Source: an uncultured Verrucomicrobiales bacterium
GTDB taxonomy: Bacteria > Verrucomicrobiota > Verrucomicrobiia > Limisphaerales > JAYPXF01
Assembly (NCBI GenBank): GCA_937893495.1
Contig: CALBIE010000391.1
Span: 1,363-65,362, forward strand
DNA length: 64,000 nucleotides
Reading direction: 5' to 3'
Shown here: one piece after another, positions 1 through 64,000 of the stretch
How the letters are laid out: each line of letters begins with the position of its first letter
Numbering within the stretch: the first letter of the stretch is position 1
The notes under the pieces: generated by a model
Told to the model about the DNA's origin: nothing
Databases searched by the model: none
The model's input: only the letters and a program-made list of their open reading frames with translations
Made by a program: the position numbers and the translations under genes

Positions 1-1218
1 GTCAAAATCCAACGCCCAGAAATTGCCGGTGATGTAGTCGCCAAACAAATAGCTGCCGTTGATCTGGGGCAGTCTGGTTCCGCGATACACGATACCGCCA
101 ACGATGGCTTTTCCAACGAACGGACCGGTCGTGCCCCACGGATGTTCGTGTATGGGTTCAATCGGATTGAATCCGGCGGGGGGATTACCGGCCAGCGGAT
201 GCGCAATCGTTCCTTCGCGGAACGACCAACCGTAATTGCCGCCCCGGATGATGAAATTGATCTCCTCGCGGGAAGTGTCCCCGGTGTCGCTGGCAAAGAT
301 CCAACCTGTCGGAGCGTCAATGTGAAACCGCCACGGATTGCGCAGACCGACTGCCCAGAACTCGGTTCGCACATTGGTGGCGTTGACCGGAAGGCCGTTG
401 AAACTCGTCGCGCCGACGAACGGATTGTCCGGCGGAATAGCGTAGTTCGTTGAAGAAGCCGGATGCGGATTCGGGGAAAGACTTCCCGGCCGTTTGTCCA
501 CATCGATTCGAAGAATGCCAGAAAAGAAATCGCGATCGATTCGTTGACTGTTCCCGAGCGCATCGGCCTGACCGCCTTCGTCACCGAGCGAGACATACAA
601 ATAACCATCGGGGCCGAATTGCAGATCCCCGCCATTATGATTGCCGGCGTCATCAAGCTGATTGATAAAAATGACCTCGGAGTTTGCGTCGGCAAGATTT
701 GGATCGGTGGACGAAATCTTGAATCTTGATAAACGATCGTGGCGAGAAATCGAGGGAGCGCTTGGGTTGGTGTAGGTCGTGTAGAAGACGAAGAAATATC
801 CATTGGTCGCGAACCCCGGATGAAACTCCAATCCGAGCAAACCTTCTTCGCCGTTGATGGTGGAACTGACTATGCCGGACAAATCGAGAAAAGTCGTTTT
901 CGTCGCGGCAGTCAGGTTGGTGAGGACGATGATGCGTCCCTTTTGTTCGACCACGAAGAGACGATTGGTCTCCGAAGGAGGCGATTCCACTCCGATGGGC
1001 AGGGAAAACGAGAGCGAAGGAAAAGCGTTGGTGCTCGTGAGTCCGAGAATCTGCGGATAGGCTGGCAGATTAAGCGTCGTATTATTCGTCCGAACGACCG
1101 GTCCAGCCAGGCACGGACTCCCCGGGGCACAGGACAGAAGCAGAAAAAGTGCGGCCGCAATTGATTGGCCGACACGACGCGGATCACCTGACCGCGAAAG
1201 AATGGCGGTTGTTGCAAT
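1..1218 (-). CDS. PQQ-dependent sugar dehydrogenase (soluble glucose/sorbosone dehydrogenase family), partial: C-terminus lies beyond window start; start codon unresolved
   Basis: Own translation of the minus-strand frame open from nt 1248 down to nt 1. It is absent from the ORF track because it has no stop inside the window. It reads RRVGQSIAAALFLLLSCAPG (lipoprotein-like signal) ... LFVVEQKGRIIVLTN ... GEEGLLGLEFHPGFATNGYFFVFYT ... NHNGGDLQFGPDGYLYVSLGDEGG ... FWAVGLRNPWRFHID ... INFIIRGGNYGWSFREG ... GGIVYRGTRLP..GSYLFGDY. No ATG/GTG/TTG lies in frame between the upstream stop (1249-1251) and the signal peptide; 1218 is an in-frame ATT. Confidence 0.75.
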   Translation of the reverse strand, partial: MATTAILSRSGDPRRVGQSIAAALFLLLSCAPGSPCLAGPVVRTNNTTLNLPAYPQILGLTSTNAFPSLSFSLPIGVESPPSETNRLFVVEQKGRIIVLTNLTAATKTTFLDLSGIVSSTINGEEGLLGLEFHPGFATNGYFFVFYTTYTNPSAPSISRHDRLSRFKISSTDPNLADANSEVIFINQLDDAGNHNGGDLQFGPDGYLYVSLGDEGGQADALGNSQRIDRDFFSGILRIDVDKRPGSLSPNPHPASSTNYAIPPDNPFVGATSFNGLPVNATNVRTEFWAVGLRNPWRFHIDAPTGWIFASDTGDTSREEINFIIRGGNYGWSFREGTIAHPLAGNPPAGFNPIEPIHEHPWGTTGPFVGKAIVGGIVYRGTRLPQINGSYLFGDYITGNFWALDFD

Positions 1219-1316
1219 CGACGGAAAATTCCTGAATGGACCGATGACTCAATGTGCGGAGTGAAAGGTGTTTTGTCAAAAAGCCAGTGACGGGAACTAC
1301 AGGGTCTCTCGCGGTT

Positions 1317-2618
1317 TCACCTGCTTCGTCGATAGGCTTCAGCCAGCAAAGTGACCGGATGGACGACGCGCAAGTGGATGCCTTCGTTCTTCGCCCCGTT
1401 GACAATCTGCAGCAGGCATCCCGGATTTCCCGTAGCAACAACGTTGGCGCCCGTGGATTTGATATGGCCCATCTTGCGCTCAAGTAACTCGTTGGCCATC
1501 TCCGGTTGAGTAATGTTGTAAACCCCCGCGCTGCCGCAGCACCAATTGCTCTCCGGCAGTTCGGTCAGGCTGAGGTTGGGAATCAACGTGAGAAGTTCGC
1601 GTGGTTGGCTGGTGACCTTCTGGCCGTGAGTAAGGTGGCAGGACTCGTGATAGGTGACGTTCAGGTCAGGTTGGTTGCTCTCGGGAATCTGCACTCCGAT
1701 GTCCGTCAGCCATTCGTGAATGTCCTTCACCTTGTGGTCCCATTCGTGAGCGAGCGACTCATAGTGAGGATCGTCTTTGAGTAGTGCCGCGTAGTGCTTA
1801 AGATGCGAGCCGCATCCCCCGGCGTTGGTGATGATGGCGTCGTAATTGGAGGGAGGAAACTGGTCGATGTTGCGCCGGGCAAGTTGCTGGGCGAGTTCCC
1901 ATTCTCCGTTGTGCCCGTGGAGCGAACCGCAGCAATGCTGCTCGGGTGGCGTGTGAACTTCGCAGCCGTTGTGAGCCAGTACATCGACCGTGTCCTTGTT
2001 GACGTCGCTGAAAATAAGATCCTGCGCGCAACCGACCAGCATGGCGACCCGATATCGTTTTGTTCCGGCAGCGGGCGTAATTTCGGAAATGAGTTCCGCA
2101 GAAAATTCGGGTTGAATATCCGGCGTCATGGCCTCCATTTCGCGCAGACGCCTGGGCATGAGATTCATGATGCCGCTATTGCGAATAAGCGCCTGGATAC
2201 CGAGCGCCTGATAGAGTCGCATGGCAACCCCCAGAACATGCAAGCGGCGCAAATCCATAAACAGCCAGCCGATGGTAAACTTGCGAATGACACTGCGTTG
2301 GGGATTATTCAGAACACCCTTCTGCTCTACTTCAGCGCGGGCATGCTCAAAAAGCTCAGCGTAATTCACGCCGGCCGGACAGGCGGTCATGCACGCGAGG
2401 CAACCGAGACAGAAATACATTTCCTCACCAAAAGTACGGGTGGCCTCAAGATCATCATCGGCGATTGCGCGCATCAGGGCGATTCGTCCGCGCGGACTCG
2501 AACGTTCGAGTTTGGTGGCGTCATAAGTCGGGCAAGTGGGCAGGCACAGGCCGCAGTGCATGCATTGCTGCACCACCGAATAATCCAAATCCTTCAAGTG
2601 CGAGACCGCTTGGCTCAT
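1317..2618 (-). CDS. (Fe-S)-binding oxidoreductase subunit, GlcF-like (glycolate oxidase iron-sulfur subunit family)
   Basis: 433-aa ORF with two CxxCxxCxxxCP ferredoxin motifs (CMHCGLCLPTCP, CLGCLACMTACP) followed by two CCG-type cysteine-rich segments (HCCGSLHG, WCCGSAGVY). No glcD/glcE partner is visible in the window. Confidence 0.85.
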   Translation of the reverse strand: MSQAVSHLKDLDYSVVQQCMHCGLCLPTCPTYDATKLERSSPRGRIALMRAIADDDLEATRTFGEEMYFCLGCLACMTACPAGVNYAELFEHARAEVEQKGVLNNPQRSVIRKFTIGWLFMDLRRLHVLGVAMRLYQALGIQALIRNSGIMNLMPRRLREMEAMTPDIQPEFSAELISEITPAAGTKRYRVAMLVGCAQDLIFSDVNKDTVDVLAHNGCEVHTPPEQHCCGSLHGHNGEWELAQQLARRNIDQFPPSNYDAIITNAGGCGSHLKHYAALLKDDPHYESLAHEWDHKVKDIHEWLTDIGVQIPESNQPDLNVTYHESCHLTHGQKVTSQPRELLTLIPNLSLTELPESNWCCGSAGVYNITQPEMANELLERKMGHIKSTGANVVATGNPGCLLQIVNGAKNEGIHLRVVHPVTLLAEAYRRSR

Positions 2619-2741
2619 GTGGCGAGGGTTCTACCCGCGCAGACGGCGATTGGCACGAAAAGAATCTCGCAGGCGATCGATGCCAATTCGATGGAAAGCG
2701 AAAAGCCGTCAAATTTTCTGGTTGTCCATCGCACCACCCGC

Positions 2742-3287
2742 TTACCCAGCCGCCGGCCAGAGCCAACCGAACACGGCTCCGACGATGGCCGCATAAGCAA
2801 TGGACTCGATGACATGCCCCACGATACGGCTGTGAAACCAAATCGCATGCTGGACGATGGCCGACAGAAACGCGATTAATCCGGCCGTCGAGAAGAAGCG
2901 GAACACCGCGCGGAATTCGGCACCCCGTTCCAGCGCCAGCGTGGACAGATAGGCGAGGAGAAAACTGACCACGAGAAAATAGACAAACGTCAATCCAAGA
3001 TTGCGCCCCATGTTGACTTTTGGATAGACGGTCATGACGCCACACGGTCCGGCTTCCCATTTCTTCTTGTAATCCTCGCTCTGCATTTCCTTCGGGTCGT
3101 TGCAGCCCGGGAACATGTAACTGCCGGTGGGAATATTCAGTTCGGCCGTGGACTTCAGGAAGTCGTCCTCCTGCGCAAGTTTTTTCCAATCATCACGGTG
3201 CAATTGCAGCACCATCCACGAAAGGAAGCTGGCGAAAAAGAGAGCGATGGCCGATACAACGACGGGAAGAATCAGGCTTGATAACAT
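2742..3287 (-). CDS. hypothetical integral membrane protein
   Basis: 181-aa ORF with several hydrophobic helices (LILPVVVSAIALFFASFLSWMVL, LGLTFVYFLVVSFLLAYLSTLAL, FRFFSTAGLIAFLSAIV, IESIAYAAIVGAVFGWLW). No recognisable catalytic motif. Confidence 0.7.
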   Translation of the reverse strand: MLSSLILPVVVSAIALFFASFLSWMVLQLHRDDWKKLAQEDDFLKSTAELNIPTGSYMFPGCNDPKEMQSEDYKKKWEAGPCGVMTVYPKVNMGRNLGLTFVYFLVVSFLLAYLSTLALERGAEFRAVFRFFSTAGLIAFLSAIVQHAIWFHSRIVGHVIESIAYAAIVGAVFGWLWPAAG

Positions 3288-3551
3288 AGGTTAGCAGGGG
3301 TTGAGGGTCGCGAGTCAATTGGGATTGATTCTTGAAGTAATCGACTCGATTGCCAGCAAAAATTTATGCTGATCAGATTGTAGTTTCGCAATCGACCCAC
3401 CTCGGTTACTTACCAATAAAGGCTGTTGTTGGCAGCATCGCAGAGTTGCCGGATTAGTCTCGCTGGCGTGACCGGCAAGATGGACCGGCGGACTTTAATC
3501 TTCGCGATCTGGATTTTCTGCGAGGATTCTGCTTATAGTTACTTTCGGAAT

Positions 3552-6500
3552 ATGAGAACCCGAATCGCAATGCTCCTTTTTGCCCTGTTGGGCGGGTTCT
3601 CCTTTCATGCTGTCGCAGCGGAGTTCGCCGATACCCCGCGTTACGGTCGCGATATTCGACCCATTCTGGCGGACAAATGTTTTCGCTGCCACGGACCGGA
3701 CGCGGCTTCACGAAAGGCGGAACTACGGCTCGACCGTCGGGAAGATGCCATCGCTCTGCGGGACGGACTTCGTGCCGTTTCGCCAGGCGACTCCGGCAGC
3801 AGCGAGTTACTCCATCGAATCACTCACAAGGACGAAGACGATCGCATGCCGCCACCGGACTCGGGTCTGGTTTTGAATTCGACGGAGATAGCGACGTTAC
3901 GCCAGTGGATCATTCAGGGAGCCCGTTATGAAAAGCACTGGTCACTGACGGTGCCGATTCGTCCGCCGTTACCGCTGGTCAAAAACGCAACCTGGCTGAG
4001 GAACGGCATCGACACTTTCATCCTGTCGCGATTGGAGAGGGAAAAAATCGGCGGACCTTCTCCCGTGGCAACGAAGGAAACGCTCATTCGTCGTCTCTCC
4101 CTCGATCTGACGGGATTGCCGCCGACCATTGAAGAGATTGACGCGTATCTCGGTGACCATTCATCCGGAGCCTACGAACGCGTGGTGGATCGCCTCCTGA
4201 ACTCGCCGCGCTTCGGGGAAAAGATGGCTGGACCCTGGCTGGATGCGGCCCGGTTTGCTGACTCCAACGGATACTTTACCGACATGGAGCGTACGATGTG
4301 GCCCTGGCGCGAATGGGTCATTCGAGCGTTCAACGACAACATGCCGTTCGACCAGTTCACCATTGAGCAACTCGCGGGAGATTTGCTTCCGGGCGCAACG
4401 TTGCAGCAGAAGATCGCCACTGGTTTCAATCGCAATCACATGGTAAACAATGAAACGGGAATCATTGCGGACGAGTTTCGAGTGGAGTATGTCGCTGATC
4501 GCGTAAAAACCACATCGACCGTCTGGATGGGATTGACCCTGGAATGCGCCCGTTGTCACGATCACAAATACGATCCGATTTCACAGGAGGATTACTACCG
4601 GTTCTTCGCGTTCTTCAACAATGTGCCGGAGAAAGGGCTGGATGGCGGACGAGGGAACGCGGCCCCCGTTCTCAACGTTGCTACCGCCGCGCAGACTGCA
4701 AGGTTGAAATCACTGGAGAAAAAGATCCAACTGGCCGAGCAGGAATTCAAATCGACGGAGGAACAGTTGCGCATTGCCCAGACGAAGTGGGAAGAGACCT
4801 GCCTGTCGAATTTGCCAAAGGCGACTGACGACGGACTCATCGCCCACTATGCGTTTGAAGGTGATCTCGTCGATTCGACCGGTGGTGGACGTGACGGCGC
4901 GAAGCAAGGGGAGGTCGGATTCAAGCCAGGCTATCTGGGAAACGCTGTGGAGCTGAGTGGCGGTTCAGCGATCGAGGTGGATGCCAATCTGCCGATTGGC
5001 AATGGGGAAGCCTTCTCGGCGGGTGCCTGGATTTATTCGACGGGTGGTGGCACGGCTTGCGTGATTTCGAAGATTGATGACGCCCATGGCCTGCGCGGAT
5101 TCGATCTGGTTCTGCGGAAAGGGAAGGCCGTGGTTCACCTGATTCACCAATGGAACGGGAACGCGATCGAAGTGGCGACTGTCGAATCGGTTTCGGGAAG
5201 ACAATGGCAACACCTCATGTTCACCTATGATGGATCGGGGCACGCCGCCGGCGTCTCAATTTATTTGAATGGGGACCGCCAGGCGCTGGAAATTCGACGC
5301 GATGCGTTGACGGGTTCGTTTGCCACAGCCGAACCTCTTCGAATCGGCCGTCGGCAAGCCAGCGCGTCGTTTCAAGGGCGGATCGATGACGCTCGAATTT
5401 ACCATCGCGCCTTGGGGGAAACGGAAGTGCGAAATCTCGCAAGTGGTCAGTTCCTGCGGGGCGCAATGGCGGTGTCGTCAGACAAGCGTGACAAGTTCTT
5501 GCAGCAGAAATTGCGAGACTACTTTGTCTCACAGCACGCGGAGAACATACAGCGACAAGCAGTCGCGGAACTGGCGCGACTTAAAGGAGAGGCAGCGGAT
5601 TATAAGGCCTCGTTGCCGATAATGATGGTCATGGCGGAAGAGCAAAAACCGCGGTCCTCATTCGTGCTCGAACGTGGCGAATACAATCGCCGGGGCAAGC
5701 TGGTTGAACCGGGTGTTCCCGCGAGTCTGTCGCCCCTGCCGGCCAACGAGCCGCCGAATCGCCTTGGTCTGGCCAGGTGGTTGATGGCTCCGGAGAATCC
5801 GCTGACCGCCCGGGTCATTGTTAATCGATACTGGAGCGAGATTTTCGGGCGCGGCATCGTCGCCACTTCGGAAGACTTCGGCAGTCAGGGTGACTGGCCG
5901 GAACATCCCGAGTTGCTGGACTGGCTGGCTTGCGAGTTTCGGGAGAACGGATGGAACGTCAAAGGATTGCTTCGACTCATCGTCACGTCGGCGATTTACC
6001 GGCAGACTTCGCGGTCCAATTCCGAACGCATCGCACTGGATCCGGACAACCGATTTCTGGCGCGCGGTCCGCGATTTCGGATGACCGCCGAAACCCTCCG
6101 GGACAACGCCCTTCGTCTCAGTGGTCTGTTGGCGGAAGTGATGGGAGGGCCGAGTGTGAAGCCGTATCAACCGGATGGCCTCTGGCGGGAGATGACCTAT
6201 GACAGCGGTCTCTCCTATCAACCCGATCTGGGAGCGTCACTCTACCGGCGCAGCCTTTACACCTATTGGAAACGTCAGTCGCCGCCACCGAACATGTTGC
6301 TCTTTGATGCACCCACCCGGGAAACGTGCACCGTGGCGCGCACCCGCACGAACACGCCACTACAGGCCCTCGCGCTGATGAACGATCCGACCTTTGTGGA
6401 AGCCGCTCGAAATCTGGCGGGACGAATGATGCGAGAGGCAGGTTCACAGGCTGCGGCCCGCATCCGGCATGGTTTTCGTATTGCCACGGGGCGACATCCT

Positions 6501-6701
6501 TCGGCTGACGAACTTGGTATTCTTGAGCGAATCCACGAGAAGCAATTACCTGCGTATCGAGCCAACCCGCAAGCCGCGCACGATTTGTTGAACGTGGGAA
6601 GTACCTCGTGCGATCCGAGTCTGGATACGGTTGAACTGGCTGCCTTGACGGCAGTCGCAAACCTGATTCTCAGTCTCGACGAAACGATCACGAAATTATG
6701 A
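3552..6701 (+). CDS. PSCyt/DUF1549/DUF1553 family protein with central LamG (concanavalin-like) insert
   Basis: Signal peptide after the Met at 3552 (MRTRIAMLLFALLGGFSFHAVAA). CxxCH motif CFRCHGPD (planctomycete cytochrome c-type domain). DUF1549-like segment (RRLSLDLTGLPPTIEEID). LamG-like insert (LIAHYAFEGDL...GRIDDARIYHRALGETEV). DUF1553-like C-terminus (ARVIVNRYWSEIFGRGIVATSEDFGSQGDWPEHPELLDWLA). The ORF-track TTG start at 3426 is judged an upstream extension. Confidence 0.9.
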   Translation: MRTRIAMLLFALLGGFSFHAVAAEFADTPRYGRDIRPILADKCFRCHGPDAASRKAELRLDRREDAIALRDGLRAVSPGDSGSSELLHRITHKDEDDRMPPPDSGLVLNSTEIATLRQWIIQGARYEKHWSLTVPIRPPLPLVKNATWLRNGIDTFILSRLEREKIGGPSPVATKETLIRRLSLDLTGLPPTIEEIDAYLGDHSSGAYERVVDRLLNSPRFGEKMAGPWLDAARFADSNGYFTDMERTMWPWREWVIRAFNDNMPFDQFTIEQLAGDLLPGATLQQKIATGFNRNHMVNNETGIIADEFRVEYVADRVKTTSTVWMGLTLECARCHDHKYDPISQEDYYRFFAFFNNVPEKGLDGGRGNAAPVLNVATAAQTARLKSLEKKIQLAEQEFKSTEEQLRIAQTKWEETCLSNLPKATDDGLIAHYAFEGDLVDSTGGGRDGAKQGEVGFKPGYLGNAVELSGGSAIEVDANLPIGNGEAFSAGAWIYSTGGGTACVISKIDDAHGLRGFDLVLRKGKAVVHLIHQWNGNAIEVATVESVSGRQWQHLMFTYDGSGHAAGVSIYLNGDRQALEIRRDALTGSFATAEPLRIGRRQASASFQGRIDDARIYHRALGETEVRNLASGQFLRGAMAVSSDKRDKFLQQKLRDYFVSQHAENIQRQAVAELARLKGEAADYKASLPIMMVMAEEQKPRSSFVLERGEYNRRGKLVEPGVPASLSPLPANEPPNRLGLARWLMAPENPLTARVIVNRYWSEIFGRGIVATSEDFGSQGDWPEHPELLDWLACEFRENGWNVKGLLRLIVTSAIYRQTSRSNSERIALDPDNRFLARGPRFRMTAETLRDNALRLSGLLAEVMGGPSVKPYQPDGLWREMTYDSGLSYQPDLGASLYRRSLYTYWKRQSPPPNMLLFDAPTRETCTVARTRTNTPLQALALMNDPTFVEAARNLAGRMMREAGSQAAARIRHGFRIATGRHPSADELGILERIHEKQLPAYRANPQAAHDLLNVGSTSCDPSLDTVELAALTAVANLILSLDETITKL

Positions 6702-8134
6702 ACATGCTGTCGCGACATGAATGGCGGGGAACCCGGAGGCAATTTCTCGGCCAGGGCGCCGGACTGGGCGTGGCGGCGCTCGCTTCGCTCATCAATCCGG
6801 GAGTCTTCGCCAATAGCGCGGCGGGCAGTGGTTCGGTCGTTCTGCCGCGCGCAAAAAGGATCATCTACCTGTTCATGCATGGTGGTCCGCCGCAGATGGA
6901 GTTGTTCGATCACAAACCGGGCCTGGATCAGAAGCGCGGAAGCGAATTGCCCGCCTCCGTGCGTGGCCGTCAACGCTTGACGGGGATGACGTCCGGTCAA
7001 AAAAACTTTCCCGTGGTTCCATCCAGCTTTCGCTTCGAACGGCATGGCCAATCCGGTGCCAGTATCAGTGAACTGATGCCCGGCCTGGCGGGCGTCGCTG
7101 ATGATCTCTGCTTCATCAAGTCCATGCACACCGAGGCGATCAATCACGATCCCGCCGTGACCTATTTGCAGACTGGCCATCAACAACCCGGCCGACCGAG
7201 CTTCGGTGCCTGGGCAAGCTATGGCTTGGGCAGCGAGAATCAGGATCTACCCGCGTTTGTGGTTCTTCTTTCCAATGGCAGCGCTTCGCGGCCGACCGAT
7301 CCGCTTCATGCGCGCCTATGGGGTTCCGGGTTTCTGCCTTCCAATCATCAGGGCGTTAAATTTCGATCCGGGAACGAGCCGGTACTCTACTTGTCGAATC
7401 CGCCCGGGATCGATGCCGCCAGCCGCCGCCGAATGATTGAAGGGCTGTCTGCTTTGAACCGAAAACATTTTCAGTCGTTCGGCGATCCGGAGATCATCAC
7501 GCGAACGTCACAGTTCGAATTGGCTTCGCGAATGCAGATGTCCGTGCCCGAGTTGACTGATTTATCGAAAGAATCTGACGACGTCTTCAATCTTTACGGG
7601 CCGGACGCAAAGAAGCCCGGTTCCTTTGCCCGGAACTGCATCCTCGCGCGCCGTCTCGCCGAACGCGGCGTGCGGTTCATCCAGCTTTACCATCGCGGTT
7701 GGGATCAGCACTACAATCTCCCCACCGACCTGCGACTCCAATGCCGCGATGTCGATCAACCCTGCGCCGCCCTCGTGCGCGATTTGAAACGACGTGGTCT
7801 GTTGGAAGACACGCTGATCGTCTGGGCGGGAGAGTTCGGACGAACGATTTACAGCCAGGGCAATCTGGAATCCAACAACTACGGTCGCGATCATCACGGC
7901 GGTTGTTTCACCATCTGGCTCGCCGGTGGCGGCATCAAACCGGGGATATCCTACGGCCTGACCGATGAATACTCGTTCAACGTCGCCGAGAATGGCGTGC
8001 ATGTGCATGACCTGAACGCGACGCTTCTCAACCGCCTGGGAATCGACCACGAAAAATTGACATTCAAGTACCAGGGCCGCAACTATCGCCTGACCGATGT
8101 GCACGGTAGTGTTGTGGACGGCTTGCTCGTGTGA
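6698..8134 (+). CDS. DUF1501 family (sulfatase-fold) protein with Tat-type signal
   Basis: 478-aa ORF with a twin-arginine leader (RRQFLGQGAGLGVAALA) and DUF1501 hallmarks (HGGPPQMELFDHKP, GEFGRT, GRDHH). ATG 6698 overlaps the TGA (6699-6701) of the upstream gene as ATGA, the classic DUF1553/DUF1501 pairing. Confidence 0.9.
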   Translation: MNMLSRHEWRGTRRQFLGQGAGLGVAALASLINPGVFANSAAGSGSVVLPRAKRIIYLFMHGGPPQMELFDHKPGLDQKRGSELPASVRGRQRLTGMTSGQKNFPVVPSSFRFERHGQSGASISELMPGLAGVADDLCFIKSMHTEAINHDPAVTYLQTGHQQPGRPSFGAWASYGLGSENQDLPAFVVLLSNGSASRPTDPLHARLWGSGFLPSNHQGVKFRSGNEPVLYLSNPPGIDAASRRRMIEGLSALNRKHFQSFGDPEIITRTSQFELASRMQMSVPELTDLSKESDDVFNLYGPDAKKPGSFARNCILARRLAERGVRFIQLYHRGWDQHYNLPTDLRLQCRDVDQPCAALVRDLKRRGLLEDTLIVWAGEFGRTIYSQGNLESNNYGRDHHGGCFTIWLAGGGIKPGISYGLTDEYSFNVAENGVHVHDLNATLLNRLGIDHEKLTFKYQGRNYRLTDVHGSVVDGLLV

Positions 8135-8286
8135 GGCGAGGCGCGTCAGGTTGCTTTCGAATGGCGTTGCCCCGCGCGGCGGTTGGAGTTGGAATAAAAT
8201 CTCCTTTCGATGGATTGGGGATTTGCTGTAAAAGGATGACGTTCGTTCACGGAAACAGAGCTTGAGTCACTCGGACGCTTTTTATC

Positions 8287-11200
8287 ATGGCCTGCATCTA
8301 TCTCGTTGTCATCGAGCCGCCGTCGGGCGGAAGGTTCGAGCATCACCTGAAGGTCGGTGATTACGTACTGGGTCGCGCGGAGGAGTCCGCCGATATCGTC
8401 GTGCATTCGCCTGAGGTGTCGCGCCGGCACGTGCGGTTTGGCCTGCGCGACTGGCATTGCACCGTCGAGGATTTGGGCAGCACATCGGGAACGATTCACA
8501 AGGGAGAACGGCTCACCAGTCAGCAGGTATTCTCCTGTCCGGTCGAGATTCAACTTGGAACGGTGCGGGTGCGTGTCGAGGCGTGCGATGTCAGCGGCAG
8601 CGCTACTCCGGGTGCCGATGCGGCCGGGCATTATTACAAGGGCCGCGCAATCGCCAAAGGCGGGATGGGTGAGGTGTTGGAAGCGAATGATCAGTTGCTG
8701 GGCCGCACTGTGGCGATGAAGATCATCCGGCAGGATATCGGCGATCCGGAAAGCGCGCGCATGCGTTTCGTCCGCGAGGCCACCGTGCTCGCCCGGTTGG
8801 AGCATCCAAGTATCGTGCCTATTTATGAAATGGGGAGGGACGGCATTGGGCAACTTTTCTACGCCATGAAGCTCGTTCACGGCGTGAACCTGAGTCACAT
8901 TCTCAAACAGATCAGGGCAGGAGACACCGATACAATTTCGGAATACCCGCTGGCCCGGTTGCTGAATATTTTCCGCAAGGTTTGCGACGCCGTTGCCTTC
9001 GCGCACACGCATCAGGTGATTCACCGGGATCTCAAGCCGGAGAACATCATGGTGGGGGCGTATGGTGAAGTGCTGGTGATGGATTGGGGTCTGGCGAAGA
9101 TTCTCGATGACGCGGCACAGCAGGCGGCTGAGCGAAACACCGTTGCGTTCAATCCGGAGGCGATGACAATGCCCGAAGGATTCCAGGAACTCAGCGAGAG
9201 TGAGATGGCCGGAATGACCGCGAACCTGACGGTCGATGGCGCGGTGATGGGCACGCCAAATTTCATGGCGCCGGAGCAGGCCGAGGGGCGCATTGCCGAT
9301 CTCGATGCGCGCACGGACATCTACGCGTTGGGCGGCATCCTCTACAACCTCCTCACGCTACGTACGCCGGTGCAGGGGAAGTCGTTGAAAAAGGTGTTGT
9401 CAGATGTGCGCAGCGGCAACATCACGCCGCCCACCATTTACAATTCGCGGACCGGAGAGGCCGCGAAGTCCTTGCCCGACTGGGACGGCACCGCGGCGGC
9501 AGGGGAAAGCACACCGATAAAGCTCGCACATCTGCCGGGCGGACGGGTGCCATCCGCACTTTCAGCCGTGGCGATGCACGCGCTGGCGACTCAACCGGAA
9601 AACCGTTATCCGTCCGTGATTGACCTCGCCGAAGACATCGACGCTTACACGGGTGGTTACGCCACTTCCGCCGAGGCCGTCGGCACCCTCGGCCTGATCC
9701 GGCTGTTCATTGCGCGAAATCGGGTTCTGTCGGCGGCAGCCGCGATTGTTGTGCTGGTGACTTTGGGATTCATGGGGAAGGTCGTGGAGAGCGAACGTCG
9801 GGCGCAGACCAGTGCCACGGAAGCCGCCGCCGAAGCCAAGACAGCCCGCGCGGCGGAGACGACGGCACGGGCGGCGGAGGCCGTGGCCAGGGCGGAAAAG
9901 GAAAACAGTCGCAGGGCATTGGGTCAGGCGCAGATTGCCTTGGCGGAAGCCGCTTCGCGCGATGGCGATATCATCGGTTTGTTTCGGCATCTGGAAGCCT
10001 GTCCGGCCGATCTGCGCGAGACCAACTGGCAGTATCTCAACGGCAAGCGAAACACCTGCCTGGGGCAGTTGTCGGCGCAGGGCAGAGTGACCGGCCGGGG
10101 TTTTGCCTTTCGTCCGCGCACGTCGGGGAGCCGCCCCGAATTCGCGTTCATCAATGGTCCGCGTGGAATTGGCAGGGAAGTCGTGTTTCACGAGTTCGCC
10201 ACGATGCGGTGGGTTCGAACCATAAACATCGGCAGGAAAACGGGGCTCATCGCGATATCGCCAGATGGCAGGACACTGGCAACAGGTGGCGACGGAGATC
10301 CCGTGAATCTTTTTGACATCGCCACGCAGGAACGGGCCAGAACCCTCAATCTGGAGTTCAATGGTTTCGACGAGATGAAGTTTTCGGCAGATGGCACCCG
10401 GCTGTTCTACAGGCGGCGGAGACCGGGAACTCTCTACTGCGCCGATGCAACCGATGGCCGGACCATCTGGAAGTACGACGCACCACTGGCTCAGTCTGCG
10501 GTGGACCCGCTGGGCCGCTACGTCGCCGTCCATCACATGGACGCTCTTCAGACGGTCAATTTGATCGACGTCAAGACAGGTAAACCGGTTCGCACGTTGG
10601 AGCCAGGGAACGACTTCCTCTGGCAACTGGCATTTTCCGATGACGGCTCGTTTCTGGCCGGTGGAGATTTTCAGGGGTATGCCTCGATCTGGGACCTGCA
10701 ATCGGGTCAGCTTCGCAGCCGTGTTCGAGCCGGTGGCGGCCGCCTCACGAGTCTCGCTTTCACCCGGCAGAATCACTTGATCACCCTGTGCAACGAGACA
10801 CAGAACAAGACGGATGAAACGCAGAAGCGATTGCGCCTCTGGATCGTGGCCGAAGGCACTGAAATCGATTCCCGGCTGGGTGTGCCGACGGACGCCGGAC
10901 TATTCCTTCTCGAACCGACGACGGGCCGTCTGGTTTGCGATGGTGCTCGCATGACGCTGTGGCAGTTTCCGCTGCAGCCTGCGGATATTACGATCTCGCA
11001 TTCGGGCGCCAGTGGTTACGTGGCCGCTTTTCTGGGTGATTATCATCTGCTCTGCCCCGGTGATCAACTGAGCGAATGGATGACGATGCGGGAACTGCCG
11101 GTCCACGGTGACCCACCCGTAGTGTGGCGTTCGCGAACCTTCCGGGACTCAAGGTCCTTTGCCGTCACACCCGATCAATCCGTTGCCGTGTTGGCAAGGG

Positions 11201-11946
11201 GAACCTCCATCGCCATGCTACGTCGAACCGGTACAAATCAACCGGTCATGGTTGAAGCACGCATCAAGCAGGCAGCGGTGGCGATCGGCGTTTCCCGCAG
11301 CGGCCGGCGGATTCTCATGGTCGATGGAAACCGGGTGCATCTCGCGGATCCGGAGCAGGTGGCACCCCTGAAAACGTACAAGACTCCAGGCAATGGGACG
11401 AGAATCGCCGGTAAATTTGCCGCTTTCATGAAGGATGATACACGGGTCGTGGCCGTGTTCAACGGCGCCATCAATACTGGACAATCGGAAAGCCTGACGT
11501 ACTGCTGGGATGTGAAATCCGGAGAGTTGGTTATCGGCATCACCAACTATTCCAGGATCACTGCCTTCGCGGTTTCGCCGGACGGAAAAGAATTCGCAAT
11601 CGGGACACAGGACAAACGGATCACCATCATGAATGCCGACTTGAAACCGGTCCGAAGTTTTCGCGCTCATGACCGGGCGGTTTCGGCGCTCATCTATCAT
11701 CCCACTCTGCCATTGATCGCCTCGGGTTCCTACGACCTCTCGATCAAATTCTGGAATGCCCGGACGGGTTTGTTGCTGGGCACCCTTCTCGGCCCGGAGA
11801 AACGACTGGATGCGCTCAGCTTCAGTGTGTCGGGCAATCGCCTGGCCTGCGCCGCGCCGGATGGAAAAACGCGAGTGTGGGATTTCGACTCCCCGCACTT
11901 TGGAAAAATGATCGCCGAGGAACGAGGCGAATTATCGAAACCGTAG
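8287..11946 (+). CDS. FHA domain - Ser/Thr protein kinase - TM - Ala-rich coiled segment - WD40 beta-propeller protein
   Basis: 1219-aa ORF. N-terminal FHA-like segment (VLGRAEESADIVVHSPEVSRRHVRF...EDLGSTSGT). Hanks kinase motifs (AMKII, HRDLKPENIMV, DWGLAK, GTPNFMAPE). Hydrophobic helix (VLSAAAAIVVLVTLGFMGKVV). Repetitive TARAAE-type Ala-rich stretch. Multiple WD-like repeats to the C-terminus (e.g. SGSYDLSIKFWN, DGKTRVWD). Confidence 0.9.
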   Translation: MACIYLVVIEPPSGGRFEHHLKVGDYVLGRAEESADIVVHSPEVSRRHVRFGLRDWHCTVEDLGSTSGTIHKGERLTSQQVFSCPVEIQLGTVRVRVEACDVSGSATPGADAAGHYYKGRAIAKGGMGEVLEANDQLLGRTVAMKIIRQDIGDPESARMRFVREATVLARLEHPSIVPIYEMGRDGIGQLFYAMKLVHGVNLSHILKQIRAGDTDTISEYPLARLLNIFRKVCDAVAFAHTHQVIHRDLKPENIMVGAYGEVLVMDWGLAKILDDAAQQAAERNTVAFNPEAMTMPEGFQELSESEMAGMTANLTVDGAVMGTPNFMAPEQAEGRIADLDARTDIYALGGILYNLLTLRTPVQGKSLKKVLSDVRSGNITPPTIYNSRTGEAAKSLPDWDGTAAAGESTPIKLAHLPGGRVPSALSAVAMHALATQPENRYPSVIDLAEDIDAYTGGYATSAEAVGTLGLIRLFIARNRVLSAAAAIVVLVTLGFMGKVVESERRAQTSATEAAAEAKTARAAETTARAAEAVARAEKENSRRALGQAQIALAEAASRDGDIIGLFRHLEACPADLRETNWQYLNGKRNTCLGQLSAQGRVTGRGFAFRPRTSGSRPEFAFINGPRGIGREVVFHEFATMRWVRTINIGRKTGLIAISPDGRTLATGGDGDPVNLFDIATQERARTLNLEFNGFDEMKFSADGTRLFYRRRRPGTLYCADATDGRTIWKYDAPLAQSAVDPLGRYVAVHHMDALQTVNLIDVKTGKPVRTLEPGNDFLWQLAFSDDGSFLAGGDFQGYASIWDLQSGQLRSRVRAGGGRLTSLAFTRQNHLITLCNETQNKTDETQKRLRLWIVAEGTEIDSRLGVPTDAGLFLLEPTTGRLVCDGARMTLWQFPLQPADITISHSGASGYVAAFLGDYHLLCPGDQLSEWMTMRELPVHGDPPVVWRSRTFRDSRSFAVTPDQSVAVLARGTSIAMLRRTGTNQPVMVEARIKQAAVAIGVSRSGRRILMVDGNRVHLADPEQVAPLKTYKTPGNGTRIAGKFAAFMKDDTRVVAVFNGAINTGQSESLTYCWDVKSGELVIGITNYSRITAFAVSPDGKEFAIGTQDKRITIMNADLKPVRSFRAHDRAVSALIYHPTLPLIASGSYDLSIKFWNARTGLLLGTLLGPEKRLDALSFSVSGNRLACAAPDGKTRVWDFDSPHFGKMIAEERGELSKP

Positions 11947-12415
11947 GCTGGAATGCGCATCCGCTTGGAGTCGATGAAGCGGGGCATTCATGCCGCAGAA
12001 CCAGCCGTCTTCGACCAGGGACAACGACCTTCCTCGGCATCCGATCGTCGCAGAGTCCCAGTGTCTTTAATTTTGAGTCAACAGGCAGTCAAAAAAGCGA
12101 TCAAAACCAATTCAACGTGGGCATCGTTGTTGATGCTGCGAATGAGATGATTCCTGTTTGGCCCAGTTTCCCGTTCGTGAATCTTTTCCCCCAGATTCCG
12201 GCTGACGAAGAGTGATGGTTCCATTGGCACGCAAATCACGATTTCACAAGGGGGACATCACCTGAATCATCGCGGACCAGTTGGCAATGCGGACGGCCTC
12301 TCTCACCCCGGTCTACGCTCAGTGATCTCCGTTGCCCGGGGCGGTGAAAGGCCCTATTTTAGGAACCGCCGTCGGCGTTGGTCCGATGTGGTTCGCAACG
12401 ACTTTGTGAAATCTG

Positions 12416-13165
12416 ATGTCGAAACCCTTCACACACATCTGTTTCGAATGCGCGAACGGCATTCCCTATGACAACGAAACCGCCGGGCGTGAAATAGGGT
12501 GTCCGTATTGCGGCAACCACATAAGGTTGGGCGAGTCGTCCGGTGCCGTCGCTGAAGAGGCCGAGGCCAGTCCATGGTCGCATTCGGACGAAGAGGACAT
12601 GAGCGATGATTCGCAGAGAAGGGGCGTGCGTGCGTTCGCAATTATTATAGCGATACTGTTGGTTGCAGGCGGTGGCTGGGCGAGCTGGTGGTTTGGGTTC
12701 CGCCAGGTGCCGGTCGAGCCCGGAATCAAGTTGGTTGAATCCACGGTTGAGTCGGGATCGGAGCAAAACAAATCTCCGCAGCCTGAATCTAAACCGCCGT
12801 CGGTTGCCACGGAGACGAACGCGCCGGCGACTACGAATGCACCGCCCCCGGTTGACTGGCGAACCTTCATCGGAACCTATCGCCGTAATCCTTCCGAGAA
12901 CAGTTCGCATACGGGAATAATCAGCTGGGTGGGACTGAGTGACAGCGGGAAGCCGATCCTGAAGTGGCGCAATCTCGCCGGAGCGGAATGGCCACTCTAC
13001 CCGACCCCCAAATCTTGGAAGGTTCGTACAGGAAAAGGAAACCCTCACCTGAATACGGCTCAAGGCAATCACTTCGTATTTCGCCCGGGCGAAGGAACGA
13101 ATCGAATCCCCGCCGGGTTTGAATTCAATCAGGGTTTCTTCATGCGCATCATCCTGGCGCGGTGA
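12416..13165 (+). CDS. mosaic-family protein: N-terminal zinc ribbon - acidic PW motif - single TM - C-terminal 'YRRNP' domain (module B)
   Basis: 249-aa ORF. CFEC...CPYC zinc ribbon, SPWSHSDEED, TM (VRAFAIIIAILLVAGGGWASWWFGF), C-terminal DWRTFIGTYRRNPSENSSHTG...KWRNLAGAEWPLYPTP...GFEFNQGFFMRI. The last segment is shared with the genes at 19156 and 22456. Confidence 0.85.
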   Translation: MSKPFTHICFECANGIPYDNETAGREIGCPYCGNHIRLGESSGAVAEEAEASPWSHSDEEDMSDDSQRRGVRAFAIIIAILLVAGGGWASWWFGFRQVPVEPGIKLVESTVESGSEQNKSPQPESKPPSVATETNAPATTNAPPPVDWRTFIGTYRRNPSENSSHTGIISWVGLSDSGKPILKWRNLAGAEWPLYPTPKSWKVRTGKGNPHLNTAQGNHFVFRPGEGTNRIPAGFEFNQGFFMRIILAR

Positions 13166-13476
13166 ACGGACGCTCGATGATGCGTGATTCTCACGGTGTG
13201 CCGACCCGGTACTCGTCGTCGGCCAGAATGGGCGACTGGAAATCCAGACTCATCGGTTGCGGCGATACTTGCCCAACGAATATCGATTCAGGCCAGTAGC
13301 GGATTTCGAGTCAGGCTCTGGGCATCAATGGGACACCCTTCAATTAATTGCACCACAGACACCCGGGCGAGCCACATTCCGGCGGACGGGCGCGGGAATC
13401 CGAACCGAGAATACCGGGCGCAGGTCTTCCGACATTCCGGACAACCGACCATTCTGGACGGAGCTGCGTTTTTTCA

Positions 13477-13503
13477 GAACGTGCTTCCAAAAATATTGTC
13501 TCA
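13477..13503 (+). promoter_or_regulatory. possible ECF-type promoter (GAACGT -35-like, 17-nt spacer, GTCTCA -10-like) upstream of the ECF sigma gene
   Basis: caGAACGTgcttccaaaaatattGTCTCAg lies about 40 nt upstream of ATG 13541. It resembles the generic ECF AAC...GTC/CGT layout. A second GAACGT (16504-16509) sits 33 nt upstream of the kinase gene at 16542. This is a pattern match only. Confidence 0.2.
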
Positions 13504-13540
13504 GAACGATACTCGCCGCTCAGGGAACTCTTCGATTGGA

Positions 13541-14281
13541 ATGAACGAACGAGACACCATCTCGCCGGGCCAACAAGCCTATTTTCAAACCACGCACTGG
13601 AGTGCTGTGCTGACGGCCGCTCGACCTTCCGAACCACGGGCATCGGCGGCGCTGGAGACGCTTTGTCGTAACTATTGGCTGCCGTTGTATCTCTACGTGC
13701 GCCGCAAGGGATTCAGCACCGAGGATGCTCAGGATTTGACCCAGGGATTTTTCGCCCATTTGCTCGGGACTGCCTGGTTGACCAAGGCTGATCGCGCCAA
13801 CGGCAAATTTCGATCATTCCTGTTGGTATCCCTGAACAATTTCCTGGCCAACGATTGGGATCATCGCAACGCAAAGAAGCGCGGCGGAGGCGCCAGCCAT
13901 CTGTCCATCGACGAGGAACTTGCTGAAAAACGCTTTCACAATGAACCCGCCTCCGGTGAAACGCCGGAGCATTTTTTTGATCGGCAATGGGCGGCGACCG
14001 TTCTGGAGCGCGCCATGACTCGACTTGCCGACGAAATGGCAGCATCCGGAAAGAAGCAGTACTTCGACAGACTTCGGGAGTTTATGGCCATCCGTGCGGC
14101 TCCTTCCGCCTACCACGAAATCGCCGGTGAACTCGACACAACACCAGCAGCGTTGGCGATGGCGGTCAGCCGGATGCGGAAGCGATATCGCGAGATAATC
14201 CGGTCGGAAGTGACCGATACCCTGGCTGAACCGGGCGACGCCGATCTTGAAATCAGGCATCTCCTGGAGGCGATTGCCTGA
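13541..14281 (+). CDS. ECF-type RNA polymerase sigma-70 factor (PVC-type, Ser/Thr-kinase-associated class)
   Basis: Met at 13541 chosen inside the 365-aa ORF. It reads MNERDTISPGQQAYFQTTHWSAVL...LCRNYWLPLYLYVRRKGFSTEDAQDLTQGFFAHLL (sigma region 2) and ...ELDTTPAALAMAVSRMRKRYREI (region 4 HTH). No adjacent classical anti-sigma gene; it is followed directly by an STK. Confidence 0.85.
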   Translation: MNERDTISPGQQAYFQTTHWSAVLTAARPSEPRASAALETLCRNYWLPLYLYVRRKGFSTEDAQDLTQGFFAHLLGTAWLTKADRANGKFRSFLLVSLNNFLANDWDHRNAKKRGGGASHLSIDEELAEKRFHNEPASGETPEHFFDRQWAATVLERAMTRLADEMAASGKKQYFDRLREFMAIRAAPSAYHEIAGELDTTPAALAMAVSRMRKRYREIIRSEVTDTLAEPGDADLEIRHLLEAIA

Positions 14282-14351
14282 CAGCAAGGTTTGGCTGTCG
14301 CTGAAACTTTGTTTTGTTCGTTAGAATGGGCCGGGAATTCTTTAGGAATGG

Positions 14352-15980
14352 GTGGAAGAAAACGTGTATCAACAATTCGTTTCGACGAACAGCCAATCAT
14401 TTTTCATGGGAACCGGGAACGTACCTGCAAAGCTTTGTCGAGAGTGTGGAGGGCCGATTCCCTCTCAGTCTGCTCTCGGCGATGTTTGCCCGGCCTGCCT
14501 GGCCGGCTCGTTGATGGGCGATCCAACCGAGTTGCCAGGTGGCGGTTCAGCGTGCAAATCCGCTCCGATATTCAGGCCTGGAATGGAGCAGGAAAGACTG
14601 ATCGGAAAGCGGTTCGGCAAGTACGAGATCATTGAGGAAATCGGACGCGGTGGAATGGGGGTCGTTTATCGCGCCCGGGAGGAGGAATTGAATCGCGACG
14701 TGGCGCTCAAGGTTTTCCCTTTGTCGGCCATGGACAATGCGGAAAGGCTGAATCGGTTTCAGAACGAGGCGCGTGCATTGGCGCGCGTTCGCCATCCGAA
14801 TATCGTGGGCATTCACGAAACGGGAGTGCTGGACAGTCACCGTTTCATCGCCATGGATTTCATCGCGGGCCACGATCTCGCGCGGCGTATTCGTGGGGGC
14901 CTTCCCTCCATCGAACAAAGCGCGCGCTGGATGAAGAGCATCGCCTCGGCGACGGCGACTCTGCATGAACACGGCATTATTCATCGCGATCTGAAACCCT
15001 CCAACGTCCTGATGGATATCGATGGGAAACCTGTGCTGACCGACTTCGGCATCGCCAAGATTGTCAGCGACGACTCCAGCCTGACGATGACGGGAAGCGT
15101 CTTCGGCACTCCCGCCTACATGTCGCCCGAACAGGCGATGGAAAGCCGCGACGTCGATGAGGCCTCCGATGTGTACAGCCTTGGCGCCATTCTATACGAA
15201 CTCCTGACCGGTCGGCCGCCGTTCAAGGCCGACAGCACGGTGGATCTCCTGCTCCTGGTCACCGACGCGGAACCGATTCCTCCCCGGAAACTCAACCCGG
15301 ATGTCCCGATGGCGCTGCAGCAGATCTGCCTGCGTTGTCTGGAGAAGAAACCCGCCCGGCGATATCCATCGGCCGCAGCGCTTGCATCCGATCTCGAGGC
15401 CTACCTGTTGGGAGATGCCCCCGATACGCTCACCACGCACTGGATCGACGGATTCCAACGCCGAACCCGCCGACAGCCCGGTCTCATCATCCGCTGCGTT
15501 GTGTTGACCGTCGTCGCCGGTGTTCTCCAACTGAAACAGGTTGCGGCTCCAGATCTCGCGACTCCGGCAATTCACTATTCGGTGTTGAGTATCATCGCCA
15601 TCTGGATCGCGTCCGCTTTTTTCTTCCAGCGACTGGCCACGGAAAAGCGATTTGCAGCCCAGGCCCGCCGCTGGTGGGGTGCCGCGGACGCCATCCTGTT
15701 CACCAACATTCTCGTTGTCGGCGAGCAGGCTTCCGGACCGGAGCTGATTGGATATCCGCTGCTGATTGCGGCCATTGGGCTCACCTTTGATACGGAAGCC
15801 GTAATCATCACGGGTGCGTCGAGCGTTCTTGCCTACCTGTATTACCTGTCATTCCAGGACTTGGAGCGTTCCACCGTCCACCTCCATCTTGTCTTTTTGA
15901 TTGGACTGATGGCACTGACCTTTTGCATCCATTTTCAAATCCGTCGTGTTCGAGCATTGAGCCGATACTACGAGAATTAA
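14352..15980 (+). CDS. Ser/Thr protein kinase with N-terminal Cys4 zinc-ribbon-like motif and C-terminal polytopic membrane domain
   Basis: 542-aa ORF (GTG start; alternative ATG at 14406). CRECGGPI...CPAC motif. Kinase motifs GRGGMGVVYRA, ALKV, HRDLKPSNVLM, DFGIAK, GTPAYMSPE. About 5-6 hydrophobic helices after residue 370. Confidence 0.9.
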   Translation: MEENVYQQFVSTNSQSFFMGTGNVPAKLCRECGGPIPSQSALGDVCPACLAGSLMGDPTELPGGGSACKSAPIFRPGMEQERLIGKRFGKYEIIEEIGRGGMGVVYRAREEELNRDVALKVFPLSAMDNAERLNRFQNEARALARVRHPNIVGIHETGVLDSHRFIAMDFIAGHDLARRIRGGLPSIEQSARWMKSIASATATLHEHGIIHRDLKPSNVLMDIDGKPVLTDFGIAKIVSDDSSLTMTGSVFGTPAYMSPEQAMESRDVDEASDVYSLGAILYELLTGRPPFKADSTVDLLLLVTDAEPIPPRKLNPDVPMALQQICLRCLEKKPARRYPSAAALASDLEAYLLGDAPDTLTTHWIDGFQRRTRRQPGLIIRCVVLTVVAGVLQLKQVAAPDLATPAIHYSVLSIIAIWIASAFFFQRLATEKRFAAQARRWWGAADAILFTNILVVGEQASGPELIGYPLLIAAIGLTFDTEAVIITGASSVLAYLYYLSFQDLERSTVHLHLVFLIGLMALTFCIHFQIRRVRALSRYYEN

Positions 15981-16035
15981 CGCCCGGACTGACCCGGCGC
16001 GTTGGAATCGTCGCCGGCTACTTTTGGTAGCGTGT

Positions 16036-16479
16036 ATGGACACTTTGTTGAACTTCCTTTCCCTGGTTTGGCCCTACCTGTTGGTGGGGGCGATACTCGC
16101 CCTTGTTGTGTCCGCCCGCCGCTCGATGGCGAGGCGCGGGCAGGATTTCCGGACGTTTGCCCGACGGGTTGTCACCTTCGATAATATCGGTGTGGCGCTT
16201 TTCGTCTGGGCGGCGGCAAGCGTGGTTCTCTGTGCGTCCTTGCAGAGCGTTTTGTCGAGCCAATCTGAGGCCCTGTTATTTATCTATGCTGACTTGATCC
16301 CAAGCCCCTTGTTTTTGATCCTGAATGGGATCGCATTGAAGCGAAACCTTTCCGGCCCAAAGGCGACCGGAAGCCATTGGAGCGTGAGGGTGATGCTGAT
16401 TCTTGGTTTTTTGTTTTGGGGCCTCGTGTTTTTGTTCTTCCTCGCAACGGGGTTTAGGCCAGGCATGCTTTTGATGTGA
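16036..16479 (+). CDS. small polytopic membrane protein
   Basis: ORF 16024..16479 (TTG); ATG at 16036 preferred. Four hydrophobic segments (LLNFLSLVWPYLLVGAILALVV, IGVALFVWAAASVVLCASL, LIPSPLFLILNGIAL, VMLILGFLFWGLVFLFFLA). Confidence 0.65.
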   Translation: MDTLLNFLSLVWPYLLVGAILALVVSARRSMARRGQDFRTFARRVVTFDNIGVALFVWAAASVVLCASLQSVLSSQSEALLFIYADLIPSPLFLILNGIALKRNLSGPKATGSHWSVRVMLILGFLFWGLVFLFFLATGFRPGMLLM

Positions 16480-16541
16480 TGGTGAGGATCTCGCTGCTGA
16501 TTTGAACGTACGCAATTCAAATTAACCCGTTAAACGAACGA

Positions 16542-19112
16542 ATGTCTGACGCAAAAGCATGCCCCCAGTGCGGGAGTGAAATGAGTCCGTCCGAACTCGA
16601 CGGGCTTTGTATGGCCTGCGTGGCGAAGATGGGCTTCAGCGAGGCGGAGATTGGAATCGATCCCCGGCCCGATGATGGTCCGGTGAAATCCGAGGTGCCC
16701 CGGAAAATCCGCTACTTTGGTGATTACGAAATTCGCAGTGAGGTTGCCAGGGGAGGGATGGGAGTTGTCTATCGTGCGCGGCAGATGACGCTGAACCGGG
16801 ATGTCGCGCTCAAAATGGTAATGGGTGGCGTTCTGGCATCTGAAACGGAGGTCCAACGTTTCCGCACCGAGGCGGAAGCGGCTGCCCGGCTCGATCATCC
16901 CAATATCGTGGCCATCTACGAATTCGGTGAGCATGAGGGTTGCCAATACTTCACGATGAAGTTCATCGAAGGCGGCAGCCTGGCTCAACGGATCGGGGAA
17001 TACACCGGCCATCAGCGCGCCGCTGCCGTGCTGATGGCCAAGGTTGCGAGGGCGATTCACTATGCTCACCAACACGGCGTGCTCCATCGTGATGTCAAGC
17101 CGGCCAACATCCTGCTCGACGAATACGGGGACCCGCACGTGACCGATTTCGGGCTGGCAAAGATCGTCGAGGACGAACGCAATCTGACCCTGAGCGGCGC
17201 CGTGATGGGGTCGCCGGCCTACATGGCGCCGGAACAGGCGGAAGGCAGCAGCAAACGGATCAGTGCCGGCACCGATGTCTATGGCCTCGGGGCAGTTCTT
17301 TACCACCTGCTGACTGGTTCCCCACCTTTCAAAGGGAAATCAGCGATGCAGGTGGTTGCCAAAGTGATTGATTCCGCACCGGCCTTGCCGTCCTCATTGA
17401 TGCCGAAATTGGATGAACAGCTCGAATCCATCTGTCTTCGCTGTCTGGAGAAGAATCCTGCGAGCCGGTATTCATCCGCGGCGGGACTGGCCGATGATCT
17501 GGAGCGATGGCTGCAAGGTGAACATCGGGAATCCTCGCGCGCGCCGTTCGCAGCTCGGTTGCGGAACAGGATTCGCCGAAATCCCGTCGTGGCCGGTTGC
17601 CTGGCTGTCGCGGTATTGGCTCTTGGGATGGTTGGATGGAAGTATCTTCCAACCGGCGGCTGGCTTGGGAAACGCGGGGAAATCTTAAAAGCCGGGGGCA
17701 TGGCTCCATCGAAACAAGTGAGTCCGTTTGTGGGAACGAACGCTCAACTTCGAGCCAGATGGACCAACAGCCTCGGAATGGTCTTTGTGCCTGTGCCGGG
17801 AACGGAAGTGCAGTTCTGCATCTGGGAGACCCGGTTTCAGGATCACGGAACGTTTGCGAAGCAGACGAGCCGGGCGGTGAAATTGCCTTCGCTCGAAGGC
17901 CCGACGTACCCGGCAGTGAATGTGTCGTGGGGCGAAGCAAAGGAATTTTGTCAATGGCTGACCGAGAAGGAACAAAAGGCCGGATTGCTCGCGAGCGATC
18001 AATTGTATCGGCTACCTACGGATGAAGAATGGAGCCGGGCGGTGGGCTTGACGAGTGAAAGCGGGTCAACGCCGGTGATGCGAATGGCCGCAGGAATCAA
18101 AGGTGTCTATCCCTGGGGAACGGGGTGGCCGCCGCCTCGGGGCGCAGGGAATTACGCGGAGAGTCTGAACATGGATGATTTCGAGCGCACCGCTCCCGTG
18201 GGCTCCTTTGATGGGAACGCTTACGGAATTCATGACCTGAGCGGCAATGTATGGGAGTGGTGCGAAGACAGTCCCGGCGACAGCGGTCGCAACCGCCGTG
18301 TGCTGCGCGGTGGATCCTGGAACTGCGACCGTCCCGCCGATCTGTTGTCCTCCGGCCGCTTCATCAAGGAGGTGCCGTCGACGCCCTACGATCACATTGG
18401 GTTTCGAGTTGTGCTGGCAATCTTTGATTCGGAACTCGAAAGAAACCTCCGTCGGACGTCTCAGTCGGCCGTGGAGGACGGAAGCGTCCGGGCAATCGTC
18501 CCCGGCGGTCTGGCATCGTGCCGGCAGTTGCTGAAGAAACAGGGCGGTGACGAAAACAAGTTGTACGTCCACGGCGGAATACTTTGTTACGACGAAATCG
18601 ACGGACTTAATCTCGATCCGTTGAAGGGGGTTCCCTTGAATTCGCTCCACTTTGTCGGATCCCCGACAGCTGATCTGAAACCAGTGGTGGGGATGCCGTT
18701 GTATAATCTCAATCTGCATTCCAGTCCGAATCTCACCGATTTGTCCCCAATCCGCGCGTTGCAATTGCGAAAGCTCACGCTTGATGGGTGTACGAGTATT
18801 CGTGATTTTTCCGTGCTGTCAGAATTGAATCTTGAGTCGCTTGACCTGAAGGGGACCGCCATTGCTGATATTTCAATCGTCATAGGAAAGAACCTGAAGT
18901 ACCTCCGGCTTGAGGAATGTCGCCAGATCAAAAGTCTGCTGCCGCTGAAAGGACACAACTCGATCGAGACATTGATCGTTCCGATGAACGCGCCCGACAT
19001 GGAAGCATTACGAGGTCTGCCAAAGCTCAAGATGATTGGTTTCACTGAAGAAGGCTTGAAGGCGCCCAAGGATTTCTGGGCGGAATACGATTCGAAGAAA
19101 AAAGACCGTTAG
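16542..19112 (+). CDS. Ser/Thr protein kinase - TM - FGE/SUMF1-type (formylglycine-generating-enzyme-like) domain - LRR-like module 1
   Basis: 856-aa ORF. CPQCG...CMAC N-terminus. Kinase motifs (ARGGMGVVYRA, ALKMV, HRDVKPANILL, DFGLAK, GSPAYMAPE). TM (VVAGCLAVAVLALGMVGW). SUMF1 motifs (NSLGMVFVPVPG, VSWGEAKEFCQWLT, YRLPTDEEW, GNVWEWCED, RVLRGGSW, GFRVVL). C-terminal LRR-like repeats ending FWAEYDSKKKDR, paralogous to the tail of the 23754 gene. Confidence 0.9.
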   Translation: MSDAKACPQCGSEMSPSELDGLCMACVAKMGFSEAEIGIDPRPDDGPVKSEVPRKIRYFGDYEIRSEVARGGMGVVYRARQMTLNRDVALKMVMGGVLASETEVQRFRTEAEAAARLDHPNIVAIYEFGEHEGCQYFTMKFIEGGSLAQRIGEYTGHQRAAAVLMAKVARAIHYAHQHGVLHRDVKPANILLDEYGDPHVTDFGLAKIVEDERNLTLSGAVMGSPAYMAPEQAEGSSKRISAGTDVYGLGAVLYHLLTGSPPFKGKSAMQVVAKVIDSAPALPSSLMPKLDEQLESICLRCLEKNPASRYSSAAGLADDLERWLQGEHRESSRAPFAARLRNRIRRNPVVAGCLAVAVLALGMVGWKYLPTGGWLGKRGEILKAGGMAPSKQVSPFVGTNAQLRARWTNSLGMVFVPVPGTEVQFCIWETRFQDHGTFAKQTSRAVKLPSLEGPTYPAVNVSWGEAKEFCQWLTEKEQKAGLLASDQLYRLPTDEEWSRAVGLTSESGSTPVMRMAAGIKGVYPWGTGWPPPRGAGNYAESLNMDDFERTAPVGSFDGNAYGIHDLSGNVWEWCEDSPGDSGRNRRVLRGGSWNCDRPADLLSSGRFIKEVPSTPYDHIGFRVVLAIFDSELERNLRRTSQSAVEDGSVRAIVPGGLASCRQLLKKQGGDENKLYVHGGILCYDEIDGLNLDPLKGVPLNSLHFVGSPTADLKPVVGMPLYNLNLHSSPNLTDLSPIRALQLRKLTLDGCTSIRDFSVLSELNLESLDLKGTAIADISIVIGKNLKYLRLEECRQIKSLLPLKGHNSIETLIVPMNAPDMEALRGLPKLKMIGFTEEGLKAPKDFWAEYDSKKKDR

Positions 19113-19120
19113 AATACCGG

Positions 19121-19155
19121 CTGAATGCTTTTGTAGTAGGGGAACAACGAAGAAC
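19121..19155 (+). promoter_or_regulatory. conserved leader module (CTGAATGCTTTTG + purine-rich RBS region) preceding an ATGGCCAAAC start
   Basis: ctgaatgcttttgtagtaggggaacaacgaagaacATGGCCAAACC. Nearly the same string precedes ATG 22456, a shorter version precedes ATG 26560, and TGAATGC alone precedes ATG 23754. Confidence 0.35.
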
Positions 19156-22100
19156 ATGGCCAAACCACAGTCCAAAAACTTTTTCACCATGAGGCAAACA
19201 TATTGCGCCACCGAGCGGGTCGATAACCACCGCAATGCTCCAATCGTTCGAATCACGCTCGCAGTGACTGTGTTCATGACCGCCTGCACTGCGGAACCAC
19301 TTCCGCCCGCCAGGAGCAAGCAACTCTGTTACTCGATCGTACAGGATATTGATCGCGCCATGCGCGAATGGGCCCGGCGCTCGAAACCGAAGATTGGTCA
19401 GAAAATTGATTTGGAAGTACTGGCGCCCTTTCGCAGGCGAGGTCTGCCGGTAGTCTGTCCGATTGGAGGGGAAATCACCGTGAGTGAATATGGCGATCTT
19501 CCGGTCTGTAGCCTGCCGGAACATCAGCACAGACCATGGCGCAGCCTGCCGCCACAAATCGCCATCAAGCATCGTATCGGTGAATTGGAATCGAAAGACA
19601 GCAAACAGATTCTCCGGGCATTCAACCAGATCGAGCGCTCCGCCTATGCGAACACCAACGGGGCGGTCTTGTTACCGCACATGCTTGATGCGCTCGACGC
19701 AATGGCGCCAACCATCGAGGACGTGGAACGATACATCGTCAAATACCCGCGGGAAATCATGGGTTCGATGAATCCGGTTAACACAATGACGAAGTTTTCA
19801 AGTAACTCTGTTCCCATTCTGCTCTCTGCTGTGACGACTCGTACTCGTTCCAATCTGACGCGCCGTGTTTGCTTCGAGGCGTTGACCAGAATGAAGTTCC
19901 CCGGCCACAAGGATGTCATAATTGCCGGCTTAACCAACGACGTGCCGCTGGTCAACGTATTGGCGATGCAAACCTTGAGGCGTCACCCGGATTACGTTGA
20001 AGCGGCCGGGGATTTGGTTTCGAACAGCATGAAGCAGGTTTTACACAAACTGCATCCGGATGATGTGCAATGGGCGATCATCCCATTCGGCTATTTGAAG
20101 CTCGAAGTCGGGCAATTCGTTCCGGATTTGGGCAGGATTATTTTTGCCGAACCGGATCCGTCCGTTGAAACCAAGAATCAGACGCGCATTTCCTCCGGCG
20201 CGAGTCTTTTCGCCCGGGCCAAGCCGGACGCCAAACGTGCAATTGGTGCGATGGCAGCACAGTATTTTCGATCGAACTCAGCTCATCAACGCAGGGCTGC
20301 CGCAAGCGTCTTAAGGATTATCGGCGGCGAGGCAAAGGAATGGCGCAACCTTCTCGTTTCGGGCGTCGACGACGACGACGAGCAGGTGCGTCTCAATTCC
20401 TTTCAGGCGCTCAGGAACCTCGACGAGGAACCGGACACTTGGCTGGCATTGAATCAACGGAAGCTGGCCGACAACAGTCATTCGATCCGAAGACTCGCTT
20501 CGCAACATCTTGCGCAGATCGTCGTCACGGATTCCCAGCGGATACTGCCAATTGTTCTGAAACTCCTCTCGGACACCAACCACCTGGTGCGCATTGGAGC
20601 CTTGGAAACCCTTGGAATGATGCGTCCGCCCGCTGGCAGTGCCCTCCCGTCAGTGGCAAGTGCGTTGAACGACAAGCACCCGCTCGTCCGGTCCTCAGCA
20701 GTTGCAACCTTGGGGAAGTACGGTGATGCCGCCCGCACCAGTATTCCGGAACTTCTGTCCCGGTTCAAAGCCCCGGATGAAACGGCCAAGGCAACCTTCC
20801 TGACAGCGCTCGGTCAAATAGACCCTGAGAATGCTTCTGTCATCGAAGCCGGCATGGCTGGTCTGGAATCTGACAGCAAAGCCACTGTGATCGCAGCGGC
20901 AGGCGTTCTGAGCCGCACGAAGGCCTATCTTGCCCCTCACGTTGATCGACTTTTGCACCTGATGAAGGACCGGCAGAAGCGCACTGACGGCAAGATTCCA
21001 TACCTGCTCCAAAAAGTGGGGCCGGAGGCACTGCCGAAACTGATCTCGGCGCATCAGCAAGGCCCGGAGAACCTGAGTTGGGTTGTCATCAATGTCGTTG
21101 GTTCGCTTCGTGGGCATGATGTGGAAGTCCCACCAGAAGTGGCAAATCAACTCGCGCCGTTGTTCACAGAATGGTTTGAGTTCAATACCAAAGTGGCTGT
21201 TTTTCCTCCGGATGCAGTCAGACCGCGCATTGCTGCGGCTTTTCCGGCATTGGGTAGGATTGCGGCGTCTGAGATGGCGTATCTTCTGAGCATTCAAAAA
21301 TCCAAATCGGGAGCCAGTGCCTTCTCTAATCGATACGACCAGGATCTCCTCCGGAGAGCATTCAAGAAACTGACCGAAAAGTATCCTGATGTTAAGCTGG
21401 TGGATCTTGCGGCGAAAACAAGAGTTCCGGTTGAATGGAAAAAGTTTCTCGGCACGTATCGGCGCAATCCGTATGAGAACACCTGGCACGAAGGTGTTCT
21501 CAGTTGGGTCGGGATGAATGCAAAAGGATTGCCCGTGCTGAAATGGCGCAATATGGCCGGCATAGAATGGGAGCTTCTGCCTGAGCCGAATTCATGGAGA
21601 ATGAAAACCGGCACGGGAAATCCGTACCAGTCGAAAGGCTATCCCGCTGCCCTGGAATTCCGGTTCCGACCACAAACCGATCAAAATCGGCCACCGCACG
21701 GATTCCAGTTCAACCAGGATTATTTTGTACGAATTGATCCTATGGTCATGCGTTTCTTGGGGCTGTTGGGGAAGACTGCAGGGCGACCAACCAACACGCA
21801 ACCGCAACCGAAGAAAGCTCCCCCGTCTCCCAGTCCATCAAAGGAGCAGTTGGAACGAATCTGTTTTCAGAGTCTCAATTCCATCGACCGTGCAATCGTG
21901 AAATGGGCGACAAGCAACAAGATCAAACCTGAATCGCCGATCGACCGGCGTGCGCTGCTCTCCCACCTCTCTCGCTCCCTCATGCCCAAGTGCCCGTCGG
22001 GTGGCGCCTATGAAACCACCGTGGCAGGCGAAGTGCCGACCTGTTCTGTTCACGGCAGTTCCACACCGAACCGAAAGCGTTCGCCCATCAAATTATTGGA

Positions 22101-22350
22101 CATGTGTATCGCCAACATGAAACAGATTGACGGTGCCACGCAGCAGTGGGCTTTGGAAAACAAGAAACTTTCGGGCTCTGCGGTTGATCGGAAGCAAATG
22201 CTATTCTATCTCAAGAACGGACAAATGCCGGTTTGTCCCTCTTCCGGTACGTATGTCCTTGCAAACATCAATGCCAGTCCATCGTGTTCGGTTCATGGGA
22301 GCCTGGGCACGGCAATGAAGGTCTCCAAACAACAGGGGAATCTTCCATAG
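19156..22350 (+). CDS. mosaic-family protein: MAKP start - pilin-like Cys module - HEAT repeats - module B - two more Cys modules
   Basis: 1064-aa ORF. It starts MAKPQSKNFF and has a hydrophobic/lipoprotein-like segment (ITLAVTVFMTAC). HEAT-like repeats (EQVRLNSFQALRNL, HLVRIGALETLGMM, HPLVRSSAVATLGKYGD). Module B (EWKKFLGTYRRNPYENTWHEG...GFQFNQDYFVRI). Three copies of the C..(N)..(Q)ID.A...WA...K...CP.GG.Y......P.CS.(H)G module. Confidence 0.9.
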   Translation: MAKPQSKNFFTMRQTYCATERVDNHRNAPIVRITLAVTVFMTACTAEPLPPARSKQLCYSIVQDIDRAMREWARRSKPKIGQKIDLEVLAPFRRRGLPVVCPIGGEITVSEYGDLPVCSLPEHQHRPWRSLPPQIAIKHRIGELESKDSKQILRAFNQIERSAYANTNGAVLLPHMLDALDAMAPTIEDVERYIVKYPREIMGSMNPVNTMTKFSSNSVPILLSAVTTRTRSNLTRRVCFEALTRMKFPGHKDVIIAGLTNDVPLVNVLAMQTLRRHPDYVEAAGDLVSNSMKQVLHKLHPDDVQWAIIPFGYLKLEVGQFVPDLGRIIFAEPDPSVETKNQTRISSGASLFARAKPDAKRAIGAMAAQYFRSNSAHQRRAAASVLRIIGGEAKEWRNLLVSGVDDDDEQVRLNSFQALRNLDEEPDTWLALNQRKLADNSHSIRRLASQHLAQIVVTDSQRILPIVLKLLSDTNHLVRIGALETLGMMRPPAGSALPSVASALNDKHPLVRSSAVATLGKYGDAARTSIPELLSRFKAPDETAKATFLTALGQIDPENASVIEAGMAGLESDSKATVIAAAGVLSRTKAYLAPHVDRLLHLMKDRQKRTDGKIPYLLQKVGPEALPKLISAHQQGPENLSWVVINVVGSLRGHDVEVPPEVANQLAPLFTEWFEFNTKVAVFPPDAVRPRIAAAFPALGRIAASEMAYLLSIQKSKSGASAFSNRYDQDLLRRAFKKLTEKYPDVKLVDLAAKTRVPVEWKKFLGTYRRNPYENTWHEGVLSWVGMNAKGLPVLKWRNMAGIEWELLPEPNSWRMKTGTGNPYQSKGYPAALEFRFRPQTDQNRPPHGFQFNQDYFVRIDPMVMRFLGLLGKTAGRPTNTQPQPKKAPPSPSPSKEQLERICFQSLNSIDRAIVKWATSNKIKPESPIDRRALLSHLSRSLMPKCPSGGAYETTVAGEVPTCSVHGSSTPNRKRSPIKLLDMCIANMKQIDGATQQWALENKKLSGSAVDRKQMLFYLKNGQMPVCPSSGTYVLANINASPSCSVHGSLGTAMKVSKQQGNLP

Positions 22351-22421
22351 TTCGTGGAGTGTGTCGGGAAATGTTGTGCCGGTTACGAATTCATGAAAAA
22401 TAAGATCTGTTGGAACTTCGC

Positions 22422-22455
22422 CTGAATGCTTTTGTTGAAAAGGAACAGCAAAGCC
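22422..22455 (+). promoter_or_regulatory. conserved leader module (second copy)
   Basis: ctgaatgcttttgttgaaaaggaacagcaaagccATGGCCAAACA aligns along its whole length with 19121-19165. Confidence 0.35.
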
Positions 22456-23592
22456 ATGGCCAAACAGTTGAAACATTCCTGCCACCATTGTGGGAACGTC
22501 ATTCCCCACGACGATGACGTGGTGGGGAACGAAGTGACTTGTCCCCACTGTGCGAACACCACCGTTCTGGGAAATGACTATTCGGGCCATATGGGGAACG
22601 CAAATTCCAATCCATGGGATGAAGATCCGTGGGAAAAGCAGATGGAAGAAGTCGCGAAAGAAGAAACCCAAGATCGCGAGCAACTGGTGGTCAGGAAGTG
22701 GAGCGACAGCGTGGTTGGCACGGTGTGGGGCGGGGTTTGTTTCCTGCCGATCATTGTTCTTCTGCTTTGGGGATTCGCGAGTGAGGAATATGGCCACACG
22801 CTCAAGGAATTCAGCGAGAAAGTCGTTCCCCCGGGCACCAATGGCCTTCCGGGCATCATCGGGTTCCTGTTTATTCTGCTCCCCACGGTGGTGGTGGGGA
22901 CTGTGCGTATCGTTCTGGCCCTCTGCTACAATCCATTTACCTATCTGATTTTTTGCAGTTGCCTGGGATTCGGCGCGTTGGCCGGTTGGTTCGTTGCAAC
23001 CGTTTGGAATCCTCGGGTTGAGCTTCTGCGTGGGTTCGCCACGGTATTGCTCGGCTTCACGCTTTCGTTCGGGTTCGTCCAAATGGTACTGGCCGAAAAG
23101 TGGAGGAACTTCAGCGCGAGCAAGATATCCGGACAGAGGAACCTCAAGGTACCTCAAAAGCCGGCTCCGAACGAATTGCCAAAGTCGACTCCCGGCGCGC
23201 CACCCGGTGTGCCCACCAAGGTCGCCCCGCAGAAGAAGCAGGCTGCAAAACCAGCGACCGCCATCGATTGGCGTGTCTTTATCGGAACGTACCGTCGCAA
23301 TCCCTACGAAAACACGTGGCATGTGGGAACCATCACCTATGTCGGCATGAGCGGCAGTGGAAAACCGATGCTGAAATGGCGAAATCAGGCAGGCATGGAA
23401 TGGCCACTCTATCCCACACCGGATACATGGAATGTTCGCACCGGCAAGGGAAATCCTTATCTGAACACGGACCAGGGCAATCATTTCGAATTCCGCCCGG
23501 GCCAGCATTCCAACAGCCCACCGGTTGGGTTTCAGTTCAACCAGGATTTTTTTCAACGACTCGTCGTGCCCGCCCAGGGGGGAGCGAGATAG
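22456..23592 (+). CDS. mosaic-family protein: zinc ribbon - NPWDED motif - about 4 TM - module B
   Basis: Met at 22456 (MAKQLKHSCHHCGNVIPHDDDVVGNEVTCPHC) preferred over the ORF-track start at 22426. NPWDEDPW motif, four hydrophobic helices, C-terminal DWRVFIGTYRRNPYENTWHVG...KWRNQAGMEWPLYPTP...GFQFNQDFFQRL. Confidence 0.9.
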   Translation: MAKQLKHSCHHCGNVIPHDDDVVGNEVTCPHCANTTVLGNDYSGHMGNANSNPWDEDPWEKQMEEVAKEETQDREQLVVRKWSDSVVGTVWGGVCFLPIIVLLLWGFASEEYGHTLKEFSEKVVPPGTNGLPGIIGFLFILLPTVVVGTVRIVLALCYNPFTYLIFCSCLGFGALAGWFVATVWNPRVELLRGFATVLLGFTLSFGFVQMVLAEKWRNFSASKISGQRNLKVPQKPAPNELPKSTPGAPPGVPTKVAPQKKQAAKPATAIDWRVFIGTYRRNPYENTWHVGTITYVGMSGSGKPMLKWRNQAGMEWPLYPTPDTWNVRTGKGNPYLNTDQGNHFEFRPGQHSNSPPVGFQFNQDFFQRLVVPAQGGAR

Positions 23593-23753
23593 TTGGGCAA
23601 CTCGATCCTGTGTATAGTCTCAATCAAGGCGGGAGACATCGGGGACCATGATGATGCAGAAACCAGAATCGATTGTGAAAAGCACGCCTATGCGAATAGT
23701 CTTCTGGTCACCACCGAGCGCTTGAATGCCCAACCATCACCAAAAGAAAGCTG

Positions 23754-26519
23754 ATGCCTGATTCAATACCCCAAACCTGTCCAAAATGCGGCCGGCCGCT
23801 TTCGGTTATCGGTGCCGGCACGGCAAAGTTTTTCGTTTGTGCTCCCTGCAATGTCACGCTTTCGCCCGATGACCAGGATTCGGAGCCCTCGACTGCACCG
23901 ATTGTGCTGGGCACCGATACGTCGCCGACCATTCCGCCAAACGGAGCATTCTGCTTCCCGTCTCTTACGCGCTGGGCGGCACTGGCAGTTGCGATGATCC
24001 TCGGACTCGCATGGATCTTATGGATTGGCATGCAGTTGAGCAGATTCTCTTCTCAAGGCGCCGGAATCGGGATTTTCGGTCCACCTTTTACCTTGTTGAT
24101 TTTGTCGGGAAAGGCAGCGCAATGGAGTATCGCCGGCTTTTTGATGGTGTTCGTCGCTCAACGCGTAAAACAACCAAAGGATTTGCTGCACCGAGTCCAT
24201 CTGGCGGCGTTATTGAGTGTCGCCGCGTTGGTGGCCAATCAGTCAGGCCTTTCGCTTCCGCTTGGGTTTCCTAGCCAAACCCTTCGTTATGCCGAGTCGG
24301 CAGGTTTCATCGCCTTTCTCCTGACGTTCGGGCTGCAGAAGGTCGATCCGGTCGCCAAGCGGCGGCCCCGCGTGCAACATCTGGCGATCTGGACGGCCGC
24401 GTTCATAGCCTTGGCATCTGTCGTTGGTTTCGCTGGATTGCCGGGATTTGTGTTGAGCGGTGCGTTCCTGTTGGCCCAAGGGCTGCAGGTCGTTTTCTTC
24501 TTCAGTTGCTTTAGGGAGCGACTCTCGATTCCCACCGCCATTCCTGAAGTGGGAGGTGATGCAGCGGCTGCACCGAAACCATCCTGGGGCCGGCAGGCAC
24601 TCGTCACCTCCATTTTTACCGGTGGAAGTATCCTTTGCTATGTTACCGCCTTGGCCAGCCCCGCCCTTGAAGGAGATGGCAGTCGAAGCGTGACGGGCCT
24701 CACCTGCCTTCTCTTTGGATGGATGAGTCTGGGCGACAACCAGGCATGGTTTGCGAATTTTTGCCTGTTCCCCGCTCTTTTCCTCTTAATGGCGCGAGGC
24801 TTGAGTGAACCACCCGCGAAGCGGCAAACCTGTCCCTCGTATTTTTTGGTCGTCATCCTCGCGGGATTGGCACTCGCCCTGTCGCTTGGAGCATTGGACA
24901 TGAAGGGTTTCGCCGTGCCCGTCGGTTGGGGGGGGCAGAGCAGCAATAAATGGCCGATAACGTCCATCGGACCCGGTTGTTATCTGTGGATCGCAAGCAT
25001 CCTTTTCATCGGAATGGGGGCTGTTGTTCTGATTCTAAGGGACCTATTGAATCTCAAGTCGACGGGCAGGCGAAGTTTGCTGGTGCTCGGCGGCGTCTCT
25101 GCAGTGGCGCTGTCTGTGGCGAGCCTCGCCAAATATGAAAAATCCTTACTGACAAAAAACCGCTATCGCAATGTTCCGTCGCAGCCCCAGGGTCGATCAG
25201 CCGCCCAAGGCGGAGTGAGTCGCCGACCGAGCCCGACTGCTTCTTTCACCGGCAAAATCCCAACACTCTCTGTTGCTCAATTCACCAATGCGTTTCTGCC
25301 CACGAACGGACTCGTGGCGTGGTTTCCTTTCAACAGTACCGTTCTGGACGAGAGTGGAAACGATCTTCATGCGACCAATCATGGCGCCCGATTCGTGGCC
25401 GATCGCTTTGGCATCGCGGAGCGGGCATTGAGGTTTGATGGAAAACAATATGTCGATTGTGGCACGAACCGCATTTTCGAACTGGGTGAACAGGGCACGC
25501 TGGCCTGTTGGATGCTTTCGTTCCAACCAACCGGCCCGCTCATTGGCAAAGATCCATTCCGGTATCACGACGACGTCCAGCTCGGCATCGATCCCCACGA
25601 TCGCGCCCGGGGCAAAATTGCCTTGGCAATGAGTCCGAAGCGCGAGGAAAAGATACACGTCGCCACCGGGCCAACTGCCACGCCCGGTCGCTGGTATCAC
25701 GTGCTTGGCCAATGGGACAAAAACGGTTATCGCCTGTTCATCAATGGGAAGCAGGTCGCCTCGGGTTCTGGAGCCCACAGTGTTCATGCTGCCGGCCATC
25801 CGTTGTTAATCGGCCGCTTTCAGACCAACCGATTCTTTCGCGGAATCATTGACGATGTCGCCATCTACGATCGTGCGCTGAGCGGCGATGAAGTGGAATC
25901 ACTTCATCGCTATTCTGAATTGGCCCTATGGCGGCACTCGCTAATGGAACATGGAATTGATTCGACGAAGTTGTCCTTCAACGGATCAAAATTGGAATTC
26001 GGCCTTGTTGATGGCCATGATTTACGCCCATTAACGGGAATCCCGCTCAATAGACTCTATTTCGTCGGGTCGCCGGTCACGAATCTGACCCCACTCGTTG
26101 GCATGCCGCTTGAGCACATCAATCTGCATGCGAGCCCGAAATTGAAGGACTTGTCCCCCCTCAGTGAACTGCCACTCAATTCCCTGATTCTCGATCGATG
26201 CACAGGCATTCTGGATTTGTCCCCTCTCAAGAACTTGAAGTTACGAGAACTTGATTTGAACGACATGCTGATCGCCGATCTTGCCCCTATCGGACAAATG
26301 AAGGTGACCTTCCTTCGGCTCGAAAACTGCCGCCAGATCGCAACCCTCAAACCGTTGCTGGGAAACACATCAATCGAAACCTTGGTCGTCCACACCGATG
26401 TTCCCGACATCGAAGTGATCCGATCTCTCCCCAATCTGAAGAAAGTCGGATTCACCTCAGCCAAACTGAAAACGCCGGAACAATTCTGGGAAGAATACGA
26501 TTTGAAGAAAAAACATTAG
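23754..26519 (+). CDS. mosaic-family protein: zinc ribbon - large polytopic membrane domain - LamG domain - LRR-like module 1
   Basis: 921-aa ORF. CPKCGRPL...CAPC, then roughly 10 or more hydrophobic helices. LamG (LVAWFPFNSTVLDESGNDLHATNHGARFVADRFG...GIIDDVAIYDRALSGDEVESL). C-terminal LRR-like repeats ending FWEEYDLKKKH. Confidence 0.9.
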   Translation: MPDSIPQTCPKCGRPLSVIGAGTAKFFVCAPCNVTLSPDDQDSEPSTAPIVLGTDTSPTIPPNGAFCFPSLTRWAALAVAMILGLAWILWIGMQLSRFSSQGAGIGIFGPPFTLLILSGKAAQWSIAGFLMVFVAQRVKQPKDLLHRVHLAALLSVAALVANQSGLSLPLGFPSQTLRYAESAGFIAFLLTFGLQKVDPVAKRRPRVQHLAIWTAAFIALASVVGFAGLPGFVLSGAFLLAQGLQVVFFFSCFRERLSIPTAIPEVGGDAAAAPKPSWGRQALVTSIFTGGSILCYVTALASPALEGDGSRSVTGLTCLLFGWMSLGDNQAWFANFCLFPALFLLMARGLSEPPAKRQTCPSYFLVVILAGLALALSLGALDMKGFAVPVGWGGQSSNKWPITSIGPGCYLWIASILFIGMGAVVLILRDLLNLKSTGRRSLLVLGGVSAVALSVASLAKYEKSLLTKNRYRNVPSQPQGRSAAQGGVSRRPSPTASFTGKIPTLSVAQFTNAFLPTNGLVAWFPFNSTVLDESGNDLHATNHGARFVADRFGIAERALRFDGKQYVDCGTNRIFELGEQGTLACWMLSFQPTGPLIGKDPFRYHDDVQLGIDPHDRARGKIALAMSPKREEKIHVATGPTATPGRWYHVLGQWDKNGYRLFINGKQVASGSGAHSVHAAGHPLLIGRFQTNRFFRGIIDDVAIYDRALSGDEVESLHRYSELALWRHSLMEHGIDSTKLSFNGSKLEFGLVDGHDLRPLTGIPLNRLYFVGSPVTNLTPLVGMPLEHINLHASPKLKDLSPLSELPLNSLILDRCTGILDLSPLKNLKLRELDLNDMLIADLAPIGQMKVTFLRLENCRQIATLKPLLGNTSIETLVVHTDVPDIEVIRSLPNLKKVGFTSAKLKTPEQFWEEYDLKKKH

Positions 26520-26528
26520 AGCCGACCG

Positions 26529-26559
26529 TCAATGCTTTTGAAGGTTGGAAAGGTGAAAT
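26529..26559 (+). promoter_or_regulatory. conserved leader module (third, diverged copy)
   Basis: tcaatgcttttgaaggttggaaaggtgaaatATGGCAAAGCC starts 9 nt after the stop of the LRR1-ending gene. The layout matches that at 19112/19121. Confidence 0.3.
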
Positions 26560-27993
26560 ATGGCAAAGCCGGTTACACACATTTGTCACGGGTGCGGGAA
26601 TGGCATTCCGCACGATGCTGAAGCAACAGGTAAGACTGTTTCGTGTCCGTATTGTGCAGTAGCGACCGAACTGGGAAAAATCTACCCGACATCTGAAATG
26701 TCCCGTGCGAATCCATGGGACGAGAGCGAGGAAGCCTCCCCGGAACAAACAGCTGAGATAACGGCACAAGGTTACCAATCCCCCCCTCCCCTTCCAAGGA
26801 AAGATGCCGATTCCACCGCTGACGTCGGCGAATCTGAGCAATCAATTCGTGGCCGCTCGGTGCGCAAGCGCGAACAGCCCGTAAAGGCTAACACTGAAGG
26901 AGGATCCTTGTTATTTCTTAGAGGATTCTTGTTAACGCTTTTGGGCATGGCTGCTGGGTTCGCTCTGGGTTTTAACTACCAAGATTCGATAAGCCCTGCT
27001 GTTACTAATCCGAGCACCGGGGAGCTGAACCCCGTCTTAATGGCCTTCAACGTGTTTGTGGGGTGTTGCGGAGCGGCTATCGGAGGAGTCATTGGGATTT
27101 TGTCACACTTGGTTTTGAAAGAATTTACAAAGCAGGATAAGGCGGGAGGCGGTATTGCCATCAGCCTATCCGAGATAATCGTCATTGCCGTCATGATCGC
27201 GGGCGTAATCTTTTCCACGCAGTTCGAATTCAAGGGACGTAGCGGCGCCAATCCGGTCAAGGTGGCAAAACTCGAACACGTCGTTTCAACGAATGAGACC
27301 AAGCCGAACAAGCCGGTGGTATCTCAAACGAATACCGACCCGACCAATCCGGAACTGGTCAGGTGGCAAAACAAAATGACCAAAGAAGGTCTCGAGAAGG
27401 TGAACCAGCTGCCAATTCCAATTCAATTGGCCTTGAAGGGGCGGGCCACCAAGGATGGGCAGGGAAACATTTCGATGAGTTTCCGGGAGTCCAAGATCGA
27501 CGACCTTTCAGGGATCAATGCCCTGCCCGTGACCGAACTCGATTTGGACTTGACCGGCATCCGGAACCTGAAGCCCTTGGAGGGCCTAAAGCTCCGGGTC
27601 CTGAAGCTTTACAATACCAGGGTGACCGACCTTCGCCCACTTTCGGACATGCCCTTGAATGTCCTGTTCATTAACAGCCCCGTCGCCGACCTGGAACCGC
27701 TGCGCGGAATGCCCTTGACAAACATGGCGGTCGTTTCGTCTGCAGTTGTGGATATCAGACCGTTGGCAGGAATGAAATTGAACAAGCTGTGGATTGCGAG
27801 CGATCGACTTGTGAGTCTTGCCTCCTTGAAGGGACAGCCGATCGAGAATCTCGAACTGGGTTGCCCGTCGATTTCGGATCTGTCGCCTCTGCTGGAATGC
27901 AGGCAGCTAAAGCGGTTGACGATTCACCCCAACCTGAACAAACGCGCCGGGATCCTCCTCCGTCATCCGTCATTGACCAACATTGTGAATTAG
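26560..27993 (+). CDS. mosaic-family protein: zinc ribbon - NPWDE - S/T-rich juxtamembrane motif - 3 TM - LRR-like module 2
   Basis: 477-aa ORF. MAKPVTHICHGCGNGIPHDAEATGKTVSCPYC; NPWDESEE; PRKDADSTADVGESEQSIRGRSV; three hydrophobic helices. C-terminal LRR-like repeats ending HPSLTNIVN, paralogous to the tail of the 28074 gene. Confidence 0.9.
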   Translation: MAKPVTHICHGCGNGIPHDAEATGKTVSCPYCAVATELGKIYPTSEMSRANPWDESEEASPEQTAEITAQGYQSPPPLPRKDADSTADVGESEQSIRGRSVRKREQPVKANTEGGSLLFLRGFLLTLLGMAAGFALGFNYQDSISPAVTNPSTGELNPVLMAFNVFVGCCGAAIGGVIGILSHLVLKEFTKQDKAGGGIAISLSEIIVIAVMIAGVIFSTQFEFKGRSGANPVKVAKLEHVVSTNETKPNKPVVSQTNTDPTNPELVRWQNKMTKEGLEKVNQLPIPIQLALKGRATKDGQGNISMSFRESKIDDLSGINALPVTELDLDLTGIRNLKPLEGLKLRVLKLYNTRVTDLRPLSDMPLNVLFINSPVADLEPLRGMPLTNMAVVSSAVVDIRPLAGMKLNKLWIASDRLVSLASLKGQPIENLELGCPSISDLSPLLECRQLKRLTIHPNLNKRAGILLRHPSLTNIVN

Positions 27994-28073
27994 TAAGCAC
28001 ACGGACGATTGGGAAAAGGCCCCATACGTCGAAAAGTTCCAGACAAAGTATCACTCTCAACATCATCGACCGA

Positions 28074-30644
28074 ATGATTAAGTTGCTACCTCTACTTGGC
28101 CTCGTTTTCTATATCGTGGCGGTTTCCCGTGCAGTCCCTTGTGCAAAAGAACGAGGTCTCAAGCCTCTCCACATCTGGCTGGCCGCCATCCCGCTATGGT
28201 TTTTCAATCAGGTAATTGCGGGTCCGCTGATCTTGGTTCCAATCCTAAGACTTCTAGGACCCCTTGCAGGTCTGTTCTATCACTCGCAGTTTTGGCAGGG
28301 GCTATTGGTTTTCTTGCTGATCCGGATCTTTCGCCGCCCTCGGAAAGAGGCCGATTCCAGCACTGACGTCGGCGAATCTGAGCAGTCAGTTCGTGGCCGC
28401 TCGGTATTCGTTCAGATGTCGAGAGGCGTCTTGTTGGGCGGGGCCGCTGGAGTAGTGGTGATATTGATCGCCGTCTCGCAGATGTTCGGTGCTGATGCGG
28501 GCGGGTTTATGATTGTCTTCGGAGGACCCCTGCTCGTGTTGGCAATCATCGGCGCTTCAGCGTACTTGGCAATCGGACGGTTCACGAACGGAAGCAGACG
28601 GTCTCGTCGCCCGGCGACCGGGTTGCGATGGATCGCCGCACTGTTGCTGGTATTTGGAATCGCCTACGCCGCGTCGCTATTCAATCGGCCCAGAGCGAAT
28701 CTGCCCAAACCCGTGGCCAGTGCAAACGCCGAACGAAGCCAGTGCCTGAAACATCTCAAAGAAATCGTGCTTGCCTTCAAGATATTCGCGGAGAAAAACG
28801 ATGGTCGGTTCCCCTTTGAATTCGAAGGCCCACCGGGAACAAAACCGTTTGTCAAACGTGATTCCAACGGCGACGAAATCGATCCCTTCCGCCATTTCTT
28901 GACGCTGAGCAACCAACTCGGTTCAACCAGGCTACTCACCTGTCCCAGTGACAAATCACGGAAAATGGCGGCCGATTGGACCTCGTTCCGTTTGGCTAAC
29001 ATCACCTACAAACTCCGAACCGGTCCGCAGGTCAACGGGATGCAGAATAACCAGAACGTGCTGATGTGGTGCCCGATTCACTTTACCCGCGCCTATTGTG
29101 ACAGTTCGGTCGGGCTGGGAAATCAGAGGCAGTTACTTGAAGCCATCGAGGCCGGAAAGAAGGCAAGTGTCAAACCACGCCCGGTGGATCGATCGCCAAA
29201 CAAATCGAAGGCTCTCGCTTCCAATTCTCCGCCCTTCCAAGAGCGATCCGACAATCCCGCCACGCCGAATCGGGTCACAAAGCGAAAGGCGAGGGCGAAT
29301 CCCCGGCCTACTCCAGAGCCACTCTGGCAGGGGAAAATTCCGACCATTCCAGTCCAACAGTTTACCAACGCTTACGCTCCAACGAACGGTCTCGTCGCGT
29401 GGTATCCCTTCAACGGCAATGTGCAGGATGAGAGCGGGAACGAACGCCATGCAACCAATCGTGGCGCGCGGTTCGTGCCAGATCGTTTTGGCGTGTCCGA
29501 TGGGGCGCTGAGATTTGACGGGAAACAATTTGTTGATTGCGGGACCAACAGCGTTTTCGAGTTGGGTAAACAGGGCAGCCTGGGATGCTGGATGTTACCG
29601 TTTGAAAGAACCGGCCCCTTGGTCGGCAAGGATTCCCTAAAGTTTCACGACGACATCCAGTTGGGAGTCAATCCCCACAACAAGGCCCGCGGGAAAATCG
29701 CGATGGCAATGAGCCCGAAGGAGGGCGAGCAAATCCGCCTTGCAACGGGCCCGGAAATCACGCCGGGCAAGTGGTATCACGTGCTGGGCCAATGGGACAC
29801 CAACGGCTTTCGCCTGTTTGTCAATGGGAAGCAAGTCGCCGAAAATACCGGTGACTATCGGGTTCATGCCGCTGGACACCCGCTGCTCATTGGGCGCTTT
29901 CAGACCAGTGAATACTTCAAAGGAATCATCGACGATGTTGCCATCTATAATCGGGCGCTGAGCGGCAACGAAGTGGAATCGCTTCATCGCTATTCCGAGT
30001 TGGCCCACTGCCAGAGCAGGCTGGAAAAGCAAGGTCTCGATCAGGTGAATCAATTGCCGACAAAGCTGCAATTGGCATTGATGGGCCGGGTATCCAAGGA
30101 CGCAGGCGGGAATCTGTCCATGAGTTTCAAGGATTCGAAAATACGCGACCTCTCCGGCCTCAACGGACTGCCGTTGACACGCCTCAATCTGGATGGAACC
30201 GGTGTTGCCGACTTGACTCCGCTGACGGGGTTGCGACTTCGTGAACTCAAACTCTGGGGAACACAGGTGACCAATCTGCAGGCGCTTTCGAAGATGCCAA
30301 TCAATGTCCTTTTCGTCGCCAGTCCGGTTGTTGACCTGGAACCCCTTCGGCACTGCCCGTTGGAGAATTTGTGGATTCTTTCGAAGAACCTCGCGGACAT
30401 CAGCCCGTTGACGGGAATGGAGTTGAACAATTTGTGGATTGGGAGCGACCGACTGGAGGATATTTCCGCATTGAAGGGACAGCCGATCGAGATACTCCGG
30501 TTGGACGGGTGTCCGTCCATTGCGGACTTTTCGCCTTTACTGGAGTGCAAGCGGCTGAAGCGCCTGAAGATTCATCCGAAACTGACCAACCAAATCGAAT
30601 TCCTCCGCGCGCATCCGCCATTGACCGACATTGTCAACCAATAG
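28074..30644 (+). CDS. mosaic-family protein: polytopic TM with S/T-rich motif - pilin-like segment - LamG domain - LRR-like module 2
   Basis: Met at 28074 (MIKLLPLLGLVFYIVAV) chosen, because the ORF-track start at 27789 overlaps the preceding gene out of frame. PRKEADSSTDVGESEQSVRGRSV; SQCLKHLKEIVLAFKIFAEKNDGRFP (pseudopilin/DUF1559-like); LamG about three-quarters identical by eye to that of the 23754 gene; LRR-like tail ending HPPLTDIVNQ. Confidence 0.9.
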   Translation: MIKLLPLLGLVFYIVAVSRAVPCAKERGLKPLHIWLAAIPLWFFNQVIAGPLILVPILRLLGPLAGLFYHSQFWQGLLVFLLIRIFRRPRKEADSSTDVGESEQSVRGRSVFVQMSRGVLLGGAAGVVVILIAVSQMFGADAGGFMIVFGGPLLVLAIIGASAYLAIGRFTNGSRRSRRPATGLRWIAALLLVFGIAYAASLFNRPRANLPKPVASANAERSQCLKHLKEIVLAFKIFAEKNDGRFPFEFEGPPGTKPFVKRDSNGDEIDPFRHFLTLSNQLGSTRLLTCPSDKSRKMAADWTSFRLANITYKLRTGPQVNGMQNNQNVLMWCPIHFTRAYCDSSVGLGNQRQLLEAIEAGKKASVKPRPVDRSPNKSKALASNSPPFQERSDNPATPNRVTKRKARANPRPTPEPLWQGKIPTIPVQQFTNAYAPTNGLVAWYPFNGNVQDESGNERHATNRGARFVPDRFGVSDGALRFDGKQFVDCGTNSVFELGKQGSLGCWMLPFERTGPLVGKDSLKFHDDIQLGVNPHNKARGKIAMAMSPKEGEQIRLATGPEITPGKWYHVLGQWDTNGFRLFVNGKQVAENTGDYRVHAAGHPLLIGRFQTSEYFKGIIDDVAIYNRALSGNEVESLHRYSELAHCQSRLEKQGLDQVNQLPTKLQLALMGRVSKDAGGNLSMSFKDSKIRDLSGLNGLPLTRLNLDGTGVADLTPLTGLRLRELKLWGTQVTNLQALSKMPINVLFVASPVVDLEPLRHCPLENLWILSKNLADISPLTGMELNNLWIGSDRLEDISALKGQPIEILRLDGCPSIADFSPLLECKRLKRLKIHPKLTNQIEFLRAHPPLTDIVNQ

Positions 30645-30704
30645 CAGAAGAAGGCCAACGCAAGCGGCGATGGCGAACAACTTGGTTTTCTTGAGTAGTT
30701 TCAT
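30645..30704 (-). pseudogene. orphan 5' gene fragment encoding a lipoprotein-type signal peptide
   Basis: Minus-strand ATG at 30704 gives MKLLKKTKLFAIAACVGLLL. After these 20 codons the frame runs antisense into the 3' end of the 28074..30644 gene and terminates after 56 codons. Confidence 0.3.
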
Positions 30705-30714
30705 ATGTATGTTT

Positions 30715-32397
30715 TTAGTTTCGGTTGGTTTTTTTCAGTTTATTGTATACGAGAAAGAAAAAGGAGATCCCAAACAAATTGAACAGGATCATCAACGGCA
30801 TCCCCCATGTTGATTTCTTGCTCAATTCATTTTTGACCAGCGCGTGCTGCTCAATCAATGACTTCAGAATGTTTGGCGCCGTTGCTCGGGTTGGCCAACT
30901 ATTGCTCTCGATGACATAGCTTTGTCCTCCACGAGGCAAATAACGATAATCTCGAACGTGTGTTTGTCCGGTGATTTTTGGCAGAATCAAGGATGCGTCC
31001 GGTAATTCGTGGATAATCTTGTTTGTCACCGTGCCCCAAATACGCATTTCCAGATACGTGGGAACATTGGTCGGCGTTACTGCCCACAAATTCAATCCGT
31101 AGTGACTCGAGGTAAATTTGTCCGGTATCAACGCCCGGCCTTCCTTGGTGATATTCTCGGCAAGGATCTCTGTTGCCACCAAGCCGTGGGCTTCTTCGGC
31201 ATTGGGGATCGGAAAATCAACCAAAGTCTTCTTGTCCGCCGCCCACGTCTTGTGGTCCTTGGGATACAGTAAGCGAATTCTAACTTTATCAGCGACGTTG
31301 GTGGTCTTAACCCAAAACAGCAAACCCACATCGCCTGGCAAAATGCCTCGGACTTGATTGGTTGTTGGGTGCGCCCGAAAGTAGTCAAATCCGGTGAATG
31401 CGTACCAAAGCGCCTGCTCAAACTGCGTCGTTGCAAGTGGATAGTCACGCTCATTGATCCGGCCGAGTTCCGTAAACTTTTCAAGATTGGTTCTCCCGCT
31501 TTCCTTCGCCAGTCTCTCGACGACCTCGAGCGAAAAACTGTAGTACTGAAATGAATCTTGGCCGTCGAATCCGACCGCGGTGTATCGGCTCCCCTTGTCT
31601 CGAAATTTACTCCCAATCGGATCGGTCGTCTTGATCCACCATTGACGATCTTCCGTTGAAACACGGACGGAAAAGAGAATATTTCTCGAGGTTCGCGGTT
31701 TGCCTTGCCTGGTGTAGCTGGTGATTTTCATTACTCCTTGCGATTCAACCAATTTGGCCGAAACGCTGGTTTGCATAAGCCCCCCAAAGCCAAGGAGGTA
31801 AAGAGCGAGCATGAAAAACAACGCTCCGGACTTTTCATGAAGACCTCCAGCGATGGTTCGTTGTCGCGTCGATGATAGTTGTTTCGGTAATTTCGTGGAT
31901 TGGTGAAATCCTCTGGCACCAATGGCACGGCCGGTAGTCCAATCCCCGATTACAGCGATTTCCGAATCTCTATGGGAGAGAATTGATCTCATCGCGTTAC
32001 AAAAGAGACGTTTGATTTCGACGTATTTCTCCAGCTTCCTTGGGATTAGCTCCTTGAGCCATATTGCACTAACATCTCCAATGTAGTTCTCGTTCGTCAA
32101 GTTGAAAGAGTGATCGTAACCGTTCACGGTGTCAGGAATACGGCGTAGAATACCGAGCCCATAAATCCTTTTTGTCGGGTGTGGCATCACATTTTCGTTG
32201 GTTACGCCGGATGGGAACGGCCACGGCTTAGAAGAGACGCTGCACAGCGCAGCTTTTTTTTTTGGCGGCATATCGCGCCCAGAAACATTCCCTGAGGCAG
32301 GGGTTTTGCAGGCGAGATACCACGGGCGTCCGTGCTCGTGTGGTGTCCGATTCGATACAACTTCGCCGGAGCGAAGGCAAAGTTCGGGCGGATACAA
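30715..32397 (-). CDS. hypothetical protein with internal and C-terminal hydrophobic helices, in an AT-richer patch; start codon uncertain
   Basis: 560-aa ORF with no recognisable motif. Alternative starts are at 32271 (MPPKKKAAL, immediately followed by an A10 tract) and further downstream (MLALYLLGFGGLMQTSVSA, signal-like). C-terminal helix WGMPLMILFNLFGISFFFLVY + KLKK. Composition is visibly AT-richer than the flanks. Confidence 0.6.
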   Translation of the reverse strand: MYPPELCLRSGEVVSNRTPHEHGRPWYLACKTPASGNVSGRDMPPKKKAALCSVSSKPWPFPSGVTNENVMPHPTKRIYGLGILRRIPDTVNGYDHSFNLTNENYIGDVSAIWLKELIPRKLEKYVEIKRLFCNAMRSILSHRDSEIAVIGDWTTGRAIGARGFHQSTKLPKQLSSTRQRTIAGGLHEKSGALFFMLALYLLGFGGLMQTSVSAKLVESQGVMKITSYTRQGKPRTSRNILFSVRVSTEDRQWWIKTTDPIGSKFRDKGSRYTAVGFDGQDSFQYYSFSLEVVERLAKESGRTNLEKFTELGRINERDYPLATTQFEQALWYAFTGFDYFRAHPTTNQVRGILPGDVGLLFWVKTTNVADKVRIRLLYPKDHKTWAADKKTLVDFPIPNAEEAHGLVATEILAENITKEGRALIPDKFTSSHYGLNLWAVTPTNVPTYLEMRIWGTVTNKIIHELPDASLILPKITGQTHVRDYRYLPRGGQSYVIESNSWPTRATAPNILKSLIEQHALVKNELSKKSTWGMPLMILFNLFGISFFFLVYNKLKKTNRN

Positions 32398-32716
32398 TTA
32401 ACAGAAAAAGGCCCGTTAGAATCCGCACCGGATTCTTTAGTAGTGGGGTAAAGCAAAGATGGATCAATCACGAGGAATTCACGCTCATCGCATTGCCACG
32501 GTTGATGTTTGGCAAAAGGCAATCGATTCGACCAAGGACGTCCCAACGTGCATAATTGGCAGCGTGCCAAGGAAATCATCACCCGTTACCACCCCCTCAC
32601 CAGGCTCTATCAAATTGAGCCGATCCGCGCGACCACGTGGCTGACAGTATGATTAGAAGGAGTCCCGAGCCGATAAGCGGTTCGGATTTCCCGGATATGG
32701 AAGACGACCGAAACCC

Positions 32717-35329
32717 ATGGAAGGATTGAAACAAACTCTCCCGGTGACTTATCTCCTGTTTACATGGAGAGGCAGGATCTCCCGATCGGAGTATTGGCAT
32801 GCCGTGGTCCTTGTCTCGTGCTCGCTCTACATCCTTTTTCACGGCATCGAGTTTCTCTTTGGCGCGGGCGCAACCTGGATTCTCTACCCGCTGTATTTCT
32901 GGAGTATGGCGGCGACTTCGAGCAAGCGGTTGCATGATTCGGGGCGCTCAGGTTACTGGCTGGCCTGGTCATTGATTCCAGTTTTCGGGCCGCTCTATCT
33001 GGTCTGGCTTTTGTTCTTGAGGGGTGGAATACAGGCCGCGAACGAATACGGTGCCGCGCCTGGATCCGCGGATGATTACCTGAAGAACGATTCGGGCCAA
33101 CCGGTGTCGCGGGCAGATTCCGAACAACGGATCATTAACGATGTCACTCAACTCAATCCGGTGGTGGTAAAAAAAGTCCTGCGACCCGAGTCGGTTGACG
33201 AGATCTGCAGTATCATCCGGGAAAGCGTCGGACCCATCTCGGTGGGTGGTGGCCGCTTCAGCATGGGCGGGCAGACTGCCAGCCCGGAAAGTATCCATCT
33301 GGACCTCCGCGGTCTGAACAAAGTGCTCGATTTTTCCATGGAGGACCGGTGGATCAAGGTCGAGGCCGGGATTCGCTGGTGCGATATCCAGCGGCATATC
33401 GATCCGCATGATCTCAGTGTGAAGATCATGCAATCGTACGCCAACTTCACCGTCGGTGGCTCCCTGAGTGTCAATTCCCATGGCCGTTACATGGGCCTTG
33501 GGCCGCTGATCTTGTCCGTCCGTTCCATCGATGTCGTGCTCCCGGACGGTTCACTGATTCACGCCTCGCAGACGGAAAACTCAGAAATCTTCTTTGGCGC
33601 GATTGGAGGTTACAACGGGATTGGCATCATCGTGGTGGCGGAGCTGGATCTGGAGGTCAATACGCCGGTTCGCCGGGTTCACCGCAAGATGCCCATCGCC
33701 CGTTACGTGGACGATTTCCTCGCGAACGTCAGGCCCAGTCAAACCGCCGTGTTTCATAATGCCGATATCTATCCGCCCGACTATGCCCGCGCCCGGTCGG
33801 TGACCTGGGAAAAGACGACGGAAACACCGACAGTGCCGACCAGGCTGATGCCGCTGAGGCAGTCGTATCCGTTTCATCGGTATTTGCTCTGGGCCTTCAG
33901 TGAGACCCCGCTGGGCCGGTGGCGCCGGGAATTCGTCATTGAGCCGCTTCTTTATCTGGGGAAAAGAATCCACTGGCGAAACTACGAAGCCGGTTACGAC
34001 GTGGCGGAGCTTGAGCCGGGCTCAAGAGCCAACAGCACCTACGTGCTGTTGGAGTACTTCGTGCCAATCGGCAAATTCATGGAGTTTGCAGTCAGGTTGG
34101 CGGAGATCTTCAAGCGCCACCGCGTCATGGTCATGAATATCTCCATTCGTCATGCGAACGCCGATCCTGGAACCCTCCTCGCGTGGGCCCGGGAAGAGGT
34201 CTTCGCCTTCGTCGTTTATTACAAACAAGGAGTGACTGAGGTGGACAGAATCCGGGTCGGTGTGTGGAACCGGGAACTGATCGACGCAGTGATCTCAGTG
34301 GGAGGCACCTACTATCTTCCTTATCAACCGCACGCGACCAGCGAGCAGTTTCATAGGGCCTATCCCGGCGCGAAGAAACTCTTCGACCTGAAAGCCAGAC
34401 TGGATCCGGACAACCGATTCCGTAACGCCATCTGGGACAAGTATTATCAACCAACACGCAACGAAACCATGAGCACAACACCATCCGAATTCAAAACCGT
34501 TTTCAACGACACCTCAATGAAGGACGGCTTCTACCGGTTCCTTCAGGTCGTTTTTCACCTCTATCCCGAGGATCGCTTTCATCACCTGATCGCCGAAACG
34601 TGCAAGAGCGGCAACGGCGACAGCGACATCTACAATTCGGTTCAGGAGCGGTTGCCCGAGATTAAGACTTTCCTCTCCGAATTGACCTACGCTTTACCGG
34701 CATTGAGGAAACAGAAGCGGGAAATGACCAGACAAACCCTAAAGCTTCTGGGGGATCGGAAGCAGATCAACGGTTACCTCGAAATCGGTTCCACCGGACG
34801 CTATATCAGTGACCTGCGAAAGCACGTGCGGGTGTCTGGTGAAATCTTCCTCATCAACGATGTGGCTCCGGACAATTCCATTGGAGAGATATTCGAACGC
34901 GGTCAAATCTCGCGTCTCGGCACTTTTCTGGATCTCGCCGAATACGCGCCCATCGATGCCGGGGGGATTCCCGACGCGAGTATCGATCTGGCCACCTGCT
35001 TCATCGGCTTTCATCATTGCCCGGAGGAGAAACTTGAAGCCTTTGTGAAATCCATCGCCCGCGCGCTCCGGCCCGGCGGTTCACTGATTGTCCGTGACCA
35101 CAATGTCAAGTCAAAGGACATGGCCACGTTTGTCTCGTTGGTTCACACGGTTTTCAACCTGGGTCTGGGGATCCCGTGGGATACCAACTCGAAGGAATAC
35201 CGAAGTTTTCGATCCATCGACGACTGGTGCAAATACATCTGTGGACTCGGATTCACCGATTCCGGGGAGCGGCTTTATCAGGAGAACGATCCCTCGGATA
35301 ACGCACTGGTCATCCTCACAAAAAACTGA
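32717..35329 (+). CDS. three-domain fusion: DUF805 membrane domain - FAD-binding PCMH-type oxidoreductase - class I SAM-methyltransferase-like domain
   Basis: 870-aa ORF. DUF805 signature (WRGRISRSEYWHAVV...SSKRLHDSGRSGYWL...NEYGAAP). FAD_binding_4-like segment (VVKKVLRPESVDEICSIIRESVGPISVGGGRFSMGGQ...GGYNGIGIIV). C-terminal Rossmann-like segment (YLEIGSTGRYISDL...LRPGGSLIVRDHN). Confidence 0.85.
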   Translation: MEGLKQTLPVTYLLFTWRGRISRSEYWHAVVLVSCSLYILFHGIEFLFGAGATWILYPLYFWSMAATSSKRLHDSGRSGYWLAWSLIPVFGPLYLVWLLFLRGGIQAANEYGAAPGSADDYLKNDSGQPVSRADSEQRIINDVTQLNPVVVKKVLRPESVDEICSIIRESVGPISVGGGRFSMGGQTASPESIHLDLRGLNKVLDFSMEDRWIKVEAGIRWCDIQRHIDPHDLSVKIMQSYANFTVGGSLSVNSHGRYMGLGPLILSVRSIDVVLPDGSLIHASQTENSEIFFGAIGGYNGIGIIVVAELDLEVNTPVRRVHRKMPIARYVDDFLANVRPSQTAVFHNADIYPPDYARARSVTWEKTTETPTVPTRLMPLRQSYPFHRYLLWAFSETPLGRWRREFVIEPLLYLGKRIHWRNYEAGYDVAELEPGSRANSTYVLLEYFVPIGKFMEFAVRLAEIFKRHRVMVMNISIRHANADPGTLLAWAREEVFAFVVYYKQGVTEVDRIRVGVWNRELIDAVISVGGTYYLPYQPHATSEQFHRAYPGAKKLFDLKARLDPDNRFRNAIWDKYYQPTRNETMSTTPSEFKTVFNDTSMKDGFYRFLQVVFHLYPEDRFHHLIAETCKSGNGDSDIYNSVQERLPEIKTFLSELTYALPALRKQKREMTRQTLKLLGDRKQINGYLEIGSTGRYISDLRKHVRVSGEIFLINDVAPDNSIGEIFERGQISRLGTFLDLAEYAPIDAGGIPDASIDLATCFIGFHHCPEEKLEAFVKSIARALRPGGSLIVRDHNVKSKDMATFVSLVHTVFNLGLGIPWDTNSKEYRSFRSIDDWCKYICGLGFTDSGERLYQENDPSDNALVILTKN

Positions 35330-35341
35330 AACGCACCATCA

Positions 35342-36460
35342 ATGAGCCGACTCCACAAACTGACCTACTGCTCAGTCGCCATCGCGGCCGCGATGTTTAT
35401 GGGAGTGGGGCGAACTCCTTCAACGCGTATCGTTGCGAACATTGCGAACGTTCCGGCGGACACCGGCAAACATCCGGCACCGGCGACACCGCGAATCCCG
35501 ATCACGCCGCAGGAACATGTGCGCGCCGCAGACCAGACATTTCTGACCTACCCGGAATGGTTTCTCGTTTACGGACCCGCGGAGCAGGCGGAGTTCTTCG
35601 GGAAACAGACCGCAACAAAGTTTCCGTTCATGACCCATGTGGAACAGATTTGGGGCAGCTACGCCGCGGTTTACGATCAGGTGAAAGGCAGGTATCCCTT
35701 CAACAGCGAATACCACACGATGATCATGGTCATCGCGACCAGTTCGACCATCGAATTCTCCCTTAAAGCGGCGTACGAAACGATGATCGGACGCCTGACC
35801 GACACGGCCGATGACGAGCGGATGACGGCGGAGGATGTGTTCAATGCTCGCTTTTCGACCGATTACGTCGAATTTCTGGGTGCGGCACCGTGGTACGAGT
35901 ACAGCTTCACTGCAAAGCTGAAGCAACTATGGACCCAGATTCCACTGATTGGCCGGAACCCGCTCCGAAAACTGGAACGGCGCTATTATCTCACCACGGA
36001 ACTGATCGCGAAAAGCGCCTACGGCTGGTTGATCGGGCTCGGTACCCGTTCGGCGTATGCGGCCCCCATCCTGAAGACCGCCGTCGTCGTCGATCAACTG
36101 CCTGCGGAAATCCTCGCTGCCCTGCCGGACATCGAGATTCTGCGACTGAGTGAGGATGGTTCGCCAGTTGTCCTGTTACCACGTTATGCGGCCTTCAAGC
36201 CGAACCTACAGAAGCTGGCGGCCCGGGGAATTGCGTTCAAGGAGATTGCCGGAAACAACACCGACATTCTGATTACTTTGATCACTCCCCGATCGTGGTC
36301 GTCCTCATCGGAATTGTTCGGAGTCATTTTCACCCAGCCGCTGCCGACGCGAGCGGACCGGCAACGCGTTGCGGTGGTAACCCCGATTGCCAGCCTGGAC
36401 AAGGCATTGCGGCATCTTTCGAACCAACCCATCACGATCGAACATATCTACGATTTTTAA
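35342..36460 (+). CDS. conserved hypothetical protein (signal/anchor at N-terminus)
   Basis: 372-aa ORF, 12 nt after the previous stop and 20 nt before the next ORF, so likely in the same operon. No motif recognised. Confidence 0.75.
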   Translation: MSRLHKLTYCSVAIAAAMFMGVGRTPSTRIVANIANVPADTGKHPAPATPRIPITPQEHVRAADQTFLTYPEWFLVYGPAEQAEFFGKQTATKFPFMTHVEQIWGSYAAVYDQVKGRYPFNSEYHTMIMVIATSSTIEFSLKAAYETMIGRLTDTADDERMTAEDVFNARFSTDYVEFLGAAPWYEYSFTAKLKQLWTQIPLIGRNPLRKLERRYYLTTELIAKSAYGWLIGLGTRSAYAAPILKTAVVVDQLPAEILAALPDIEILRLSEDGSPVVLLPRYAAFKPNLQKLAARGIAFKEIAGNNTDILITLITPRSWSSSSELFGVIFTQPLPTRADRQRVAVVTPIASLDKALRHLSNQPITIEHIYDF

Positions 36461-36486
36461 GGGAGTGAAATACTGAAAATTTGACA

Positions 36487-39400
36487 ATGGTAAAAAGCAA
36501 CGATTCCCACCCACAGGAACGGACGACAGCCGTATTCGACGCCCCTGAACACCCCCACTGGCGGCGGGGATTCTGGAGTCTGTTCGTCACCCAGTTTCAG
36601 GGGGCGTTCAGTGACAACCTGTTCAAGTTCATGGTGGTTTTTTTCATCACCGGAACACTGGCCGAGGCCTCCCGAGATACCTACATCACGATTACGCTGG
36701 CCGTGTTCTCGCTGCCGTTCATCCTGTTTTCCATGGCCGCGGGTTACCTGGCGGATCGGTATCCCAAACGGTCTGTGGTGATTGGCACGAAAGCATTCGA
36801 GGTCGTGGTCATGACTCTTGGCACAATCGGCCTTTGGACACAGAGCATTCCTTTTTTGATCAGCGTCATTTTTCTGATGAGCGTTCAAAGCACGTTTTTC
36901 AGTCCCTCCAAATACGGACTGTTGCCGGAGATGCTGCCGGAATACAAACTGTCCTGGGGTAACGGTATTCTGAGCCTGGGATCATTCTTCGCGATCATCA
37001 GTGGCGGTGTCCTGGCGGGTGTCCTGTCCGCCCGATTGGGGGATGACCGCTGGCAGGCGGGGTTTCTGTTGATCGGTCTGGCGCTGGTCGGTCTAACTTC
37101 GAGTCTGGGGATTCTCAAACTCAAGCCGGCGGATCCGAACAAGCAGTTCCGCATCAATTTCCTCACGGAAATCTGGATCAACATCGGCAAGATCCGCGGT
37201 GATCGTGTTCTGCTGCTGGCAATCGCCGGGTCCACCTATTTCTGGTTCGTGGGCGCGCTGTTCGGCGAGCCCACCATACTGATCTACGGCAAGGACGTGC
37301 TCAATCTTTCGGACGAAGGCGTGAGCCTGCTGCGCGCGTGCCTGGCAATTGGAATTGGTGTCGGCAGTGCCGTGGCGGGAATTCTATCCGGTAAAAAGAT
37401 AGAATACGGGCTCGTTCCGCTGGGCGCATTTGGATTGGCGACGTCCGCCGCCTTGCTGTCGATACCGGGACTGAACTTTCCGATGGTCGGAGCCTTGATG
37501 GGGTTGCTGGGATTCTCCGGCGGATTTTACATCGTTCCTTTGCTTGCCCTGGTTCAACACCGGCCACGGTCCGAGGAGAAGGGTTCCATCATTGCCACCA
37601 ACGGGTGGCTGACCTCGTTGGGCGTGTTGTTCGCATCGGGCGCGTTCTGGTTCCTGCGAACCGTTTTGGATCTGTCGCCCGCGCAAATCTTTCTTGTCGG
37701 CGCCATCGTGACCTTCGCGGCAACCATCTACGCCGTCCGACTCATGCCGGATTCGGTGGTACGGCTGGTCATCTGGATGCTGACCCATACCTTTTATCGG
37801 GTGAAAGTGTTGGGTCGTGAGAATATTCCCCTCAAAGGGGGCGCCTTGTTTGTCTCCAATCACCTCTCGCTTTCCGACGCATTTTTCCTCATCGCCTCCA
37901 CGGATCGTCACATCCGTTTCATCATGTTTCAGGGGTTGTACGAGACGTGGTGGATCAAGCCCTTCGCCCGAATGTTGCGCGTGATTCCCATCTCGTCGGA
38001 ACTTCGGCCAAGGGAGATGATCAAGTCGCTTCAGGCGGCATCCGAATGGATCAAATCCGGAAATGTCGTCTGCATCTTTGCCGAAGGACAGATCACGCGC
38101 ATCGGGCAAATGCTCCCGTTCCGCAAAGGCATGCAGAAGATCATGAAGGGTGTTGATGCGCCGATCGTTCCGGTGAATCTCGACGGTGTTTGGGGCAGCA
38201 TTTTCAGTTTCGAAAAAGAGAAATTCTACTGGAAGCTTCCGCGCGAAATTCCTTATCCGGTGACCGTCAGCTATGGGAAGCCGTTGGCGGGAAATGCCCA
38301 GCCGTTCGAAGTGCGGCAGGCGGTGTTGGAGCTGGGTGCCCTTGCCTGGGAGGAGCGTAAGCCGCGCATGCGCACGATGCATCGTTCGTTCGTCGAGACC
38401 GCCCGCGCCAATCGTTCCCGCTTTGCCATGGTGGATGCCGGATCGTCTCGACTGACGTTTGGCACGGCGCTGACCCGCGCAATCTTTGTCGGGAGCCGGC
38501 TGCGCCCGGTTTGGAAGGGCCAGGAAAAGGTGGGCATCCTGTTGCCGCCATCGGTTCCAGGCGCGTTGGTGAACTTCGCGGCGCTGCTGATGGGGAAGGT
38601 TCCCGTCAATCTGAACTACACGCTTTCGGACGATGCGCTGGCTTCGTGCATCAAGCAGTGCGGAATTCAAAACGTCCTGACGTCCGCGAAGTTTCTCAGC
38701 CAACTAAAGGTGAAGGTGCCGGTGGAAACCTTGACGCTCGAAGAGATTGTCGCCAATCCGCGCCCTGTCGAAAAACTCAGCGCATTGTTGCGTTCCTGGC
38801 TTTATCCCGTGAGTTGGATCGAGAAGTCCATCGGACGTGAACGGGCCGTCAGCCTTGACGATCTGGCCACGATCATTTTCTCGAGTGGAAGCACCGGGGA
38901 ACCGAAGGGCGTCATGCTCACCCATTACAACGTGATGTCAAACGTCCAGCAACTGGGCCAGTTGTTTGCCTTCAACAGCCGCGATTCGTTTCTCGGAATA
39001 CTCCCGTTTTTCCATTCCTTCGGATTCATGGGTACGCTGGGTGTACCCGCGGGACTGGGCGTCGGGGTTGCCTATCACGCCAACCCCGTCGATTCAAAAA
39101 CGATTGGTGAACTGGTCCGTTCGAACGCGGTGACGTTTCTTCTGGCAACTCCGACCTTTCTGCAGCTTTACATGCGCGGCTGTCAGCCCGAACAGTTCGG
39201 CAGCGTGCACTTCGCCATGGTCGGTGCGGAAAAATTGCCCGAACGCCTGGCGACGGCGTTTGAAGACAAGTTCGGCATTCGTCCGATGGAGGCGTACGGT
39301 TGCACCGAGTGTTCACCAGCGGTCGCGGTCAATGGTCGCGATTTCCGGTCCGCTGGATTTCGTCAGGTGGGCGGGAAACGCGGCACCATCGGTCATCCCG

Positions 39401-39942
39401 TACCCGGTATGAGTGTGCGCATTGTTGATCCGGAAACGGGGGAACCACAGCCCACCGGCAGCCCCGGACTGATGCTCGTGCGCGGCCCCAATGTGATGAA
39501 GGGCTATCTCGGCCAACCCGAAAAAACGGCGGAAGTTCTCAAGGACGGTTGGTACACGACGGGAGACATCGCGGCTGTCGATGAAGATGGCTTTATTGTC
39601 ATCACGGATCGGCTCAGTCGCTTCAGCAAGATCGGCGGAGAGATGGTTCCTCATATCAAGGTGGAGGAGAAACTGCATGAGTGCGCAGGCGCGACCGAAC
39701 AAACCTTTGCGGTAACCGGGCTTCCCGATGAAAAGAAGGGCGAGAAACTAATCGTGCTGCACACCCTCGCCGAGGAAGCCCTTGCCGCCACATTGGAGAA
39801 GCTGGGTGGCACCGAGCTTCCGAACCTTTGGAAACCGCGGAAGGACCAGTTCTTCAAAGTGGACAAACTTCCTTATCTTGGAACAGGAAAGCTGGACCTG
39901 CGGGCCATCCGGGAAATGGCGAAAGATCTCGCGCAGGCATGA
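36487..39942 (+). CDS. triple fusion: MFS lysophospholipid transporter (LplT-like) - PlsC-type acyltransferase - AMP-binding acyl-ACP/acyl-CoA synthetase (Aas-like)
   Basis: ATG 36487 (the ORF-track TTG is at 36481). About 12 TM helices in the first ~420 aa. Acyltransferase HX4D motif (VSNHLSLSDAF) and FAEGQITR. AMP-binding motifs (IIFSSGSTGEPKGVMLTHYN, TGD, GGEMV..IKVEE). Confidence 0.9.
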   Translation: MVKSNDSHPQERTTAVFDAPEHPHWRRGFWSLFVTQFQGAFSDNLFKFMVVFFITGTLAEASRDTYITITLAVFSLPFILFSMAAGYLADRYPKRSVVIGTKAFEVVVMTLGTIGLWTQSIPFLISVIFLMSVQSTFFSPSKYGLLPEMLPEYKLSWGNGILSLGSFFAIISGGVLAGVLSARLGDDRWQAGFLLIGLALVGLTSSLGILKLKPADPNKQFRINFLTEIWINIGKIRGDRVLLLAIAGSTYFWFVGALFGEPTILIYGKDVLNLSDEGVSLLRACLAIGIGVGSAVAGILSGKKIEYGLVPLGAFGLATSAALLSIPGLNFPMVGALMGLLGFSGGFYIVPLLALVQHRPRSEEKGSIIATNGWLTSLGVLFASGAFWFLRTVLDLSPAQIFLVGAIVTFAATIYAVRLMPDSVVRLVIWMLTHTFYRVKVLGRENIPLKGGALFVSNHLSLSDAFFLIASTDRHIRFIMFQGLYETWWIKPFARMLRVIPISSELRPREMIKSLQAASEWIKSGNVVCIFAEGQITRIGQMLPFRKGMQKIMKGVDAPIVPVNLDGVWGSIFSFEKEKFYWKLPREIPYPVTVSYGKPLAGNAQPFEVRQAVLELGALAWEERKPRMRTMHRSFVETARANRSRFAMVDAGSSRLTFGTALTRAIFVGSRLRPVWKGQEKVGILLPPSVPGALVNFAALLMGKVPVNLNYTLSDDALASCIKQCGIQNVLTSAKFLSQLKVKVPVETLTLEEIVANPRPVEKLSALLRSWLYPVSWIEKSIGRERAVSLDDLATIIFSSGSTGEPKGVMLTHYNVMSNVQQLGQLFAFNSRDSFLGILPFFHSFGFMGTLGVPAGLGVGVAYHANPVDSKTIGELVRSNAVTFLLATPTFLQLYMRGCQPEQFGSVHFAMVGAEKLPERLATAFEDKFGIRPMEAYGCTECSPAVAVNGRDFRSAGFRQVGGKRGTIGHPVPGMSVRIVDPETGEPQPTGSPGLMLVRGPNVMKGYLGQPEKTAEVLKDGWYTTGDIAAVDEDGFIVITDRLSRFSKIGGEMVPHIKVEEKLHECAGATEQTFAVTGLPDEKKGEKLIVLHTLAEEALAATLEKLGGTELPNLWKPRKDQFFKVDKLPYLGTGKLDLRAIREMAKDLAQA

Positions 39943-40054
39943 CCCAATATCAGGCTGGAAGGTTGCCTGGCAGTCCTGAAAACGTGTCGCTCCAGCGCAG
40001 TATGTCTCGTTAAAGCGGGGCGCTGAATTGATCCGGAATCGGGCCCGGCAAATT

Positions 40055-41215
40055 TCATTTCGACAACTCCCGAGGGAGGCTTCCGTCTTCGGTTTTCTCT
40101 CCAGCCAGCAACCACGACAGGTTGAATCGTGCCACCGTTGAACCGCCCTCCGGTCCTCCCTCGAAGTTTAGATAAATCCAACCTTCACTCGGCGTTCCGG
40201 GCCGGCCGGCGTTCAAAGACGAGTACGCGCCGGGTCCGTCATAAACGAGGCGTTTGATCGGCCAGGTTTCGCCGCAGTCGAAACTGGCCCATACCGTGGC
40301 GCGTTCACGCTTCGGGTTCGGCGTGTCGATGTTGCTGAAAATCAGGATGTCTCTGCCCGCGATTGGCAGGCGCACTAATCCGCCCATACACCCATACGAG
40401 CGATGCTGATGACCGTCCGGAAGAATGTCCACGATGCGGAAGCCCGTCCACGTTTCGCCGCCGTCATGACTTATCGCCGATCGGCGACGCGTGTTCTTCG
40501 GTCGTTCCTGCCAGTGGACGCGCGAGTTGTAATAGACGTCTCCACTGCTCAATTCGGCGACAGCGGCCTCACCTGTTCCATTCTCAGGAAACGGATCGCT
40601 GGTGTGCCACGTCTTGCCGTGATCGTCGCTGTAGATGGAGCTGGTGTAATGATTCGGCCATTCGGAGCGATCGTTTTTCTTTCCGTAATAGCGGGATGGC
40701 CGCAAGAGACGACCCTTGTGTTTGCCATGCAGCAGCGTGATTCCGTGCTCGTTCATGTGCATCGAAGGCAGGTTGCCACGGCTGTCCGGATGAACAACCG
40801 GCTTCTCGGGTTGCCAGGTCCTGCCGTCATCGCTGCTGCGATAAACCGTGAGCGCCGCCGGCGGATGGTGGTCTTCAACAAACGCGAGAATGTCGCCAGT
40901 CGTTTCATCGACCGTCGTTCCCCCACCCTGAAAACCGGGGTCGGCAATGGTGATCTCCTCACTCCATGTCTTCCCGCCATCCTCACTGCGACGGGCGCGA
41001 ACCCGTTTGTTGCCCCATGTCACCAGCACCGTGCCTTTCGTCGTCACGACGATATTGGGGAAGCGTTCGCCCTTGAACACCTGCTGCATCTCCATGCGGG
41101 GTTCTCCAAGAAATGAGGCAACCGGGGCTTCAGAGGAATTGCAATGGGCGCACCCCTGCAGGAACGTCAGCGCCACCAATGGAAGAATTACACGCGAAGC
41201 AATCTTGCGAATCAT
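40055..41215 (-). CDS. BNR-repeat exo-alpha-sialidase-like lipoprotein (GH33-like beta-propeller)
   Basis: 386-aa ORF with a lipobox (LTFLQGC) and five SxDxGxTW-type BNR repeats (SEDGGKTWS, SSDDGRTWQ, SDDHGKTWH, SHDGGETWT, FDCGETWP). Confidence 0.85.
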   Translation of the reverse strand: MIRKIASRVILPLVALTFLQGCAHCNSSEAPVASFLGEPRMEMQQVFKGERFPNIVVTTKGTVLVTWGNKRVRARRSEDGGKTWSEEITIADPGFQGGGTTVDETTGDILAFVEDHHPPAALTVYRSSDDGRTWQPEKPVVHPDSRGNLPSMHMNEHGITLLHGKHKGRLLRPSRYYGKKNDRSEWPNHYTSSIYSDDHGKTWHTSDPFPENGTGEAAVAELSSGDVYYNSRVHWQERPKNTRRRSAISHDGGETWTGFRIVDILPDGHQHRSYGCMGGLVRLPIAGRDILIFSNIDTPNPKRERATVWASFDCGETWPIKRLVYDGPGAYSSLNAGRPGTPSEGWIYLNFEGGPEGGSTVARFNLSWLLAGEKTEDGSLPRELSK

Positions 41216-41270
41216 CAGGCGATTATGTCAGGCGAATCCCGATTCAGGCGACGGAATAATTTCAGGCGAA
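41216..41270. repeat. four direct copies of the octamer TCAGGCGA in 55 bp, immediately upstream of the sialidase start codon
   Basis: Copies at 41216, 41229, 41245 and 41263: caTCAGGCGAtta tgTCAGGCGAatc atTCAGGCGAcgg ttTCAGGCGAaga. Confidence 0.6.
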
Positions 41271-41281
41271 GACCGGCACGA

Positions 41282-44029
41282 TCACTTTTCCAATAACCGA
41301 CGTAGTTCCGCAAGCCTAGTGCCGTTGGCATGAAGGTAATCCTGCTGGGCGCGATAGGCGGCGGCGCGTTCGTTCTGTAGTTTTTTGTATGCCGGATTGT
41401 CGCGCAGTTTCTGGTTCTCGGCTTTCCGCGACTGGTTGATGTCCTCGTCGCTTACGAACGCCTGCGGGTAGGCTGATTCGAGCTTCCTTTGGGCGGCTTC
41501 GCTGGTCGCCACCAGCTTCTGGTAGCCGGCAGAATCCCGATGCTTCCGCCGAAGTCGCTCCAATTCCGCCTTGCGCTGGCTGTCCGGGAGGTCCGCGACC
41601 GCAGGATTCTGTTCGATGAGAAACTGGTCCAGTGCGCGATTGGCGCGATGCGTCGCGTGCAGGAGTTCTTTGTATGCCGGGTTTTCCTGGTTGAGTTTCT
41701 TGCGCAGTTCCAAGGCCGCTTTCTTGAGCTCCTTGTGCGAACTGAAGGCGGCGGGGAAGCGTTGCTTCTTCAGTTCGTCGAGGTCATCGGCCTTCTTGAT
41801 AAGGGCGCGGTATTCCGGATGGCGTTGATAGAGCCACTCATGGGCGTTGACCTTCTGAATGCTGTACTCCTCCTCCAGCGACTTTTTGACCGGGTGTTTG
41901 CCCGCGACGGATTTGATGTGCTCCAGATTGGCGGACTGCCCGCGATGCTTGCGAACCGTGAAAATCTGGATGTTGTCAAAGGCGGCCGGTCGGTCATCCA
42001 CCTGAAACGCGAAGTAGGTCCGTTCCTTGTCGAGAATGGGATGGGTGGCGTAGGCCAGGTGTTCGTGGTCGAGGTGGGCGACCAGTTGGTTGCCGATGAA
42101 CTCGACGGTCATCGTGTACCAGCGATCGGGATCGAAATCGTAGGCGCATTCGCCATGCCGGTAAGAGAAGTAAGGCCCGCTCTCATCCTTGGCGGTCTGG
42201 ACATAAAAGTGATCCGGGCGGATGTGGATGACGGCGTTGTAGTGCCCGTGACTGCCGGTCACGAGCCGGATGTCCTTCGACTTCTGCAGTTGGAAGTCGA
42301 AGCGGATGAGCGCTTCGACGTACTCGGCATCACGGAGATGGATGCGGGTGTTTTCGGATCCGGTTGCAATCCGTTGCAGGTTTCCCTTCGCGGCCGACCA
42401 ATCACCGTTGTACCAAAAGCGCTCACTGGCTTTGCCGGAAAAATGTTCGGCGAAGTAGAGCTGGCGGGGTTCGGTCAAAAGTGGGGCTGATGGAGTTCGG
42501 GCGGAAACATTCCGCCTCCAACCCGCGAGCTTCGCCTTTAGCACACTGACTTTCGCGGGATTTTTGCCGGACAAATCCGATCGTTCGGACGGATCGTCGG
42601 CCAGATGGTAGAGTTCGGTTTTGCCGGTGTCGAATCGCTCGATCAACTTCCAGTCGTCTTTGAGAATGGCTCCACCACTAAAGCCGCCAAGGAAGTGTGG
42701 CGAATCCAAAGGATAGTGCCAATAGAGGGCGTCGCGCTTGATCACTTGAGTCGCTTGTTTCCAGTTTGCGAGCATAGACACACCGTCCACGGGTTGCTCG
42801 CCTGGATAGCCAGATGGAAAACTGGTAGCAGCGGACGTGAGTCCGCTCTGATCGTTCGGGGCCCCGTTGGAAGTTTGAGCCGACTCACGTCGGCTGCTAC
42901 TGGACTGGGTGTTCTGAGCCACTCCCGCCGCGTCAAGCAGTGTGGGGAAAAAATCTGTGTTCACCGTGGGTTCATCACTGACGCCACCAGCACGAATGGT
43001 CTGCGGCCACTGCACGATCAGGGGCACCCGAACGCCGCCCTCATACAGTTCGCTCTTGCCTCCCCGCAACGGGGCGTTGGAGGTCACATTGGTCTCGCCG
43101 CCGTTGTCGCTGGTGAAGATGAAGATCGTGTTCTCCAGCAGTTTCAGATCGGCGAGCTTCGCGCGGATCTTGCCAATGCCGTCGTCGATGCCTTCGAGCA
43201 TGGCCGCAAGATGCGGATTGTGATCGGCGGCCCAGTGATGGCCGGAATCGCCTTTGCCGAGTCCCGCGTCCTCGCAAAGGTAGCAATTCGCCCGACCCGA
43301 TGGTACGGGCGCATGTTTCTTCCGATACTTCGCCACGAGGTCCGGACGGCCGTTGAGAATGGTGTGCGGCGCGTAGTGGGCAAGGTAGAGGAAGAACGGT
43401 TTGTCCTTGTTCCGGTCGATAAACTCAACCGCCTCCAGATTCAGGCGATCAGTCAGGTTCTCGTCTGCGCCAAGCCGGTTGTTGGTGATGTCCAGCCACC
43501 GGATGGGTTGATCGCGAAAGACATACGGCCACGTGTTGGCGCCATTGCCGACGCCTTTCACCTCGCTGCCGAAGTTCCAGTCGAAGCCATGTTCCGTCGG
43601 ACGAGTTTCATCCTCGGCCCCCTGAAACCTGTATCCCGTCAGATGCCACTTGCCGATCATACCGGTGGCATAGCCGTTCTTCTTCAACACCTCTGGAAGC
43701 GTCACCAGATCGGTGGACAATCGATTCGCCGAATTTGGACGGAGATAATCGAGAATGCCCAGTCGCGCCGGATGTTGGCCGGTCAACAACGCCGCACGAT
43801 ACGGCGAGCAGACCGGGGCCGCAGCGTAGGCTTGGGTGAAGAGCGTGCCTTCCTTCGCCATCCGGTCGAGGTTGGGTGTTTCATTGAACCTGTTGCCGTA
43901 GCAACCCAGTTCGGCCCAGCCGAGATCATCGGCGAGGACAAAGACGATGTTGGGTTTTGCGGCCGAACTGGCGTTCAGAGCGAACAGCAGACAGCCGGAG
44001 AACAGTAGCGTTGTCAGATGGTTCGTCAT
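41282..44029 (-). CDS. sulfatase (canonical CSPYR FGly motif) with C-terminal LamG/DUF1080-like domain and helical-repeat tail
   Basis: 915-aa ORF. KPNIVFVLADDLGWAELGCYGN, AAAPVCSPYRAALLTGQ, GKWHL. After about residue 500 there is a jelly-roll-like segment (WYNGDWSAAKGNLQ...AFDNIQIF), then repeated NPAYKELL / PEYRALIKK / SAGYQKLV / NPAYKKLQ helical motifs. Confidence 0.9.
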   Translation of the reverse strand: MTNHLTTLLFSGCLLFALNASSAAKPNIVFVLADDLGWAELGCYGNRFNETPNLDRMAKEGTLFTQAYAAAPVCSPYRAALLTGQHPARLGILDYLRPNSANRLSTDLVTLPEVLKKNGYATGMIGKWHLTGYRFQGAEDETRPTEHGFDWNFGSEVKGVGNGANTWPYVFRDQPIRWLDITNNRLGADENLTDRLNLEAVEFIDRNKDKPFFLYLAHYAPHTILNGRPDLVAKYRKKHAPVPSGRANCYLCEDAGLGKGDSGHHWAADHNPHLAAMLEGIDDGIGKIRAKLADLKLLENTIFIFTSDNGGETNVTSNAPLRGGKSELYEGGVRVPLIVQWPQTIRAGGVSDEPTVNTDFFPTLLDAAGVAQNTQSSSSRRESAQTSNGAPNDQSGLTSAATSFPSGYPGEQPVDGVSMLANWKQATQVIKRDALYWHYPLDSPHFLGGFSGGAILKDDWKLIERFDTGKTELYHLADDPSERSDLSGKNPAKVSVLKAKLAGWRRNVSARTPSAPLLTEPRQLYFAEHFSGKASERFWYNGDWSAAKGNLQRIATGSENTRIHLRDAEYVEALIRFDFQLQKSKDIRLVTGSHGHYNAVIHIRPDHFYVQTAKDESGPYFSYRHGECAYDFDPDRWYTMTVEFIGNQLVAHLDHEHLAYATHPILDKERTYFAFQVDDRPAAFDNIQIFTVRKHRGQSANLEHIKSVAGKHPVKKSLEEEYSIQKVNAHEWLYQRHPEYRALIKKADDLDELKKQRFPAAFSSHKELKKAALELRKKLNQENPAYKELLHATHRANRALDQFLIEQNPAVADLPDSQRKAELERLRRKHRDSAGYQKLVATSEAAQRKLESAYPQAFVSDEDINQSRKAENQKLRDNPAYKKLQNERAAAYRAQQDYLHANGTRLAELRRLLEK

Positions 44030-44065
44030 GCGAAAATGCAGTGGAGGGATTGGGACATGGTTCGA

Positions 44066-44148
44066 GCGTCCCTTCAGGACGCCGTAGCTATTGAAATCCT
44101 TGCCCCGGACTGAAGTCCGGGGCTTTTACGGGTGATGCCTTCAGCATC
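44066..44148 (+). repeat. REP unit 1 (three hairpins, orientation A)
   Basis: GCGTCCcttcaGGACGC ... CCCCGGACtgaaGTCCGGGG ... GATGCcttcaGCATC. Confidence 0.85.
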
Positions 44149-44162
44149 CGATTTACGCGTAG

Positions 44163-44300
44163 AGGTATTGTTATCGCCGGGCAGTTCGGACCTGCCGAGA
44201 TCCTCGGTGAGGACAAAGACGATGTTGGGTTTGCGCTCAGACGTTGCGGTTAATGCGCAGACGATTACGACAACGAAAGCGGCAATGCTTCGTAAAGATG
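44163..44300 (-). pseudogene. 5' remnant of a sulfatase gene trapped between two inverted REP units
   Basis: The minus strand encodes SIAAFVVVIVCALTATSERKPNIVFVLTEDLGRSELPGDNN, then breaks off into REP sequence. A stretch of about 40 nt (ccgagatcctcggtgaggacaaagacgatgttgggtt) is nearly identical to the 5' end of the adjacent sulfatase (43918-43955). Confidence 0.6.
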
Positions 44301-44328
44301 GCCACGAACAACCGAAGCCGATGCTGAA

Positions 44329-44412
44329 AGCATCTCCGATAACAGCCCCGGACTTCAGTCCGGGGTCATCCGCGCCCAAATGAAACGCGTCCTGAAGGGA
44401 CGTCCGATCACG
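44329..44412 (-). repeat. REP unit 2 (orientation B)
   Basis: GATGCtgaaaGCATC ... CCCCGGACttcaGTCCGGGG ... GCGTCCtgaagGGACGt; inverse of units 1 and 3. Confidence 0.85.
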
Positions 44413-44416
44413 CCGT

Positions 44417-44878
44417 TCAATCCCAAACATATCGTTCATCATAATCAACCTGATAGGCTTTCAGAAACTTCCGGAATTCAACTTGAAATGAAACTTTCCG
44501 ATGATGTTCCTGCTGTTTCCGAATGTATTCAACGACCTGGTCCGTGTCTTTCGGGCTGATACTGAACCAACCATAACCGGCCTGCCAATTGAAATGGCCG
44601 TGGATCATATTGTTGTCGTTGATCCATTTGGATGATCCGCCCTTCAATTCCTTCATGAAGTCCACGTCCGTGGTGGTCTTGGAGGATTTGATCAAAAGGT
44701 GTACATGGTCAGGCATGCCGTTGATGGCGATTAACCCAGCGCCGCGTTCTCGCACCATGCCGGTCATGTAGGAATGAATCCGATCTGCGATGTCGGTCCC
44801 GATCATCGGTTTACGGTTCTTCGTGGAGAACACGATGTGGGCGAAATTACAGTGGAGAGATTGAGGCATCGGGGGCAA
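44417..44878 (-). CDS. REP-associated tyrosine transposase (RAYT; IS200/IS605 TnpA-like Y1 HUH transposase)
   Basis: 153-aa ORF. AHIVFSTKNRKP, HUH motif PDHVHLLI, C-terminal catalytic-Tyr region VVEYIRKQQEHH. Flanked by inverted REP units 2 and 3. Confidence 0.85.
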   Translation of the reverse strand: MPPMPQSLHCNFAHIVFSTKNRKPMIGTDIADRIHSYMTGMVRERGAGLIAINGMPDHVHLLIKSSKTTTDVDFMKELKGGSSKWINDNNMIHGHFNWQAGYGWFSISPKDTDQVVEYIRKQQEHHRKVSFQVEFRKFLKAYQVDYDERYVWD

Positions 44879-44882
44879 TCGG

Positions 44883-44965
44883 GCGTCCCTTCAGGACGCC
44901 ATTGTTATCGTTTTCCTTCCCCCAGACTGAAGTCCGGGGCTTTTAGGGATGATGCTTTCAGCATC
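44883..44965 (+). repeat. REP unit 3 (orientation A)
   Basis: GCGTCCcttcaGGACGC ... CCCCaGACtgaaGTCCGGGG ... GATGCtttcaGCATC. Confidence 0.85.
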
Positions 44966-45003
44966 GATTTCGTGCGTCTCTCAGTTGGGCTCAGTTTCGG
45001 ACA

Positions 45004-46743
45004 TCACTTGTCCGCCTTCGGAGCGTTCTTTTTCTTGACCGGTTTCTTGGACTTGGGGGCAACCACGTTTCCCTTTTTGTCGATCCCGAGTTCATCAACG
45101 ACTTCTTGCTTTGAACTTTCGCGCCAAGATGAATTCTTCATCTGACCTTTGCAGATGGCTGTCTTCGCGGTGTGCTCGCGTTTCGCCGCCTTCAAACCCG
45201 TTTCCAGCTTGGCACGCTGCTTCTCGATGTCCGGCGGATTCTTCGCCTTGAGAGCCTCAAGGTCGCGCTGGAATCGTTCCTCCTTTTTCGCTAATCCTTC
45301 GTCCAGCCACTCCAGGTATGCAGCATAGACTTCCGACACGGCACCACCGTCCACTTTGTTGACATACTGCTGCCGGAGATGGTCCATCTCGGAAATTCTT
45401 TCCGGCATCTCGGCAGCGAGGTCATGCTCTTCCTTGTAATCCTTCGCCACGTTGAACAGTTTCATTTCGCCGGAGTTCAAATGTCTCATCAGCTTGTAGT
45501 CCCCGATACGAATTACGCTGATCGGCGGGTGGTAGTGGCAGGGGTAATGAAAGATCAGCCCGGGTGCGCCACGCGCAACGGTGCCCCCGTTTCCCCGTTC
45601 AAACACATCGCGGAGACTCCCTCCGTCCACGCCCGTCGGCAGCGGAGCCCGGCTGCCGGACAGATCGTGCAGTGTTGGCAGCAGATCCCATTGCACGACG
45701 GGAACGTTACACTGCGATCCCGGTTTGATTCCCGGACCGTACACCACGAACGGAACACGAAGCCCGCCCTCGAACATCGAACGCTTGCCTTCCTGCAACG
45801 GGCCGTTGAATCGATTGCCAGTCTCGTCACGGCGGCCGCGACCGCCTCCGTTGTCGGATGTGAAGATGACGTAGGTGTTGTCGAGTTCCTTTGAGTCCTT
45901 GAGCGCGTCGAGGATGGCTCCAAGACTCGCGTCGGTTTCTTCGACCATCGCCGCATACTGCCATTCCGGGAAATGCTTTTTGTATTCCTTGTCCTTCGGG
46001 CCGAGATCCGGATTTCCCGCGGCGACCCAGCGACGTCGACAACGCTCGATCGCTTCCGGAGAGGCCTGATAGGGAATGTGCACGGCGTAATGCGAGACCA
46101 TTAGGTAGAACGGTTGCTTTCCGGCGTGCTTCTTCACGAATTCAACTGACCGCCGCGTCAGATCGACGATCCGCTTGGGATTGTCGTCCGGAATCGAAAC
46201 CTTTCCCTTCACGTCGATGTAAGAGCCATGACCATTCCCATTGGGACCCCTGTCAAATTCGTCCGTGTCGTCGTAGCCGGCGTGGTCCATCCGACGAACT
46301 CCCATCCCCTTGCCGAAATGAGCCGTCACGTAGTTTTTGTCGGCGGCTTTGAGCACGGCGGCCATCGAGACTTCGTCGTCCCAACCGTCCGGTCGCTGCT
46401 TCTTGGAGAGCACGTCGAAGACGTTGCGGTACTGCATCCGCGCCGACGTCTTTCCAAACTGAATGCTGATTCGTGAGCCGGTGCAGGTCGGGGTCGGCGC
46501 GTAGCCAGAGCTGAATCGCACACCCTGCTTCGACAGTCGCTCCAGCGCCGGCGTCTGATAGAAATCGCTCTTCGAAAACGGTTCGTCATCCAACATGCGA
46601 ACCGAACTGTCCGCCCAGCCAAGGTCGTCCACGTAGAAGATGACGAAATTGGGGGGCGAATCGGCGGCCTTGAGGCTTGGCGCGAGACACAAGCAGATCA
46701 GCACCTCAATCGCGGATTGAAGGTAACAACGTAATATGCTCAT
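45004..46743 (-). CDS. sulfatase-family enzyme with non-canonical CTGSR active-site motif and Lys-rich C-terminal tail
   Basis: 579-aa ORF. PPNFVIFYVDDLGWAD, PTPTCTGSRISIQFGK (Cys codon at 46483-46485), HFGKG, FTSDNGG. The tail is KKGNVVAPKSKKPVKKKNAPKADK. Confidence 0.85.
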   Translation of the reverse strand: MSILRCYLQSAIEVLICLCLAPSLKAADSPPNFVIFYVDDLGWADSSVRMLDDEPFSKSDFYQTPALERLSKQGVRFSSGYAPTPTCTGSRISIQFGKTSARMQYRNVFDVLSKKQRPDGWDDEVSMAAVLKAADKNYVTAHFGKGMGVRRMDHAGYDDTDEFDRGPNGNGHGSYIDVKGKVSIPDDNPKRIVDLTRRSVEFVKKHAGKQPFYLMVSHYAVHIPYQASPEAIERCRRRWVAAGNPDLGPKDKEYKKHFPEWQYAAMVEETDASLGAILDALKDSKELDNTYVIFTSDNGGGRGRRDETGNRFNGPLQEGKRSMFEGGLRVPFVVYGPGIKPGSQCNVPVVQWDLLPTLHDLSGSRAPLPTGVDGGSLRDVFERGNGGTVARGAPGLIFHYPCHYHPPISVIRIGDYKLMRHLNSGEMKLFNVAKDYKEEHDLAAEMPERISEMDHLRQQYVNKVDGGAVSEVYAAYLEWLDEGLAKKEERFQRDLEALKAKNPPDIEKQRAKLETGLKAAKREHTAKTAICKGQMKNSSWRESSKQEVVDELGIDKKGNVVAPKSKKPVKKKNAPKADK

Positions 46744-46750
46744 GAATCTG

Positions 46751-46830
46751 GTTTGATGGATTATTATAGTGTGTGACTGACGCCGAAGGAGTTTGATGGA
46801 TTATTATAGTGTGTGACTGACGCCGAAGGA
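46751..46830. repeat. perfect 2 x 40-bp tandem duplication directly upstream of the sulfatase start codon; each unit carries TATAAT on the gene strand
   Basis: gtttgatggattattatagtgtgtgactgacgccgaagga occurs at 46751-46790 and again at 46791-46830. The reverse complement contains cacTATAATaatcc. Confidence 0.9.
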
Positions 46831-47063
46831 TGATGAGCCCGGCAACCACGCTTTTGCAACGGTTCTGGAGGGCAGGAAAACTGGTCGATGAGTTCATGAA
46901 AGGCTAGGGCGATGGATGCAGGATGCTGCTCGGACGTGATGAGGACAAGCCGCATTCGAAGATCAGCCGTTCGATTTCTGGAGGAATTCGGTCAGGCCCA
47001 GGCTTCAACTCAGCCAATTCCGCGGTGTTTCAGTATCGGACAGCGCAATCGGCCACTTGCGAC

Positions 47064-47147
47064 GATGCTGAAAGCATCATCCGAAATAGCCCCGGACTTC
47101 AGTCCGGGGTCACCTGCGCCCGCAGGACACGCGTCCTGAAGGGACGC
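47064..47147 (-). repeat. REP unit 4 (orientation B)
   Basis: GATGCtgaaaGCATC ... CCCCGGACttcaGTCCGGGG ... GCGTCCtgaagGGACGC. Confidence 0.85.
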
Positions 47148-47171
47148 CCGAACACACCGCTCAGTCTCGAA

Positions 47172-47255
47172 ATTGTTGTCGTTAATCCATTTGGATGATT
47201 CGCTCTTCAATTCCTACATGAAGTCCAGGGCTGTTATCGGTGATGCTTTCAGCAT
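47172..47255 (-). pseudogene. 58-bp internal fragment of a second RAYT gene plus a lone REP hairpin (decayed REP/RAYT unit)
   Basis: 47172-47229 (attgttgtcgttaatccatttggatgattcgctcttcaattcctacatgaagtcca) is about 90% identical by eye to 44608-44665 inside the intact RAYT gene (region ...DFMKELKGGSSKWINDNN). GATGCtttcaGCATC lies at 47241-47255. Confidence 0.7.
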
Positions 47256-47280
47256 CCGTTTCATTCGTCCGCGAATCGGG

Positions 47281-48186
47281 TTATCGCAATGAGACGGAGA
47301 TTGAACAAACAGGGGCACCATCGGCGAATCGAAATGCCGCATACCCGGGACTCGATGGCTTGATTTCCACGGGATCAACGCCACCAAATCTCGGTTTGGA
47401 GCCCAGCTTCTTCTCTTCCAACCATGGCTCGAGCGTGACGCGGAGCGGGCAATTCTCCACGGTGACTTGTTTGGTTACCTCGTTCCCGCTTTCCGACCGT
47501 TCGATGCGTACCCGGGTCCAGGCCGTTTCTTTCTGATCAGCCAGCCGAATTGGTATCTCGAGTTCCATCCATTTCCAGCCGGTCGGCATGGCATCGCGAA
47601 CGCGAAAGGTGTTGTCCGGAATCGAATAGGAAATCCCTGCCAATCCCTCCAGGAACAACAAAATCTTCCCGGCGTTGAAGTTGGAATACTGATCCCCGAA
47701 CAAAGTCAGATCCCGTTTGTAGGCTTCGGGCGCGACCGGAATGTCCCACTCCTGATGGTAGTTGTAATGGAACAGATGATTGACCGTGAGCTCCGACGCG
47801 GTCTTCGCCAGGCCTTGACGAAACATCCCACCGAGCGTGAAGTAGGCGGTGTCGGGCGTATAGCCAAAGGAATGATCGACCGGGGTCGCGAAGGCCTTCA
47901 TCGATTGCTTCGCCATCGCCAACGGAAAAAACTCGCCGTAGAAACCGTTTTCCCGATCCAGGGCCCAGATTGCCACCATGCGCTCGGCGTATTCGCGCGG
48001 AAAATACCGCGATTGCATGGCCCAAAAAAGGTTGGTCGTCAGCATGCCATTCTTTGGCCCGGCAAAGTAGTTTTTGTCGCCGTTCACCTCCCAACGTTGA
48101 TCGAACATCAAGCGGATGTGCTTGGGATCACGGCGTATGATTGTCTGCCAAGTCCAAGAATCAGAAACAATTGAATGACCCGCGAA
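47281..48186 (-). pseudogene. 5'-truncated glycoside-hydrolase-like gene (C-terminal part of an (alpha/alpha)6-barrel-type enzyme, tentative)
   Basis: The ORF-track entry is 47281..48111, but the frame stays open upstream to a TAG near 48187 (CFAGHSIVSDSWTWQTIIRRDPKHIRLMFDQRW...) with no plausible start or N-terminal domain. The family call is weak (FYGEFFPLAMAK, NAGKILLFLEGLAGI). Confidence 0.45.
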
Positions 48187-48223
48187 GCACTACGACTCAC
48201 TAGCTTGGAATCTTTGTGGAACC

Positions 48224-48283
48224 ATGCCAACACCCGGAGAACACAAAACCGTCCAAGCCCGGATCCTCGAATACGCCGAGGCC
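48224..48283 (+). pseudogene. 20-codon remnant resembling the N-terminus of a type I restriction enzyme R subunit
   Basis: MPTPGEHKTVQARILEYAEAI then runs straight into direct-repeat copy 1. The xHxTVQxxILxYAxxIGW-type N-terminus is recalled from HsdR-family proteins, from memory only. Confidence 0.3.
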
Positions 48284-48504
48284 ATCCGCCTTCGCCGACA
48301 TCCGTCGCTTTCCAAACTATGGAGGTCAAGAGGCTGCGGTGGGACAAGTCGGCATTTCCTACGGGGTAAGCTGGAAAACGGTGCGGCGAAAGTTCCTTGA
48401 TTGGAAATTGGAGGAACCACGGATTTCACGGATGGGCACGGATAAGAAGGCCGTGGTCAGTCATCCTTGCGAATCCGTGGCATCCGTGGTCGATACTCCG
48501 GGCC
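48281..48504 (+). repeat. 224-bp direct repeat, copy 1 (left flank of fic)
   Basis: Aligns without gaps to 49975-50198, with about 20 mismatches by eye. Contains internal inverted motifs CCACGGATTTCACGGATG / AATCCGTGGCATCCGTGG. Confidence 0.9.
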
Positions 48505-48714
48505 AACGAGGAATTTCACGCCTGGCTCCGCGGCGACAAGACCACCCCCTCCGAAAGCTCTTCGGAAAGTTCTTCACTAGGATGTTCACTTTTGTGAGTA
48601 TTTTCAAACAGATAATCTAATAATATGCTATTTTTAAACAGTTTACAGAATTTAAACATCTCCGTTAAGGTTTTCACTGTGAAACCGAAAGAAGCCTACA
48701 AAGGCATTGCGGCG

Positions 48715-49899
48715 ATGGAGCCGATGCTCCCGGATTTGCAGTCCAGGGAACTGGCGGAGCTGAGCCAAAATGTGACCCTGGCCATCGGTGAACTCAGCGC
48801 TCACCTGCCTTCGGCCGTGGTTCGGCGGCAGGTCAGTCAACTGGTGCAGCGGATGAATTGCTACTACAGCAACCTCATCGAAGGCCACAAAACGCTCCCC
48901 CGTGATATCGAGCAGGCCGAAAGGCAGCAGTTGACCGAGGGTCCGCAGGAGGAACGCGACAAACAACTCCTGGCGGAGGCGCACATCCAAACCGAAGCCG
49001 CGATGATCAAGCGTCTTGAATCGCAGGAAGGGGTGGACGTCTTTTCCTCTGATTTCATTTGCTGGATTCACCGGACATTCTACGAACGGTTGCCCGAGTC
49101 CATGCGCGAGGCGAAGACCCTTGCGGGCGCGAGCTATCAGATCGAACCGGGGCAACTGCGGGAATTCATGGTGGACGTCGGCAGACACACGCCTCCGGAT
49201 CATTCCGTGCTCCCCCAATTTCTCGACCGGTTTCGGAAGGCCTACAGTGAGCCGTCAATCCTCGCCACCCAGCAACTCGTTGCCATTGCGGCGGCGCATC
49301 ACCGCCTTGCCTGGATTCACCCTTTCGGCGATGGCAACGGACGGGTGCTCCGCCTTCATTCCCACGCCCTGCTGCACCGTCAGAATCTGCATGGTCACGG
49401 ACTTTGCACTCTTTCCCGTGGACTCGCCCGCAACCGGCAAAGCTATTTCAACCATCTGCAGGCCGCGGACCGTGGGCGGGAGAACGACTTTGACGGCCGG
49501 GGAAATCTCAGCGCCAAACAGCTATCCGCGTTCTGCCGGTTTTTCCTCAAAACGTTGCTCGATCAGGCGCAGTTCATGAACGGCTTGCTGAACCTGGCCG
49601 ATTTTCGCACCCGGATCGAAAGACACTTTCAGTTCCAAGCCTTGGATCTGAAGCAGGATCAAGAGGCGATCAGCGCCATCGTTACCACGCTGGCCTACGA
49701 GGGTGAGATGCAGCGGGAACGCGTGAAAACCATAACCGGCAAGGGCACCACGACTGCCGCCCGGATTATCAAACTGGGCCTTGCGGAAGGCTATTTCTCC
49801 TCTCCTTCTCCGAAAGGCGTGCTTCAATTCGCCCTGCCGGAGAAAGCGTGGGAGTCCTATTTTCCCCAACTGTTTATCGATCTGGAGATAGACGAGTAA
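48715..49899 (+). CDS. Fic family protein (AMPylase-type Fic motif, N-terminal inhibitory S-x-x-x-E-G helix)
   Basis: Fic motif HPFGDGNGRVLR. Putative auto-inhibitory motif SNLIEG upstream. Met at 48715 preferred over the ORF-track start at 48625, which lies in an AT-rich leader. Confidence 0.85.
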   Translation: MEPMLPDLQSRELAELSQNVTLAIGELSAHLPSAVVRRQVSQLVQRMNCYYSNLIEGHKTLPRDIEQAERQQLTEGPQEERDKQLLAEAHIQTEAAMIKRLESQEGVDVFSSDFICWIHRTFYERLPESMREAKTLAGASYQIEPGQLREFMVDVGRHTPPDHSVLPQFLDRFRKAYSEPSILATQQLVAIAAAHHRLAWIHPFGDGNGRVLRLHSHALLHRQNLHGHGLCTLSRGLARNRQSYFNHLQAADRGRENDFDGRGNLSAKQLSAFCRFFLKTLLDQAQFMNGLLNLADFRTRIERHFQFQALDLKQDQEAISAIVTTLAYEGEMQRERVKTITGKGTTTAARIIKLGLAEGYFSSPSPKGVLQFALPEKAWESYFPQLFIDLEIDE

Positions 49900-49974
49900 T
49901 GCGACTCCTTCCCCTTCAAAGGACACCACAACGCCCGACAAGTTCCACCGCCCATGTCCTTCAACGACATCGCC

Positions 49975-50198
49975 GCCATCCGCCTTCGCCGCCATCCGTC
50001 GCTTTCCAAGCTATGGAGGTCAAGAGACTGCGGCGGGACAAGTCGGCATTTCCTACGGGGTGAGATGGAACACCGTGCGGCGAAGGTTCTTTGATTGGAA
50101 ATTGGAGGAACCACGGATTTCACGGATGGGCACAAATAAGTAGGCCGAGGTCAGTCATCCGTGTGAATCCGTGTCATCCGTGGTCGAAACTCCGGGCC
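49975..50198 (+). repeat. 224-bp direct repeat, copy 2 (right flank of fic)
   Basis: See copy 1. Confidence 0.9.
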
Positions 50199-50205
50199 GC
50201 CTTGG

Positions 50206-50330
50206 TCACTTCAGCAATCCGCGCAGGTCGGCGACGGTCTCCAGCATCAAGTCGGGGCGGACGCCGGATTGGGCGATGTGGTCTTCGCGGTGTCCAACGT
50301 ATCCGTTCGAAACAATTGCCGGATTCAAAC
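50206..50330 (-). pseudogene. possible C-terminal remnant of a HAD-type hydrolase gene
   Basis: Only the last ~40 codons of minus-strand ORF 50206..50505 look protein-like (NPAIVSNGYVGHREDHIAQSGVRPDLMLETVADLRGLLK). Upstream, the frame is Arg/Ala-rich junk overlapping a long hairpin. Confidence 0.25.
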
Positions 50331-50344
50331 ACAGCCCCCGCGCT

Positions 50345-50465
50345 GGAGCGCGACTGTGTCGGAGGCCAGCCGCAGCATGTGCGGTCGTCGAGTTGTGTCG
50401 TGCGTTCCAACGCGCTCGCCCGGAGGAGGCTGCTGCGACTGGCCTTTCAGGCACAGTCGCGCTCC
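50345..50465. other. 121-nt extended hairpin (14-bp perfect outer stem + 14-bp inner stem with one mismatch)
   Basis: GGAGCGCGACTGTG (50345-58) pairs with CACAGTCGCGCTCC (50452-65). GGCCAGCCGCAGCA (50364-77) pairs with the complement inside GCTGCTGCGACTGGCC (50429-44). It lies about 110 nt upstream of the DUF1553 gene start. Confidence 0.6.
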
Positions 50466-50575
50466 AAGGCAGTGCGTGGGTGCGCCCTTGCCCCCGGCCC
50501 GACATCTCGTATAGTTCGCGGATAACTCTGAATCGCCCGGCCTGTTGTCAGGTCTGAATACACCACACCAGTCAC

Positions 50576-53563
50576 GTGAAATCTTTCGCCGCCATCCTGA
50601 TTGTCAGTGCACAACTCGCCGTTGCAGCGCAAGTGCCGGCGGATGCCGGATCGCATTGGGCGTTTCAGCCGGTCGCCAATCCAACGGTTCCCGGGCTGCC
50701 CGATTCAGATTGGGTGCGTTCTCCCATTGATGCCTTTGTCCTGCAAAAACTACGCGGTGCGAAACTCGCTCCTTCACCCGAAGCGGATCGGCGCACTTTG
50801 ATTCGCCGGGTTTATTACACGCTGACCGGGCTGCCGCCGTCGCCCGAGGAGGTCACCCGCTTTGTCGCCGATACCGATCTACACGCCTATGAACGGTTGG
50901 TCAATGCGTTGCTTGAGTCGCCGCATTACGGCGAGCACTGGGGGCGGCATTGGCTGGACGTGGCGCGTTACGCGGACACCAAGGGCTACGTGTATGCCCG
51001 CGAGGAACGATTCTGGACGCATGCCTGGGCGTATCGGGATTGGGTCGTCAATGCACTCAATGATGATTTGCCGTACAATCGCTTCCTGCTGCTGCAACTC
51101 GCGGCGGACCAGGTCAAAGACCGGAAGAACGACGACCTCGCGGCGATGGGGTTCCTCACTTTGGGGCGGCGTTTCCTTGGAGTGCAACGCGAGATCATCG
51201 ACGACCGCATCGACGTGGTCACGCGCGGGACGATGGCCTTGACCGTGAGTTGCGCGCGTTGCCACGACCACAAATACGATCCGATTCCGACAGCCGATTA
51301 CTATTCGCTCTACGGTATCTTTGCCAGCAGCGCGGAGCGCAAGACGGCGTTGGGTGCCAAACCGGCGGGTGACGAAGCCTTTCAGACGGAACTGCGCAAA
51401 CGCCAGGAGAAGCTGACGACCACGGTCGCGACCCGTCGCCGGGAATCATCGGACCGCACCCGTCGGCGTATCGCCGAATATCTGAACGCACAGACCGAAC
51501 TGCAAAAGTATCCAGCGGATGGTTTTGACCAGGTGTTTTCGAAGGACGATTTGCTGCCGGCGTTTGTGCGGCGCTGGGAGACGTATCTGCATGAGTCGAG
51601 GCAGAAGCGTGACCCTGTTTTTGTGCTGTGGCATGCCTATGCTGCATTGCCGGAGAAATCCTTCCGGGAAGACGCGGTTGCGGTTACGCGACGACTGGCC
51701 GAAGCTGCGGAGGGAAGCATCAATCCCATCGTGGCGGCGGCATTCAAGGAATCGCCGGAATCGTTCGAGCAGGTTGTTGAGCGGTATGGAAAGTCGTTTG
51801 GCGAGATCGAAACCCGGTGGCAGTCGCTGATAAAAACAGCGAAGAATGAAAAGCAGTCCCCGCCCGAAACACTTCCCGAATCGAGCGCGGAAGCGTTGCG
51901 GCGCATATTGCACGGGCCGGGTGCGCCGTGCGAGGTTCCGGACCTACCGATTGTTCACAGCGAAACGTTTTTTGATTCGGGATCATTGACAGCACTCTGG
52001 AAACTTCAGGGCGAGGTGGATCGGTGGATCGTGAATTCGAAGATCGCCGCGCCGTTCGCGTTGACGATGGTGGACCGGCCGCAACCCGTCGCCAGCCGCG
52101 TGTTTCTGCGCGGCAATCCGCTGACGCAGGGCGAGGAGACGCCGCGGCATTTCCTGTCCCTTTTCGGCACCGAAAGTCGCAAGCCATTTCAACATGGCAG
52201 CGGGCGGATGGAGCTTGCGCGGGCGATTGTCGATCCCACCAATCCGTTGACCGCCCGCGTCGCGGTCAATCGCGTGTGGATGCATCACTTTGGCGAAGGG
52301 CTGGTGACCACGCCCAGTGATTTCGGTCTGCGCGCCGGCGCGCCTTCTCATCCGGAATTGCTGGATTGGCTCACCACCCGATTCATCGCCGAAGGCTGGA
52401 GCTTCAAGAAACTACATCGACTGATTCTACTCTCCGCAACGTTCCGCCAATCTGCGGCCGGGCCGCGGGATGAATCGGTTCGCGCACAGGCGATACAGTT
52501 CGATCCGGACAACCGCTTGCTGTGGCGGGTGAACCAGCATCGGCTGACGTTCGAGGAATTTCGCGACACGATGTTTGCTTCGGCGGGTGAGCTCGACCGG
52601 GGCGCTGGCGGGAAGCCGGCGGACATGTTCAAGCCGCCGTTTCTCAAGCGGCGCGCGCTCTACGGGCTGGTGGATCGTCAATACCTGCCGGGCACTTTGC
52701 GCGTGTTCGATTTCGCGAATCCCGATCTGCATATCCCGCAACGCAGCGAAACCACCGTGCCGCAACAGGCGTTGTTTTTCATGAACCATCCGCTGGTGCT
52801 CGAACGCGCACGCGCCCTGGCAAAGGCGGGCGGCGAATCCGCGTTGCCAAAGGAAAAAACTCGCGCCCTGTTTCAACGGGCGTTTCAGCGGGATCCGACT
52901 GACGCCGAAGTGGCTGAGTCACTGGATCTGATTCGAGCCGCCGCCGCGACGCCGACCTCCAAGCCACCCGTCACGGCGAAGGATTGGCAATACGGCTATG
53001 GGACGTTCGACGAGATGGCCGAACGTGTGACAGGATTCACCGCGCTTCCGCATTTCACCGGCGCAGCGTGGCAGGGCGGCCCGAGTTGGCCGGACGCCAA
53101 GCTGGGCTGGGTACAACTCACCGCCACAGGCGGGCATCCGGGCAACGATTTGAAACACGCCGCAGTTCGCCGCTGGACTGCACCTCGCAAGATGGCGATC
53201 GAGATTCAATCGCGACTGGTTCACGAACCGAAGGCCGGTGATGGCATCCGGGCGTTCATCGTGAGTTCACGCACCGGAAAACTGAAGGCCGAGACGATTC
53301 ATCAGAAGACGGTCACGATGAACGTATTGTCGCTTGAAGTGGAAAAGGGCGAGACGATCGATTTCGTGGTGGACATCGGCAAGGTGCTGAACAGCGATCA
53401 GTACCTGTGGAGCGCAAAGGTGTTGGAAGCGGCGAAGCGGGAAGGCCGTCTGGCGTGGAATTCGCAGGACGATTTTCCGAAGAACGAGATCAATCGGCTG
53501 ACCGGCTGGGAACAACTCGCCCAGGCGCTGCTGTGCTCGAACGAGTTTTTGTTTGTGGATTGA
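50576..53563 (+). CDS. DUF1549/DUF1553 family protein (no cytochrome-like domain)
   Basis: 995-aa ORF with a GTG start and signal peptide (KSFAAILIVSAQLAVAAQ). RRVYYTLTGLPPSPEEV, CARCHDHKYDPI, ARVAVNRVWMHHFGEGLVTTPSDFG..G..PSHPELLDWL. Confidence 0.9.
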   Translation: MKSFAAILIVSAQLAVAAQVPADAGSHWAFQPVANPTVPGLPDSDWVRSPIDAFVLQKLRGAKLAPSPEADRRTLIRRVYYTLTGLPPSPEEVTRFVADTDLHAYERLVNALLESPHYGEHWGRHWLDVARYADTKGYVYAREERFWTHAWAYRDWVVNALNDDLPYNRFLLLQLAADQVKDRKNDDLAAMGFLTLGRRFLGVQREIIDDRIDVVTRGTMALTVSCARCHDHKYDPIPTADYYSLYGIFASSAERKTALGAKPAGDEAFQTELRKRQEKLTTTVATRRRESSDRTRRRIAEYLNAQTELQKYPADGFDQVFSKDDLLPAFVRRWETYLHESRQKRDPVFVLWHAYAALPEKSFREDAVAVTRRLAEAAEGSINPIVAAAFKESPESFEQVVERYGKSFGEIETRWQSLIKTAKNEKQSPPETLPESSAEALRRILHGPGAPCEVPDLPIVHSETFFDSGSLTALWKLQGEVDRWIVNSKIAAPFALTMVDRPQPVASRVFLRGNPLTQGEETPRHFLSLFGTESRKPFQHGSGRMELARAIVDPTNPLTARVAVNRVWMHHFGEGLVTTPSDFGLRAGAPSHPELLDWLTTRFIAEGWSFKKLHRLILLSATFRQSAAGPRDESVRAQAIQFDPDNRLLWRVNQHRLTFEEFRDTMFASAGELDRGAGGKPADMFKPPFLKRRALYGLVDRQYLPGTLRVFDFANPDLHIPQRSETTVPQQALFFMNHPLVLERARALAKAGGESALPKEKTRALFQRAFQRDPTDAEVAESLDLIRAAAATPTSKPPVTAKDWQYGYGTFDEMAERVTGFTALPHFTGAAWQGGPSWPDAKLGWVQLTATGGHPGNDLKHAAVRRWTAPRKMAIEIQSRLVHEPKAGDGIRAFIVSSRTGKLKAETIHQKTVTMNVLSLEVEKGETIDFVVDIGKVLNSDQYLWSAKVLEAAKREGRLAWNSQDDFPKNEINRLTGWEQLAQALLCSNEFLFVD

Positions 53564-53673
53564 GATGATGATGGCGCAAACGAAATTCCGCCAGGTCTTG
53601 GAGTGCCCCGACACGGGGATGTCGGGGTTTTCGGGTGTGGTTGATGGGTTCAAATCGAAGCCCGAACCAAACA

Positions 53674-53821
53674 GGGGAGCGCGCCCGCCTCGGGCGCTGT
53701 TTTCCGCGCCCTCGCGGAAAACCCGGTCGCACCGAAATGATTTGAAAGTTTTTGTCAGTATCGCGCGCAAGATGCTGGCCGCGAGGCGCGGCCAGCCACA
53801 CCCGAGGCGGGTGTGCTCCCC
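53674..53821 (+). mobile_element. four-hairpin MITE-like element, copy D (diverged stems, same architecture and termini)
   Basis: GGGGAGCGCGCCCGcctCGGGCGC .. TTTTCCGCGccctCGCGGAAAA .. CTGGCCGCGaggCGCGGCCAG .. ACACCCGaggCGGGTGTGCTCCCC. Confidence 0.7.
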
Positions 53822-54031
53822 AGGTCCGAAGTTCGGTCTCAAACGTCTGGAGATGTCGGAGCGTAAGCGCGGGCCACGGACGTCCGTGAGGCGCTGGGTT
53901 TTCCCTTTCGAACGACTTGGACAGTTGGATGCCACAAGGAAAGCGGCGCAGCAGCGCACGCACTCCGAGACGCTCGCGCGTTTTCCGATGCACCCGGTTC
54001 AGATTGAGTGCGCGAAACTGATTGATTAACA

Positions 54032-55468
54032 ATGAAGCCAAATCATCTCAATGAACTCTGGCAACTGCCCCTCACCCGCAGGGATGTCCTTCGCCGCTCC
54101 GCGCTCGGGATTGGTTCGCTCGGGCTGTTCGGTGCGTTGGGAGATGATCAACGACTTTCCGCCGCGAGTACGTCCAAACCGGGACCGTTGACCCCGCATG
54201 GCACGCACTTCCCGGGCCGGGCAAAACGTGTCATTCATTTCTTCCTCAACGGCGGACCGTCACATGTCGATACCTTCGATCCAAAGCCGGCCCTCGCAAA
54301 ACATGCCGGCAAGACGCTGAGCAATACGTTGACCACCGAACGCAAGACCGGCGCGGCGTTTCCGTCGCCGTTTGAATTTCGGCCGTATGGACAGAGCGGA
54401 ATCGAGGTCAGTGATTGTTTTCCACTCACCGCCCAACACATCGACGACATTGCGGTGATTCGTTCGATGTATGCTCAAGTGCCCAATCACGAACCGTCCC
54501 TCATGCTGATGAACTGCGGCGATTCCGTGCAGGCGCGACCGAGCGTCGGCGCGTGGCTGCTGTATGGACTGGGCACGGAGAATCAGAATCTTCCCGGCTT
54601 CATCGCCATGTGTCCCGGTGGCCTGCCGATCAAGGACAACGAAAACTGGCAGTCGGCGTTTCTGCCCGGCGCGTTTCAGGGAACCTACGTCGATTCGAAA
54701 CATCAGGAATTCAGCAAACTGATCGAGAACATCGAGCATCCGCAGATTTCGCGCACGGATCAGCGACGCCAGTTGGATCTGATTGCCCGCTGGAACGCCC
54801 GACATCGCGCCGTCCGGCTGGATGACCGCCTCGACGCCCGCATCCAATCGTATGAACTGGCCTTCCGCATGCAGCACGAGGCGACGGATGCCTTTGATAT
54901 CTCGCGCGAACCGAAGCTGGTCCGCGAGTTGTATGGCAATGGTGTTCATGGCCGGCAGACGCTCATCGCGCGGCGCCTGCTCGAACGCGGCGTGCGTTAT
55001 GTGCAGTTGTGGCATGGCGCGGGTCAGCCATGGGACAACCACGACAAGATTGCGGAGAACCATGGCCGTTTGGCGAAGGAACTCGATCAACCCATCGCCG
55101 CATTATTGGCTGACTTGAAGCAACGCGGAATGTTGGACGACACATTGGTGATTTGGGGCGGCGAGTTTGGCCGGACACCGACGGTCGAATTATCCGGTGC
55201 AGGCACGTCAAAACTCGGGCGGGATCACAATCATTACGGTTTCACTGTGTGGATGGCCGGCGGCGGCATCAAGGGCGGCACGGTTCACGGCGCGACGGAC
55301 GAATTCGGCTTCAAGGCCGCGGTGGATCCCACGAGTGTGCATGACCTGCACGCGACGATTCTCCACACGCTTGGACTGAATCACGAGCGACTCACTTACC
55401 GATACGCCGGCCGCGACTTCCGCCTGACGGATGTCCACGGGCATGTGCTGCACGACATTCTGGCGTAG
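54032..55468 (+). CDS. DUF1501 family (sulfatase-fold) protein with Tat-type signal
   Basis: 478-aa ORF. TRRDVLRRSALGIGSLGLFGAL, NGGPSHVDTFDPKP, GEFGRTP, GRDHN. Paralogue of 6698..8134. Confidence 0.9.
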   Translation: MKPNHLNELWQLPLTRRDVLRRSALGIGSLGLFGALGDDQRLSAASTSKPGPLTPHGTHFPGRAKRVIHFFLNGGPSHVDTFDPKPALAKHAGKTLSNTLTTERKTGAAFPSPFEFRPYGQSGIEVSDCFPLTAQHIDDIAVIRSMYAQVPNHEPSLMLMNCGDSVQARPSVGAWLLYGLGTENQNLPGFIAMCPGGLPIKDNENWQSAFLPGAFQGTYVDSKHQEFSKLIENIEHPQISRTDQRRQLDLIARWNARHRAVRLDDRLDARIQSYELAFRMQHEATDAFDISREPKLVRELYGNGVHGRQTLIARRLLERGVRYVQLWHGAGQPWDNHDKIAENHGRLAKELDQPIAALLADLKQRGMLDDTLVIWGGEFGRTPTVELSGAGTSKLGRDHNHYGFTVWMAGGGIKGGTVHGATDEFGFKAAVDPTSVHDLHATILHTLGLNHERLTYRYAGRDFRLTDVHGHVLHDILA

Positions 55469-55493
55469 GCAAGCGGTTCCCGTTCTTCAAATT

Positions 55494-55649
55494 GGGGAGC
55501 ACAGCCGGCCCGGCTGTCCATTCCGGCGGCTCGCCGGAATGATTGGTGCGCAAAATTCTCACGTTATCACTCGAAAGGGTTCCGCCGCACAAACGTGCGA
55601 CGTTTTCGGCGCGACGTCGAAAACAACCCACGAGACGCGGGCGCTCCCC
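55494..55649 (+). mobile_element. four-hairpin MITE-like element, copy C
   Basis: GGGGAGCACAGCCGGccCGGCTGT cc ATTCCGGCGgctCGCCGGAAT ... GTTTTCGgcgcgacgtCGAAAAC ... GCGCTCCCC. The right half is more degenerate than in copies A and B. Confidence 0.7.
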
Positions 55650-55727
55650 CGACTTGATGAACACCGCTCGTCTTTGGAACTCGAAGATCGGGATTGGCAC
55701 GTCGCAGAATCGCTGCATCATTCGGAC

Positions 55728-58265
55728 ATGCGACGACGAATGATTCTTTCCGCTTTGATTGCCTCGGTGCTTGGCCTGCTGTGCCTTGATTCTGCCGCGC
55801 AAACCACCAGGGCGAAGAAAAACAAAAGAAAGAAGGACAAGTCCGGGATCATCAATCCCGGGCGAATCGCGCCCGGCGGAGTCATCGCGCCAGTAGCGTC
55901 GCTGAATGGCTCCGGGCACGAGGATTTCTCCGCCATGTGCCTGGGTGCCGATGGCCAGCCGGTCGTTGCATACGTTCATTTCGACGGCAAGGCCGACTCG
56001 TTGAAGGTGGCTCATCTGATGAACGGCGCATTTGCCGAACTTGAAACGCTTTCCGAGGCCGGCAACATCTATCAACCAAACCTTGCCCGCGACGGGAAAA
56101 ACCAAATCTGGTGCGTCTGGTCTGAACTCGTTGCCGGGCGTTGGAATCTCATCGCGCAACGAATCAAGTCCGGCAAACGCGTCGTCGTTGCGGCCGGCTC
56201 CGGCAACAACGTCTTCGCGGATGCGAAGACGGATCGCAAAGGCCGCGTGTGGGTGGCCTGGCAGCGGTTTCACAACGGCTTCAGCGACATCGTCGCCCGC
56301 CATTACGATCCGAAGAACGATCGGTGGTCGAAGGAAATCGCAGTCGCAAACGACAAGGCCGGTGAATGGGAACCGCGGCTTGCGTTCGGCGCGCGCGATG
56401 AGGCGCTCATCGTTTTCGACAGTTATCGCCGCAGCGACTACGACGTGTATCTCGCGCGCGTGCCGCCGGCCGGCAAGGTGAGTGTTTCGCCCATTGCCGC
56501 GACTTCGCGTTATGAGGCTCGCGCCGATGCGGAGACCTCACCCGATGGAAAAACTCTGTGGGTCGCTTACGAGGATGGCACCGAACGGTGGGGCAAAGAC
56601 CTTGGTTCCGAATGGCGCAAGAGCGGCGGTGGATTGAACTACGATCGGCGAATCAAGGTGGTGCGCGTTAATCTGGATACTGATGCCATCGAAAAGGTTT
56701 CCGACATTACTCCGCTGATTCCCGACGTGGTGAGCCAGCGGCAGGGTCCGGGTTCCGGGGCCGTTAATCTGCCGGAGATTGCCGTGGATGGTGAAGGCCG
56801 TCCGTGGGTGTTTTTCCGCTATTGCCAGGAACGCGGCAGCGGCTTCTGGCAGATTGCTGCGACGCGATTCGACGGAAAGGAATGGGCGAAGGCGCGCACA
56901 CTGGCTGACAGCGAGTTTTGTCAGGACCGACGGACGTCGGTGGCGCTCAACAAGGCCGGGCAGCTCTTCGCCGCGTGGCCGAGTGATCAGCGTCGGAACA
57001 AGCAGCAGGGCAACACCGGCGTTTATCTCGCACGCATCGACACCGCGGAGAAGCTCGCATCGGCCGGCGCGGTGCCGTGGGACATCGCGGGCATTCCGGA
57101 ATCACCGTTGAAGGCACCCAACGACACGCCCGAAAGGAATCGCAACGAGCATCACGAATGGAAGATCAACGGCGAGACCTACACACTGTTCTGGGGCGAT
57201 GTGCATCGCCACACGGATTTTTCGAACTGCCGCACCACGGATGACGGCTGTATCGTGGAACATTTCCGTTACGCCATCGACTCCGGCGGGCTCGATTACC
57301 TTGCCACGTCCGATCACACGGAAGTCGGCAAGACGCTTTCGCCCTACGAATGGTGGCAGTCGCAGAAGTTGGCGGACATTTTTCAGAACCCCGGGTTCTT
57401 CCTTTCGCTCTACGCCTACGAGCGGGAGCAGAAGTGGCCTTACGGGCATCGCAACATCGTCTTTCCCGAACGCGGCGGGCCGGTCATCTACATCAAGCGC
57501 GGCAACTACGAGAAATCACCATGGGCCACACCGTTGCCGAATCAAGACGGGGTGCGTGATGGTGAGATCCCGCCGTGGCAGCTTTGGGAACTCCTCCGCA
57601 CGCATGGGAAGCGGGCGGTGACCATCGAACACACTTCGGCCGGCGGCATGGGCACAGACTGGACGGTCTATGACAAGATTGATCACAAGTTCGAAAACAT
57701 CATCGAGCTGTTTCAGGGCTCCCGCGAAAGCTACGAGGGCGTCGGTGCCCCGCAGCCGCGTGTCGTCACAACAACCGGCAAGAGCCAGTTCGGCAAGTTC
57801 AACGCCGGGGTCTGGCAGAACGCACTGCGCCTCGGCCATCGCCTCGGCGCTTACGCCAGCTCGGACCATCGGTCTGTCCACATCTCGTATGGCGGGGTGT
57901 ATGTGAAGAAATTCAGCCGGCACGGCATCCTCGACGCGATGGACAATCGCCTGACCGTCGCCGCGACGGACAAGATTTTCATGGAATTCTCCTGCAACGG
58001 CCAGCCGCTCGGCAGCGTGATGAGCAGCAAGACGAATCCAAAGTTGTCGTGGCTGGTTGAGGGCACGGCACCGATTGAACGCATCACGCTCATCCGCAAC
58101 GAGAAGGACTACAAGGTCTTCGAGCCGAACAGCAAGACCGCCGCGCAGACCTGGGTGGACGAGAATCCGTTGAAGGGCGAGAATCGTTACTACCTCCGCA
58201 TCGAACAGGTGGACGGAAACATGGGCTGGACCTCGCCGGTGTGGGTGGATTTCACGGGCGAGTAA
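55728..58265 (+). CDS. secreted protein with N-terminal repeat (propeller-like) region and PHP/DUF3604-like metal-dependent hydrolase domain (tentative)
   Basis: Met at 55728 (MRRRMILSALIASVLGLLCLDSAAQ) chosen, because the ORF-track start at 55431 reads through MITE copy C. The motif WGDVHRHTDFSNC...DYLATSDHTE resembles the His-rich metal site of PHP/CehA-type hydrolases. Confidence 0.8.
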   Translation: MRRRMILSALIASVLGLLCLDSAAQTTRAKKNKRKKDKSGIINPGRIAPGGVIAPVASLNGSGHEDFSAMCLGADGQPVVAYVHFDGKADSLKVAHLMNGAFAELETLSEAGNIYQPNLARDGKNQIWCVWSELVAGRWNLIAQRIKSGKRVVVAAGSGNNVFADAKTDRKGRVWVAWQRFHNGFSDIVARHYDPKNDRWSKEIAVANDKAGEWEPRLAFGARDEALIVFDSYRRSDYDVYLARVPPAGKVSVSPIAATSRYEARADAETSPDGKTLWVAYEDGTERWGKDLGSEWRKSGGGLNYDRRIKVVRVNLDTDAIEKVSDITPLIPDVVSQRQGPGSGAVNLPEIAVDGEGRPWVFFRYCQERGSGFWQIAATRFDGKEWAKARTLADSEFCQDRRTSVALNKAGQLFAAWPSDQRRNKQQGNTGVYLARIDTAEKLASAGAVPWDIAGIPESPLKAPNDTPERNRNEHHEWKINGETYTLFWGDVHRHTDFSNCRTTDDGCIVEHFRYAIDSGGLDYLATSDHTEVGKTLSPYEWWQSQKLADIFQNPGFFLSLYAYEREQKWPYGHRNIVFPERGGPVIYIKRGNYEKSPWATPLPNQDGVRDGEIPPWQLWELLRTHGKRAVTIEHTSAGGMGTDWTVYDKIDHKFENIIELFQGSRESYEGVGAPQPRVVTTTGKSQFGKFNAGVWQNALRLGHRLGAYASSDHRSVHISYGGVYVKKFSRHGILDAMDNRLTVAATDKIFMEFSCNGQPLGSVMSSKTNPKLSWLVEGTAPIERITLIRNEKDYKVFEPNSKTAAQTWVDENPLKGENRYYLRIEQVDGNMGWTSPVWVDFTGE

Positions 58266-58266
58266 A

Positions 58267-58423
58267 GGGGACCACAGTCGGCCCGACTGTCCATTCCGGC
58301 GGCTCGCCGGAATGATCGTTGCGCGCGGATATCCAGGTGCCAATCGGATTGGAACAGCAACACGATCTCCCAACTTTTTTTGGCGAGCCGCCAAAAACAA
58401 CACGCGGGCCGCGTGTGCTCCCC
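58267..58423 (+). mobile_element. four-hairpin MITE-like element, copy A (fills the whole gap between two convergent stop codons)
   Basis: GGGGACCACAGTCGGccCGACTGT cc ATTCCGGCGgctCGCCGGAAT ... TTTTTGGCGagCCGCCAAAAA ca ACACGCGGgcCGCGTGTGCTCCCC. Stop codons lie at 58263-65 (+) and 58425-27 (-). Confidence 0.8.
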
Positions 58424-58424
58424 A

Positions 58425-59213
58425 TCACCAAAGCGTGTAGCCACCATCAATGACCAACGCCGCGCCGGTCATGTAGCGTGAGGCAGAGCTGGCCAGGTAA
58501 ACGGCCAACGGGCCCAAATCCTCCGGTTCACCGAACTTGCCCATCGGTATTTCCGCCTCGAACTTTTTGATCACGTCCGGGTTCTCCCGCGCCCACCGTT
58601 GGTTCGGTTCAGTCATGAATCCGCCCGGGCAGATGGCGTTGACCGTGATGCCGTGCGGCGCCCAATCGGCCGCGACCGTCCGGGTGAACTGGATGACAGC
58701 GGCCTTCGATGTCTCGTAACTCCTTCCGCCGATTCCGCGATTGGCAATCATGCCGGAGATGGATGCGATGTTGATGATGCGCCCACCGTTGCCTCGTTCA
58801 ATCATGGCCTTGCCGATCAGTTTCGTGCAGAGAAATGTGCTGGTGAGGTTCAGGTCCATGATTCGTTGCCATTCCGCCAACGGCAAATCCTCGGTCGGAA
58901 CGTTGATCAACCGCCCACCGACGTTGTTGATGAGGATGTCGATTGGTCCGTGTTGCTCAAGCGCTGCGCGGCACATGGATTCACACTCGCCGGGGTTACC
59001 CGCGTCGGCCTGAATCGTGACGGCTTGTCGTCCCAGTTTTTCAATATCACCGGCAGTGGCGGCGAGCGATTCGGCATCGCGACCGACGAGGATGGCATCA
59101 GCACCGGCATCCGCGATGGCGAGCGCCATTTCGCGCCCGAGCCCGCGACTGCCGCCGGTGATGAGCATCCGTTTGCCGGCGAGGGAAAAGCGTTTGAAGA
59201 TGGAGTTGGGCAT
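58425..59213 (-). CDS. SDR family oxidoreductase (gluconate 5-dehydrogenase / KduD-like)
   Basis: 262-aa ORF. TGGSRGLG cofactor motif, NNVG, and the catalytic region YETSKAAV. Confidence 0.9.
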   Translation of the reverse strand: MPNSIFKRFSLAGKRMLITGGSRGLGREMALAIADAGADAILVGRDAESLAATAGDIEKLGRQAVTIQADAGNPGECESMCRAALEQHGPIDILINNVGGRLINVPTEDLPLAEWQRIMDLNLTSTFLCTKLIGKAMIERGNGGRIINIASISGMIANRGIGGRSYETSKAAVIQFTRTVAADWAPHGITVNAICPGGFMTEPNQRWARENPDVIKKFEAEIPMGKFGEPEDLGPLAVYLASSASRYMTGAALVIDGGYTLW

Positions 59214-59233
59214 ATTCTAAATGTCATTGGGTT

Positions 59234-59389
59234 GGGGAGCACAGCCGGCCCGGCTGTCCCTTCCGGCGGCCCGCCGGAAGGATCTTGATGCGCGGAAGCT
59301 CAGATGCCAATCGGAACGGAACAGCAGCACGACCGCCCAACTGTTTTTGGCGAGCCGCCAAAAACAACACGCGGGCCGCGTGTGCTCCC
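59234..59389 (+). mobile_element. four-hairpin MITE-like element, copy B
   Basis: GGGGAGCACAGCCGGccCGGCTGT cc CTTCCGGCGgcCCGCCGGAAG ... TTTTTGGCGagCCGCCAAAAA ca ACACGCGGgcCGCGTGTGCTCCC. Lies between the SDR start and the stop of the CN-hydrolase gene. Confidence 0.8.
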
Positions 59390-59395
59390 GTTCCG

Positions 59396-60769
59396 TCATT
59401 TCTCCACCACCCACTCCGGACGTGCGCGGTTGATGCGGGCCTTGAAATCGCCGAGGCCGTGCCAGTGGTTTCGCTGGTTCAGGTCCACTTCCGCCACAAT
59501 GACTTCGCCCCATTCCTTCGCCTGCTGAATCATCTCGCCCTCGTGATTGAAGACGGCGGTCTTGATCCAGTTCTGGTTGTGATCGGTGTAGGTGCTGCTG
59601 ACCAGATAGACGTGATTTTCGCACGCGCGCGCCGCGGCCAGCGCCGGATTGCATCCCCAGACCGGATGGGCAATCACTTCGGCGCCGTTGATGGTCAACT
59701 GCCGGGCGACCTCGGGAAAGAAGGCGTCGTAACATACCATCATGCCGACTTTGCCGAAGCGTGTTTCAAAAACCGGATACTCATTGCCCGGCGTCACGCC
59801 CCCATCCGCTTCGCCACGCGGCAGGCAGGTCTTGCGGTACTTTCCGGCAACGTTGCCATCCGGGCCGATGAGGACGGCGACGTTGTAGATGAGATGGTCC
59901 GCCTTCTCCAGCAGACCGACGACGATGTAGAGATTGTGCTGCTTCGCCAACCTGCCGAAGTACTTCGTCGATGGACCGGGAATGGTTTCCGCACACTCTG
60001 CATAGGATTTTCCCGTGCCATAGACCGTGATGGTTTCGCCCAATACGACGAGGTCGGCCTTCTTCGCGGCGGCTTGCTTGATGAACGGTTCGTACAGCCG
60101 GCAGTTGGCCTCTGGTGTTTTCTCCTTGCTGTTCGGCTTGAAGTGAACCGAGGCCAGTCGGACGATGCGCTTTGGCGGCGGGTCAACCGCTTCGAACTTG
60201 ACATCGTTCCAGCGCACTTCGCCAGTCGGAGGCGCCCAGCGAAAGATGAGTTCGATCACCGCTTTCGTCGCCTTCTTCGGTGCCTTGTACGTATCCAAAA
60301 CCTCTGCCCATCCATCCGCGCCCGCTGGTTGTTCGAGCGGGTAATCGGGACGCGCCGTCGAGACTCCGGAGCGGCCATACTTCGGATTGGTCGGATTGTC
60401 ATTCGGGACCAACCTGCCCTTGTCGTCCTGCCAGGTGATTTTCGCCAGGGCGCTGCGCCGGGCAACCGGGACATTCGTCGTCCGCCGCAGCGCGTGAAAG
60501 CGATAATGTTTCCCACCCTTGATGGAATATGTCTTCGTCCACGCGCCCTGCAATCCTTCGCGGTTGCCCATGCGAATGATGAAACTCGGCCGTCCTTCCG
60601 GGCCGTCCTTGGCGACGTAGTCAAACTTCGGTCGTATTTCCTCGCGCGGCGCGGTGGTCGTCCAACCGTGCGGGGCATTGATAGCCGGTTGGGAAGCAAA
60701 TAGCTGGCCTGCGGCGGACCCGAAAACGACGATGCCCAGAATCATCGTTCGGAATTGAAGGGCTTTCAT
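59396..60769 (-). CDS. carbon-nitrogen hydrolase (nitrilase superfamily) with N-terminal extra domain and signal peptide
   Basis: 457-aa ORF. Signal MKALQFRTMILGIVVFGSAAGQLFA. E-K-C triad contexts (VVLGET, GKYRKTCLP, MMVCYDAFFPE). Confidence 0.85.
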   Translation of the reverse strand: MKALQFRTMILGIVVFGSAAGQLFASQPAINAPHGWTTTAPREEIRPKFDYVAKDGPEGRPSFIIRMGNREGLQGAWTKTYSIKGGKHYRFHALRRTTNVPVARRSALAKITWQDDKGRLVPNDNPTNPKYGRSGVSTARPDYPLEQPAGADGWAEVLDTYKAPKKATKAVIELIFRWAPPTGEVRWNDVKFEAVDPPPKRIVRLASVHFKPNSKEKTPEANCRLYEPFIKQAAAKKADLVVLGETITVYGTGKSYAECAETIPGPSTKYFGRLAKQHNLYIVVGLLEKADHLIYNVAVLIGPDGNVAGKYRKTCLPRGEADGGVTPGNEYPVFETRFGKVGMMVCYDAFFPEVARQLTINGAEVIAHPVWGCNPALAAARACENHVYLVSSTYTDHNQNWIKTAVFNHEGEMIQQAKEWGEVIVAEVDLNQRNHWHGLGDFKARINRARPEWVVEK

Positions 60770-60922
60770 GGTCAGCCCACGTTAGGCGTACGCATCACCG
60801 GTGACAAGCTTGAGCGTTGTCGTCGGCGCAATGACTGTTTTTCAGTGATTCGCGAAAAGATCAGATTCTTGTAAGAAACCACCCGGACATCGCTACCAGT
60901 ATAAGCGAAACAACACGTAAAG

Positions 60923-61435
60923 ATGGACGAACACGAACAAACCCAAATATTCGACGACTGGCTGGAGCGCCATCCGGGCCTGCTGTTCAAGGTGGTCCGG
61001 GCCTATGCGTTCAATCCTCACGATCAGGAGGATCTATTTCAGGAGATCGCCCGCCAGGTGTGGAACTCCATACCGAACTTCCGCAGCGATTCCGCCGAGA
61101 CCACCTGGCTCTATCGGGTCGCGCTCAACTCGGCCATCGCCTGGACCCGCAAGGAGATCCGGCATCGAACGGGTCGTCAGCAGTTCGATGAGATCGCGCA
61201 CACCTTGACCCAGACGGAAATGTTTCGCGATGAACGTCTGACCTGGCTTTACGAGCAGATCGCGCAACTGGACGAAATCGATCGCTCACTGACGCTGCTG
61301 ATGCTCGACGGGTTCAGCTACAAGGACATGGCCGCCATGCTCGGCATCACCGAGAGCAACGTCGGAGTAAAAATCAACCGCATCAAAAAGCACCTCACCA
61401 ATCAACTGAACGAAAGACAACGAAATGAACCTTGA
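60923..61435 (+). CDS. ECF-type RNA polymerase sigma factor
   Basis: 170-aa ORF. Region 2 (DQEDLFQEIARQVWNSIPNF...TWLYRVALNSAIAWTRK) and region 4 (LLMLDGFSYKDMAAMLGITESNVGVKINRIKKHL). Confidence 0.9.
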   Translation: MDEHEQTQIFDDWLERHPGLLFKVVRAYAFNPHDQEDLFQEIARQVWNSIPNFRSDSAETTWLYRVALNSAIAWTRKEIRHRTGRQQFDEIAHTLTQTEMFRDERLTWLYEQIAQLDEIDRSLTLLMLDGFSYKDMAAMLGITESNVGVKINRIKKHLTNQLNERQRNEP

Positions 61436-62036
61436 AGATCTTACCATCATCTGGAACTCGCAGGATCAGGAACCCATCTACCTGATCGATCGCGCCACTC
61501 TCCATGCCAGCGTCAAACGCAAGGGAGAACGGATCGAACGGCTGACCAGCCTCTTCGAAAAAACGATGATTGGCGTCACGTTCGCAATGGGAGTGATTCT
61601 TCCGATCGACGCCTGGCGCGAAGGCGACGGTGCCCATCAATACGTCGCTGGAGCACTTTGCGTCATCGTGGCGGCGCTGGCCACAAAATGGCGACGAGAG
61701 CGCCGGAAGGATGAGCTACGATTCGATGATTCAGTGCTCGGCATCACTGAACGGGCACTCTCGCAGATTGACTACCAGGTGCGCCGGCTGAAAACCTTCC
61801 TGTGGTGCTTTCATCTTCCCATCGCCATTACGGCCGGAATCGGGTTGTCGCTTTACAGCAACACCCGCATCACGTGGATCTGGGCCGGCGTGATCGCGCT
61901 CTGCTGCCTCAGCTACTGGGGAACCCACCGTGACATCCGGACATGCCTGTTGCCCAAGCGGCGAGAACTGGATTCGTTACGGGAAAAACTGACTAACGCG
62001 GAGAGCGGCGACGCGGATCGAGCTGGTGATCGTTGA
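61425..62036 (+). CDS. putative membrane anti-sigma factor / membrane protein coupled to the ECF sigma gene
   Basis: 203-aa ORF overlapping the sigma gene by 11 nt, with about 4 hydrophobic helices. No diagnostic motif; the call rests on position only. Confidence 0.6.
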   Translation: MNLEDLTIIWNSQDQEPIYLIDRATLHASVKRKGERIERLTSLFEKTMIGVTFAMGVILPIDAWREGDGAHQYVAGALCVIVAALATKWRRERRKDELRFDDSVLGITERALSQIDYQVRRLKTFLWCFHLPIAITAGIGLSLYSNTRITWIWAGVIALCCLSYWGTHRDIRTCLLPKRRELDSLREKLTNAESGDADRAGDR

Positions 62037-62195
62037 ACCCAGTTTTCCTCGACACCCATTGCGACAGTATTCAACGATGCTTGAACTACCATGAACCTGA
62101 AATATCGGTAGCTGTTCCCCCAGGCATTCATGATGACTAATCCGGCAATGGGCACCGAACCCAAACAAGAAACACGCAAACCAGAAAAGAAATCC

Positions 62196-62345
62196 ATGAC
62201 CACTCCATCCGTTTCCCTTGGCTATGTCATCCTCTACGTGAAAGACGTTGCCGCCAGCCTCACATTTTACGAGGAAGTGTTCGGTCTCAAGCGCCGCTTC
62301 TTTCACGACAACAACGGCAAGGCGGATGATCACGAAACCCGGTGA
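62196..62345 (+). pseudogene. N-terminal fragment of a VOC/glyoxalase-family gene
   Basis: MTTPSVSLGYVILYVKDVAASLTFYEEVFGLKRRFFHDN... stops after about 49 codons. VOC proteins are normally around 120-130 aa. Confidence 0.45.
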
Positions 62346-62451
62346 GTTCACGTTCTACCGCCGGAGGAGGAATTGAGATGGCAAAATGGTACTGGCAGGA
62401 TTTCGCAACGGTCGGTGTCCCCGACTTGTGCGGTTTCGCAATTCAGCGGAC

Positions 62452-62775
62452 ATGATAGGGTATAGAGTGAAGTCCACCGACGCAGAACTACTGCGGAGCT
62501 ACGCCGAAGATGGCTCCGAAGCCGCTTTTACCGAATTGGTCGAACGCCATGTCGATCTCGTTTATGGCGCGGCGGTGAGGCAGGCATGGGGTGATCTCAC
62601 GCTGGCCGAAGATCTGACCCAGGCGGTCTTCACCGCCATGGCCCGCCAGGCGGGCACGCTGATCCGGCATCCAGTCCTGAGCGGGTGGCTCTACAAGTAT
62701 GTGCGATACCTGGCCGCCAATCATCACCGCGCCGATCAGCGCCGACAACGTCGTGAACAGGCCACGATAAAATGA
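62452..62775 (+). CDS. ECF sigma factor, region-2-only ORF (5' half of a split sigma gene)
   Basis: MIGYRVKSTDAELLRSYAEDGSEAAFTELVERHVDLVYGAAVRQ...AEDLTQAVFTAMARQ...ANHHRADQRRQRREQATIK then stop. The TGA (62773-75) overlaps the ATG (62772-74) of the next ORF. Confidence 0.7.
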   Translation: MIGYRVKSTDAELLRSYAEDGSEAAFTELVERHVDLVYGAAVRQAWGDLTLAEDLTQAVFTAMARQAGTLIRHPVLSGWLYKYVRYLAANHHRADQRRQRREQATIK

Positions 62776-64000
62776 ACACTCCAGATTCTTCCGCCGAGGC
62801 CGATCCACTGTGGGAGGAGGTCAAACCCGTCCTGGACGATGCCATGCACGGGCTCGACGACAAGGACCGCAATGCCGTGGTGCTGCGCTTCTACGAAAGC
62901 CAGAGCCTGCGGGAGGTCGGCGTCGCACTGGGTCTTTCTGAGAACGCGGCGAGGATGCGGGTCGGCCGCGCCCTGACCAAACTTAGAAATCTCCTCGCCC
63001 AACGCGGTGTCAGCTCCTCGACCTCAGGTCTGGCCAAAGCCCTGGGCGTGAGTGCCACTTTCAGCGCACCGGCGGGAATGGCCGCAACCGTGGCCACCAA
63101 GGCCCTGGCAGCCACCGCCTGTGTGACCACCACAACAACAACCCTCGCTACCATCATGAGCATGACAAAAGTAAAAATAGGTCTGGCCGCAACCGTTGTG
63201 ACGGCCGGATTGGGAGTAACCGCGTTGCAGGAATCGCGGGTTCGCGAGTTGAGCAAGGAAAACGCCGAGCTACAAACCAAGGTGACAGAGCTGTCTCCTC
63301 TCCGCGCGGAGATTGAACGGTTAAAGGGCGAGAAAACCGGTTCGGCTCCGGCGGAAGAATTCCAAAAGGAGCGCCTCGAATCCGAGCTTGAAATTGCCAG
63401 CTTGCGGGGACGTCTGACCATGGCGATGACGAAACTGCGGGAGTTGGACACGCCCCCGGCCAAATCGCCAGATCCGAAGTCGAAGGCAGAAGCGGAGGTG
63501 CCCCAAATGACCGCGATCATGCGCGCCAGCGTCCGCACCGCGGTCGAACAGCAGACCCTTGGGAAACTGCCTCGCCTGACCGAGCGGCTCGCGCTTTCGC
63601 CGGAGCAGGAGAAGGCGGCGCAAGTCATCCTGAAACGTCACTTCGATTGGAGCTTGGAAATGGCGACCAACATGCTGGCTGGCAAATTGACGCAGGAAGA
63701 TATCCGCGCGAAGGCAGAGGAAGGGGTCCGCGCGAAGAAGGTGGGAAATCCGATGGCCGAAATCCAGGCCTTGCTGACGCCCGAACAGAAGGTGGCATAT
63801 GAGGAATACCAGCAGGAGGAGAAGGTTTCCATGGCGCGACTGTCCGCCAACGGCGAACTGCTCGAGATGCAAACCCCGCTCGGGCTCACACAGGAGCAGC
63901 AGGATCAGGTTTTCGATGCCCTGTATTATCAGAGAATGACGAATTCAACACCGCCTCGCGGCGTTCAACCAGCCTCAACAATGCAGTGGATGTTGGACCA
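62772..64000 (+). CDS. ECF sigma region 4 fused to TM helix, coiled coil and LTXXQ-like repeats; partial (runs off window end)
   Basis: Own translation; not in the ORF track because there is no stop in the window. MNTPDSSAEADPLWEEVKPVLDDAMHGLDDKDRNAVVLRFYESQSLREVGVALGLSENAARMRVGRALTKLRNLL (region 4), then VKIGLAATVVTAGLGVTAL (TM), a coiled-coil segment (ELSKENAELQTKVTELSPLRAEIERLKGE), and LALSPEQ / LLTPEQ / LGLTQEQ motifs. Confidence 0.75.
   Translation, partial: MNTPDSSAEADPLWEEVKPVLDDAMHGLDDKDRNAVVLRFYESQSLREVGVALGLSENAARMRVGRALTKLRNLLAQRGVSSSTSGLAKALGVSATFSAPAGMAATVATKALAATACVTTTTTTLATIMSMTKVKIGLAATVVTAGLGVTALQESRVRELSKENAELQTKVTELSPLRAEIERLKGEKTGSAPAEEFQKERLESELEIASLRGRLTMAMTKLRELDTPPAKSPDPKSKAEAEVPQMTAIMRASVRTAVEQQTLGKLPRLTERLALSPEQEKAAQVILKRHFDWSLEMATNMLAGKLTQEDIRAKAEEGVRAKKVGNPMAEIQALLTPEQKVAYEEYQQEEKVSMARLSANGELLEMQTPLGLTQEQQDQVFDALYYQRMTNSTPPRGVQPASTMQWMLD

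Follow-up and report, generated by a model that had tools for sequence, protein, structure and literature searches.

Exchangeable LamG and LRR cassettes in a cluster of four membrane-protein genes from an uncultured member of the Verrucomicrobiales

Introduction

When neighbouring genes resemble each other in one domain and differ in the next, are they whole-gene duplicates whose domains diverged at different rates, or have their domains been recombined? We address this question for a 64,000-nt stretch of DNA (hereafter the window) from an uncultured Verrucomicrobiales bacterium, in which four neighbouring membrane-protein genes (A–D) are made from interchangeable LamG and LRR cassettes. The initial annotation had read them as products of domain-level recombination rather than simple tandem duplicates. 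Our results agree with this reading: similarity is confined to modules with sharp edges, adjacent modules have discordant histories and alternative combinations occur in related contigs. Our preferred explanation, to which we give a probability of roughly 0.75, is that the genes encode members of a lineage-restricted, membrane-anchored protein family whose binding heads face outward and whose diversity comes from recombination among paralogues and among alleles. The locus is a well-documented instance of ordinary domain shuffling driven by recombination, and neither the kind of system nor its mechanism is new.

Evidence for domain shuffling mostly comes from comparisons over deep divergences, while here its intermediates are visible within one narrow lineage: one body with two tail subtypes (dS 0.05), one LamG on three bodies, a junction that has been duplicated and the remnant of a displaced tail. 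The locus therefore offers a natural and tractable case in which to follow how bacterial receptor-like proteins, among them the abundant PVC kinase-LRR proteins, gain new recognition heads.

Organization of the locus

The four genes are arranged in tandem on one strand, and every cassette lies on the + strand.

16542–19112, + strand: gene A, with a Zn-ribbon, a Ser/Thr kinase domain, one TM helix, an FGE-sulfatase-like domain and an LRR1 tail
23754–26519, + strand: gene B, with a Zn-ribbon, ~7 TM helices, LamG and an LRR1 tail
26560–27993, + strand: gene C, with a Zn-ribbon, an S/T-rich patch, three TM helices and an LRR2-alpha tail
28074–30644, + strand: gene D, with ~5 TM helices and a patch shared with C, a Cys-rich module, LamG and an LRR2-beta tail

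Pfam profiles match the kinase (Pkinase, 2.6e-50), the FGE-sulfatase domain (2.4e-30) and, weakly, the LRRs (LRR_4) of gene A, as well as the LamG of gene B (Laminin_G_3, 2.1e-21). The start of gene D is most likely ATG 28074 (856 aa, as in the public-collection entry P0002), not GTG 27789. The protein of gene B has an identical copy on contigs from three other samples.

All four bodies are mutually unrelated, and A and C carry no LamG. The number of predicted TM helices is odd in every body (A 1, C 3, the related protein P0003 3, D 5 and B 7), the single helix of A being predicted at aa 348–366. Because these odd numbers follow cytoplasmic N-termini, the LamG and LRR heads probably face outward.

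The source MAG is 88% complete and consists of 900 contigs; no other close copies of the cassettes occur in this 8-Mb assembly. The neighbourhood of A–D encodes Ser/Thr kinases (one with an FHA domain) and an ECF-like sigma factor of the sigma-70 family, and the gene at 14352 carries a Hanks kinase domain. A small barrel domain is found on neighbouring genes, and an RDD domain in the body of one relative.

LamG and LRR cassettes

Six cassettes are distributed over the four genes.

18507–19109, + strand: LRR1 cassette of A, with a cap helix, LRRs and a terminal FWAEYDSKKK motif
25251–25926, + strand: LamG cassette of B, 73% identical in protein and 74.6% in nucleotides to 29331–30006, with sharp edges
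25917–26516, + strand: LRR1 cassette of B, ending FWEEYDLKKKH
27352–27990, + strand: LRR2-alpha cassette of C, 85–88% identical in protein to the tails of P0003, P0124, P0122 and gene 1 of contig L015
29331–30006, + strand: LamG cassette of D, 80–81% identical in protein to the LamG of P0003 and P0124
29997–30641, + strand: LRR2-beta cassette of D, ~60% identical in protein to all alpha tails

The two LamG cassettes, initially judged by eye to be about three-quarters identical in protein, share 73.3% identity over 225 aa with no gaps. Nucleotide self-BLAST pairs 25299–25926 with 29379–30006 (74.6% over 633 nt, E = 2e-114). Measured in steps of 45 nt, identity between B and D is 20–40% before 25236, 60–89% across 25251–25925 and <50% from 25926, i.e. 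directly after HRYSELA, where the initial annotation had placed the end of similarity. Onset and end each fall within ~15 bases, and upstream of LamG the B and D bodies are unrelated. The LamG of D is closer to positions 6387–7149 of contig L013 (83.6% nt).

LRR1 and LRR2 are homologous along their entire length at just ~30–36% protein identity, and the LRR1 and LRR2-alpha clades have support of 100/100 and 100/98, respectively. The LRR1 tails of A and B share ~50–54% of residues (E = 9e-55), and the tail of A shares 59% with that of P0123. At the DNA level only the 3' part of the A/B pair is detectable (18902–19136 vs 26312–26543, 65.8%), and this match extends beyond both stop codons into the intergenic leader. 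The LRR2 cassettes of C and D match over 27382–27989 and 30026–30637 (68% nt, E = 6e-51; ~60% in protein).

The initial annotation was therefore right that LRR1 recurs on the LamG gene B and the kinase gene A, and LRR2 on D and the Zn-ribbon gene C; all six segments also translate in frame to the peptides it quoted. The starts of its LRR modules, by contrast, had to be moved upstream. The true start is a helix of the form '(S)ELA-x-W/C-...' (A 18507, B 25917, C 27352 and D 29997), and the LRR cassette therefore abuts or overlaps the final LamG residues. This defines the exact limits of a portable capped-LRR cassette. In the AlphaFold2 model of D, pLDDT is >90 over the LRR2-beta solenoid, while the LamG half is of low confidence (pLDDT <50). 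The best solved-structure matches of this solenoid are the Listeria internalins InlF, InlC2, InlA and InlB.

Leaders, remnants and cassette edges

Further short features lie within C and around the cassette ends.

19113–19155, + strand: leader after LRR1 of A, with the core TGAATGCTTTTG at 19122 and copies at 22423 and 26529
26520–26559, + strand: leader copy between B and C, 94% identical to L015 594–675
26798–26861, + strand: 64-nt patch in C, 92% identical in nucleotides to D 28342–28405 and encoding DSTADVGESEQSIRGRSV
27260–27320, + strand: breakpoint zone in the linker of C, from sliding windows and alignment of the window with L015
28031–28054, + strand: degenerate, out-of-frame FWxEYD remnant (EKFQTKYH) downstream of the stop codon of C

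The leader is kept at three gene junctions, and A/B similarity runs across the stop codon and the leader into the ATGGC(C/A)AA(A/G)C start of the next gene. The copy between B and C follows an LRR1 tail, whereas its counterpart in L015 comes after an LRR2-type tail. An Rfam scan of the whole window returned zero matches, and the conserved leader is therefore not a known RNA family. The 64-nt patch, flanked in C and D by otherwise unrelated sequence, is also present in L013, L015 and L016.

The FWxEYD terminal motif is still translated in P0125, where LRR2 is fused to FWQEYD; in L015 it is well preserved and untranslated, the order there being LRR2 tail, untranslated FWAECDLKKKR remnant, leader and C body. 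Identity at third codon positions is raised in the last 25 LamG codons (18/25 vs 102/200, p = 0.04) and in the LRR1 terminal motif (9/13 vs 57/147, p = 0.03), both tests being post hoc and of marginal significance.

Histories of adjacent modules

We compared module histories with a two-partition likelihood test on five LamG-LRR proteins. Proportional branch lengths in LamG and LRR are rejected (2dlnL = 119, df 6, p = 2e-23); the branch of B, for example, measures 0.18 in LamG and 1.92 in LRR. Synonymous divergence also differs between parts of the same gene, with dS of 0.45 (LamG) vs 1.27 (LRR) for D/P0003 and 0.05 (body) vs 0.33 (LRR) for C/P0122, i.e. ~3-fold and ~6-fold. The cassette pairs inside the window are old (dS ~1.5–1.9).

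Per-module phylogenies, suggested earlier as a check for incongruent trees, gave a divided answer. The LRR data reject the LamG grouping of D, P0003 and P0124 (AU p = 0.02; AU testing on the LRR data also gave p = 1e-54), whereas the LamG data are compatible with a root position that agrees with the LRR tree (AU p = 0.3). Since the LamG tree with distant outgroups has weak internal branches and an undecided rooting, we relied on the branch-length and dS tests. These results support different evolutionary histories of adjacent modules. Taken alone, the topology in the window would also fit an old whole-gene LamG-LRR duplication giving B and D, after which parts were copied onto A and C; even this history still needs partial, domain-level duplications.

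Alternative module combinations in related contigs

The comparison with related strains that had been proposed earlier revealed alternative module combinations in metagenome contigs (L015, L013 and that of P0124), each known from one contig. The sources are SRR24111872 (L015, a per-run Logan contig), ERZ25071824 (L013, labelled 2x), JGI 3300032736 (L016) and JGI 3300072015 (P0124).

In L015 (protein P0123), a C body 96.5% identical in nucleotides to that of the window (dS 0.05) is followed by an LRR1-type tail with 59% protein identity to that of A and no high-identity match elsewhere. Window/L015 identity is 97–100% up to ~27260, then ~65%, then at background. The junction is near 1380–1420 of L015; this 5' breakpoint lies in the diverged linker and not in a conserved 'handle', which counts against our preferred explanation. 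In L013 (P0003) and the P0124 contig, a D-type LamG (80–81% aa) is joined to a C-type LRR2 (85–88% aa). The match of L013 to the window continues beyond the LRR2 tail, through the intergenic region and into a gene resembling the start of D. Its junction, at L013 7052–7347, carries a 147-nt tandem duplication (90% identity) over the LamG end, the cap and the LRR2 start. The first ~116 aa of D have their counterpart in a separate small gene beside the LamG-LRR2 gene in L013, and the P0124 contig has a 120-aa gene at the corresponding place (compared by position, not DNA).

L016 contains a C ortholog (P0122) with the same LRR2-alpha tail and arrangement. Its TM3 segment is replaced by a divergent block (~27120–27260) that ends where the window/L015 breakpoint falls. 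Of the 41 private changes of P0122, 30 fall within 202 of 552 nt, a concentration on the central LRRs (p = 2e-6). Paralogue D was considered as the donor of the clustered substitutions and is unconvincing, since just 11 of 23 sites (P0122) and 5 of 9 (L015 gene 1) match it.

Close homologues were absent from 40 relatives and 400 genomes of the order, and JGI metagenome contigs searched with P0124 returned generic LamG relatives only (<=33% identity). Close counterparts of the genes that flank the cassettes in L013, L014 and L015 are absent from the 88%-complete MAG, which makes the kinship of the donors with this genome uncertain and also weighs against the preferred explanation. A C body with 96.5% nucleotide identity in a contig whose flanks are absent from the MAG would be compatible with cassette transfer between genomes.

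The arrangement in the window itself is stable. Contigs from three other samples are identical to it over 13754–32182 (the window's own samples are ERZ1283824, ERZ23486293 and ERZ27051342), and the agreement of four independent assemblies shows that the arrangement is real. Because it is base-for-base identical in three other samples, nothing is switching at high frequency; this invariance and the age of the cassette pairs inside the window likewise count against the preferred explanation.

Alternative explanations

Whole-gene tandem duplication, with domains diverging at very different rates and no recombination or domain transfer, would suit four tandem genes on the same strand, the fast evolution that is common in LRRs and the congruent rooting allowed by the LamG data. 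However, A and C lack LamG and the four bodies are unrelated, and therefore at least partial duplications are required. Furthermore, branch lengths are not proportional, dS, which is blind to protein constraint, differs severalfold between parts of single genes, and L015 has a nearly identical C body with the other tail subtype. This explanation is scarcely probable at all. Another is that the combinations found outside the window are assembly chimeras, formed at k-mers common to paralogous cassettes, and that the window records an ancient, static shuffle. Assemblies of repeated cassettes are error-prone, each variant rests on one contig and the MAG itself is in 900 pieces. Yet the junction frame is open in three independent sources (an ENA long contig, JGI and Logan), and P0003 and P0124, from different samples, both combine a D-type LamG with LRR2-alpha. 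In L015, the LRR1-type tail has no high-identity match elsewhere, and identity at the junction fades across a homologous, diverged linker rather than at an exact shared repeat. The two copies of the 147-nt duplication in L013 differ by 10%, which would be atypical of a repeat artefact made by an assembler. We regard chimeras as quite unlikely.

Dedicated programmed cassette switching (silent-cassette gene conversion, a shufflon or a DGR), with the cap and the FWxEYD-leader as sites, might account for the conserved cassette edges with raised synonymous identity, the leader at three junctions, the 92% identical patch amid unrelated sequence and the displaced remnant behind the newer tail in L015. 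We consider it very unlikely: inverted repeats of at least 20 nt number zero in 12000–33000, neither a recombinase nor a reverse transcriptase was found among the window's large ORFs inspected or scanned, all copies are complete genes, two per cassette at 50–75% identity, the arrangement is identical in four assemblies and Rfam has no match. For the individual systems, (i) a diversity-generating retroelement was rejected because RVT_1 matches the genome just once, on contig C582 and thus outside the window, and neither LamG nor LRR contains a pair of near-identical repeats; (ii) a shufflon, because inverted repeats are lacking, the cassettes are all on the + strand and the large ORFs examined include no recombinase; (iii) silent-cassette antigenic variation, because there are just two copies per cassette, all complete ORFs, and four identical assemblies; and (iv) polymorphic toxin displacement (CDI/Rhs), because the tails are LRR folds and the next genes are family members, not small immunity genes. 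B, C and D have no PADLOC matches and no toxin-family matches in Pfam or NCBIfam. As to anti-phage kinase systems (PD-T4-6, MADS and BREX PglW), what the PADLOC profiles for PD-T4-6 and mad6 recognize in A and in the gene at 14352 is just the generic Hanks kinase domain, PADLOC matched no partner genes, and NCBIfam MAD6 and PglW scores are far under their cut-offs.

A model of cassette exchange

In the recombination model that we prefer, the cassette-built proteins would be anchored in the cytoplasmic membrane. Among the bodies are a Zn-ribbon joined to a TM bundle, a Ser/Thr kinase combined with an FGE-like domain, bundles of the polytopic TM type and, in a relative, an RDD domain; the heads are a LamG jelly-roll, an internalin-like capped LRR solenoid (LRR1 or LRR2) and, on neighbouring genes, a small barrel domain. 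New combinations would arise when tandem paralogues, or diverged alleles, undergo ordinary recombination, with segmental duplications and crossovers ending in inter-domain linkers and short gene-conversion tracts inside cassettes. Conserved sequence at the cassette edges appears to assist exchange; it consists of the last ~25 LamG codons and the cap helix on the 5' side, and of the FWxEYDxKKK-coding end and the leader before the next gene on the 3' side. The heads presumably recognize ligands and serve as sensors or adhesins, and diversification of the repertoire is probably under selection.

A stronger reading, which we think unlikely, is a dedicated exchange system with conserved 'handles' for swapping LRR tails between genes, perhaps between genomes of co-occurring Verrucomicrobiales. 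On the 5' side the handles could be the LamG end and cap helix, and on the 3' side the FWxEYD end with the stop codon and the TGAATGCTTTTG leader. If true, this would be a natural plug-and-play receptor repertoire in a free-living bacterium, analogous to antigenic variation or C-terminal displacement.

Comparison with known systems

A search of the literature on Verrucomicrobia, LRR and domain shuffling found nothing specific. The closest precedent is a Listeria internalin chimera: inlH of Listeria monocytogenes joins the 5' end of inlC2 to the 3' end of inlD, in a form that varies by strain (PMC3977354). As in the internalin cluster, tandem paralogues encode capped LRR proteins and recombination between neighbours gives head/tail hybrids; internalins are also the best solved-structure matches of the LRR cassette, which has weak internalin_A profile matches. 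Family membership was rejected since NCBIfam internalin_A scores are 23–35 bits against a cut-off of 1600, the resemblance being in fold only. Unlike internalins, the window proteins have N-terminal TM bodies and C-terminal LRRs and lack a signal peptide and an LPXTG/GW anchor, and their host belongs to a free-living Verrucomicrobiales lineage. In addition, what is swapped here is the LRR, together with LamG, rather than the region that holds the anchor.

The same LRR cassette type (~30–40% identity) is found C-terminally on hundreds of Hanks-type kinases of Verrucomicrobiota and Planctomycetota, whose architecture gene A shares. The window differs from these kinase-LRR proteins in that the cassette also occurs on kinase-free Zn-ribbon/TM and LamG bodies, and in two tight, lineage-restricted subtypes that neighbouring genes exchange with each other. 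Plant LRR receptor kinases and NLRs evolve via tandem duplication, unequal crossing-over and domain shuffling. They resemble the present family in that an LRR head for recognition is attached to a body for signalling or membrane anchoring, and in their clustered paralogues and mosaic evolution. The architectures are not homologous, since in the window the kinase is cytoplasmic and at the N-terminus, with the LRR at the C-terminus; the comparison concerns domain composition and mode of evolution rather than immune function.

Finally, L015 recalls CdiA-CT/Rhs displacement, as a newer 3' cassette, closed by a stop codon of its own, precedes the leftover of a previous tail. It differs in having no toxin domain, demarcation motif, immunity gene or delivery domain, the tails being binding folds. 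The L015 remnant can also be read as the ancestral FWxEYD end of LRR2, lost through a stop codon or frameshift.

Domain layout of the cassette genes

Four neighbouring genes (A–D) carry LamG, LRR1 and LRR2 cassettes as heads, joined to upstream bodies:

16542–19112, + strand: gene A; Zn-ribbon, Hanks Ser/Thr kinase, one TM helix, FGE-sulfatase-like domain, LRR1
23754–26519, + strand: gene B; Zn-ribbon, polytopic TM body, LamG, LRR1
26560–27993, + strand: gene C; Zn-ribbon, S/T-rich patch, three TM helices, LRR2
From ATG 28074 (most likely start), + strand: gene D (protein P0002, 856 aa); TM helices with C's patch, Cys-rich module, LamG, LRR2

Pfam matches in these genes are Pkinase, FGE-sulfatase, Laminin_G_3 and, weakly, LRR_4. 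Predicted TM helices are odd in number in every body (A, 1; C and the relative P0003, 3; D, 5; B, 7), which, with cytoplasmic Zn-ribbon/kinase N-termini, suggests that all heads lie outside the cytoplasm. Homology between LRR1 and LRR2 spans their full length: both open with a helix, '(S)ELA-x-(W/C)-(Q/R)-x-x-L-x-x-x-G' (the cap), followed by ~21–22-residue repeats; in LRR2 the helix is followed by an insert, and there is one additional repeat. LRR1 terminates in FWxEYDxKKK. In an AlphaFold2 model of D's LamG–LRR2 half, only the solenoid is confident (pLDDT above 90), and a single long helix is predicted across the LamG/LRR junction. The solenoid's best solved-structure matches are Listeria internalins (i.e. 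InlF, InlC2, InlA and InlB); internalin profile matches of the window proteins fall far below family cut-offs.

Cassette similarity and edges

The six segments described in the initial annotation are all in frame and encode the peptides quoted there. The LamG copies of B and D, judged by eye to be about three-quarters identical, share 73% of 225 ungapped residues, and their DNA is 74.6% identical over 633 nt (25299–25926 versus 29379–30006, E = 2e-114). As claimed, LRR2 recurs on C and D (68% nt, E = 6e-51; about 60% aa) and LRR1 on A and B (50–54% aa, E = 9e-55); LRR1 and LRR2 share about 30–36% aa with each other. The proposed breakpoints are indeed sharp: in 45-nt windows, B/D identity is 20–40% before 25236, 60–89% inside the cassette and below 50% from 25926. 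Bodies upstream of LamG are unrelated between genes. Similarity between A and B continues beyond the stop codon, through a conserved leader and into the start of the next gene. No further close copy of any cassette was found in the 8-Mb, 900-contig assembly.

Module combinations in relatives

For a neighbouring gene, the nearest named relatives share 76% aa, and no close cassette homologue was found in 40 relatives or 400 genomes of the order. A 5.8-billion-protein collection yielded five close relatives (P0003 and P0122–P0125). The cassettes had been read as products of domain-level recombination, and alternative module combinations were seen in L015, L013 and P0124, each from one contig. P0123 (environmental contig L015) has a C-type body (96.5% nt, dS 0.05; 97–100% up to about 27260), followed after ~27260 by a 60-nt stretch of diverged linker, then an LRR1-type tail with 59% aa identity to A. 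Upstream of this body, where the window has B's LRR1, L015 carries an LRR2-alpha tail (the subtype of C and relatives), then an untranslated FWAECDLKKKR remnant and the leader. P0003 (contig L013) and P0124 join a D-type LamG (80–81% aa; L013, 83.6% nt) to a C-type LRR2-alpha (85–88% aa; L013, 80.5% nt). In L013 the body is an RDD domain, and the contig's similarity to the window extends across the intergenic stretch downstream and into a small gene corresponding to D's first ~116 residues. A 147-nt tandem duplication in L013 (7052–7347; two copies, 90% identity, no indels), covering the LamG end, cap helix and LRR2 start of P0003, resembles the footprint of an unequal crossover at the cassette junction. 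Three or more different upstream partners thus precede LRR2-alpha, and two tail subtypes follow C's body.

P0122 (contig L016) is a C ortholog (body 96% nt) in which the third TM helix segment (27120–27260, ~140 nt) is replaced by unrelated sequence (about 55% identity, flanks 95–98%) and the central LRRs are only 77–85% identical (flanks 92–100%); 30 of its 41 private substitutions fall within 202 of 552 nt (p = 2e-6). The replaced TM3 block ends at ~27260, where L015 changes to its LRR1-type tail. P0125 (contig L014) is a more distant LamG–LRR2 protein that still translates a terminal FWQEYD.

Because D residues 1 to ~116 (28074–28421) form a separate small gene in L013 (7953–8339), D seems to have arisen by fusing a small TM protein to a Cys-module–LamG–LRR2 gene. 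A 120-aa gene occupies the equivalent place on the P0124 contig (matched by position). Genes flanking the cassette genes in L013, L014 and L015 have at most 46–72% aa identity to this incomplete MAG, despite which the cassettes are 80–97% identical in DNA; this reflects either accessory regions or MAG gaps, or cassettes moving between genomes.

Discordant module histories

The LRR tree resolves LRR1 as (B,(A,P0123)) (100/100) and LRR2 as D, P0125 and alpha (100/99), with an alpha clade (100/98). Incongruence of per-module trees is borne out by the LRR data, which reject the LamG grouping (D, P0003, P0124) (AU p = 0.02) and a grouping of B with LRR2 tails (p = 1e-54), but the LamG topology alone is weak. 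Among the five proteins having both modules, proportional LamG and LRR branch lengths are rejected (2dlnL = 119, df 6, p = 2e-23): lengths are 0.18 versus 1.92 for B and 0.51 versus 0.40 for P0125. Synonymous divergence is likewise discordant: D/P0003 dS is 0.45 for LamG and 1.27 for LRR (C/P0003 LRR, 0.32), and C/P0122 dS is 0.05 for the body and 0.33 for LRR. Together these results exclude whole-gene co-divergence. Similarity, with its sharp edges and the unrelated bodies, is confined to modules.

Age, stability and mechanism

Synonymous divergence of 1.49–1.94 between window pairs (LamG B/D, 1.54; LRR2 C/D, 1.49; LRR1 A/B, 1.94) indicates that the in-window copies are old. Contigs L097–L099, from three other samples and with an identical B protein, equal the window base for base wherever they cover 13754–32182 (L097 and L100 are one contig). 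The arrangement is genuine and fixed rather than a MAG artefact, and it is not visibly switching.

The footprints fit ordinary recombination, which would involve (i) duplications, both tandem and segmental, that end in linkers; (ii) crossovers in homologous but diverged stretches (i.e. C's linker at about 27260, the FWxEYD end and the cap); and (iii) short conversion tracts within cassettes. Both cassette edges show higher third-position identity (post hoc, p = 0.04 and p = 0.03), which is compatible with, but not proof of, preferred crossover sites there. The window contains no reverse transcriptase (the genome's sole RVT_1 match is on another contig), and neither inverted repeats of 20 nt or more (searched at 12000–33000) nor an Rfam match were found. 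The large ORFs inspected carry no recombinase or defence-system signature beyond generic kinase-domain matches. PADLOC PD-T4-6 and mad6 match both kinases (14352–15980, 16542–19112) strongly (E down to 1e-87); these matches cover the generic Hanks kinase domain only and give no evidence for a defence system.

Among known systems, the Listeria monocytogenes internalin cluster comes closest. This type of LRR cassette is a common C-terminal module of kinases in Verrucomicrobiota and Planctomycetota. The locus falls outside the internalin, DGR, shufflon, silent-cassette and polymorphic-toxin families and belongs to a known class of mosaic families of putative surface or sensor proteins, of which it is a new, well-resolved case, with one contig per alternative combination.

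Other shared sequence elements

The leader core TGAATGCTTTTG occurs at 19122, 22423 and 26529 (leader copies 19113–19165, 22398–22465 and 26520–26570), about 25–30 nt before ATGGC(C/A)AA(A/G)C of three genes. No Rfam family matches the leader, which could act as a promoter or 5' UTR element or could be a scar left by duplication. A 64-nt patch in C (26798–26861) and D (28342–28405) is 92% identical within unrelated surroundings. It encodes DSTADVGESEQS(I/V)RGRSV directly before a TM helix and is kept (about 90%) in L013, L015 and L016; L013–D similarity stops 16 nt past it. Downstream of C's stop codon lies a degenerate, out-of-frame FWxEYD remnant (EKFQTKYH, 28031–28054), and LRR2 apparently lost this end when a frameshift or stop codon arose.

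Shuffling in the locus extends to two more cassettes: a ~105-aa C-terminal domain (GTYRRNP...) in three genes (12416–13165, 19156–22350 and 22456–23592; 53–69% aa) and a Cys4 Zn-ribbon N-terminus common to the genes at 12416, 22456 and 26560 (46–53% aa). Every genome copy of both lies within the window.

At 32129–32478, L097/L100 and L098 (two other samples), elsewhere identical, are ~1.2 kb longer (compare L097 18379–20279). The additional DNA overlaps a called FA_desaturase gene and sits between two imperfect direct repeats (~350 nt, about 80% identical). The window retains one repeat copy without the desaturase, which points to either deletion by repeat recombination or assembly collapse.

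Follow-up and report, generated by a model that had tools for sequence, protein, structure and literature searches.

The three consecutive genes at positions 32717-39942 of the window (the whole stretch of 64,000 nucleotides of DNA from an uncultured Verrucomicrobiales bacterium analysed here) probably represent two unrelated units: a resident LplT-Aas gene (gene 3) and an autonomous, horizontally scattered, four-part enzyme system (genes 1 and 2). Judging by sequence, the latter appears to be a conserved system consisting of a DUF805 anchor, a DprE1/ALO-like FAD dehydrogenase, a class I methyltransferase fold and the gene 2 protein, a combination not described in the literature we found. Genes 1 and 2 are part of a widespread, uncharacterised enzyme set; the family of gene 3 is already catalogued. 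The features are as follows.

32717..35329, + strand: gene 1, 870 aa, ATG start; fused form of type A, joining a DUF805 anchor to an FAD dehydrogenase and a methyltransferase fold
32759..33052, + strand: DUF805 membrane anchor, aa 15-112 of gene 1 (PF05656, 56.7 bits, cutoff 25.7)
33119..34450, + strand: FAD dehydrogenase domain of PCMH/VAO type (gene 1, about aa 135-578); DprE1/aldonolactone-oxidase-like, without covalent-FAD histidine
34484..35326, + strand: domain with a class I methyltransferase fold (gene 1, about aa 590-870); helical N-terminal cap, atypical motif I (EIGSTGRY)
35342..36460, + strand: gene 2, 372 aa, ATG start; partner of gene 1, without Pfam family
36481..39942, + strand: gene 3, 1153 aa, TTG start (alternative start ATG at 36487); fusion of LplT (MFS), PlsC acyltransferase and Aas acyl-ACP synthetase

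The open reading frames agree with the gaps of 12 and 20 nt reported in the preliminary description, and inspection of the intergenic region between genes 2 and 3 revealed no terminator-like site, which makes co-transcription of all three genes in the window genome plausible. Gene 3 itself is a clear case. It scores 1362.6 bits against NCBIfam NF006386 (curated cutoff 1221) over aa 27-1151 of 1153, and its Pfam domains follow in the order MFS_1 (43-385), Acyltransferase (440-566) and AMP-binding (639-1010), with the HX4D motif HLSLSD at aa 461 and the adenylation motif SSGSTGEPKG at aa 801 in the matching order. The triple fusion recognised earlier is thereby confirmed. Full-length, above-cutoff similarity to the fused family (NF006386/PRK08633) links gene 3 to the lplT-aas retrieval system of E. 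coli, from which it shows no notable difference; natural LplT-Aas fusions have been noted (PMC11416262), and such fused forms are known, if biochemically uncharacterised. All 21 of 21 related genomes have relatives of gene 3, either as fusions or as split genes, and in the three regions examined in these genomes genes 1 and 2 do not lie near them. By its sequence, gene 3 would be a housekeeping lysophospholipid flippase/re-acylase of an ordinary catalogued family.

Quite different is the genomic context of gene 1. In 79 gene 1 loci from other phyla, gene 2 follows directly downstream in 73, and an LplT-Aas homologue within 10 kb was found in none. LplT-Aas is also missing around the closest gene 1 homologues, in all four contexts covered. 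The closest homologues retain genes 1 and 2 as a pair, while the downstream genes differ. The three genes had been described as a putative lipid-remodelling operon, with their co-occurrence across genomes proposed as a test; by that test they are not syntenic elsewhere, and the operon reading falls. Gene 3 stands beside genes 1 and 2 by chance and is not part of the conserved module.

Full-length homologues of gene 1 number more than 3200 (53-70% identity) and are spread across phyla, and the gene 2 family comprises 1381 representative clusters. In the lineage of the window, genes 1 and 2 are rare: within the order one genome in 41 carries them, and within the phylum three in 301. The module occurs in various arrangements. 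In 68 of the 79 loci, gene 1 is split at about residue 580 into genes of ~580 and ~285 aa. Genes 1 and 2 are fused in P0118, P0119 and P0155; P0231, P0236, P0260 and P0261 link gene 2 straight to the FAD domain, and FAD-gene 2 fusions are accompanied by a separate methyltransferase-like gene at L105, L106 and L107. Finally, P0172 consists of a signal peptide followed by FAD, methyltransferase and gene 2 parts. Since the parts are encoded together, fused or split in every combination, they evidently act together. A membrane-anchored alpha/beta hydrolase with an N-terminal anchor recurrently adjoins the module (L009, L011, L013 and L105).

Regarding gene 1, Pfam and the AlphaFold model agree with its earlier description as a fusion of DUF805, a PCMH-type FAD oxidoreductase and a Rossmann methyltransferase fold. 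Hydropathy of the small polytopic anchor reveals two strong hydrophobic segments (aa 30-48 and 82-100) and a weaker one. The FAD domain scores 72.1 bits with FAD_binding_4 (PF01565, aa 153-283; gathering score 26.4), which places it in the VAO/PCMH superfamily. The ALO cap domain (PF04030) is weakly recognisable at aa 443-574, its 17.1 bits lying under the cutoff of 23.1; in the sister architecture (type B), the relatives P0260 and P0261 score 27-29 bits. Comparison of the FAD family profile (alignment A3) with PDB gave DprE1 as the best solved-structure match (70 bits, E 1e-18), then cytokinin oxidase (61), GLDH (60), xylitol oxidase (55) and VAO (31). Segment GGGRFSMGG at aa 177 aligns to GLGRSYGD of DprE1. 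The domain is thus probably a non-covalent FAD dehydrogenase of the DprE1/aldonolactone-oxidase/cytokinin-oxidase branch of the VAO superfamily. Gene 1 missed all NCBIfam equivalog cutoffs (DprE1, NF053785, 68.3 bits against 500; TIGR01678, 60.3 against 396.8), and therefore no known specificity is transferable to its FAD domain.

The resemblance to DprE1 (decaprenylphosphoryl-beta-D-ribose 2'-oxidase) goes beyond the score: this enzyme, too, is PCMH-type and membrane-associated, binds FAD non-covalently, has no GHS histidine and depends on an obligate second protein (DprE2). However, the alignment is limited to the FAD-binding lobe and one C-terminal segment. At what is presumably the position of the catalytic Lys418 of DprE1, in a weakly aligned part (13 bits), the gene 1 family has Tyr (YYLPYQ). 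The partner of DprE1 is an SDR reductase, whereas the partners here are a methyltransferase fold and a protein of unknown fold; the DUF805 anchor is a further difference, and, to our knowledge, the diderm phyla carrying the gene 1 family lack arabinan. Aldonolactone/alditol oxidoreductases (GLDH, ALO, GULO and xylitol oxidase; TIGR01678, PF04030) belong to the same VAO branch, and their eukaryotic members are membrane-associated dehydrogenases. Apart from the subthreshold scores given above, they differ from the gene 1 family in the family motifs (YYLPYQxHAT, HWRNYEAGYD), and neither a methyltransferase nor a gene 2 protein partners them.

The C-terminal domain of gene 1 is modelled with a pLDDT of 92 as seven strands in canonical order, that is, as a Rossmann-like methyltransferase fold. 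Foldseek matches it to many methyltransferases with a probability of 1.00; the structural neighbours are generic small-molecule methyltransferases, with O- and C-methyltransferases at TM 0.4-0.5, and chimeras of DnrK, RdmB and TamK form the top hits. RdmB/TamK-type enzymes have this class I fold as well, and SAM serves them as a cofactor that is not consumed, but identity to them is only 13-17% at a TM of about 0.4. In Pfam, Methyltransf_11 and Methyltransf_25 match merely aa 750-792, corresponding to the second half of the profiles; Methyltransf_11 reaches 29.5 bits against 21.2, covering only profile positions 55-95. Motif I is indeed atypical, as had been pointed out: EIGSTGRY at aa 689 departs from E/DxGxGxG, having GxxG in place of GxGxG, and is conserved in the family. 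The methyl-transfer step is uncertain, because the SAM ribose-binding Asp that terminates strand 2 persists in roughly 90% of the type A sequences and is lost in type B.

Gene 2, listed in the preliminary description simply as an unknown protein, indeed belongs to no Pfam family; searches across its relatives gave single chance hits only, none of them in more than one member. It is no passenger, though. Its position directly 3' of gene 1 in the great majority of loci points to an obligate partner, although one close homologue of gene 1, P0089, stands alone, without DUF805 or adjoining gene 2. The protein opens with a hydrophobic helix (aa 4-22), continues as a bundle of long helices (aa 65-238) and ends in an alpha/beta domain (aa 245-369), and the N-terminal hydrophobic helix recurs in 103 of 116 representatives of standalone gene 2 proteins. 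Its model (pLDDT 87, pTM 0.84) matched no structure in PDB, the best E being 0.13, and would thus represent a fold without solved relative.

The functional interpretation attached to the original, otherwise sound domain descriptions of genes 1 and 3 has not stood. Offered as a hypothesis only, it would, when spelled out, make gene 1 a fused BfaA/BfaB-like pair, methylenating and then reducing phospholipid-bound unsaturated acyl chains within one operon with LplT-Aas re-acylation, to remodel membrane lipids. The analogy has real grounds: BfaA is confirmed as a PF01565 flavoprotein, BfaB is a SAM methyltransferase of Rossmann fold, their genes are adjacent and they act at the membrane (PMC5660069, PMC7791843), an engineered BfaA-B fusion even outperforming the separate genes (PMC7791843). 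The tight spacing in the window and the lack of a terminator-like site before gene 3 also fit. However, BfaB is a member of the CMAS family (T. curvata BfaB, 331 bits on PF02353), whereas aa 575-870 of gene 1 give no match to this profile at E up to 1; pairwise comparison with BfaB gives an E of 0.11, and no CFA synthase occurs among the top 50 structural matches. BfaA sequences obtain 15-17 bits with the FAD family profile, against 70 for DprE1. The BfaA/BfaB pair has neither a gene 2 nor a DUF805 partner. The model takes no account of gene 2, which alone is invariant among the partners, and the methyltransferase-fold homologues of the sister architecture carry Tat export signals. Considering also the missing LplT-Aas synteny, we find acyl-chain modification in the membrane by a BfaA/BfaB-type enzyme highly unlikely.

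Even less credible is that genes 1 and 2 are a chance or decaying pair, a functionless remnant of horizontal acquisition in the window genome. The rarity of the module in the lineage and the loss of DUF805 and of the gene 2 neighbour in P0089 could be read so, but both frames run uninterrupted over their full length, show 62-70% identity with the nearest homologues across 100% of that length, and contain every family-invariant residue checked.

More serious, albeit still rather doubtful, is an extracytoplasmic arrangement, in which the catalytic domains would be periplasmic, DUF805 would span the membrane with three helices (N-in/C-out), the N-terminal helix of gene 2 would direct its export, and an envelope component would be acted on from outside; the methyltransferase fold, instead of turning over as a methyltransferase, would serve as a holder of a fixed cofactor (SAM or another ligand) or as a binding module. 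For DprE1, action from outside has been argued. Type B relatives point this way: their FAD-gene 2 fusions have Sec-like signal peptides and no internal transmembrane helix, and their methyltransferase-like partner bears a canonical twin-arginine signal (RR with a hydrophobic stretch in 100 of 120, KR or RK in 14) and has lost the SAM ribose-binding acidic position. Such Tat signals question the role of a SAM-consuming methyltransferase; non-consumed SAM, as in the RdmB/TamK-type enzymes among the top structural hits, would reconcile export with function. The signal peptide of P0172, the hydrophobic helix of standalone gene 2 proteins, the strongly positive N-terminus of the DUF805 consensus and the N-terminally anchored hydrolase are likewise consistent with it. 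On the other hand, none of the 68 split type A loci encodes a signal peptide on the methyltransferase gene, at most 27 open codons lying upstream; therefore, this protein must be cytoplasmic there. The ribose-binding Asp kept in most type A sequences, the Lys/Arg residues after the last DUF805 helix, and the hydrophobic helix retained in all-in-one fusions between methyltransferase fold and gene 2 also speak against it, and Sec export of a protein that binds FAD non-covalently would require FAD to be supplied in the periplasm. The topology signals of types A and B thus conflict.

Taken further, and still more tentatively, the module might be a new envelope-modifying system whose methyltransferase-fold subunit is not a methyltransferase at all but is exported folded by Tat in the sister architecture. 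Together with the DprE1-like dehydrogenase and the gene 2 protein of new fold, it would act on a substrate that is lipid-linked or part of the envelope. We know of no SAM supply in the periplasm, and for a Tat-exported subunit the cofactor would therefore be fixed (SAM used catalytically, or another ligand). If true, the methyltransferase fold would have a periplasmic role that has not been described so far (we found no paper using such a phrase), and gene 2 would define a new enzyme family.

Returning to genes 1 and 2 as an autonomous four-part system, we infer its possible chemistry from superfamily relatives only. A membrane-tethered flavoenzyme would oxidise a membrane- or envelope-bound substrate at a hydroxyl (or amine) group, the likeliest substrate being a lipid-linked sugar or polyol-type head group and not an acyl chain, and would pass electrons to the quinone pool like its nearest relatives. 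The oxidised intermediate would go on to the methyltransferase fold and gene 2 for processing: methyl transfer, or else a step assisted by SAM, and then further conversion or hand-over. The membrane context is given by the DUF805 anchor together with the anchor helix of gene 2.

The three plus-strand open reading frames of the window agree exactly in their coordinates with the preliminary description. They are separated by only 12 nt (genes 1 and 2) and 20 nt (genes 2 and 3):

32717-35329, plus strand, gene 1, open reading frame of 870 aa
35342-36460, plus strand, gene 2, open reading frame of 372 aa
36481-39942, plus strand, gene 3, open reading frame of 1153 aa with a TTG start; alternative ATG at 36487

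Pfam searches of gene 1 identified DUF805 (aa 15-112), FAD_binding_4 (aa 153-283) and a sub-threshold ALO cap (aa 443-574), while aa 750-792 match Methyltransf_11/25 in the second half of these profiles only. Gene 2 has no Pfam match and only a chance-level match in NCBIfam. Gene 3 contains MFS_1, Acyltransferase and AMP-binding domains. None of the three proteins matched the PADLOC defence models, and an Rfam search of positions 32000-40500 with permissive filters found neither a riboswitch nor any other RNA. The surrounding genes (23754-26519, 27789-30644, 40055-41215 minus strand, 41282-44029 minus strand, 45004-46743 minus strand and 48625-49899) comprise two Laminin_G_3 paralogues, a BNR/sialidase-like gene, two sulfatases and a Fic-domain gene; such a neighbourhood is of polysaccharide-degrading type and unrelated to what we report on genes 1-3.

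Gene 3 is an already known, ordinary protein with nothing new about it. Its match to NCBIfam NF006386 (PRK08633, acyl-[ACP]--phospholipid O-acyltransferase) runs from end to end and scores 1362.6 bits (curated cutoff 1221), and both the HX4D (HLSLSD, aa 461) and the adenylation motif (SSGSTGEPKG, aa 801) are present, which bears out its description as an LplT-PlsC-Aas fusion. The existence of natural LplT-Aas fusions has been mentioned, without characterisation (PMC11416262). Since relatives of LplT/Aas, fused or split and up to 58-69% identical, are present in all 21 related genomes searched, gene 3 is evidently a resident of the lineage.

Next, we surveyed the linkage of gene 3 to genes 1 and 2. 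One genome per species was scanned, yielding 79 loci with a relative of gene 1, mostly in Bacteroidota, with others in Leptospiraceae, Phycisphaerales, Thermoanaerobaculia, Alphaproteobacteria and Chlorobiota. By tblastn, a gene 2 relative follows immediately downstream in 73 of the 79, the remaining six being interrupted by contig ends, and an LplT-Aas relative lies within 10 kb of gene 1 in none. The closest homologues (P0012, P0009 and P0019, the last from Gimesia aquarii; 62-68% identity) keep the gene 1-gene 2 pair, followed by varied genes (a sigma-54 regulator, a Peptidase_S74 protein, a CN_hydrolase). Conversely, genes 1 and 2 were absent near gene 3 relatives in three regions examined from related genomes; a comparison of their flanks found no shared neighbours, and no insertion of genes 1-2 could be demonstrated. 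The pair itself occurs in one of 41 genomes of the window's order and in three of 301 of the phylum. Because gene 3 is unlinked elsewhere and the gene 1-2 module is rare in the lineage, the juxtaposition is a local one, and the module appears to have been acquired horizontally. The three-gene lipid-remodelling operon proposed in the preliminary description thus has no syntenic counterpart among these loci, an outcome that the description itself had named as refuting it.

The gene 1-2 module is, by itself, large in distribution and strongly conserved. More than 3200 full-length homologues of gene 1, 53-70% identical, are spread across phyla, and the module is carried by Bacteroidota, Planctomycetota, Verrucomicrobiota, Leptospira, Acidobacteriota and others. 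Its components are membrane-anchored and its distribution is patchy. Of the 79 loci, 68 have gene 1 split at about residue 580 into a DUF805 + FAD protein (~580 aa) and a methyltransferase-like protein (~285 aa). Proteins P0118, P0119 and P0155, in turn, unite genes 1 and 2 in a single polypeptide of ~1200 aa (44-45% identity to gene 2 of the window), P0172 is one FAD-methyltransferase-gene 2 chain, and in P0231, P0236, P0260 and P0261 the gene 2 domain is fused directly to the FAD domain. A methyltransferase-like protein is encoded beside such an FAD-gene 2 fusion at three loci (L105, L106 and L107). The anchor, the FAD dehydrogenase, the methyltransferase fold and gene 2 are co-inherited, and the parts are found in every combination. 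These Rosetta-stone fusions lead us to conclude, with high confidence, that the four parts constitute a single functional unit. Among the loci compared, no further conserved neighbour of the module was found.

The preliminary description likened gene 1 to the BfaA/BfaB pair, and we compared it with the reference sequences of both proteins (Additional file 3 of PMC7791843). BfaA is, as had been assumed, a PCMH-type flavoprotein (PF01565, 51 bits). BfaB belongs to the CMAS family (PF02353, 331 bits), whereas the methyltransferase domain of the window (gene 1, aa 575-870) has no CMAS match at E-values up to 1, and its pairwise E-value against BfaB is 0.11. A profile built from the alignment of the window's FAD family (A3) was then run against solved structures. 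It scored 70 bits with DprE1 (E 1e-18), 61 with cytokinin oxidase, 60 with L-galactonolactone dehydrogenase, 55 with xylitol oxidase and 31 with VAO, but only 15-17 bits with BfaA. The ranking of DprE1 far above BfaA places the predicted flavoenzyme in the alcohol/amine-oxidising DprE1/ALO/CKX branch and not in that of BfaA, where the characterised enzyme reduces a methylene group. With these profile scores and the CMAS signature missing, the BfaA/BfaB analogy is not supported. The segment GGGRFSMGG of gene 1 (aa 177) aligns with GLGRSYGD of DprE1, and the histidine for covalent FAD attachment is absent from the FAD domain.

Structural models were obtained for the methyltransferase region and for gene 2. 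The former (pLDDT 92) is a seven-stranded class I fold with a helical cap, and Foldseek related it to many small-molecule O- and C-methyltransferases with TM-scores of 0.4-0.5 and 13-18% identity, among them DnrK/RdmB/TamK chimeras, PsoF, the CurJ C-MT, RebM, Coq5 and PE N-methyltransferase. No CFA synthase was among the top 50 matches. In the gene 2 model (pLDDT 87, pTM 0.84), an N-terminal helix precedes a long-helix bundle (aa 65-238), and aa 245-369 form an alpha/beta domain. Foldseek returned no match for it in the PDB (nothing below E 0.1; best E 0.13, TM below 0.2), and a Pfam scan of 30 gene 2 homologues gave single chance matches only. Gene 2 is thus a new family outside the curated ones, with a fold that has no solved relative. 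The family is nevertheless large, with 1381 representative clusters (50% identity level) at an E-value limit of 1e-3 and 424 at 1e-30. Its invariant residues, many of them charged or aromatic, include E72, W73, E138, K142, Y145, E146, R209, K210, R213, R281, Y282, N305, E367, H368 and D371 and suggest an enzyme or a protein with a specific binding function.

The localisation of the methyltransferase fold is where the two architectures disagree. Type A is the window-like architecture with DUF805; in type B, a FAD-gene 2 fusion is accompanied by a separate methyltransferase-like protein of 313-345 aa. The N-termini of these type B proteins are textbook twin-arginine signal peptides (e.g. MERRDFLKFVSIIIGLSYAQK). 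Among 120 homologues, RR with a hydrophobic stretch is present in 100 and KR or RK in 14, the remaining six being mostly truncated gene calls. The following carry the signal:

L105, 6964-8004, Tat-signal methyltransferase-fold partner of an FAD-gene 2 fusion
L107, 2686-3618, Tat-signal methyltransferase-fold partner of an FAD-gene 2 fusion
Proteins P0275-P0393, Tat-signal methyltransferase-fold partners of FAD-gene 2 fusions

The fusions themselves begin with Sec-like signal peptides and contain no internal hydrophobic helix. Taken together, these signals make the type B system look periplasmic. In contrast, none of the 68 split methyltransferase-like genes of type A encodes a signal, at most 27 open codons lie upstream, and their products must, judging from sequence, be cytoplasmic. 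To our knowledge, no Tat-exported class I methyltransferase fold has been described. This is the most surprising element of the system, although it is not part of the window's own architecture.

The invariant residues YxEIGxxG, IGxHH, RDH, HxVFNxG and QxxDPxxN are common to both types. Three readings of the conflict between the types are possible. The system may work on either face of the membrane, depending on lineage. The fold may, alternatively, not be a SAM-consuming methyltransferase at all. Canonical methyltransferases bind the SAM ribose through an acidic residue at the end of strand 2, which ~90% of the type A sequences retain and type B does not; in RdmB-type enzymes, SAM serves as a fixed cofactor. 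It is also possible that the topology rules mislead here. For the proteins of the window itself, charge bias and hydropathy left the topology ambiguous. Tat export of the type B partner poses a sharp question, namely what a methyltransferase fold does away from a SAM supply.

As for the chemistry, which we propose with low confidence, the flavoenzyme would oxidise a substrate bound to the membrane or associated with the envelope, at a CH-OH (or CH-NH) group, and probably hand the electrons to a quinone; the acceptor used by its relatives is quinone or cytochrome c. The oxidised intermediate would then be processed by the methyltransferase fold and gene 2. The branch to which the flavoenzyme belongs and the lack of a CMAS signature make a lipid-linked sugar or polyol head group a likelier substrate than an acyl chain. 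DprE1, a validated drug target, acts on a lipid-linked sugar, and since it is the nearest characterised relative of the flavoenzyme, this widespread system is plausibly a new piece of envelope biochemistry. Literature searches for the DUF805 + FAD + methyltransferase combination and for periplasmic methyltransferases found nothing relevant; the system, built of known superfamilies and one new family, is uncharacterised in the literature searched.

Several minor observations concern the surroundings and variants of the module. A membrane-anchored alpha/beta hydrolase of ~330-345 aa adjoins it or sits within it in unrelated lineages (30-45% mutual identity), with no copy in the window:

L009, 2386-3423, alpha/beta hydrolase
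L011, 482-1474, minus strand, alpha/beta hydrolase
L013, 13737-14735, alpha/beta hydrolase
L105, 10351-11367, alpha/beta hydrolase

Variants without DUF805 encode a small DUF4383 membrane protein next to FAD and gene 2 (L111, 8673-9107, and L109, 107-484, both minus strand), which may stand in as anchor. An ECF sigma factor was considered as a conserved regulator and rejected, being adjacent only in L085 and L105 and absent from the 79 loci. Programmed frameshifting or read-through at the split FAD/methyltransferase junctions was likewise discarded, since frame and spacing vary and there is no uniform recoding signal: 11 of the 68 junctions are in frame, with one stop codon plus 1-3 codons between (L003, L005, L006, L008, L009, L010, L012 and L015 among others), and at the others, in different frames, the two genes overlap by 4-11 nt. 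A fused product might still arise now and then by read-through. Two Segetibacter MAGs (L055 and L068) have ~1 kb extra between the FAD and methyltransferase-like genes, at about 11746-12769.

Distant paralogues consisting of the FAD domain only (27-32% identity) occur in two genomes of the window's order (G001:C94:51556-52935 and G035:C5:79679-81058), with no methyltransferase or gene 2 match within about 7 kb. Finally, a solitary FAD-methyltransferase protein (P0089, L115:5001-7274, 63% identity) lacks both DUF805 and a neighbouring gene 2; its gene is preceded, across a 6-nt gap, by a GNAT acetyltransferase gene, and it may represent a remnant or a variant system.

Follow-up and report, generated by a model that had tools for sequence, protein, structure and literature searches.

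Introduction

Several described systems combine a Y1/HUH enzyme or a structured repeat with features of the locus analysed here. Subclass 1.2 of the TnpAY1 transposases carries the motifs DH[IV]H, WQ and Y---Q--HH (Table 1 in Quentin, Siguier, Chandler & Fichant, 2018, PMC6006769), and was published without REP sequences, without IS-type secondary structures and mostly from cyanobacteria or Bacteroidetes (PMC6006769). The ‘IS200 Group 3’ of Bertels, Gallie & Rainey (2017, PMC5581495) has no duplicates, does not occur on plasmids, and is flanked by 16-mers repeated about 21 times (PMC5581495); compared by description only, it resembles the present locus in being an IS200-side group with RAYT-like behavior, and differs in that its repeat structure is not described in PMC5581495. 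An earlier note on this DNA considered a composite triple-hairpin REP in a PVC-type genome worth documenting; REP sequences as such have previously been described from PVC genomes (PMC3733652). On covariation evidence, Acido-Lenti-1 (RF01687) is listed as a probable sRNA (Rfam; Weinberg et al., 2010, PMC2864571); it has been an orphan sRNA since 2010 and is still “of unknown function” in 2026 preprints.

An intact gene between inverted three-hairpin units

Direct reading of the window, that is, the whole 64,000-nucleotide stretch that was analysed, located three ~85-nt units with three hairpins apiece (H1, H2, and H3) where they had been described by the earlier note, and units 4 and partial 5 lie beyond the region it had covered, up to 47262, with a gene remnant between them (Table 1). 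In unit 1 the hairpins read GCGTCC-cttca-GGACGC (H1), CCCCGGAC-tgaa-GTCCGGGG (H2), and GATGC-cttca-GCATC (H3); H2 of unit 3 has one A/C mismatch. Pattern searches returned 4-8 matches to the hairpin pattern in the window, compared with 0.01-0.29 expected from shuffles. A repeat search showed units 1 and 3 to be direct repeats (85% identical) and unit 2 to face the opposite way from each, the inverted arms being 51-53 nt long and 85-86% complementary, in agreement with the inverted pairing proposed for units 1 and 2.

The transposase gene is bracketed by unit 2, directly 3′ of its stop codon, and unit 3, directly 5′ of its start codon, an inverted, REPtron-like layout that had been correctly recognised; the ~85-nt modules lie 9-15 nt from each ORF end, with H1 gene-proximal and H3 outermost. 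Unit 1 is the sole unit that adjoins neither the gene nor a gene remnant, and with unit 2 it encloses the 5′ stump of a sulfatase gene, a region covered by ORF 44074..44448; positions 44182-44232 of the stump match 43907-43957 of the intact adjacent sulfatase at 92% identity (direct repeat D2). Units 4 and 5 form the downstream and upstream flanks, respectively, of a decayed second cassette, in which the surviving piece of the transposase gene corresponds to residues 62-90 at 62% identity (tblastn, C391:48617-48534) and one deletion junction falls at TGAAGTCC, a sequence common to the gene and hairpin 2.

The canonical REP tag GT[AG]G is absent from the hairpin foot, and H2 is instead preceded by ACAG, AAAG, or AGAG in the query clade. 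GTAG or GTTAG is present in some Planctomycetota and Acidobacteriota relatives. A conserved target or cleavage motif was also sought outside H3, where a G-TTT tendency was seen that is too weak to support a claim of such a motif.

Table 1. Positions of the transposase gene, hairpin units, and gene fragments in the window
Feature	Coordinates	Strand	Details
Unit 1, three-hairpin	44062..44155	+	H1 44066-44082, H2 44103-44122, H3 44134-44148
Sulfatase gene, 5′ stump	44163..44310	-	Signal peptide and KPNIVFVLTEDLG; enclosed by units 1 and 2
Unit 2, three-hairpin	44313..44408	-	H1 44387-44403, H2 44346-44365, H3 44320-44334
Y1/HUH transposase gene, intact, 150 aa	44417..44869	-	Subclass-1.2-type TnpAY1
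Unit 3, three-hairpin	44878..44972	+	H1 44883-44899, H2 44920-44939, H3 44951-44965
Unit 4, three-hairpin	47056..47152	-	H3 47064-47078, H2 47090-47109, H1 47131-47147
Transposase gene remnant, second copy	47153..47228	-	Two internal deletions
Unit 5, partial	47225..47262	+	H2 3′ half, linker, and H3 47242-47256

Placement of the transposase

The longest ORF of the transposase gene (44417..44878, minus strand) begins at a TTG at 44878, and homologues begin at the ATG at 44869, giving a protein of the same length as the homologues. It contains the motifs MPDHVHLL, VVEYIRKQQEHH, NWQAGYG, and YIRKQQEHH (the tyrosine lying within EYIRKQQEHH), as well as a conserved C-terminal tail, TFQDEFRKFL..YDERYVWD; the gene is intact, as the earlier note had stated, and the HUH and catalytic tyrosine motifs are invariant across the family (alignment A2). 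The protein belongs to Pfam Y1_Tnp (PF01797; 88.4 bits, cut-off 23) and passes the NCBIfam model transpos_IS200 marginally (67.4 bits, cut-off 55), compared with 142.6 bits for the true IS200 of this genome, on contig C756. With the NCBIfam model REP_Tyr_transpos (NF047646) it scored 28.3 bits against a cut-off of 80 and lacks Y---NP, whereas a class-2 gene of the same genome (C861) scored 96.5 bits. Matches in the PDB were of the ISDra2 type, at E of about 1e-9 to 1e-10, the best relatives being the Deinococcus radiodurans 2fyx transposase and ISDra2 TnpA. In a tree with the NF047646-positive C861 gene and the C756 IS200 of the same genome as references, the query grouped with class 1, apart from the 13 class-2 genes of this genome and from the true IS200, which formed a separate long branch. 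No tnpB gene was found nearby, the neighbors being sulfatases.

The protein shows the subclass-1.2 signature (DHVH, WQ, Y---Q--HH, 150 aa, and the conserved tail) and, as judged from its sequence, is not a class-2 RAYT and instead belongs to TnpAY1 subclass 1.2, the sister group of IS200. The phylogenetic placement that had been called for separates it from true IS200 and also from the class-2 genes; it is not a classical RAYT. The original label of a REP/RAYT unit is correspondingly sound for the architecture, which is REPtron-like, but not for the protein, given its subclass, its 28 bits with NF047646, and the missing GTAG tag.

Conservation of the module

Orthologues at 50-79% identity have the same module in fixed geometry; the H1/H2/H3 layout is common to nine orthologous loci, in which H2 follows H1 at 37-42 nt and H3 follows H2 at 27-31 nt (29 nt in 17 of 21 units). 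Within the query clade, 94% of stem cells are paired and compensatory changes occur in 11 of 19 pairs, a score reached by none of 500 shuffles, while slid controls are 23-44% paired; since the stems covary in orthologues, the three hairpins proposed for each unit are real. The loops of the query clade are conserved as YTTCA, TGAA, and YTTCA in H1, H2, and H3, respectively, and family-wide a TTC-type loop is common to H1 and H3, with TGAN in H2. A CTTCAG core in all three hairpins, as first noticed, is thus a property of this clade but not of the family, in which paralogous cassettes carry other loops, e.g., GTT in all three hairpins. The conservation of the loops makes the suggested role of a shared loop motif in recognition plausible.

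Outside its training loci, a model built from the query clade only (R1) matched 50 units, in Planctomycetota, Acidobacteriota, Chloroflexota, and other Verrucomicrobiota, where the module abuts subclass-1.2 genes. Forty-two of these matches were near a gene (≤130 nt), and 38 of the 42 were on the strand opposite to the gene if upstream of it and on the gene's own strand if downstream, mostly at 6-38 nt from the ORF; in these independent loci, hairpin 1 was almost always gene-proximal. In the window, R1 scored 82.7 bits on unit 1, itself among the training sequences, and 23.1 bits on 47182-47257 (partial unit 5). A wider alignment of the 50 R1 units and five window units, the latter R1 training sequences, had 95.8% of cells paired, 273 with both sides changed, and G-T wobble in about 12 of 1006; because the hairpins served as manual anchors in alignment A1 and A4 was fitted to the model, both of these alignments lean towards structure.

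Copy number, turnover, and context

The genome-wide enrichment of REP units, whose absence the earlier note had named as grounds for refuting its reading, is not seen: exact and mismatch patterns and blastn-short detected six CTTCAG units in the 7.98-Mb assembly, a fragmented MAG (900 contigs, 88% complete) from which some copies may consequently be missing. Five of the six are in the window; the sixth accompanies a truncated gene copy on contig C620. A single unit is next to neither the gene nor a decayed copy of it. The CTTCAG family of this genome is low-copy and turning over, comprising one intact cassette, two decayed ones (47056-47262 and on contig C620), and the extra unit at the sulfatase stump, and is more like low-copy element ends than a REP population. 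Identity is 40-46% for the closest transposase paralogues and about 62-88% for the remnants, with no copy above 88%. Eleven subclass-1.2 paralogues or cassettes are present in this genome, and gene-less copies of the module of one of them (C604) also occur there. A repeat of ~100 copies with GCGGACTTCAGTCCGC hairpins was considered and rejected as a member, its framework being different (a ~170-bp doublet) and its copies not flanking subclass-1.2 genes. The 12 nt that this repeat has in common with H2 are unexplained or coincidental.

Among relatives, the gene is patchy (24 of 41 genomes) and orthologues sit in differing genomic contexts. The cassette of a different genus is 74% identical to that of the window at the nucleotide level, with homology ending at the outer hairpins (44972 at unit 3) and no synteny between the two loci. 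A search for orthologue synteny found none; one orthologue adjoins a sulfatase, yet sulfatases are abundant in these genomes. Among metagenome contigs encoding the exact protein, the context is the same on all the longer ones and nothing different appears on the short ones, so they say nothing on mobility. Neither an empty site nor an excision junction was seen. Gene-less module copies and arrays were found in other genomes, the tandem arrays having periods of 149-153 bp, and Persicirhabdus has about 25 copies of related modules, with other genomes having at least 8-11.

A probable REP/RAYT-like cassette from the IS200 branch

With a probability that we put at roughly three in four, positions 44313-44972 of the window are a single intact cassette belonging to a REP/RAYT-like system with a cognate three-hairpin module, a system whose origin is in the IS200 branch of the Y1/HUH enzymes (subclass 1.2). 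The locus resembles described members of subclass 1.2 in its motifs, its length (~148-150 aa), and a conserved ~30-aa C-terminal tail, as well as in low copy number, divergent intragenomic paralogues, and the lack of IS200-type ends. It differs from them in the inverted three-hairpin modules that bracket the gene, both here and in PVC, Acidobacteriota, and Chloroflexota relatives, and in having 11 paralogues in one genome versus a published mean of 1.7 (PMC6006769); the published lack of REPs does not extend to this locus, and is a reported rather than a defining property of the subclass. Similarly, the locus shares with the REPtron of Escherichia coli (RAYT/TnpA-REP, class 2) a Y1/HUH gene between inverted hairpin repeats, a separate repeat family for each paralogue, and gene-less copies or arrays in some genomes, but differs in its class-1 protein, in which Y---Q--HH replaces Y---NP, in the ACAG or AAAG in place of the GTAG tag, and in a fixed three-hairpin composite repeat that is present in only six units in this genome.

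An ordinary insertion sequence of the IS200/IS605 type, in which the flanking hairpins would be left and right ends and the whole would transpose as a unit like IS200 or IS608, is the best of the alternatives and nonetheless unlikely. The closest structures and HMM family, including the passed IS200 equivalog, the minimal Y1 core, the hairpin-bearing ends, and, presumably, ssDNA chemistry are all shared with IS200, IS608, and ISDra2 (subclass 1.1); moreover, the adjacency of nearly all units here to a gene or remnant, the homology across genera that, in a different context, goes no further than the outer hairpins, and the decayed and frameshifted copies are in its favor. However, a single module, repeated in inverted orientation, forms both flanks in place of two direct-orientation subterminal hairpins on one strand, near-identical copies and tnpB are lacking, the neighbors are sulfatases, and the true IS200 of the genome both far outscores the query and branches separately. 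The gene-less modules that are dispersed or arrayed in other genomes also argue against an insertion sequence, and subclass 1.2 was described without IS properties (PMC6006769).

For the REP/RAYT-like cassette, a mechanism can be proposed by analogy with the TnpA of IS608 and ISDra2 and with E. coli TnpA-REP, from which binding, cleavage site, and mobility are extrapolated. A dimeric enzyme would bind the hairpins in single-stranded DNA, e.g., the lagging-strand template, reading the conserved YTTCA loops of H1 and H3 and the TGAA loop of H2, together with the conserved GGC-T, a candidate cleavage site, directly 3′ of H2. Cutting and rejoining nearby would then copy or move single modules and, occasionally, the entire ~650-bp cassette.

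Relationship to Acido-Lenti-1

RF01687 matched H2-linker-H3 in the window, with gapless alignments spanning model positions 1-46 and scores of 28.6 bits for unit 1 (44103-44148), 33.3 for unit 2 (44320-44365), 19.7 for unit 3, and 31.6 for unit 4, all of them (≤33 bits in round figures) under the gathering score of 37 bits. The two-hairpin geometry is the same: H2 has a stem of 8 bp capped by a 4-nt TGAN loop, H3 one of 5 bp capped by a 3-nt TTC loop, and the linker between them is 12 nt long and starts with CT. The gathering score was passed beside subclass-1.2 genes at three other loci (L021, L024, and L088) and in the paralogous cassettes C604, C678, and C630, with paralogous cassettes of the window's own genome reaching 49.5, 47.5, 40.4, and 37.8 bits. 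Fifteen of the 19 RF01687 matches in this genome lie ≤422 nt from a subclass-1.2 gene or remnant, and among 201 genomes of the phylum, 15 had both motif and gene, two the motif only, nine the gene only, and 175 neither (Fisher p about 1e-14, a statistic that ignores phylogeny). Seed members of RF01687 also have a third hairpin upstream, and arrays occur among them; parts 1 and 14 of the Weinberg Stockholm file contain no gene-context lines.

By sequence and geometry, the window repeat is a divergent form of the Acido-Lenti-1 motif (H2 and H3), and the Acido-Lenti-1-type repeat is probably the own DNA partner of this enzyme family. Although RF01687 is catalogued as an sRNA without a transposase link, the present results speak for a repeat that works at the DNA level and is cognate to subclass-1.2 genes. 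We lean towards the view that Acido-Lenti-1 is not an RNA gene but the ssDNA hairpin module of TnpAY1 subclass-1.2 enzymes, the two together forming a second cross-phylum REP/RAYT-type system, with an IS200-side origin and a fixed three-hairpin substrate. If Acido-Lenti-1 is such an ssDNA module, both strands of the cassette would offer equivalent sites, because the loop of H1 and H3 on one strand is presented by H2 on the other.

That the hairpins instead act as RNA, as an Acido-Lenti-1 sRNA, 3′-UTR stabilisers, or terminators whose association with the gene is regulatory or incidental, appears improbable, even though the sRNA listing rests on covariation and the downstream module, being on the sense strand, would fall in the 3′ UTR of the gene. 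Of the 25 near upstream matches, 23 are antisense to the gene, a consistent arrangement, and the downstream module is sense, so a single transcript cannot hold both flanks in motif orientation. Stem variation is nearly all from one Watson-Crick pair to another, with G-U in about 1% of cells, a pattern that constraint on both DNA strands, or on DNA hairpins, would be expected to give; direct reading found no T-runs of the intrinsic-terminator type 3′ of the hairpins, and the tandem arrays and strong co-occurrence with the gene fit a repeat-and-enzyme system. Least credible of all is a domesticated, immobile gene with hairpins that serve as cis-regulatory or structural DNA (e.g., nucleoid-protein or gyrase sites) without transposition chemistry, for although every paralogue is single-copy, the lineages are old, the gene context is chromosomal, and ‘IS200 Group 3’ is housekeeping-like in Bertels et al. 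(2017, PMC5581495), the invariant catalytic motifs, differing genomic contexts, patchy distribution, and turnover seen in remnants and gene-less copies all speak against it.

Implications

The value added by this locus itself is modest, as it is one further, rather divergent, low-copy instance among 11 cassettes. With the REP/RAYT-like reading, however, a Y1 transposase subclass that was published without a partner gains a DNA element, and an abundant orphan Rfam family, now annotated as a small RNA in genomes and already over-interpreted as a regulator, gets a concrete, testable function. The findings suggest that REP/RAYT-like domestication or low-copy persistence has had more than one origin within the HUH/Y1 family, and the stereotyped three-hairpin substrate offers a tractable system for how Y1 enzymes read ssDNA structure.

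Cassette anatomy in the window

Direct reading of the sequence placed three repeat units of about 85 nt, each built of three hairpins (H1, H2, and H3), where an earlier note on this DNA had located them. An open reading frame and a repeat finder likewise bore out an intact Y1 transposase gene with an HUH motif (DHVH) bracketed by the inverted units 2 and 3, and the repeat finder bore out the inverted pairing of units 1 and 2. Units 1 and 3 are direct repeats of each other over 87 nt (85% identical), with unit 2 inverted relative to both (arms of 51-53 nt, 85-86% complementary), and matches to each hairpin pattern in the window numbered 4-8, versus 0.01-0.29 expected from shuffles. Homologues of the transposase have 150 aa and an N-terminal MPQSLH; the true start of the gene is therefore probably the ATG at 44869.

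Coordinates of the units and the transposase gene in the window
Feature	Coordinates	Strand	Basis or remark
Unit 1	H1 44066-44082, H2 44103-44122, H3 44134-44148	+	sequence reading
Unit 2	H3 44320-44334, H2 44346-44365, H1 44387-44403	-	sequence reading
Transposase ORF, intact	44417..44878	-	contains MPDHVHLL and VVEYIRKQQEHH
Unit 3	H1 44883-44899, H2 44920-44939 (one mismatch), H3 44951-44965	+	sequence reading
Unit 4 (second, decayed cassette)	47056-47152	-	pattern searches, sequence
Unit 5, partial (decayed cassette)	end at 47262		pattern searches, sequence

Units 1 and 2 enclose the 5′ stump of a sulfatase gene (44163-44310; signal peptide plus KPNIVFVLTEDLG). Over 51 nt the stump matches the beginning of the intact sulfatase next to it (43907-43957) at 92% identity, which suggests a repeat-associated rearrangement or truncation. 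Elsewhere, a 40-nt unit, gatggattattatagtgtgtgactgacgccgaaggagttt, is perfectly duplicated in tandem at 46751-46830, directly upstream of a sulfatase gene starting at 46743 on the minus strand.

Placement of the transposase

The protein scored 88 bits with Pfam Y1_Tnp, and its closest solved structures were a D. radiodurans transposase (2fyx, E 3e-10) and ISDra2 TnpA (E about 1e-9). An ordinary IS200 identity had some support, in that the protein passed the NCBIfam IS200 equivalog cut-off narrowly (67.4 versus 55 bits); however, the true IS200 of the genome (C756) scored 142.6 bits and occupied a separate long branch of the maximum-likelihood tree. The classical RAYT (REP-associated tyrosine transposase) proposed in the earlier note was not recovered: the score with the corresponding NCBIfam model was far below its cut-off (28.3 versus 80 bits), and a search of solved structures did not reach E. 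coli TnpA-REP at E <= 1. Instead, the residues DHVH, WQ, and Y---Q--HH, the length of 150 aa, and a conserved C-terminal tail match TnpAY1 subclass 1.2, a low-copy, non-IS sister of IS200 listed as “REP: no” (Quentin et al., 2018; PMC6006769) and probably the same group as “IS200 Group 3”, for which RAYT-like behaviour and repeated flanking 16-mers were described (Bertels et al., 2017; PMC5581495).

The Y1/HUH gene set of this genome is unusually rich, with 25 genes that divide by motif into one true IS200, 11 of subclass 1.2, each with private three-hairpin flanks, and 13 RAYT-like genes of class 2, some of which (C349, C861, C103, and C660) are flanked by repeats of 15-58 copies. Two class-2 genes were scanned with the REP_Tyr_transpos model (cut-off 80), C861 scoring above it (96.5 bits) and C663 below (71.5 bits). 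Classes 1 and 2 split in the tree (SH-aLRT 97), and the window gene clustered with metagenomic orthologues, apart from its ten subclass-1.2 paralogues (40-46% identical).

Conservation and covariation of the module

All nine of the closest orthologous loci (50-73% protein identity) carried this same module at either end of the gene, the two copies inverted, with units of 84-89 nt, H1-to-H2 offsets of 37-42 nt, and H2-to-H3 offsets of 27-31 nt (29 in 17 of 21 units). The stems varied in a compensatory manner in H1 (GCGTCC/GGACGC, GCGGCC/GGCCGC, and GCACCC/GGGTGC), H2 (CCCCGGAC, CCCAGGAT, CCCGGGCC, and CCTAGGGC), and H3 (GATGC, TGGGC, and GTCCC), and the loops were constant within the clade (YTTCA, TGAA, and YTTCA, respectively). 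In an alignment of this clade, anchored on the hairpins by hand, 94% of cells were paired, and 11 of 19 pairs had changed on both sides and none on one side only; the covariation score was reached by 0 of 500 shuffles, and slid controls paired in only 23-44% of cells. The ten paralogous cassettes of the genome share the geometry (H1 at about +15, H2 at about +50, and H3 at about +81 from the stop codon) and differ in stems and loops, C678 having GTT in all three loops. Thus, the CTTCAG core noted earlier in every hairpin holds for the clade of the window gene but is not a trait of the family.

The anatomy of the cassette, its conservation, and the association of module and gene are established, and the last extends well beyond this clade. 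In 35 of 71 homologous loci from many phyla, one flank contained a significant inverted repeat of the other, versus 1 of 57 displaced control flanks. A covariance model (R1) built from the three-hairpin units of the clade alone found 50 units in a search of 93 other loci; the loci belong to Phycisphaerae, Planctomycetales, Pirellulales, Acidobacteriota, Chloroflexia, and other Verrucomicrobiota. Of these units, 42 had a gene no more than 130 nt away: 23 preceded it on the opposite strand and 15 followed it on the same strand, mostly at a distance of 6-38 nt to the ORF, and only four broke this rule. In relatives from Bacteroidota the flank looked different and consisted of one hairpin with ATATCGGTAG after it. 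The wide, model-fitted alignment of 55 units, comprising these 50 and the five window units that served as training sequences, had 95.8% of cells paired and 273 cells with double changes. G-T wobble was rare (about 12 of 1006 cells), which agrees better with constraint at the level of DNA, or of both strands, than with constraint on an RNA.

Relationship to the Acido-Lenti-1 motif

In a permissive Rfam scan, the Acido-Lenti-1 RNA motif (RF01687) aligned with H2, linker, and H3 of units 2, 4, 1, and 3 at 33.3, 31.6, 28.6, and 19.7 bits, all below the gathering score of 37, in full-length, ungapped alignments of identical geometry. At the gathering score, the motif flanks subclass-1.2 genes in Persicirhabdus sediminis (three minus-strand matches upstream and one plus-strand match downstream) and in a Bryobacterales MAG, and it lies beside the paralogous genes C604 and C678 of the genome under study; a further match, in a Terriglobia MAG, follows the gene at a distance of about 500 nt. 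A nadA riboswitch match (L088:978-1033; 47 bits, gathering score 37.5) that precedes a subclass-1.2 gene of a Terriglobia MAG by about 470 nt probably has nothing to do with the cassette.

Within the genome under study, 15 of 19 motif matches (E <= 0.1), including all four above the gathering score, had a subclass-1.2 gene or remnant no further than 422 nt away, most with the H2-H3 part 43-63 nt from the ORF, and three of the four solitary matches were gene-less copies of the C604 module. Among 201 genomes sampled evenly across the phylum, motif and gene occurred together in 15, the motif alone in two (one of them with a gene remnant), the gene alone in nine, and neither in 175 (odds ratio about 146, Fisher p about 1e-14, a statistic that ignores phylogeny). 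In several genomes most strong copies were distant from a gene or in tandem arrays with 149-153-bp periods, which is REP-like behaviour. The orthologous gene of the P. sediminis isolate (NZ_JAENIM010000047.1; locus L021, G041:C47:185797-188128) is bordered on one flank by three units and on the opposite flank by four arranged in tandem with a 149-bp period, and about 25 H2-related hairpins occur in that genome, several in further clusters.

Acido-Lenti-1 was described only as a probable sRNA from Acidobacteria and Lentisphaerae (PMC2864571), and its function is still called unknown in two 2026 preprints; the seed alignment of Weinberg et al. includes sequences with an upstream third hairpin and arrays in Lentisphaera. 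A literature search found no paper linking the motif to a Y1 transposase.

Copy number, decay, and turnover

In the 7.98-Mb assembly, a Verrucomicrobiales MAG of 900 contigs and 88% completeness, pattern counts and blastn-short found only six CTTCAG units, five of them in the window; the sixth (C620) adjoins an N-terminal piece of the gene, truncated to 41 aa and 88% identical, and unit 1 is the only one without an adjoining gene or remnant. The genome-wide enrichment on which the earlier note had staked its reading is thus absent, and the abundant repeats of the genome belong to other families. REPs are already on record in PVC bacteria, an example being the GTAG repeats of Opitutus terrae (PMC3733652).

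The most abundant repeat of the genome is a GTAG-tagged palindrome of ~76 nt (GTAGCAGCCGACGTGAGGAGGCTC...GAGCCTCCTCACGTCGGCTGCTAC; about 117 copies), one copy of which lies in frame (42825-42900) within the sulfatase ORF 41282..44029 (minus strand), encodes ...GLTSAATS..., and probably accounts for the “Ser/Gln-rich insertion” of that protein. Outside the window, a REPIN-like doublet family of ~170 bp (about 100 copies, e.g., C23:27080, C37:2157, and C129:15178-15421) has hairpins with the frame GGAGCGCGG-NNNNNNNN-CCGCAGA and variable 8-nt centres (ACTTCAGT, AATTCATT, and CGTTTACG); one variant has the 12-mer GGACTTCAGTCC in common with H2 of the CTTCAG units.

A decayed cassette lies 2 kb from the intact one and consists of unit 4, a gene remnant of ~75 nt with two internal deletions, and the partial unit 5. 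A deletion junction falls on TGAAGTCC, an 8-mer common to the gene and H2, so the decay looks like the microhomology-mediated type. In a genome from another genus of the same family, the nearest orthologue (L094, G003:C105:1020-1672) is frameshifted and dead, with both three-hairpin flanks intact (75 and 68 bits with R1). Window positions 44322-44972 are 74% identical in nucleotides to L094:1023-1678, and because this homology ends at the outer hairpins and the surrounding flanks are unrelated, the cassette behaves as a discrete unit.

Proposed mechanism

IS608 and ISDra2 TnpA and E. coli TnpA-REP bind single-stranded DNA hairpins and cut at short neighbouring sequences. By analogy with these systems, the enzyme would bind, cleave, and mobilise the units, most likely reading the conserved loops together with the conserved GGC-T 3′ of H2. 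Since the loop is YTTCA in H1 and H3 and its complement TGAA in H2, each strand of a unit has at least one TTCA-loop hairpin, and equivalent sites therefore occur on the same strand at each side of the gene; these could let the enzyme process single modules or the whole cassette. The earlier reading survives in its REPtron-like inverted flanks but not in RAYT identity or genome-wide enrichment, and the locus is best read as belonging, at low copy number and in partial decay, to a REP/RAYT-like system that lies on the IS200 branch.
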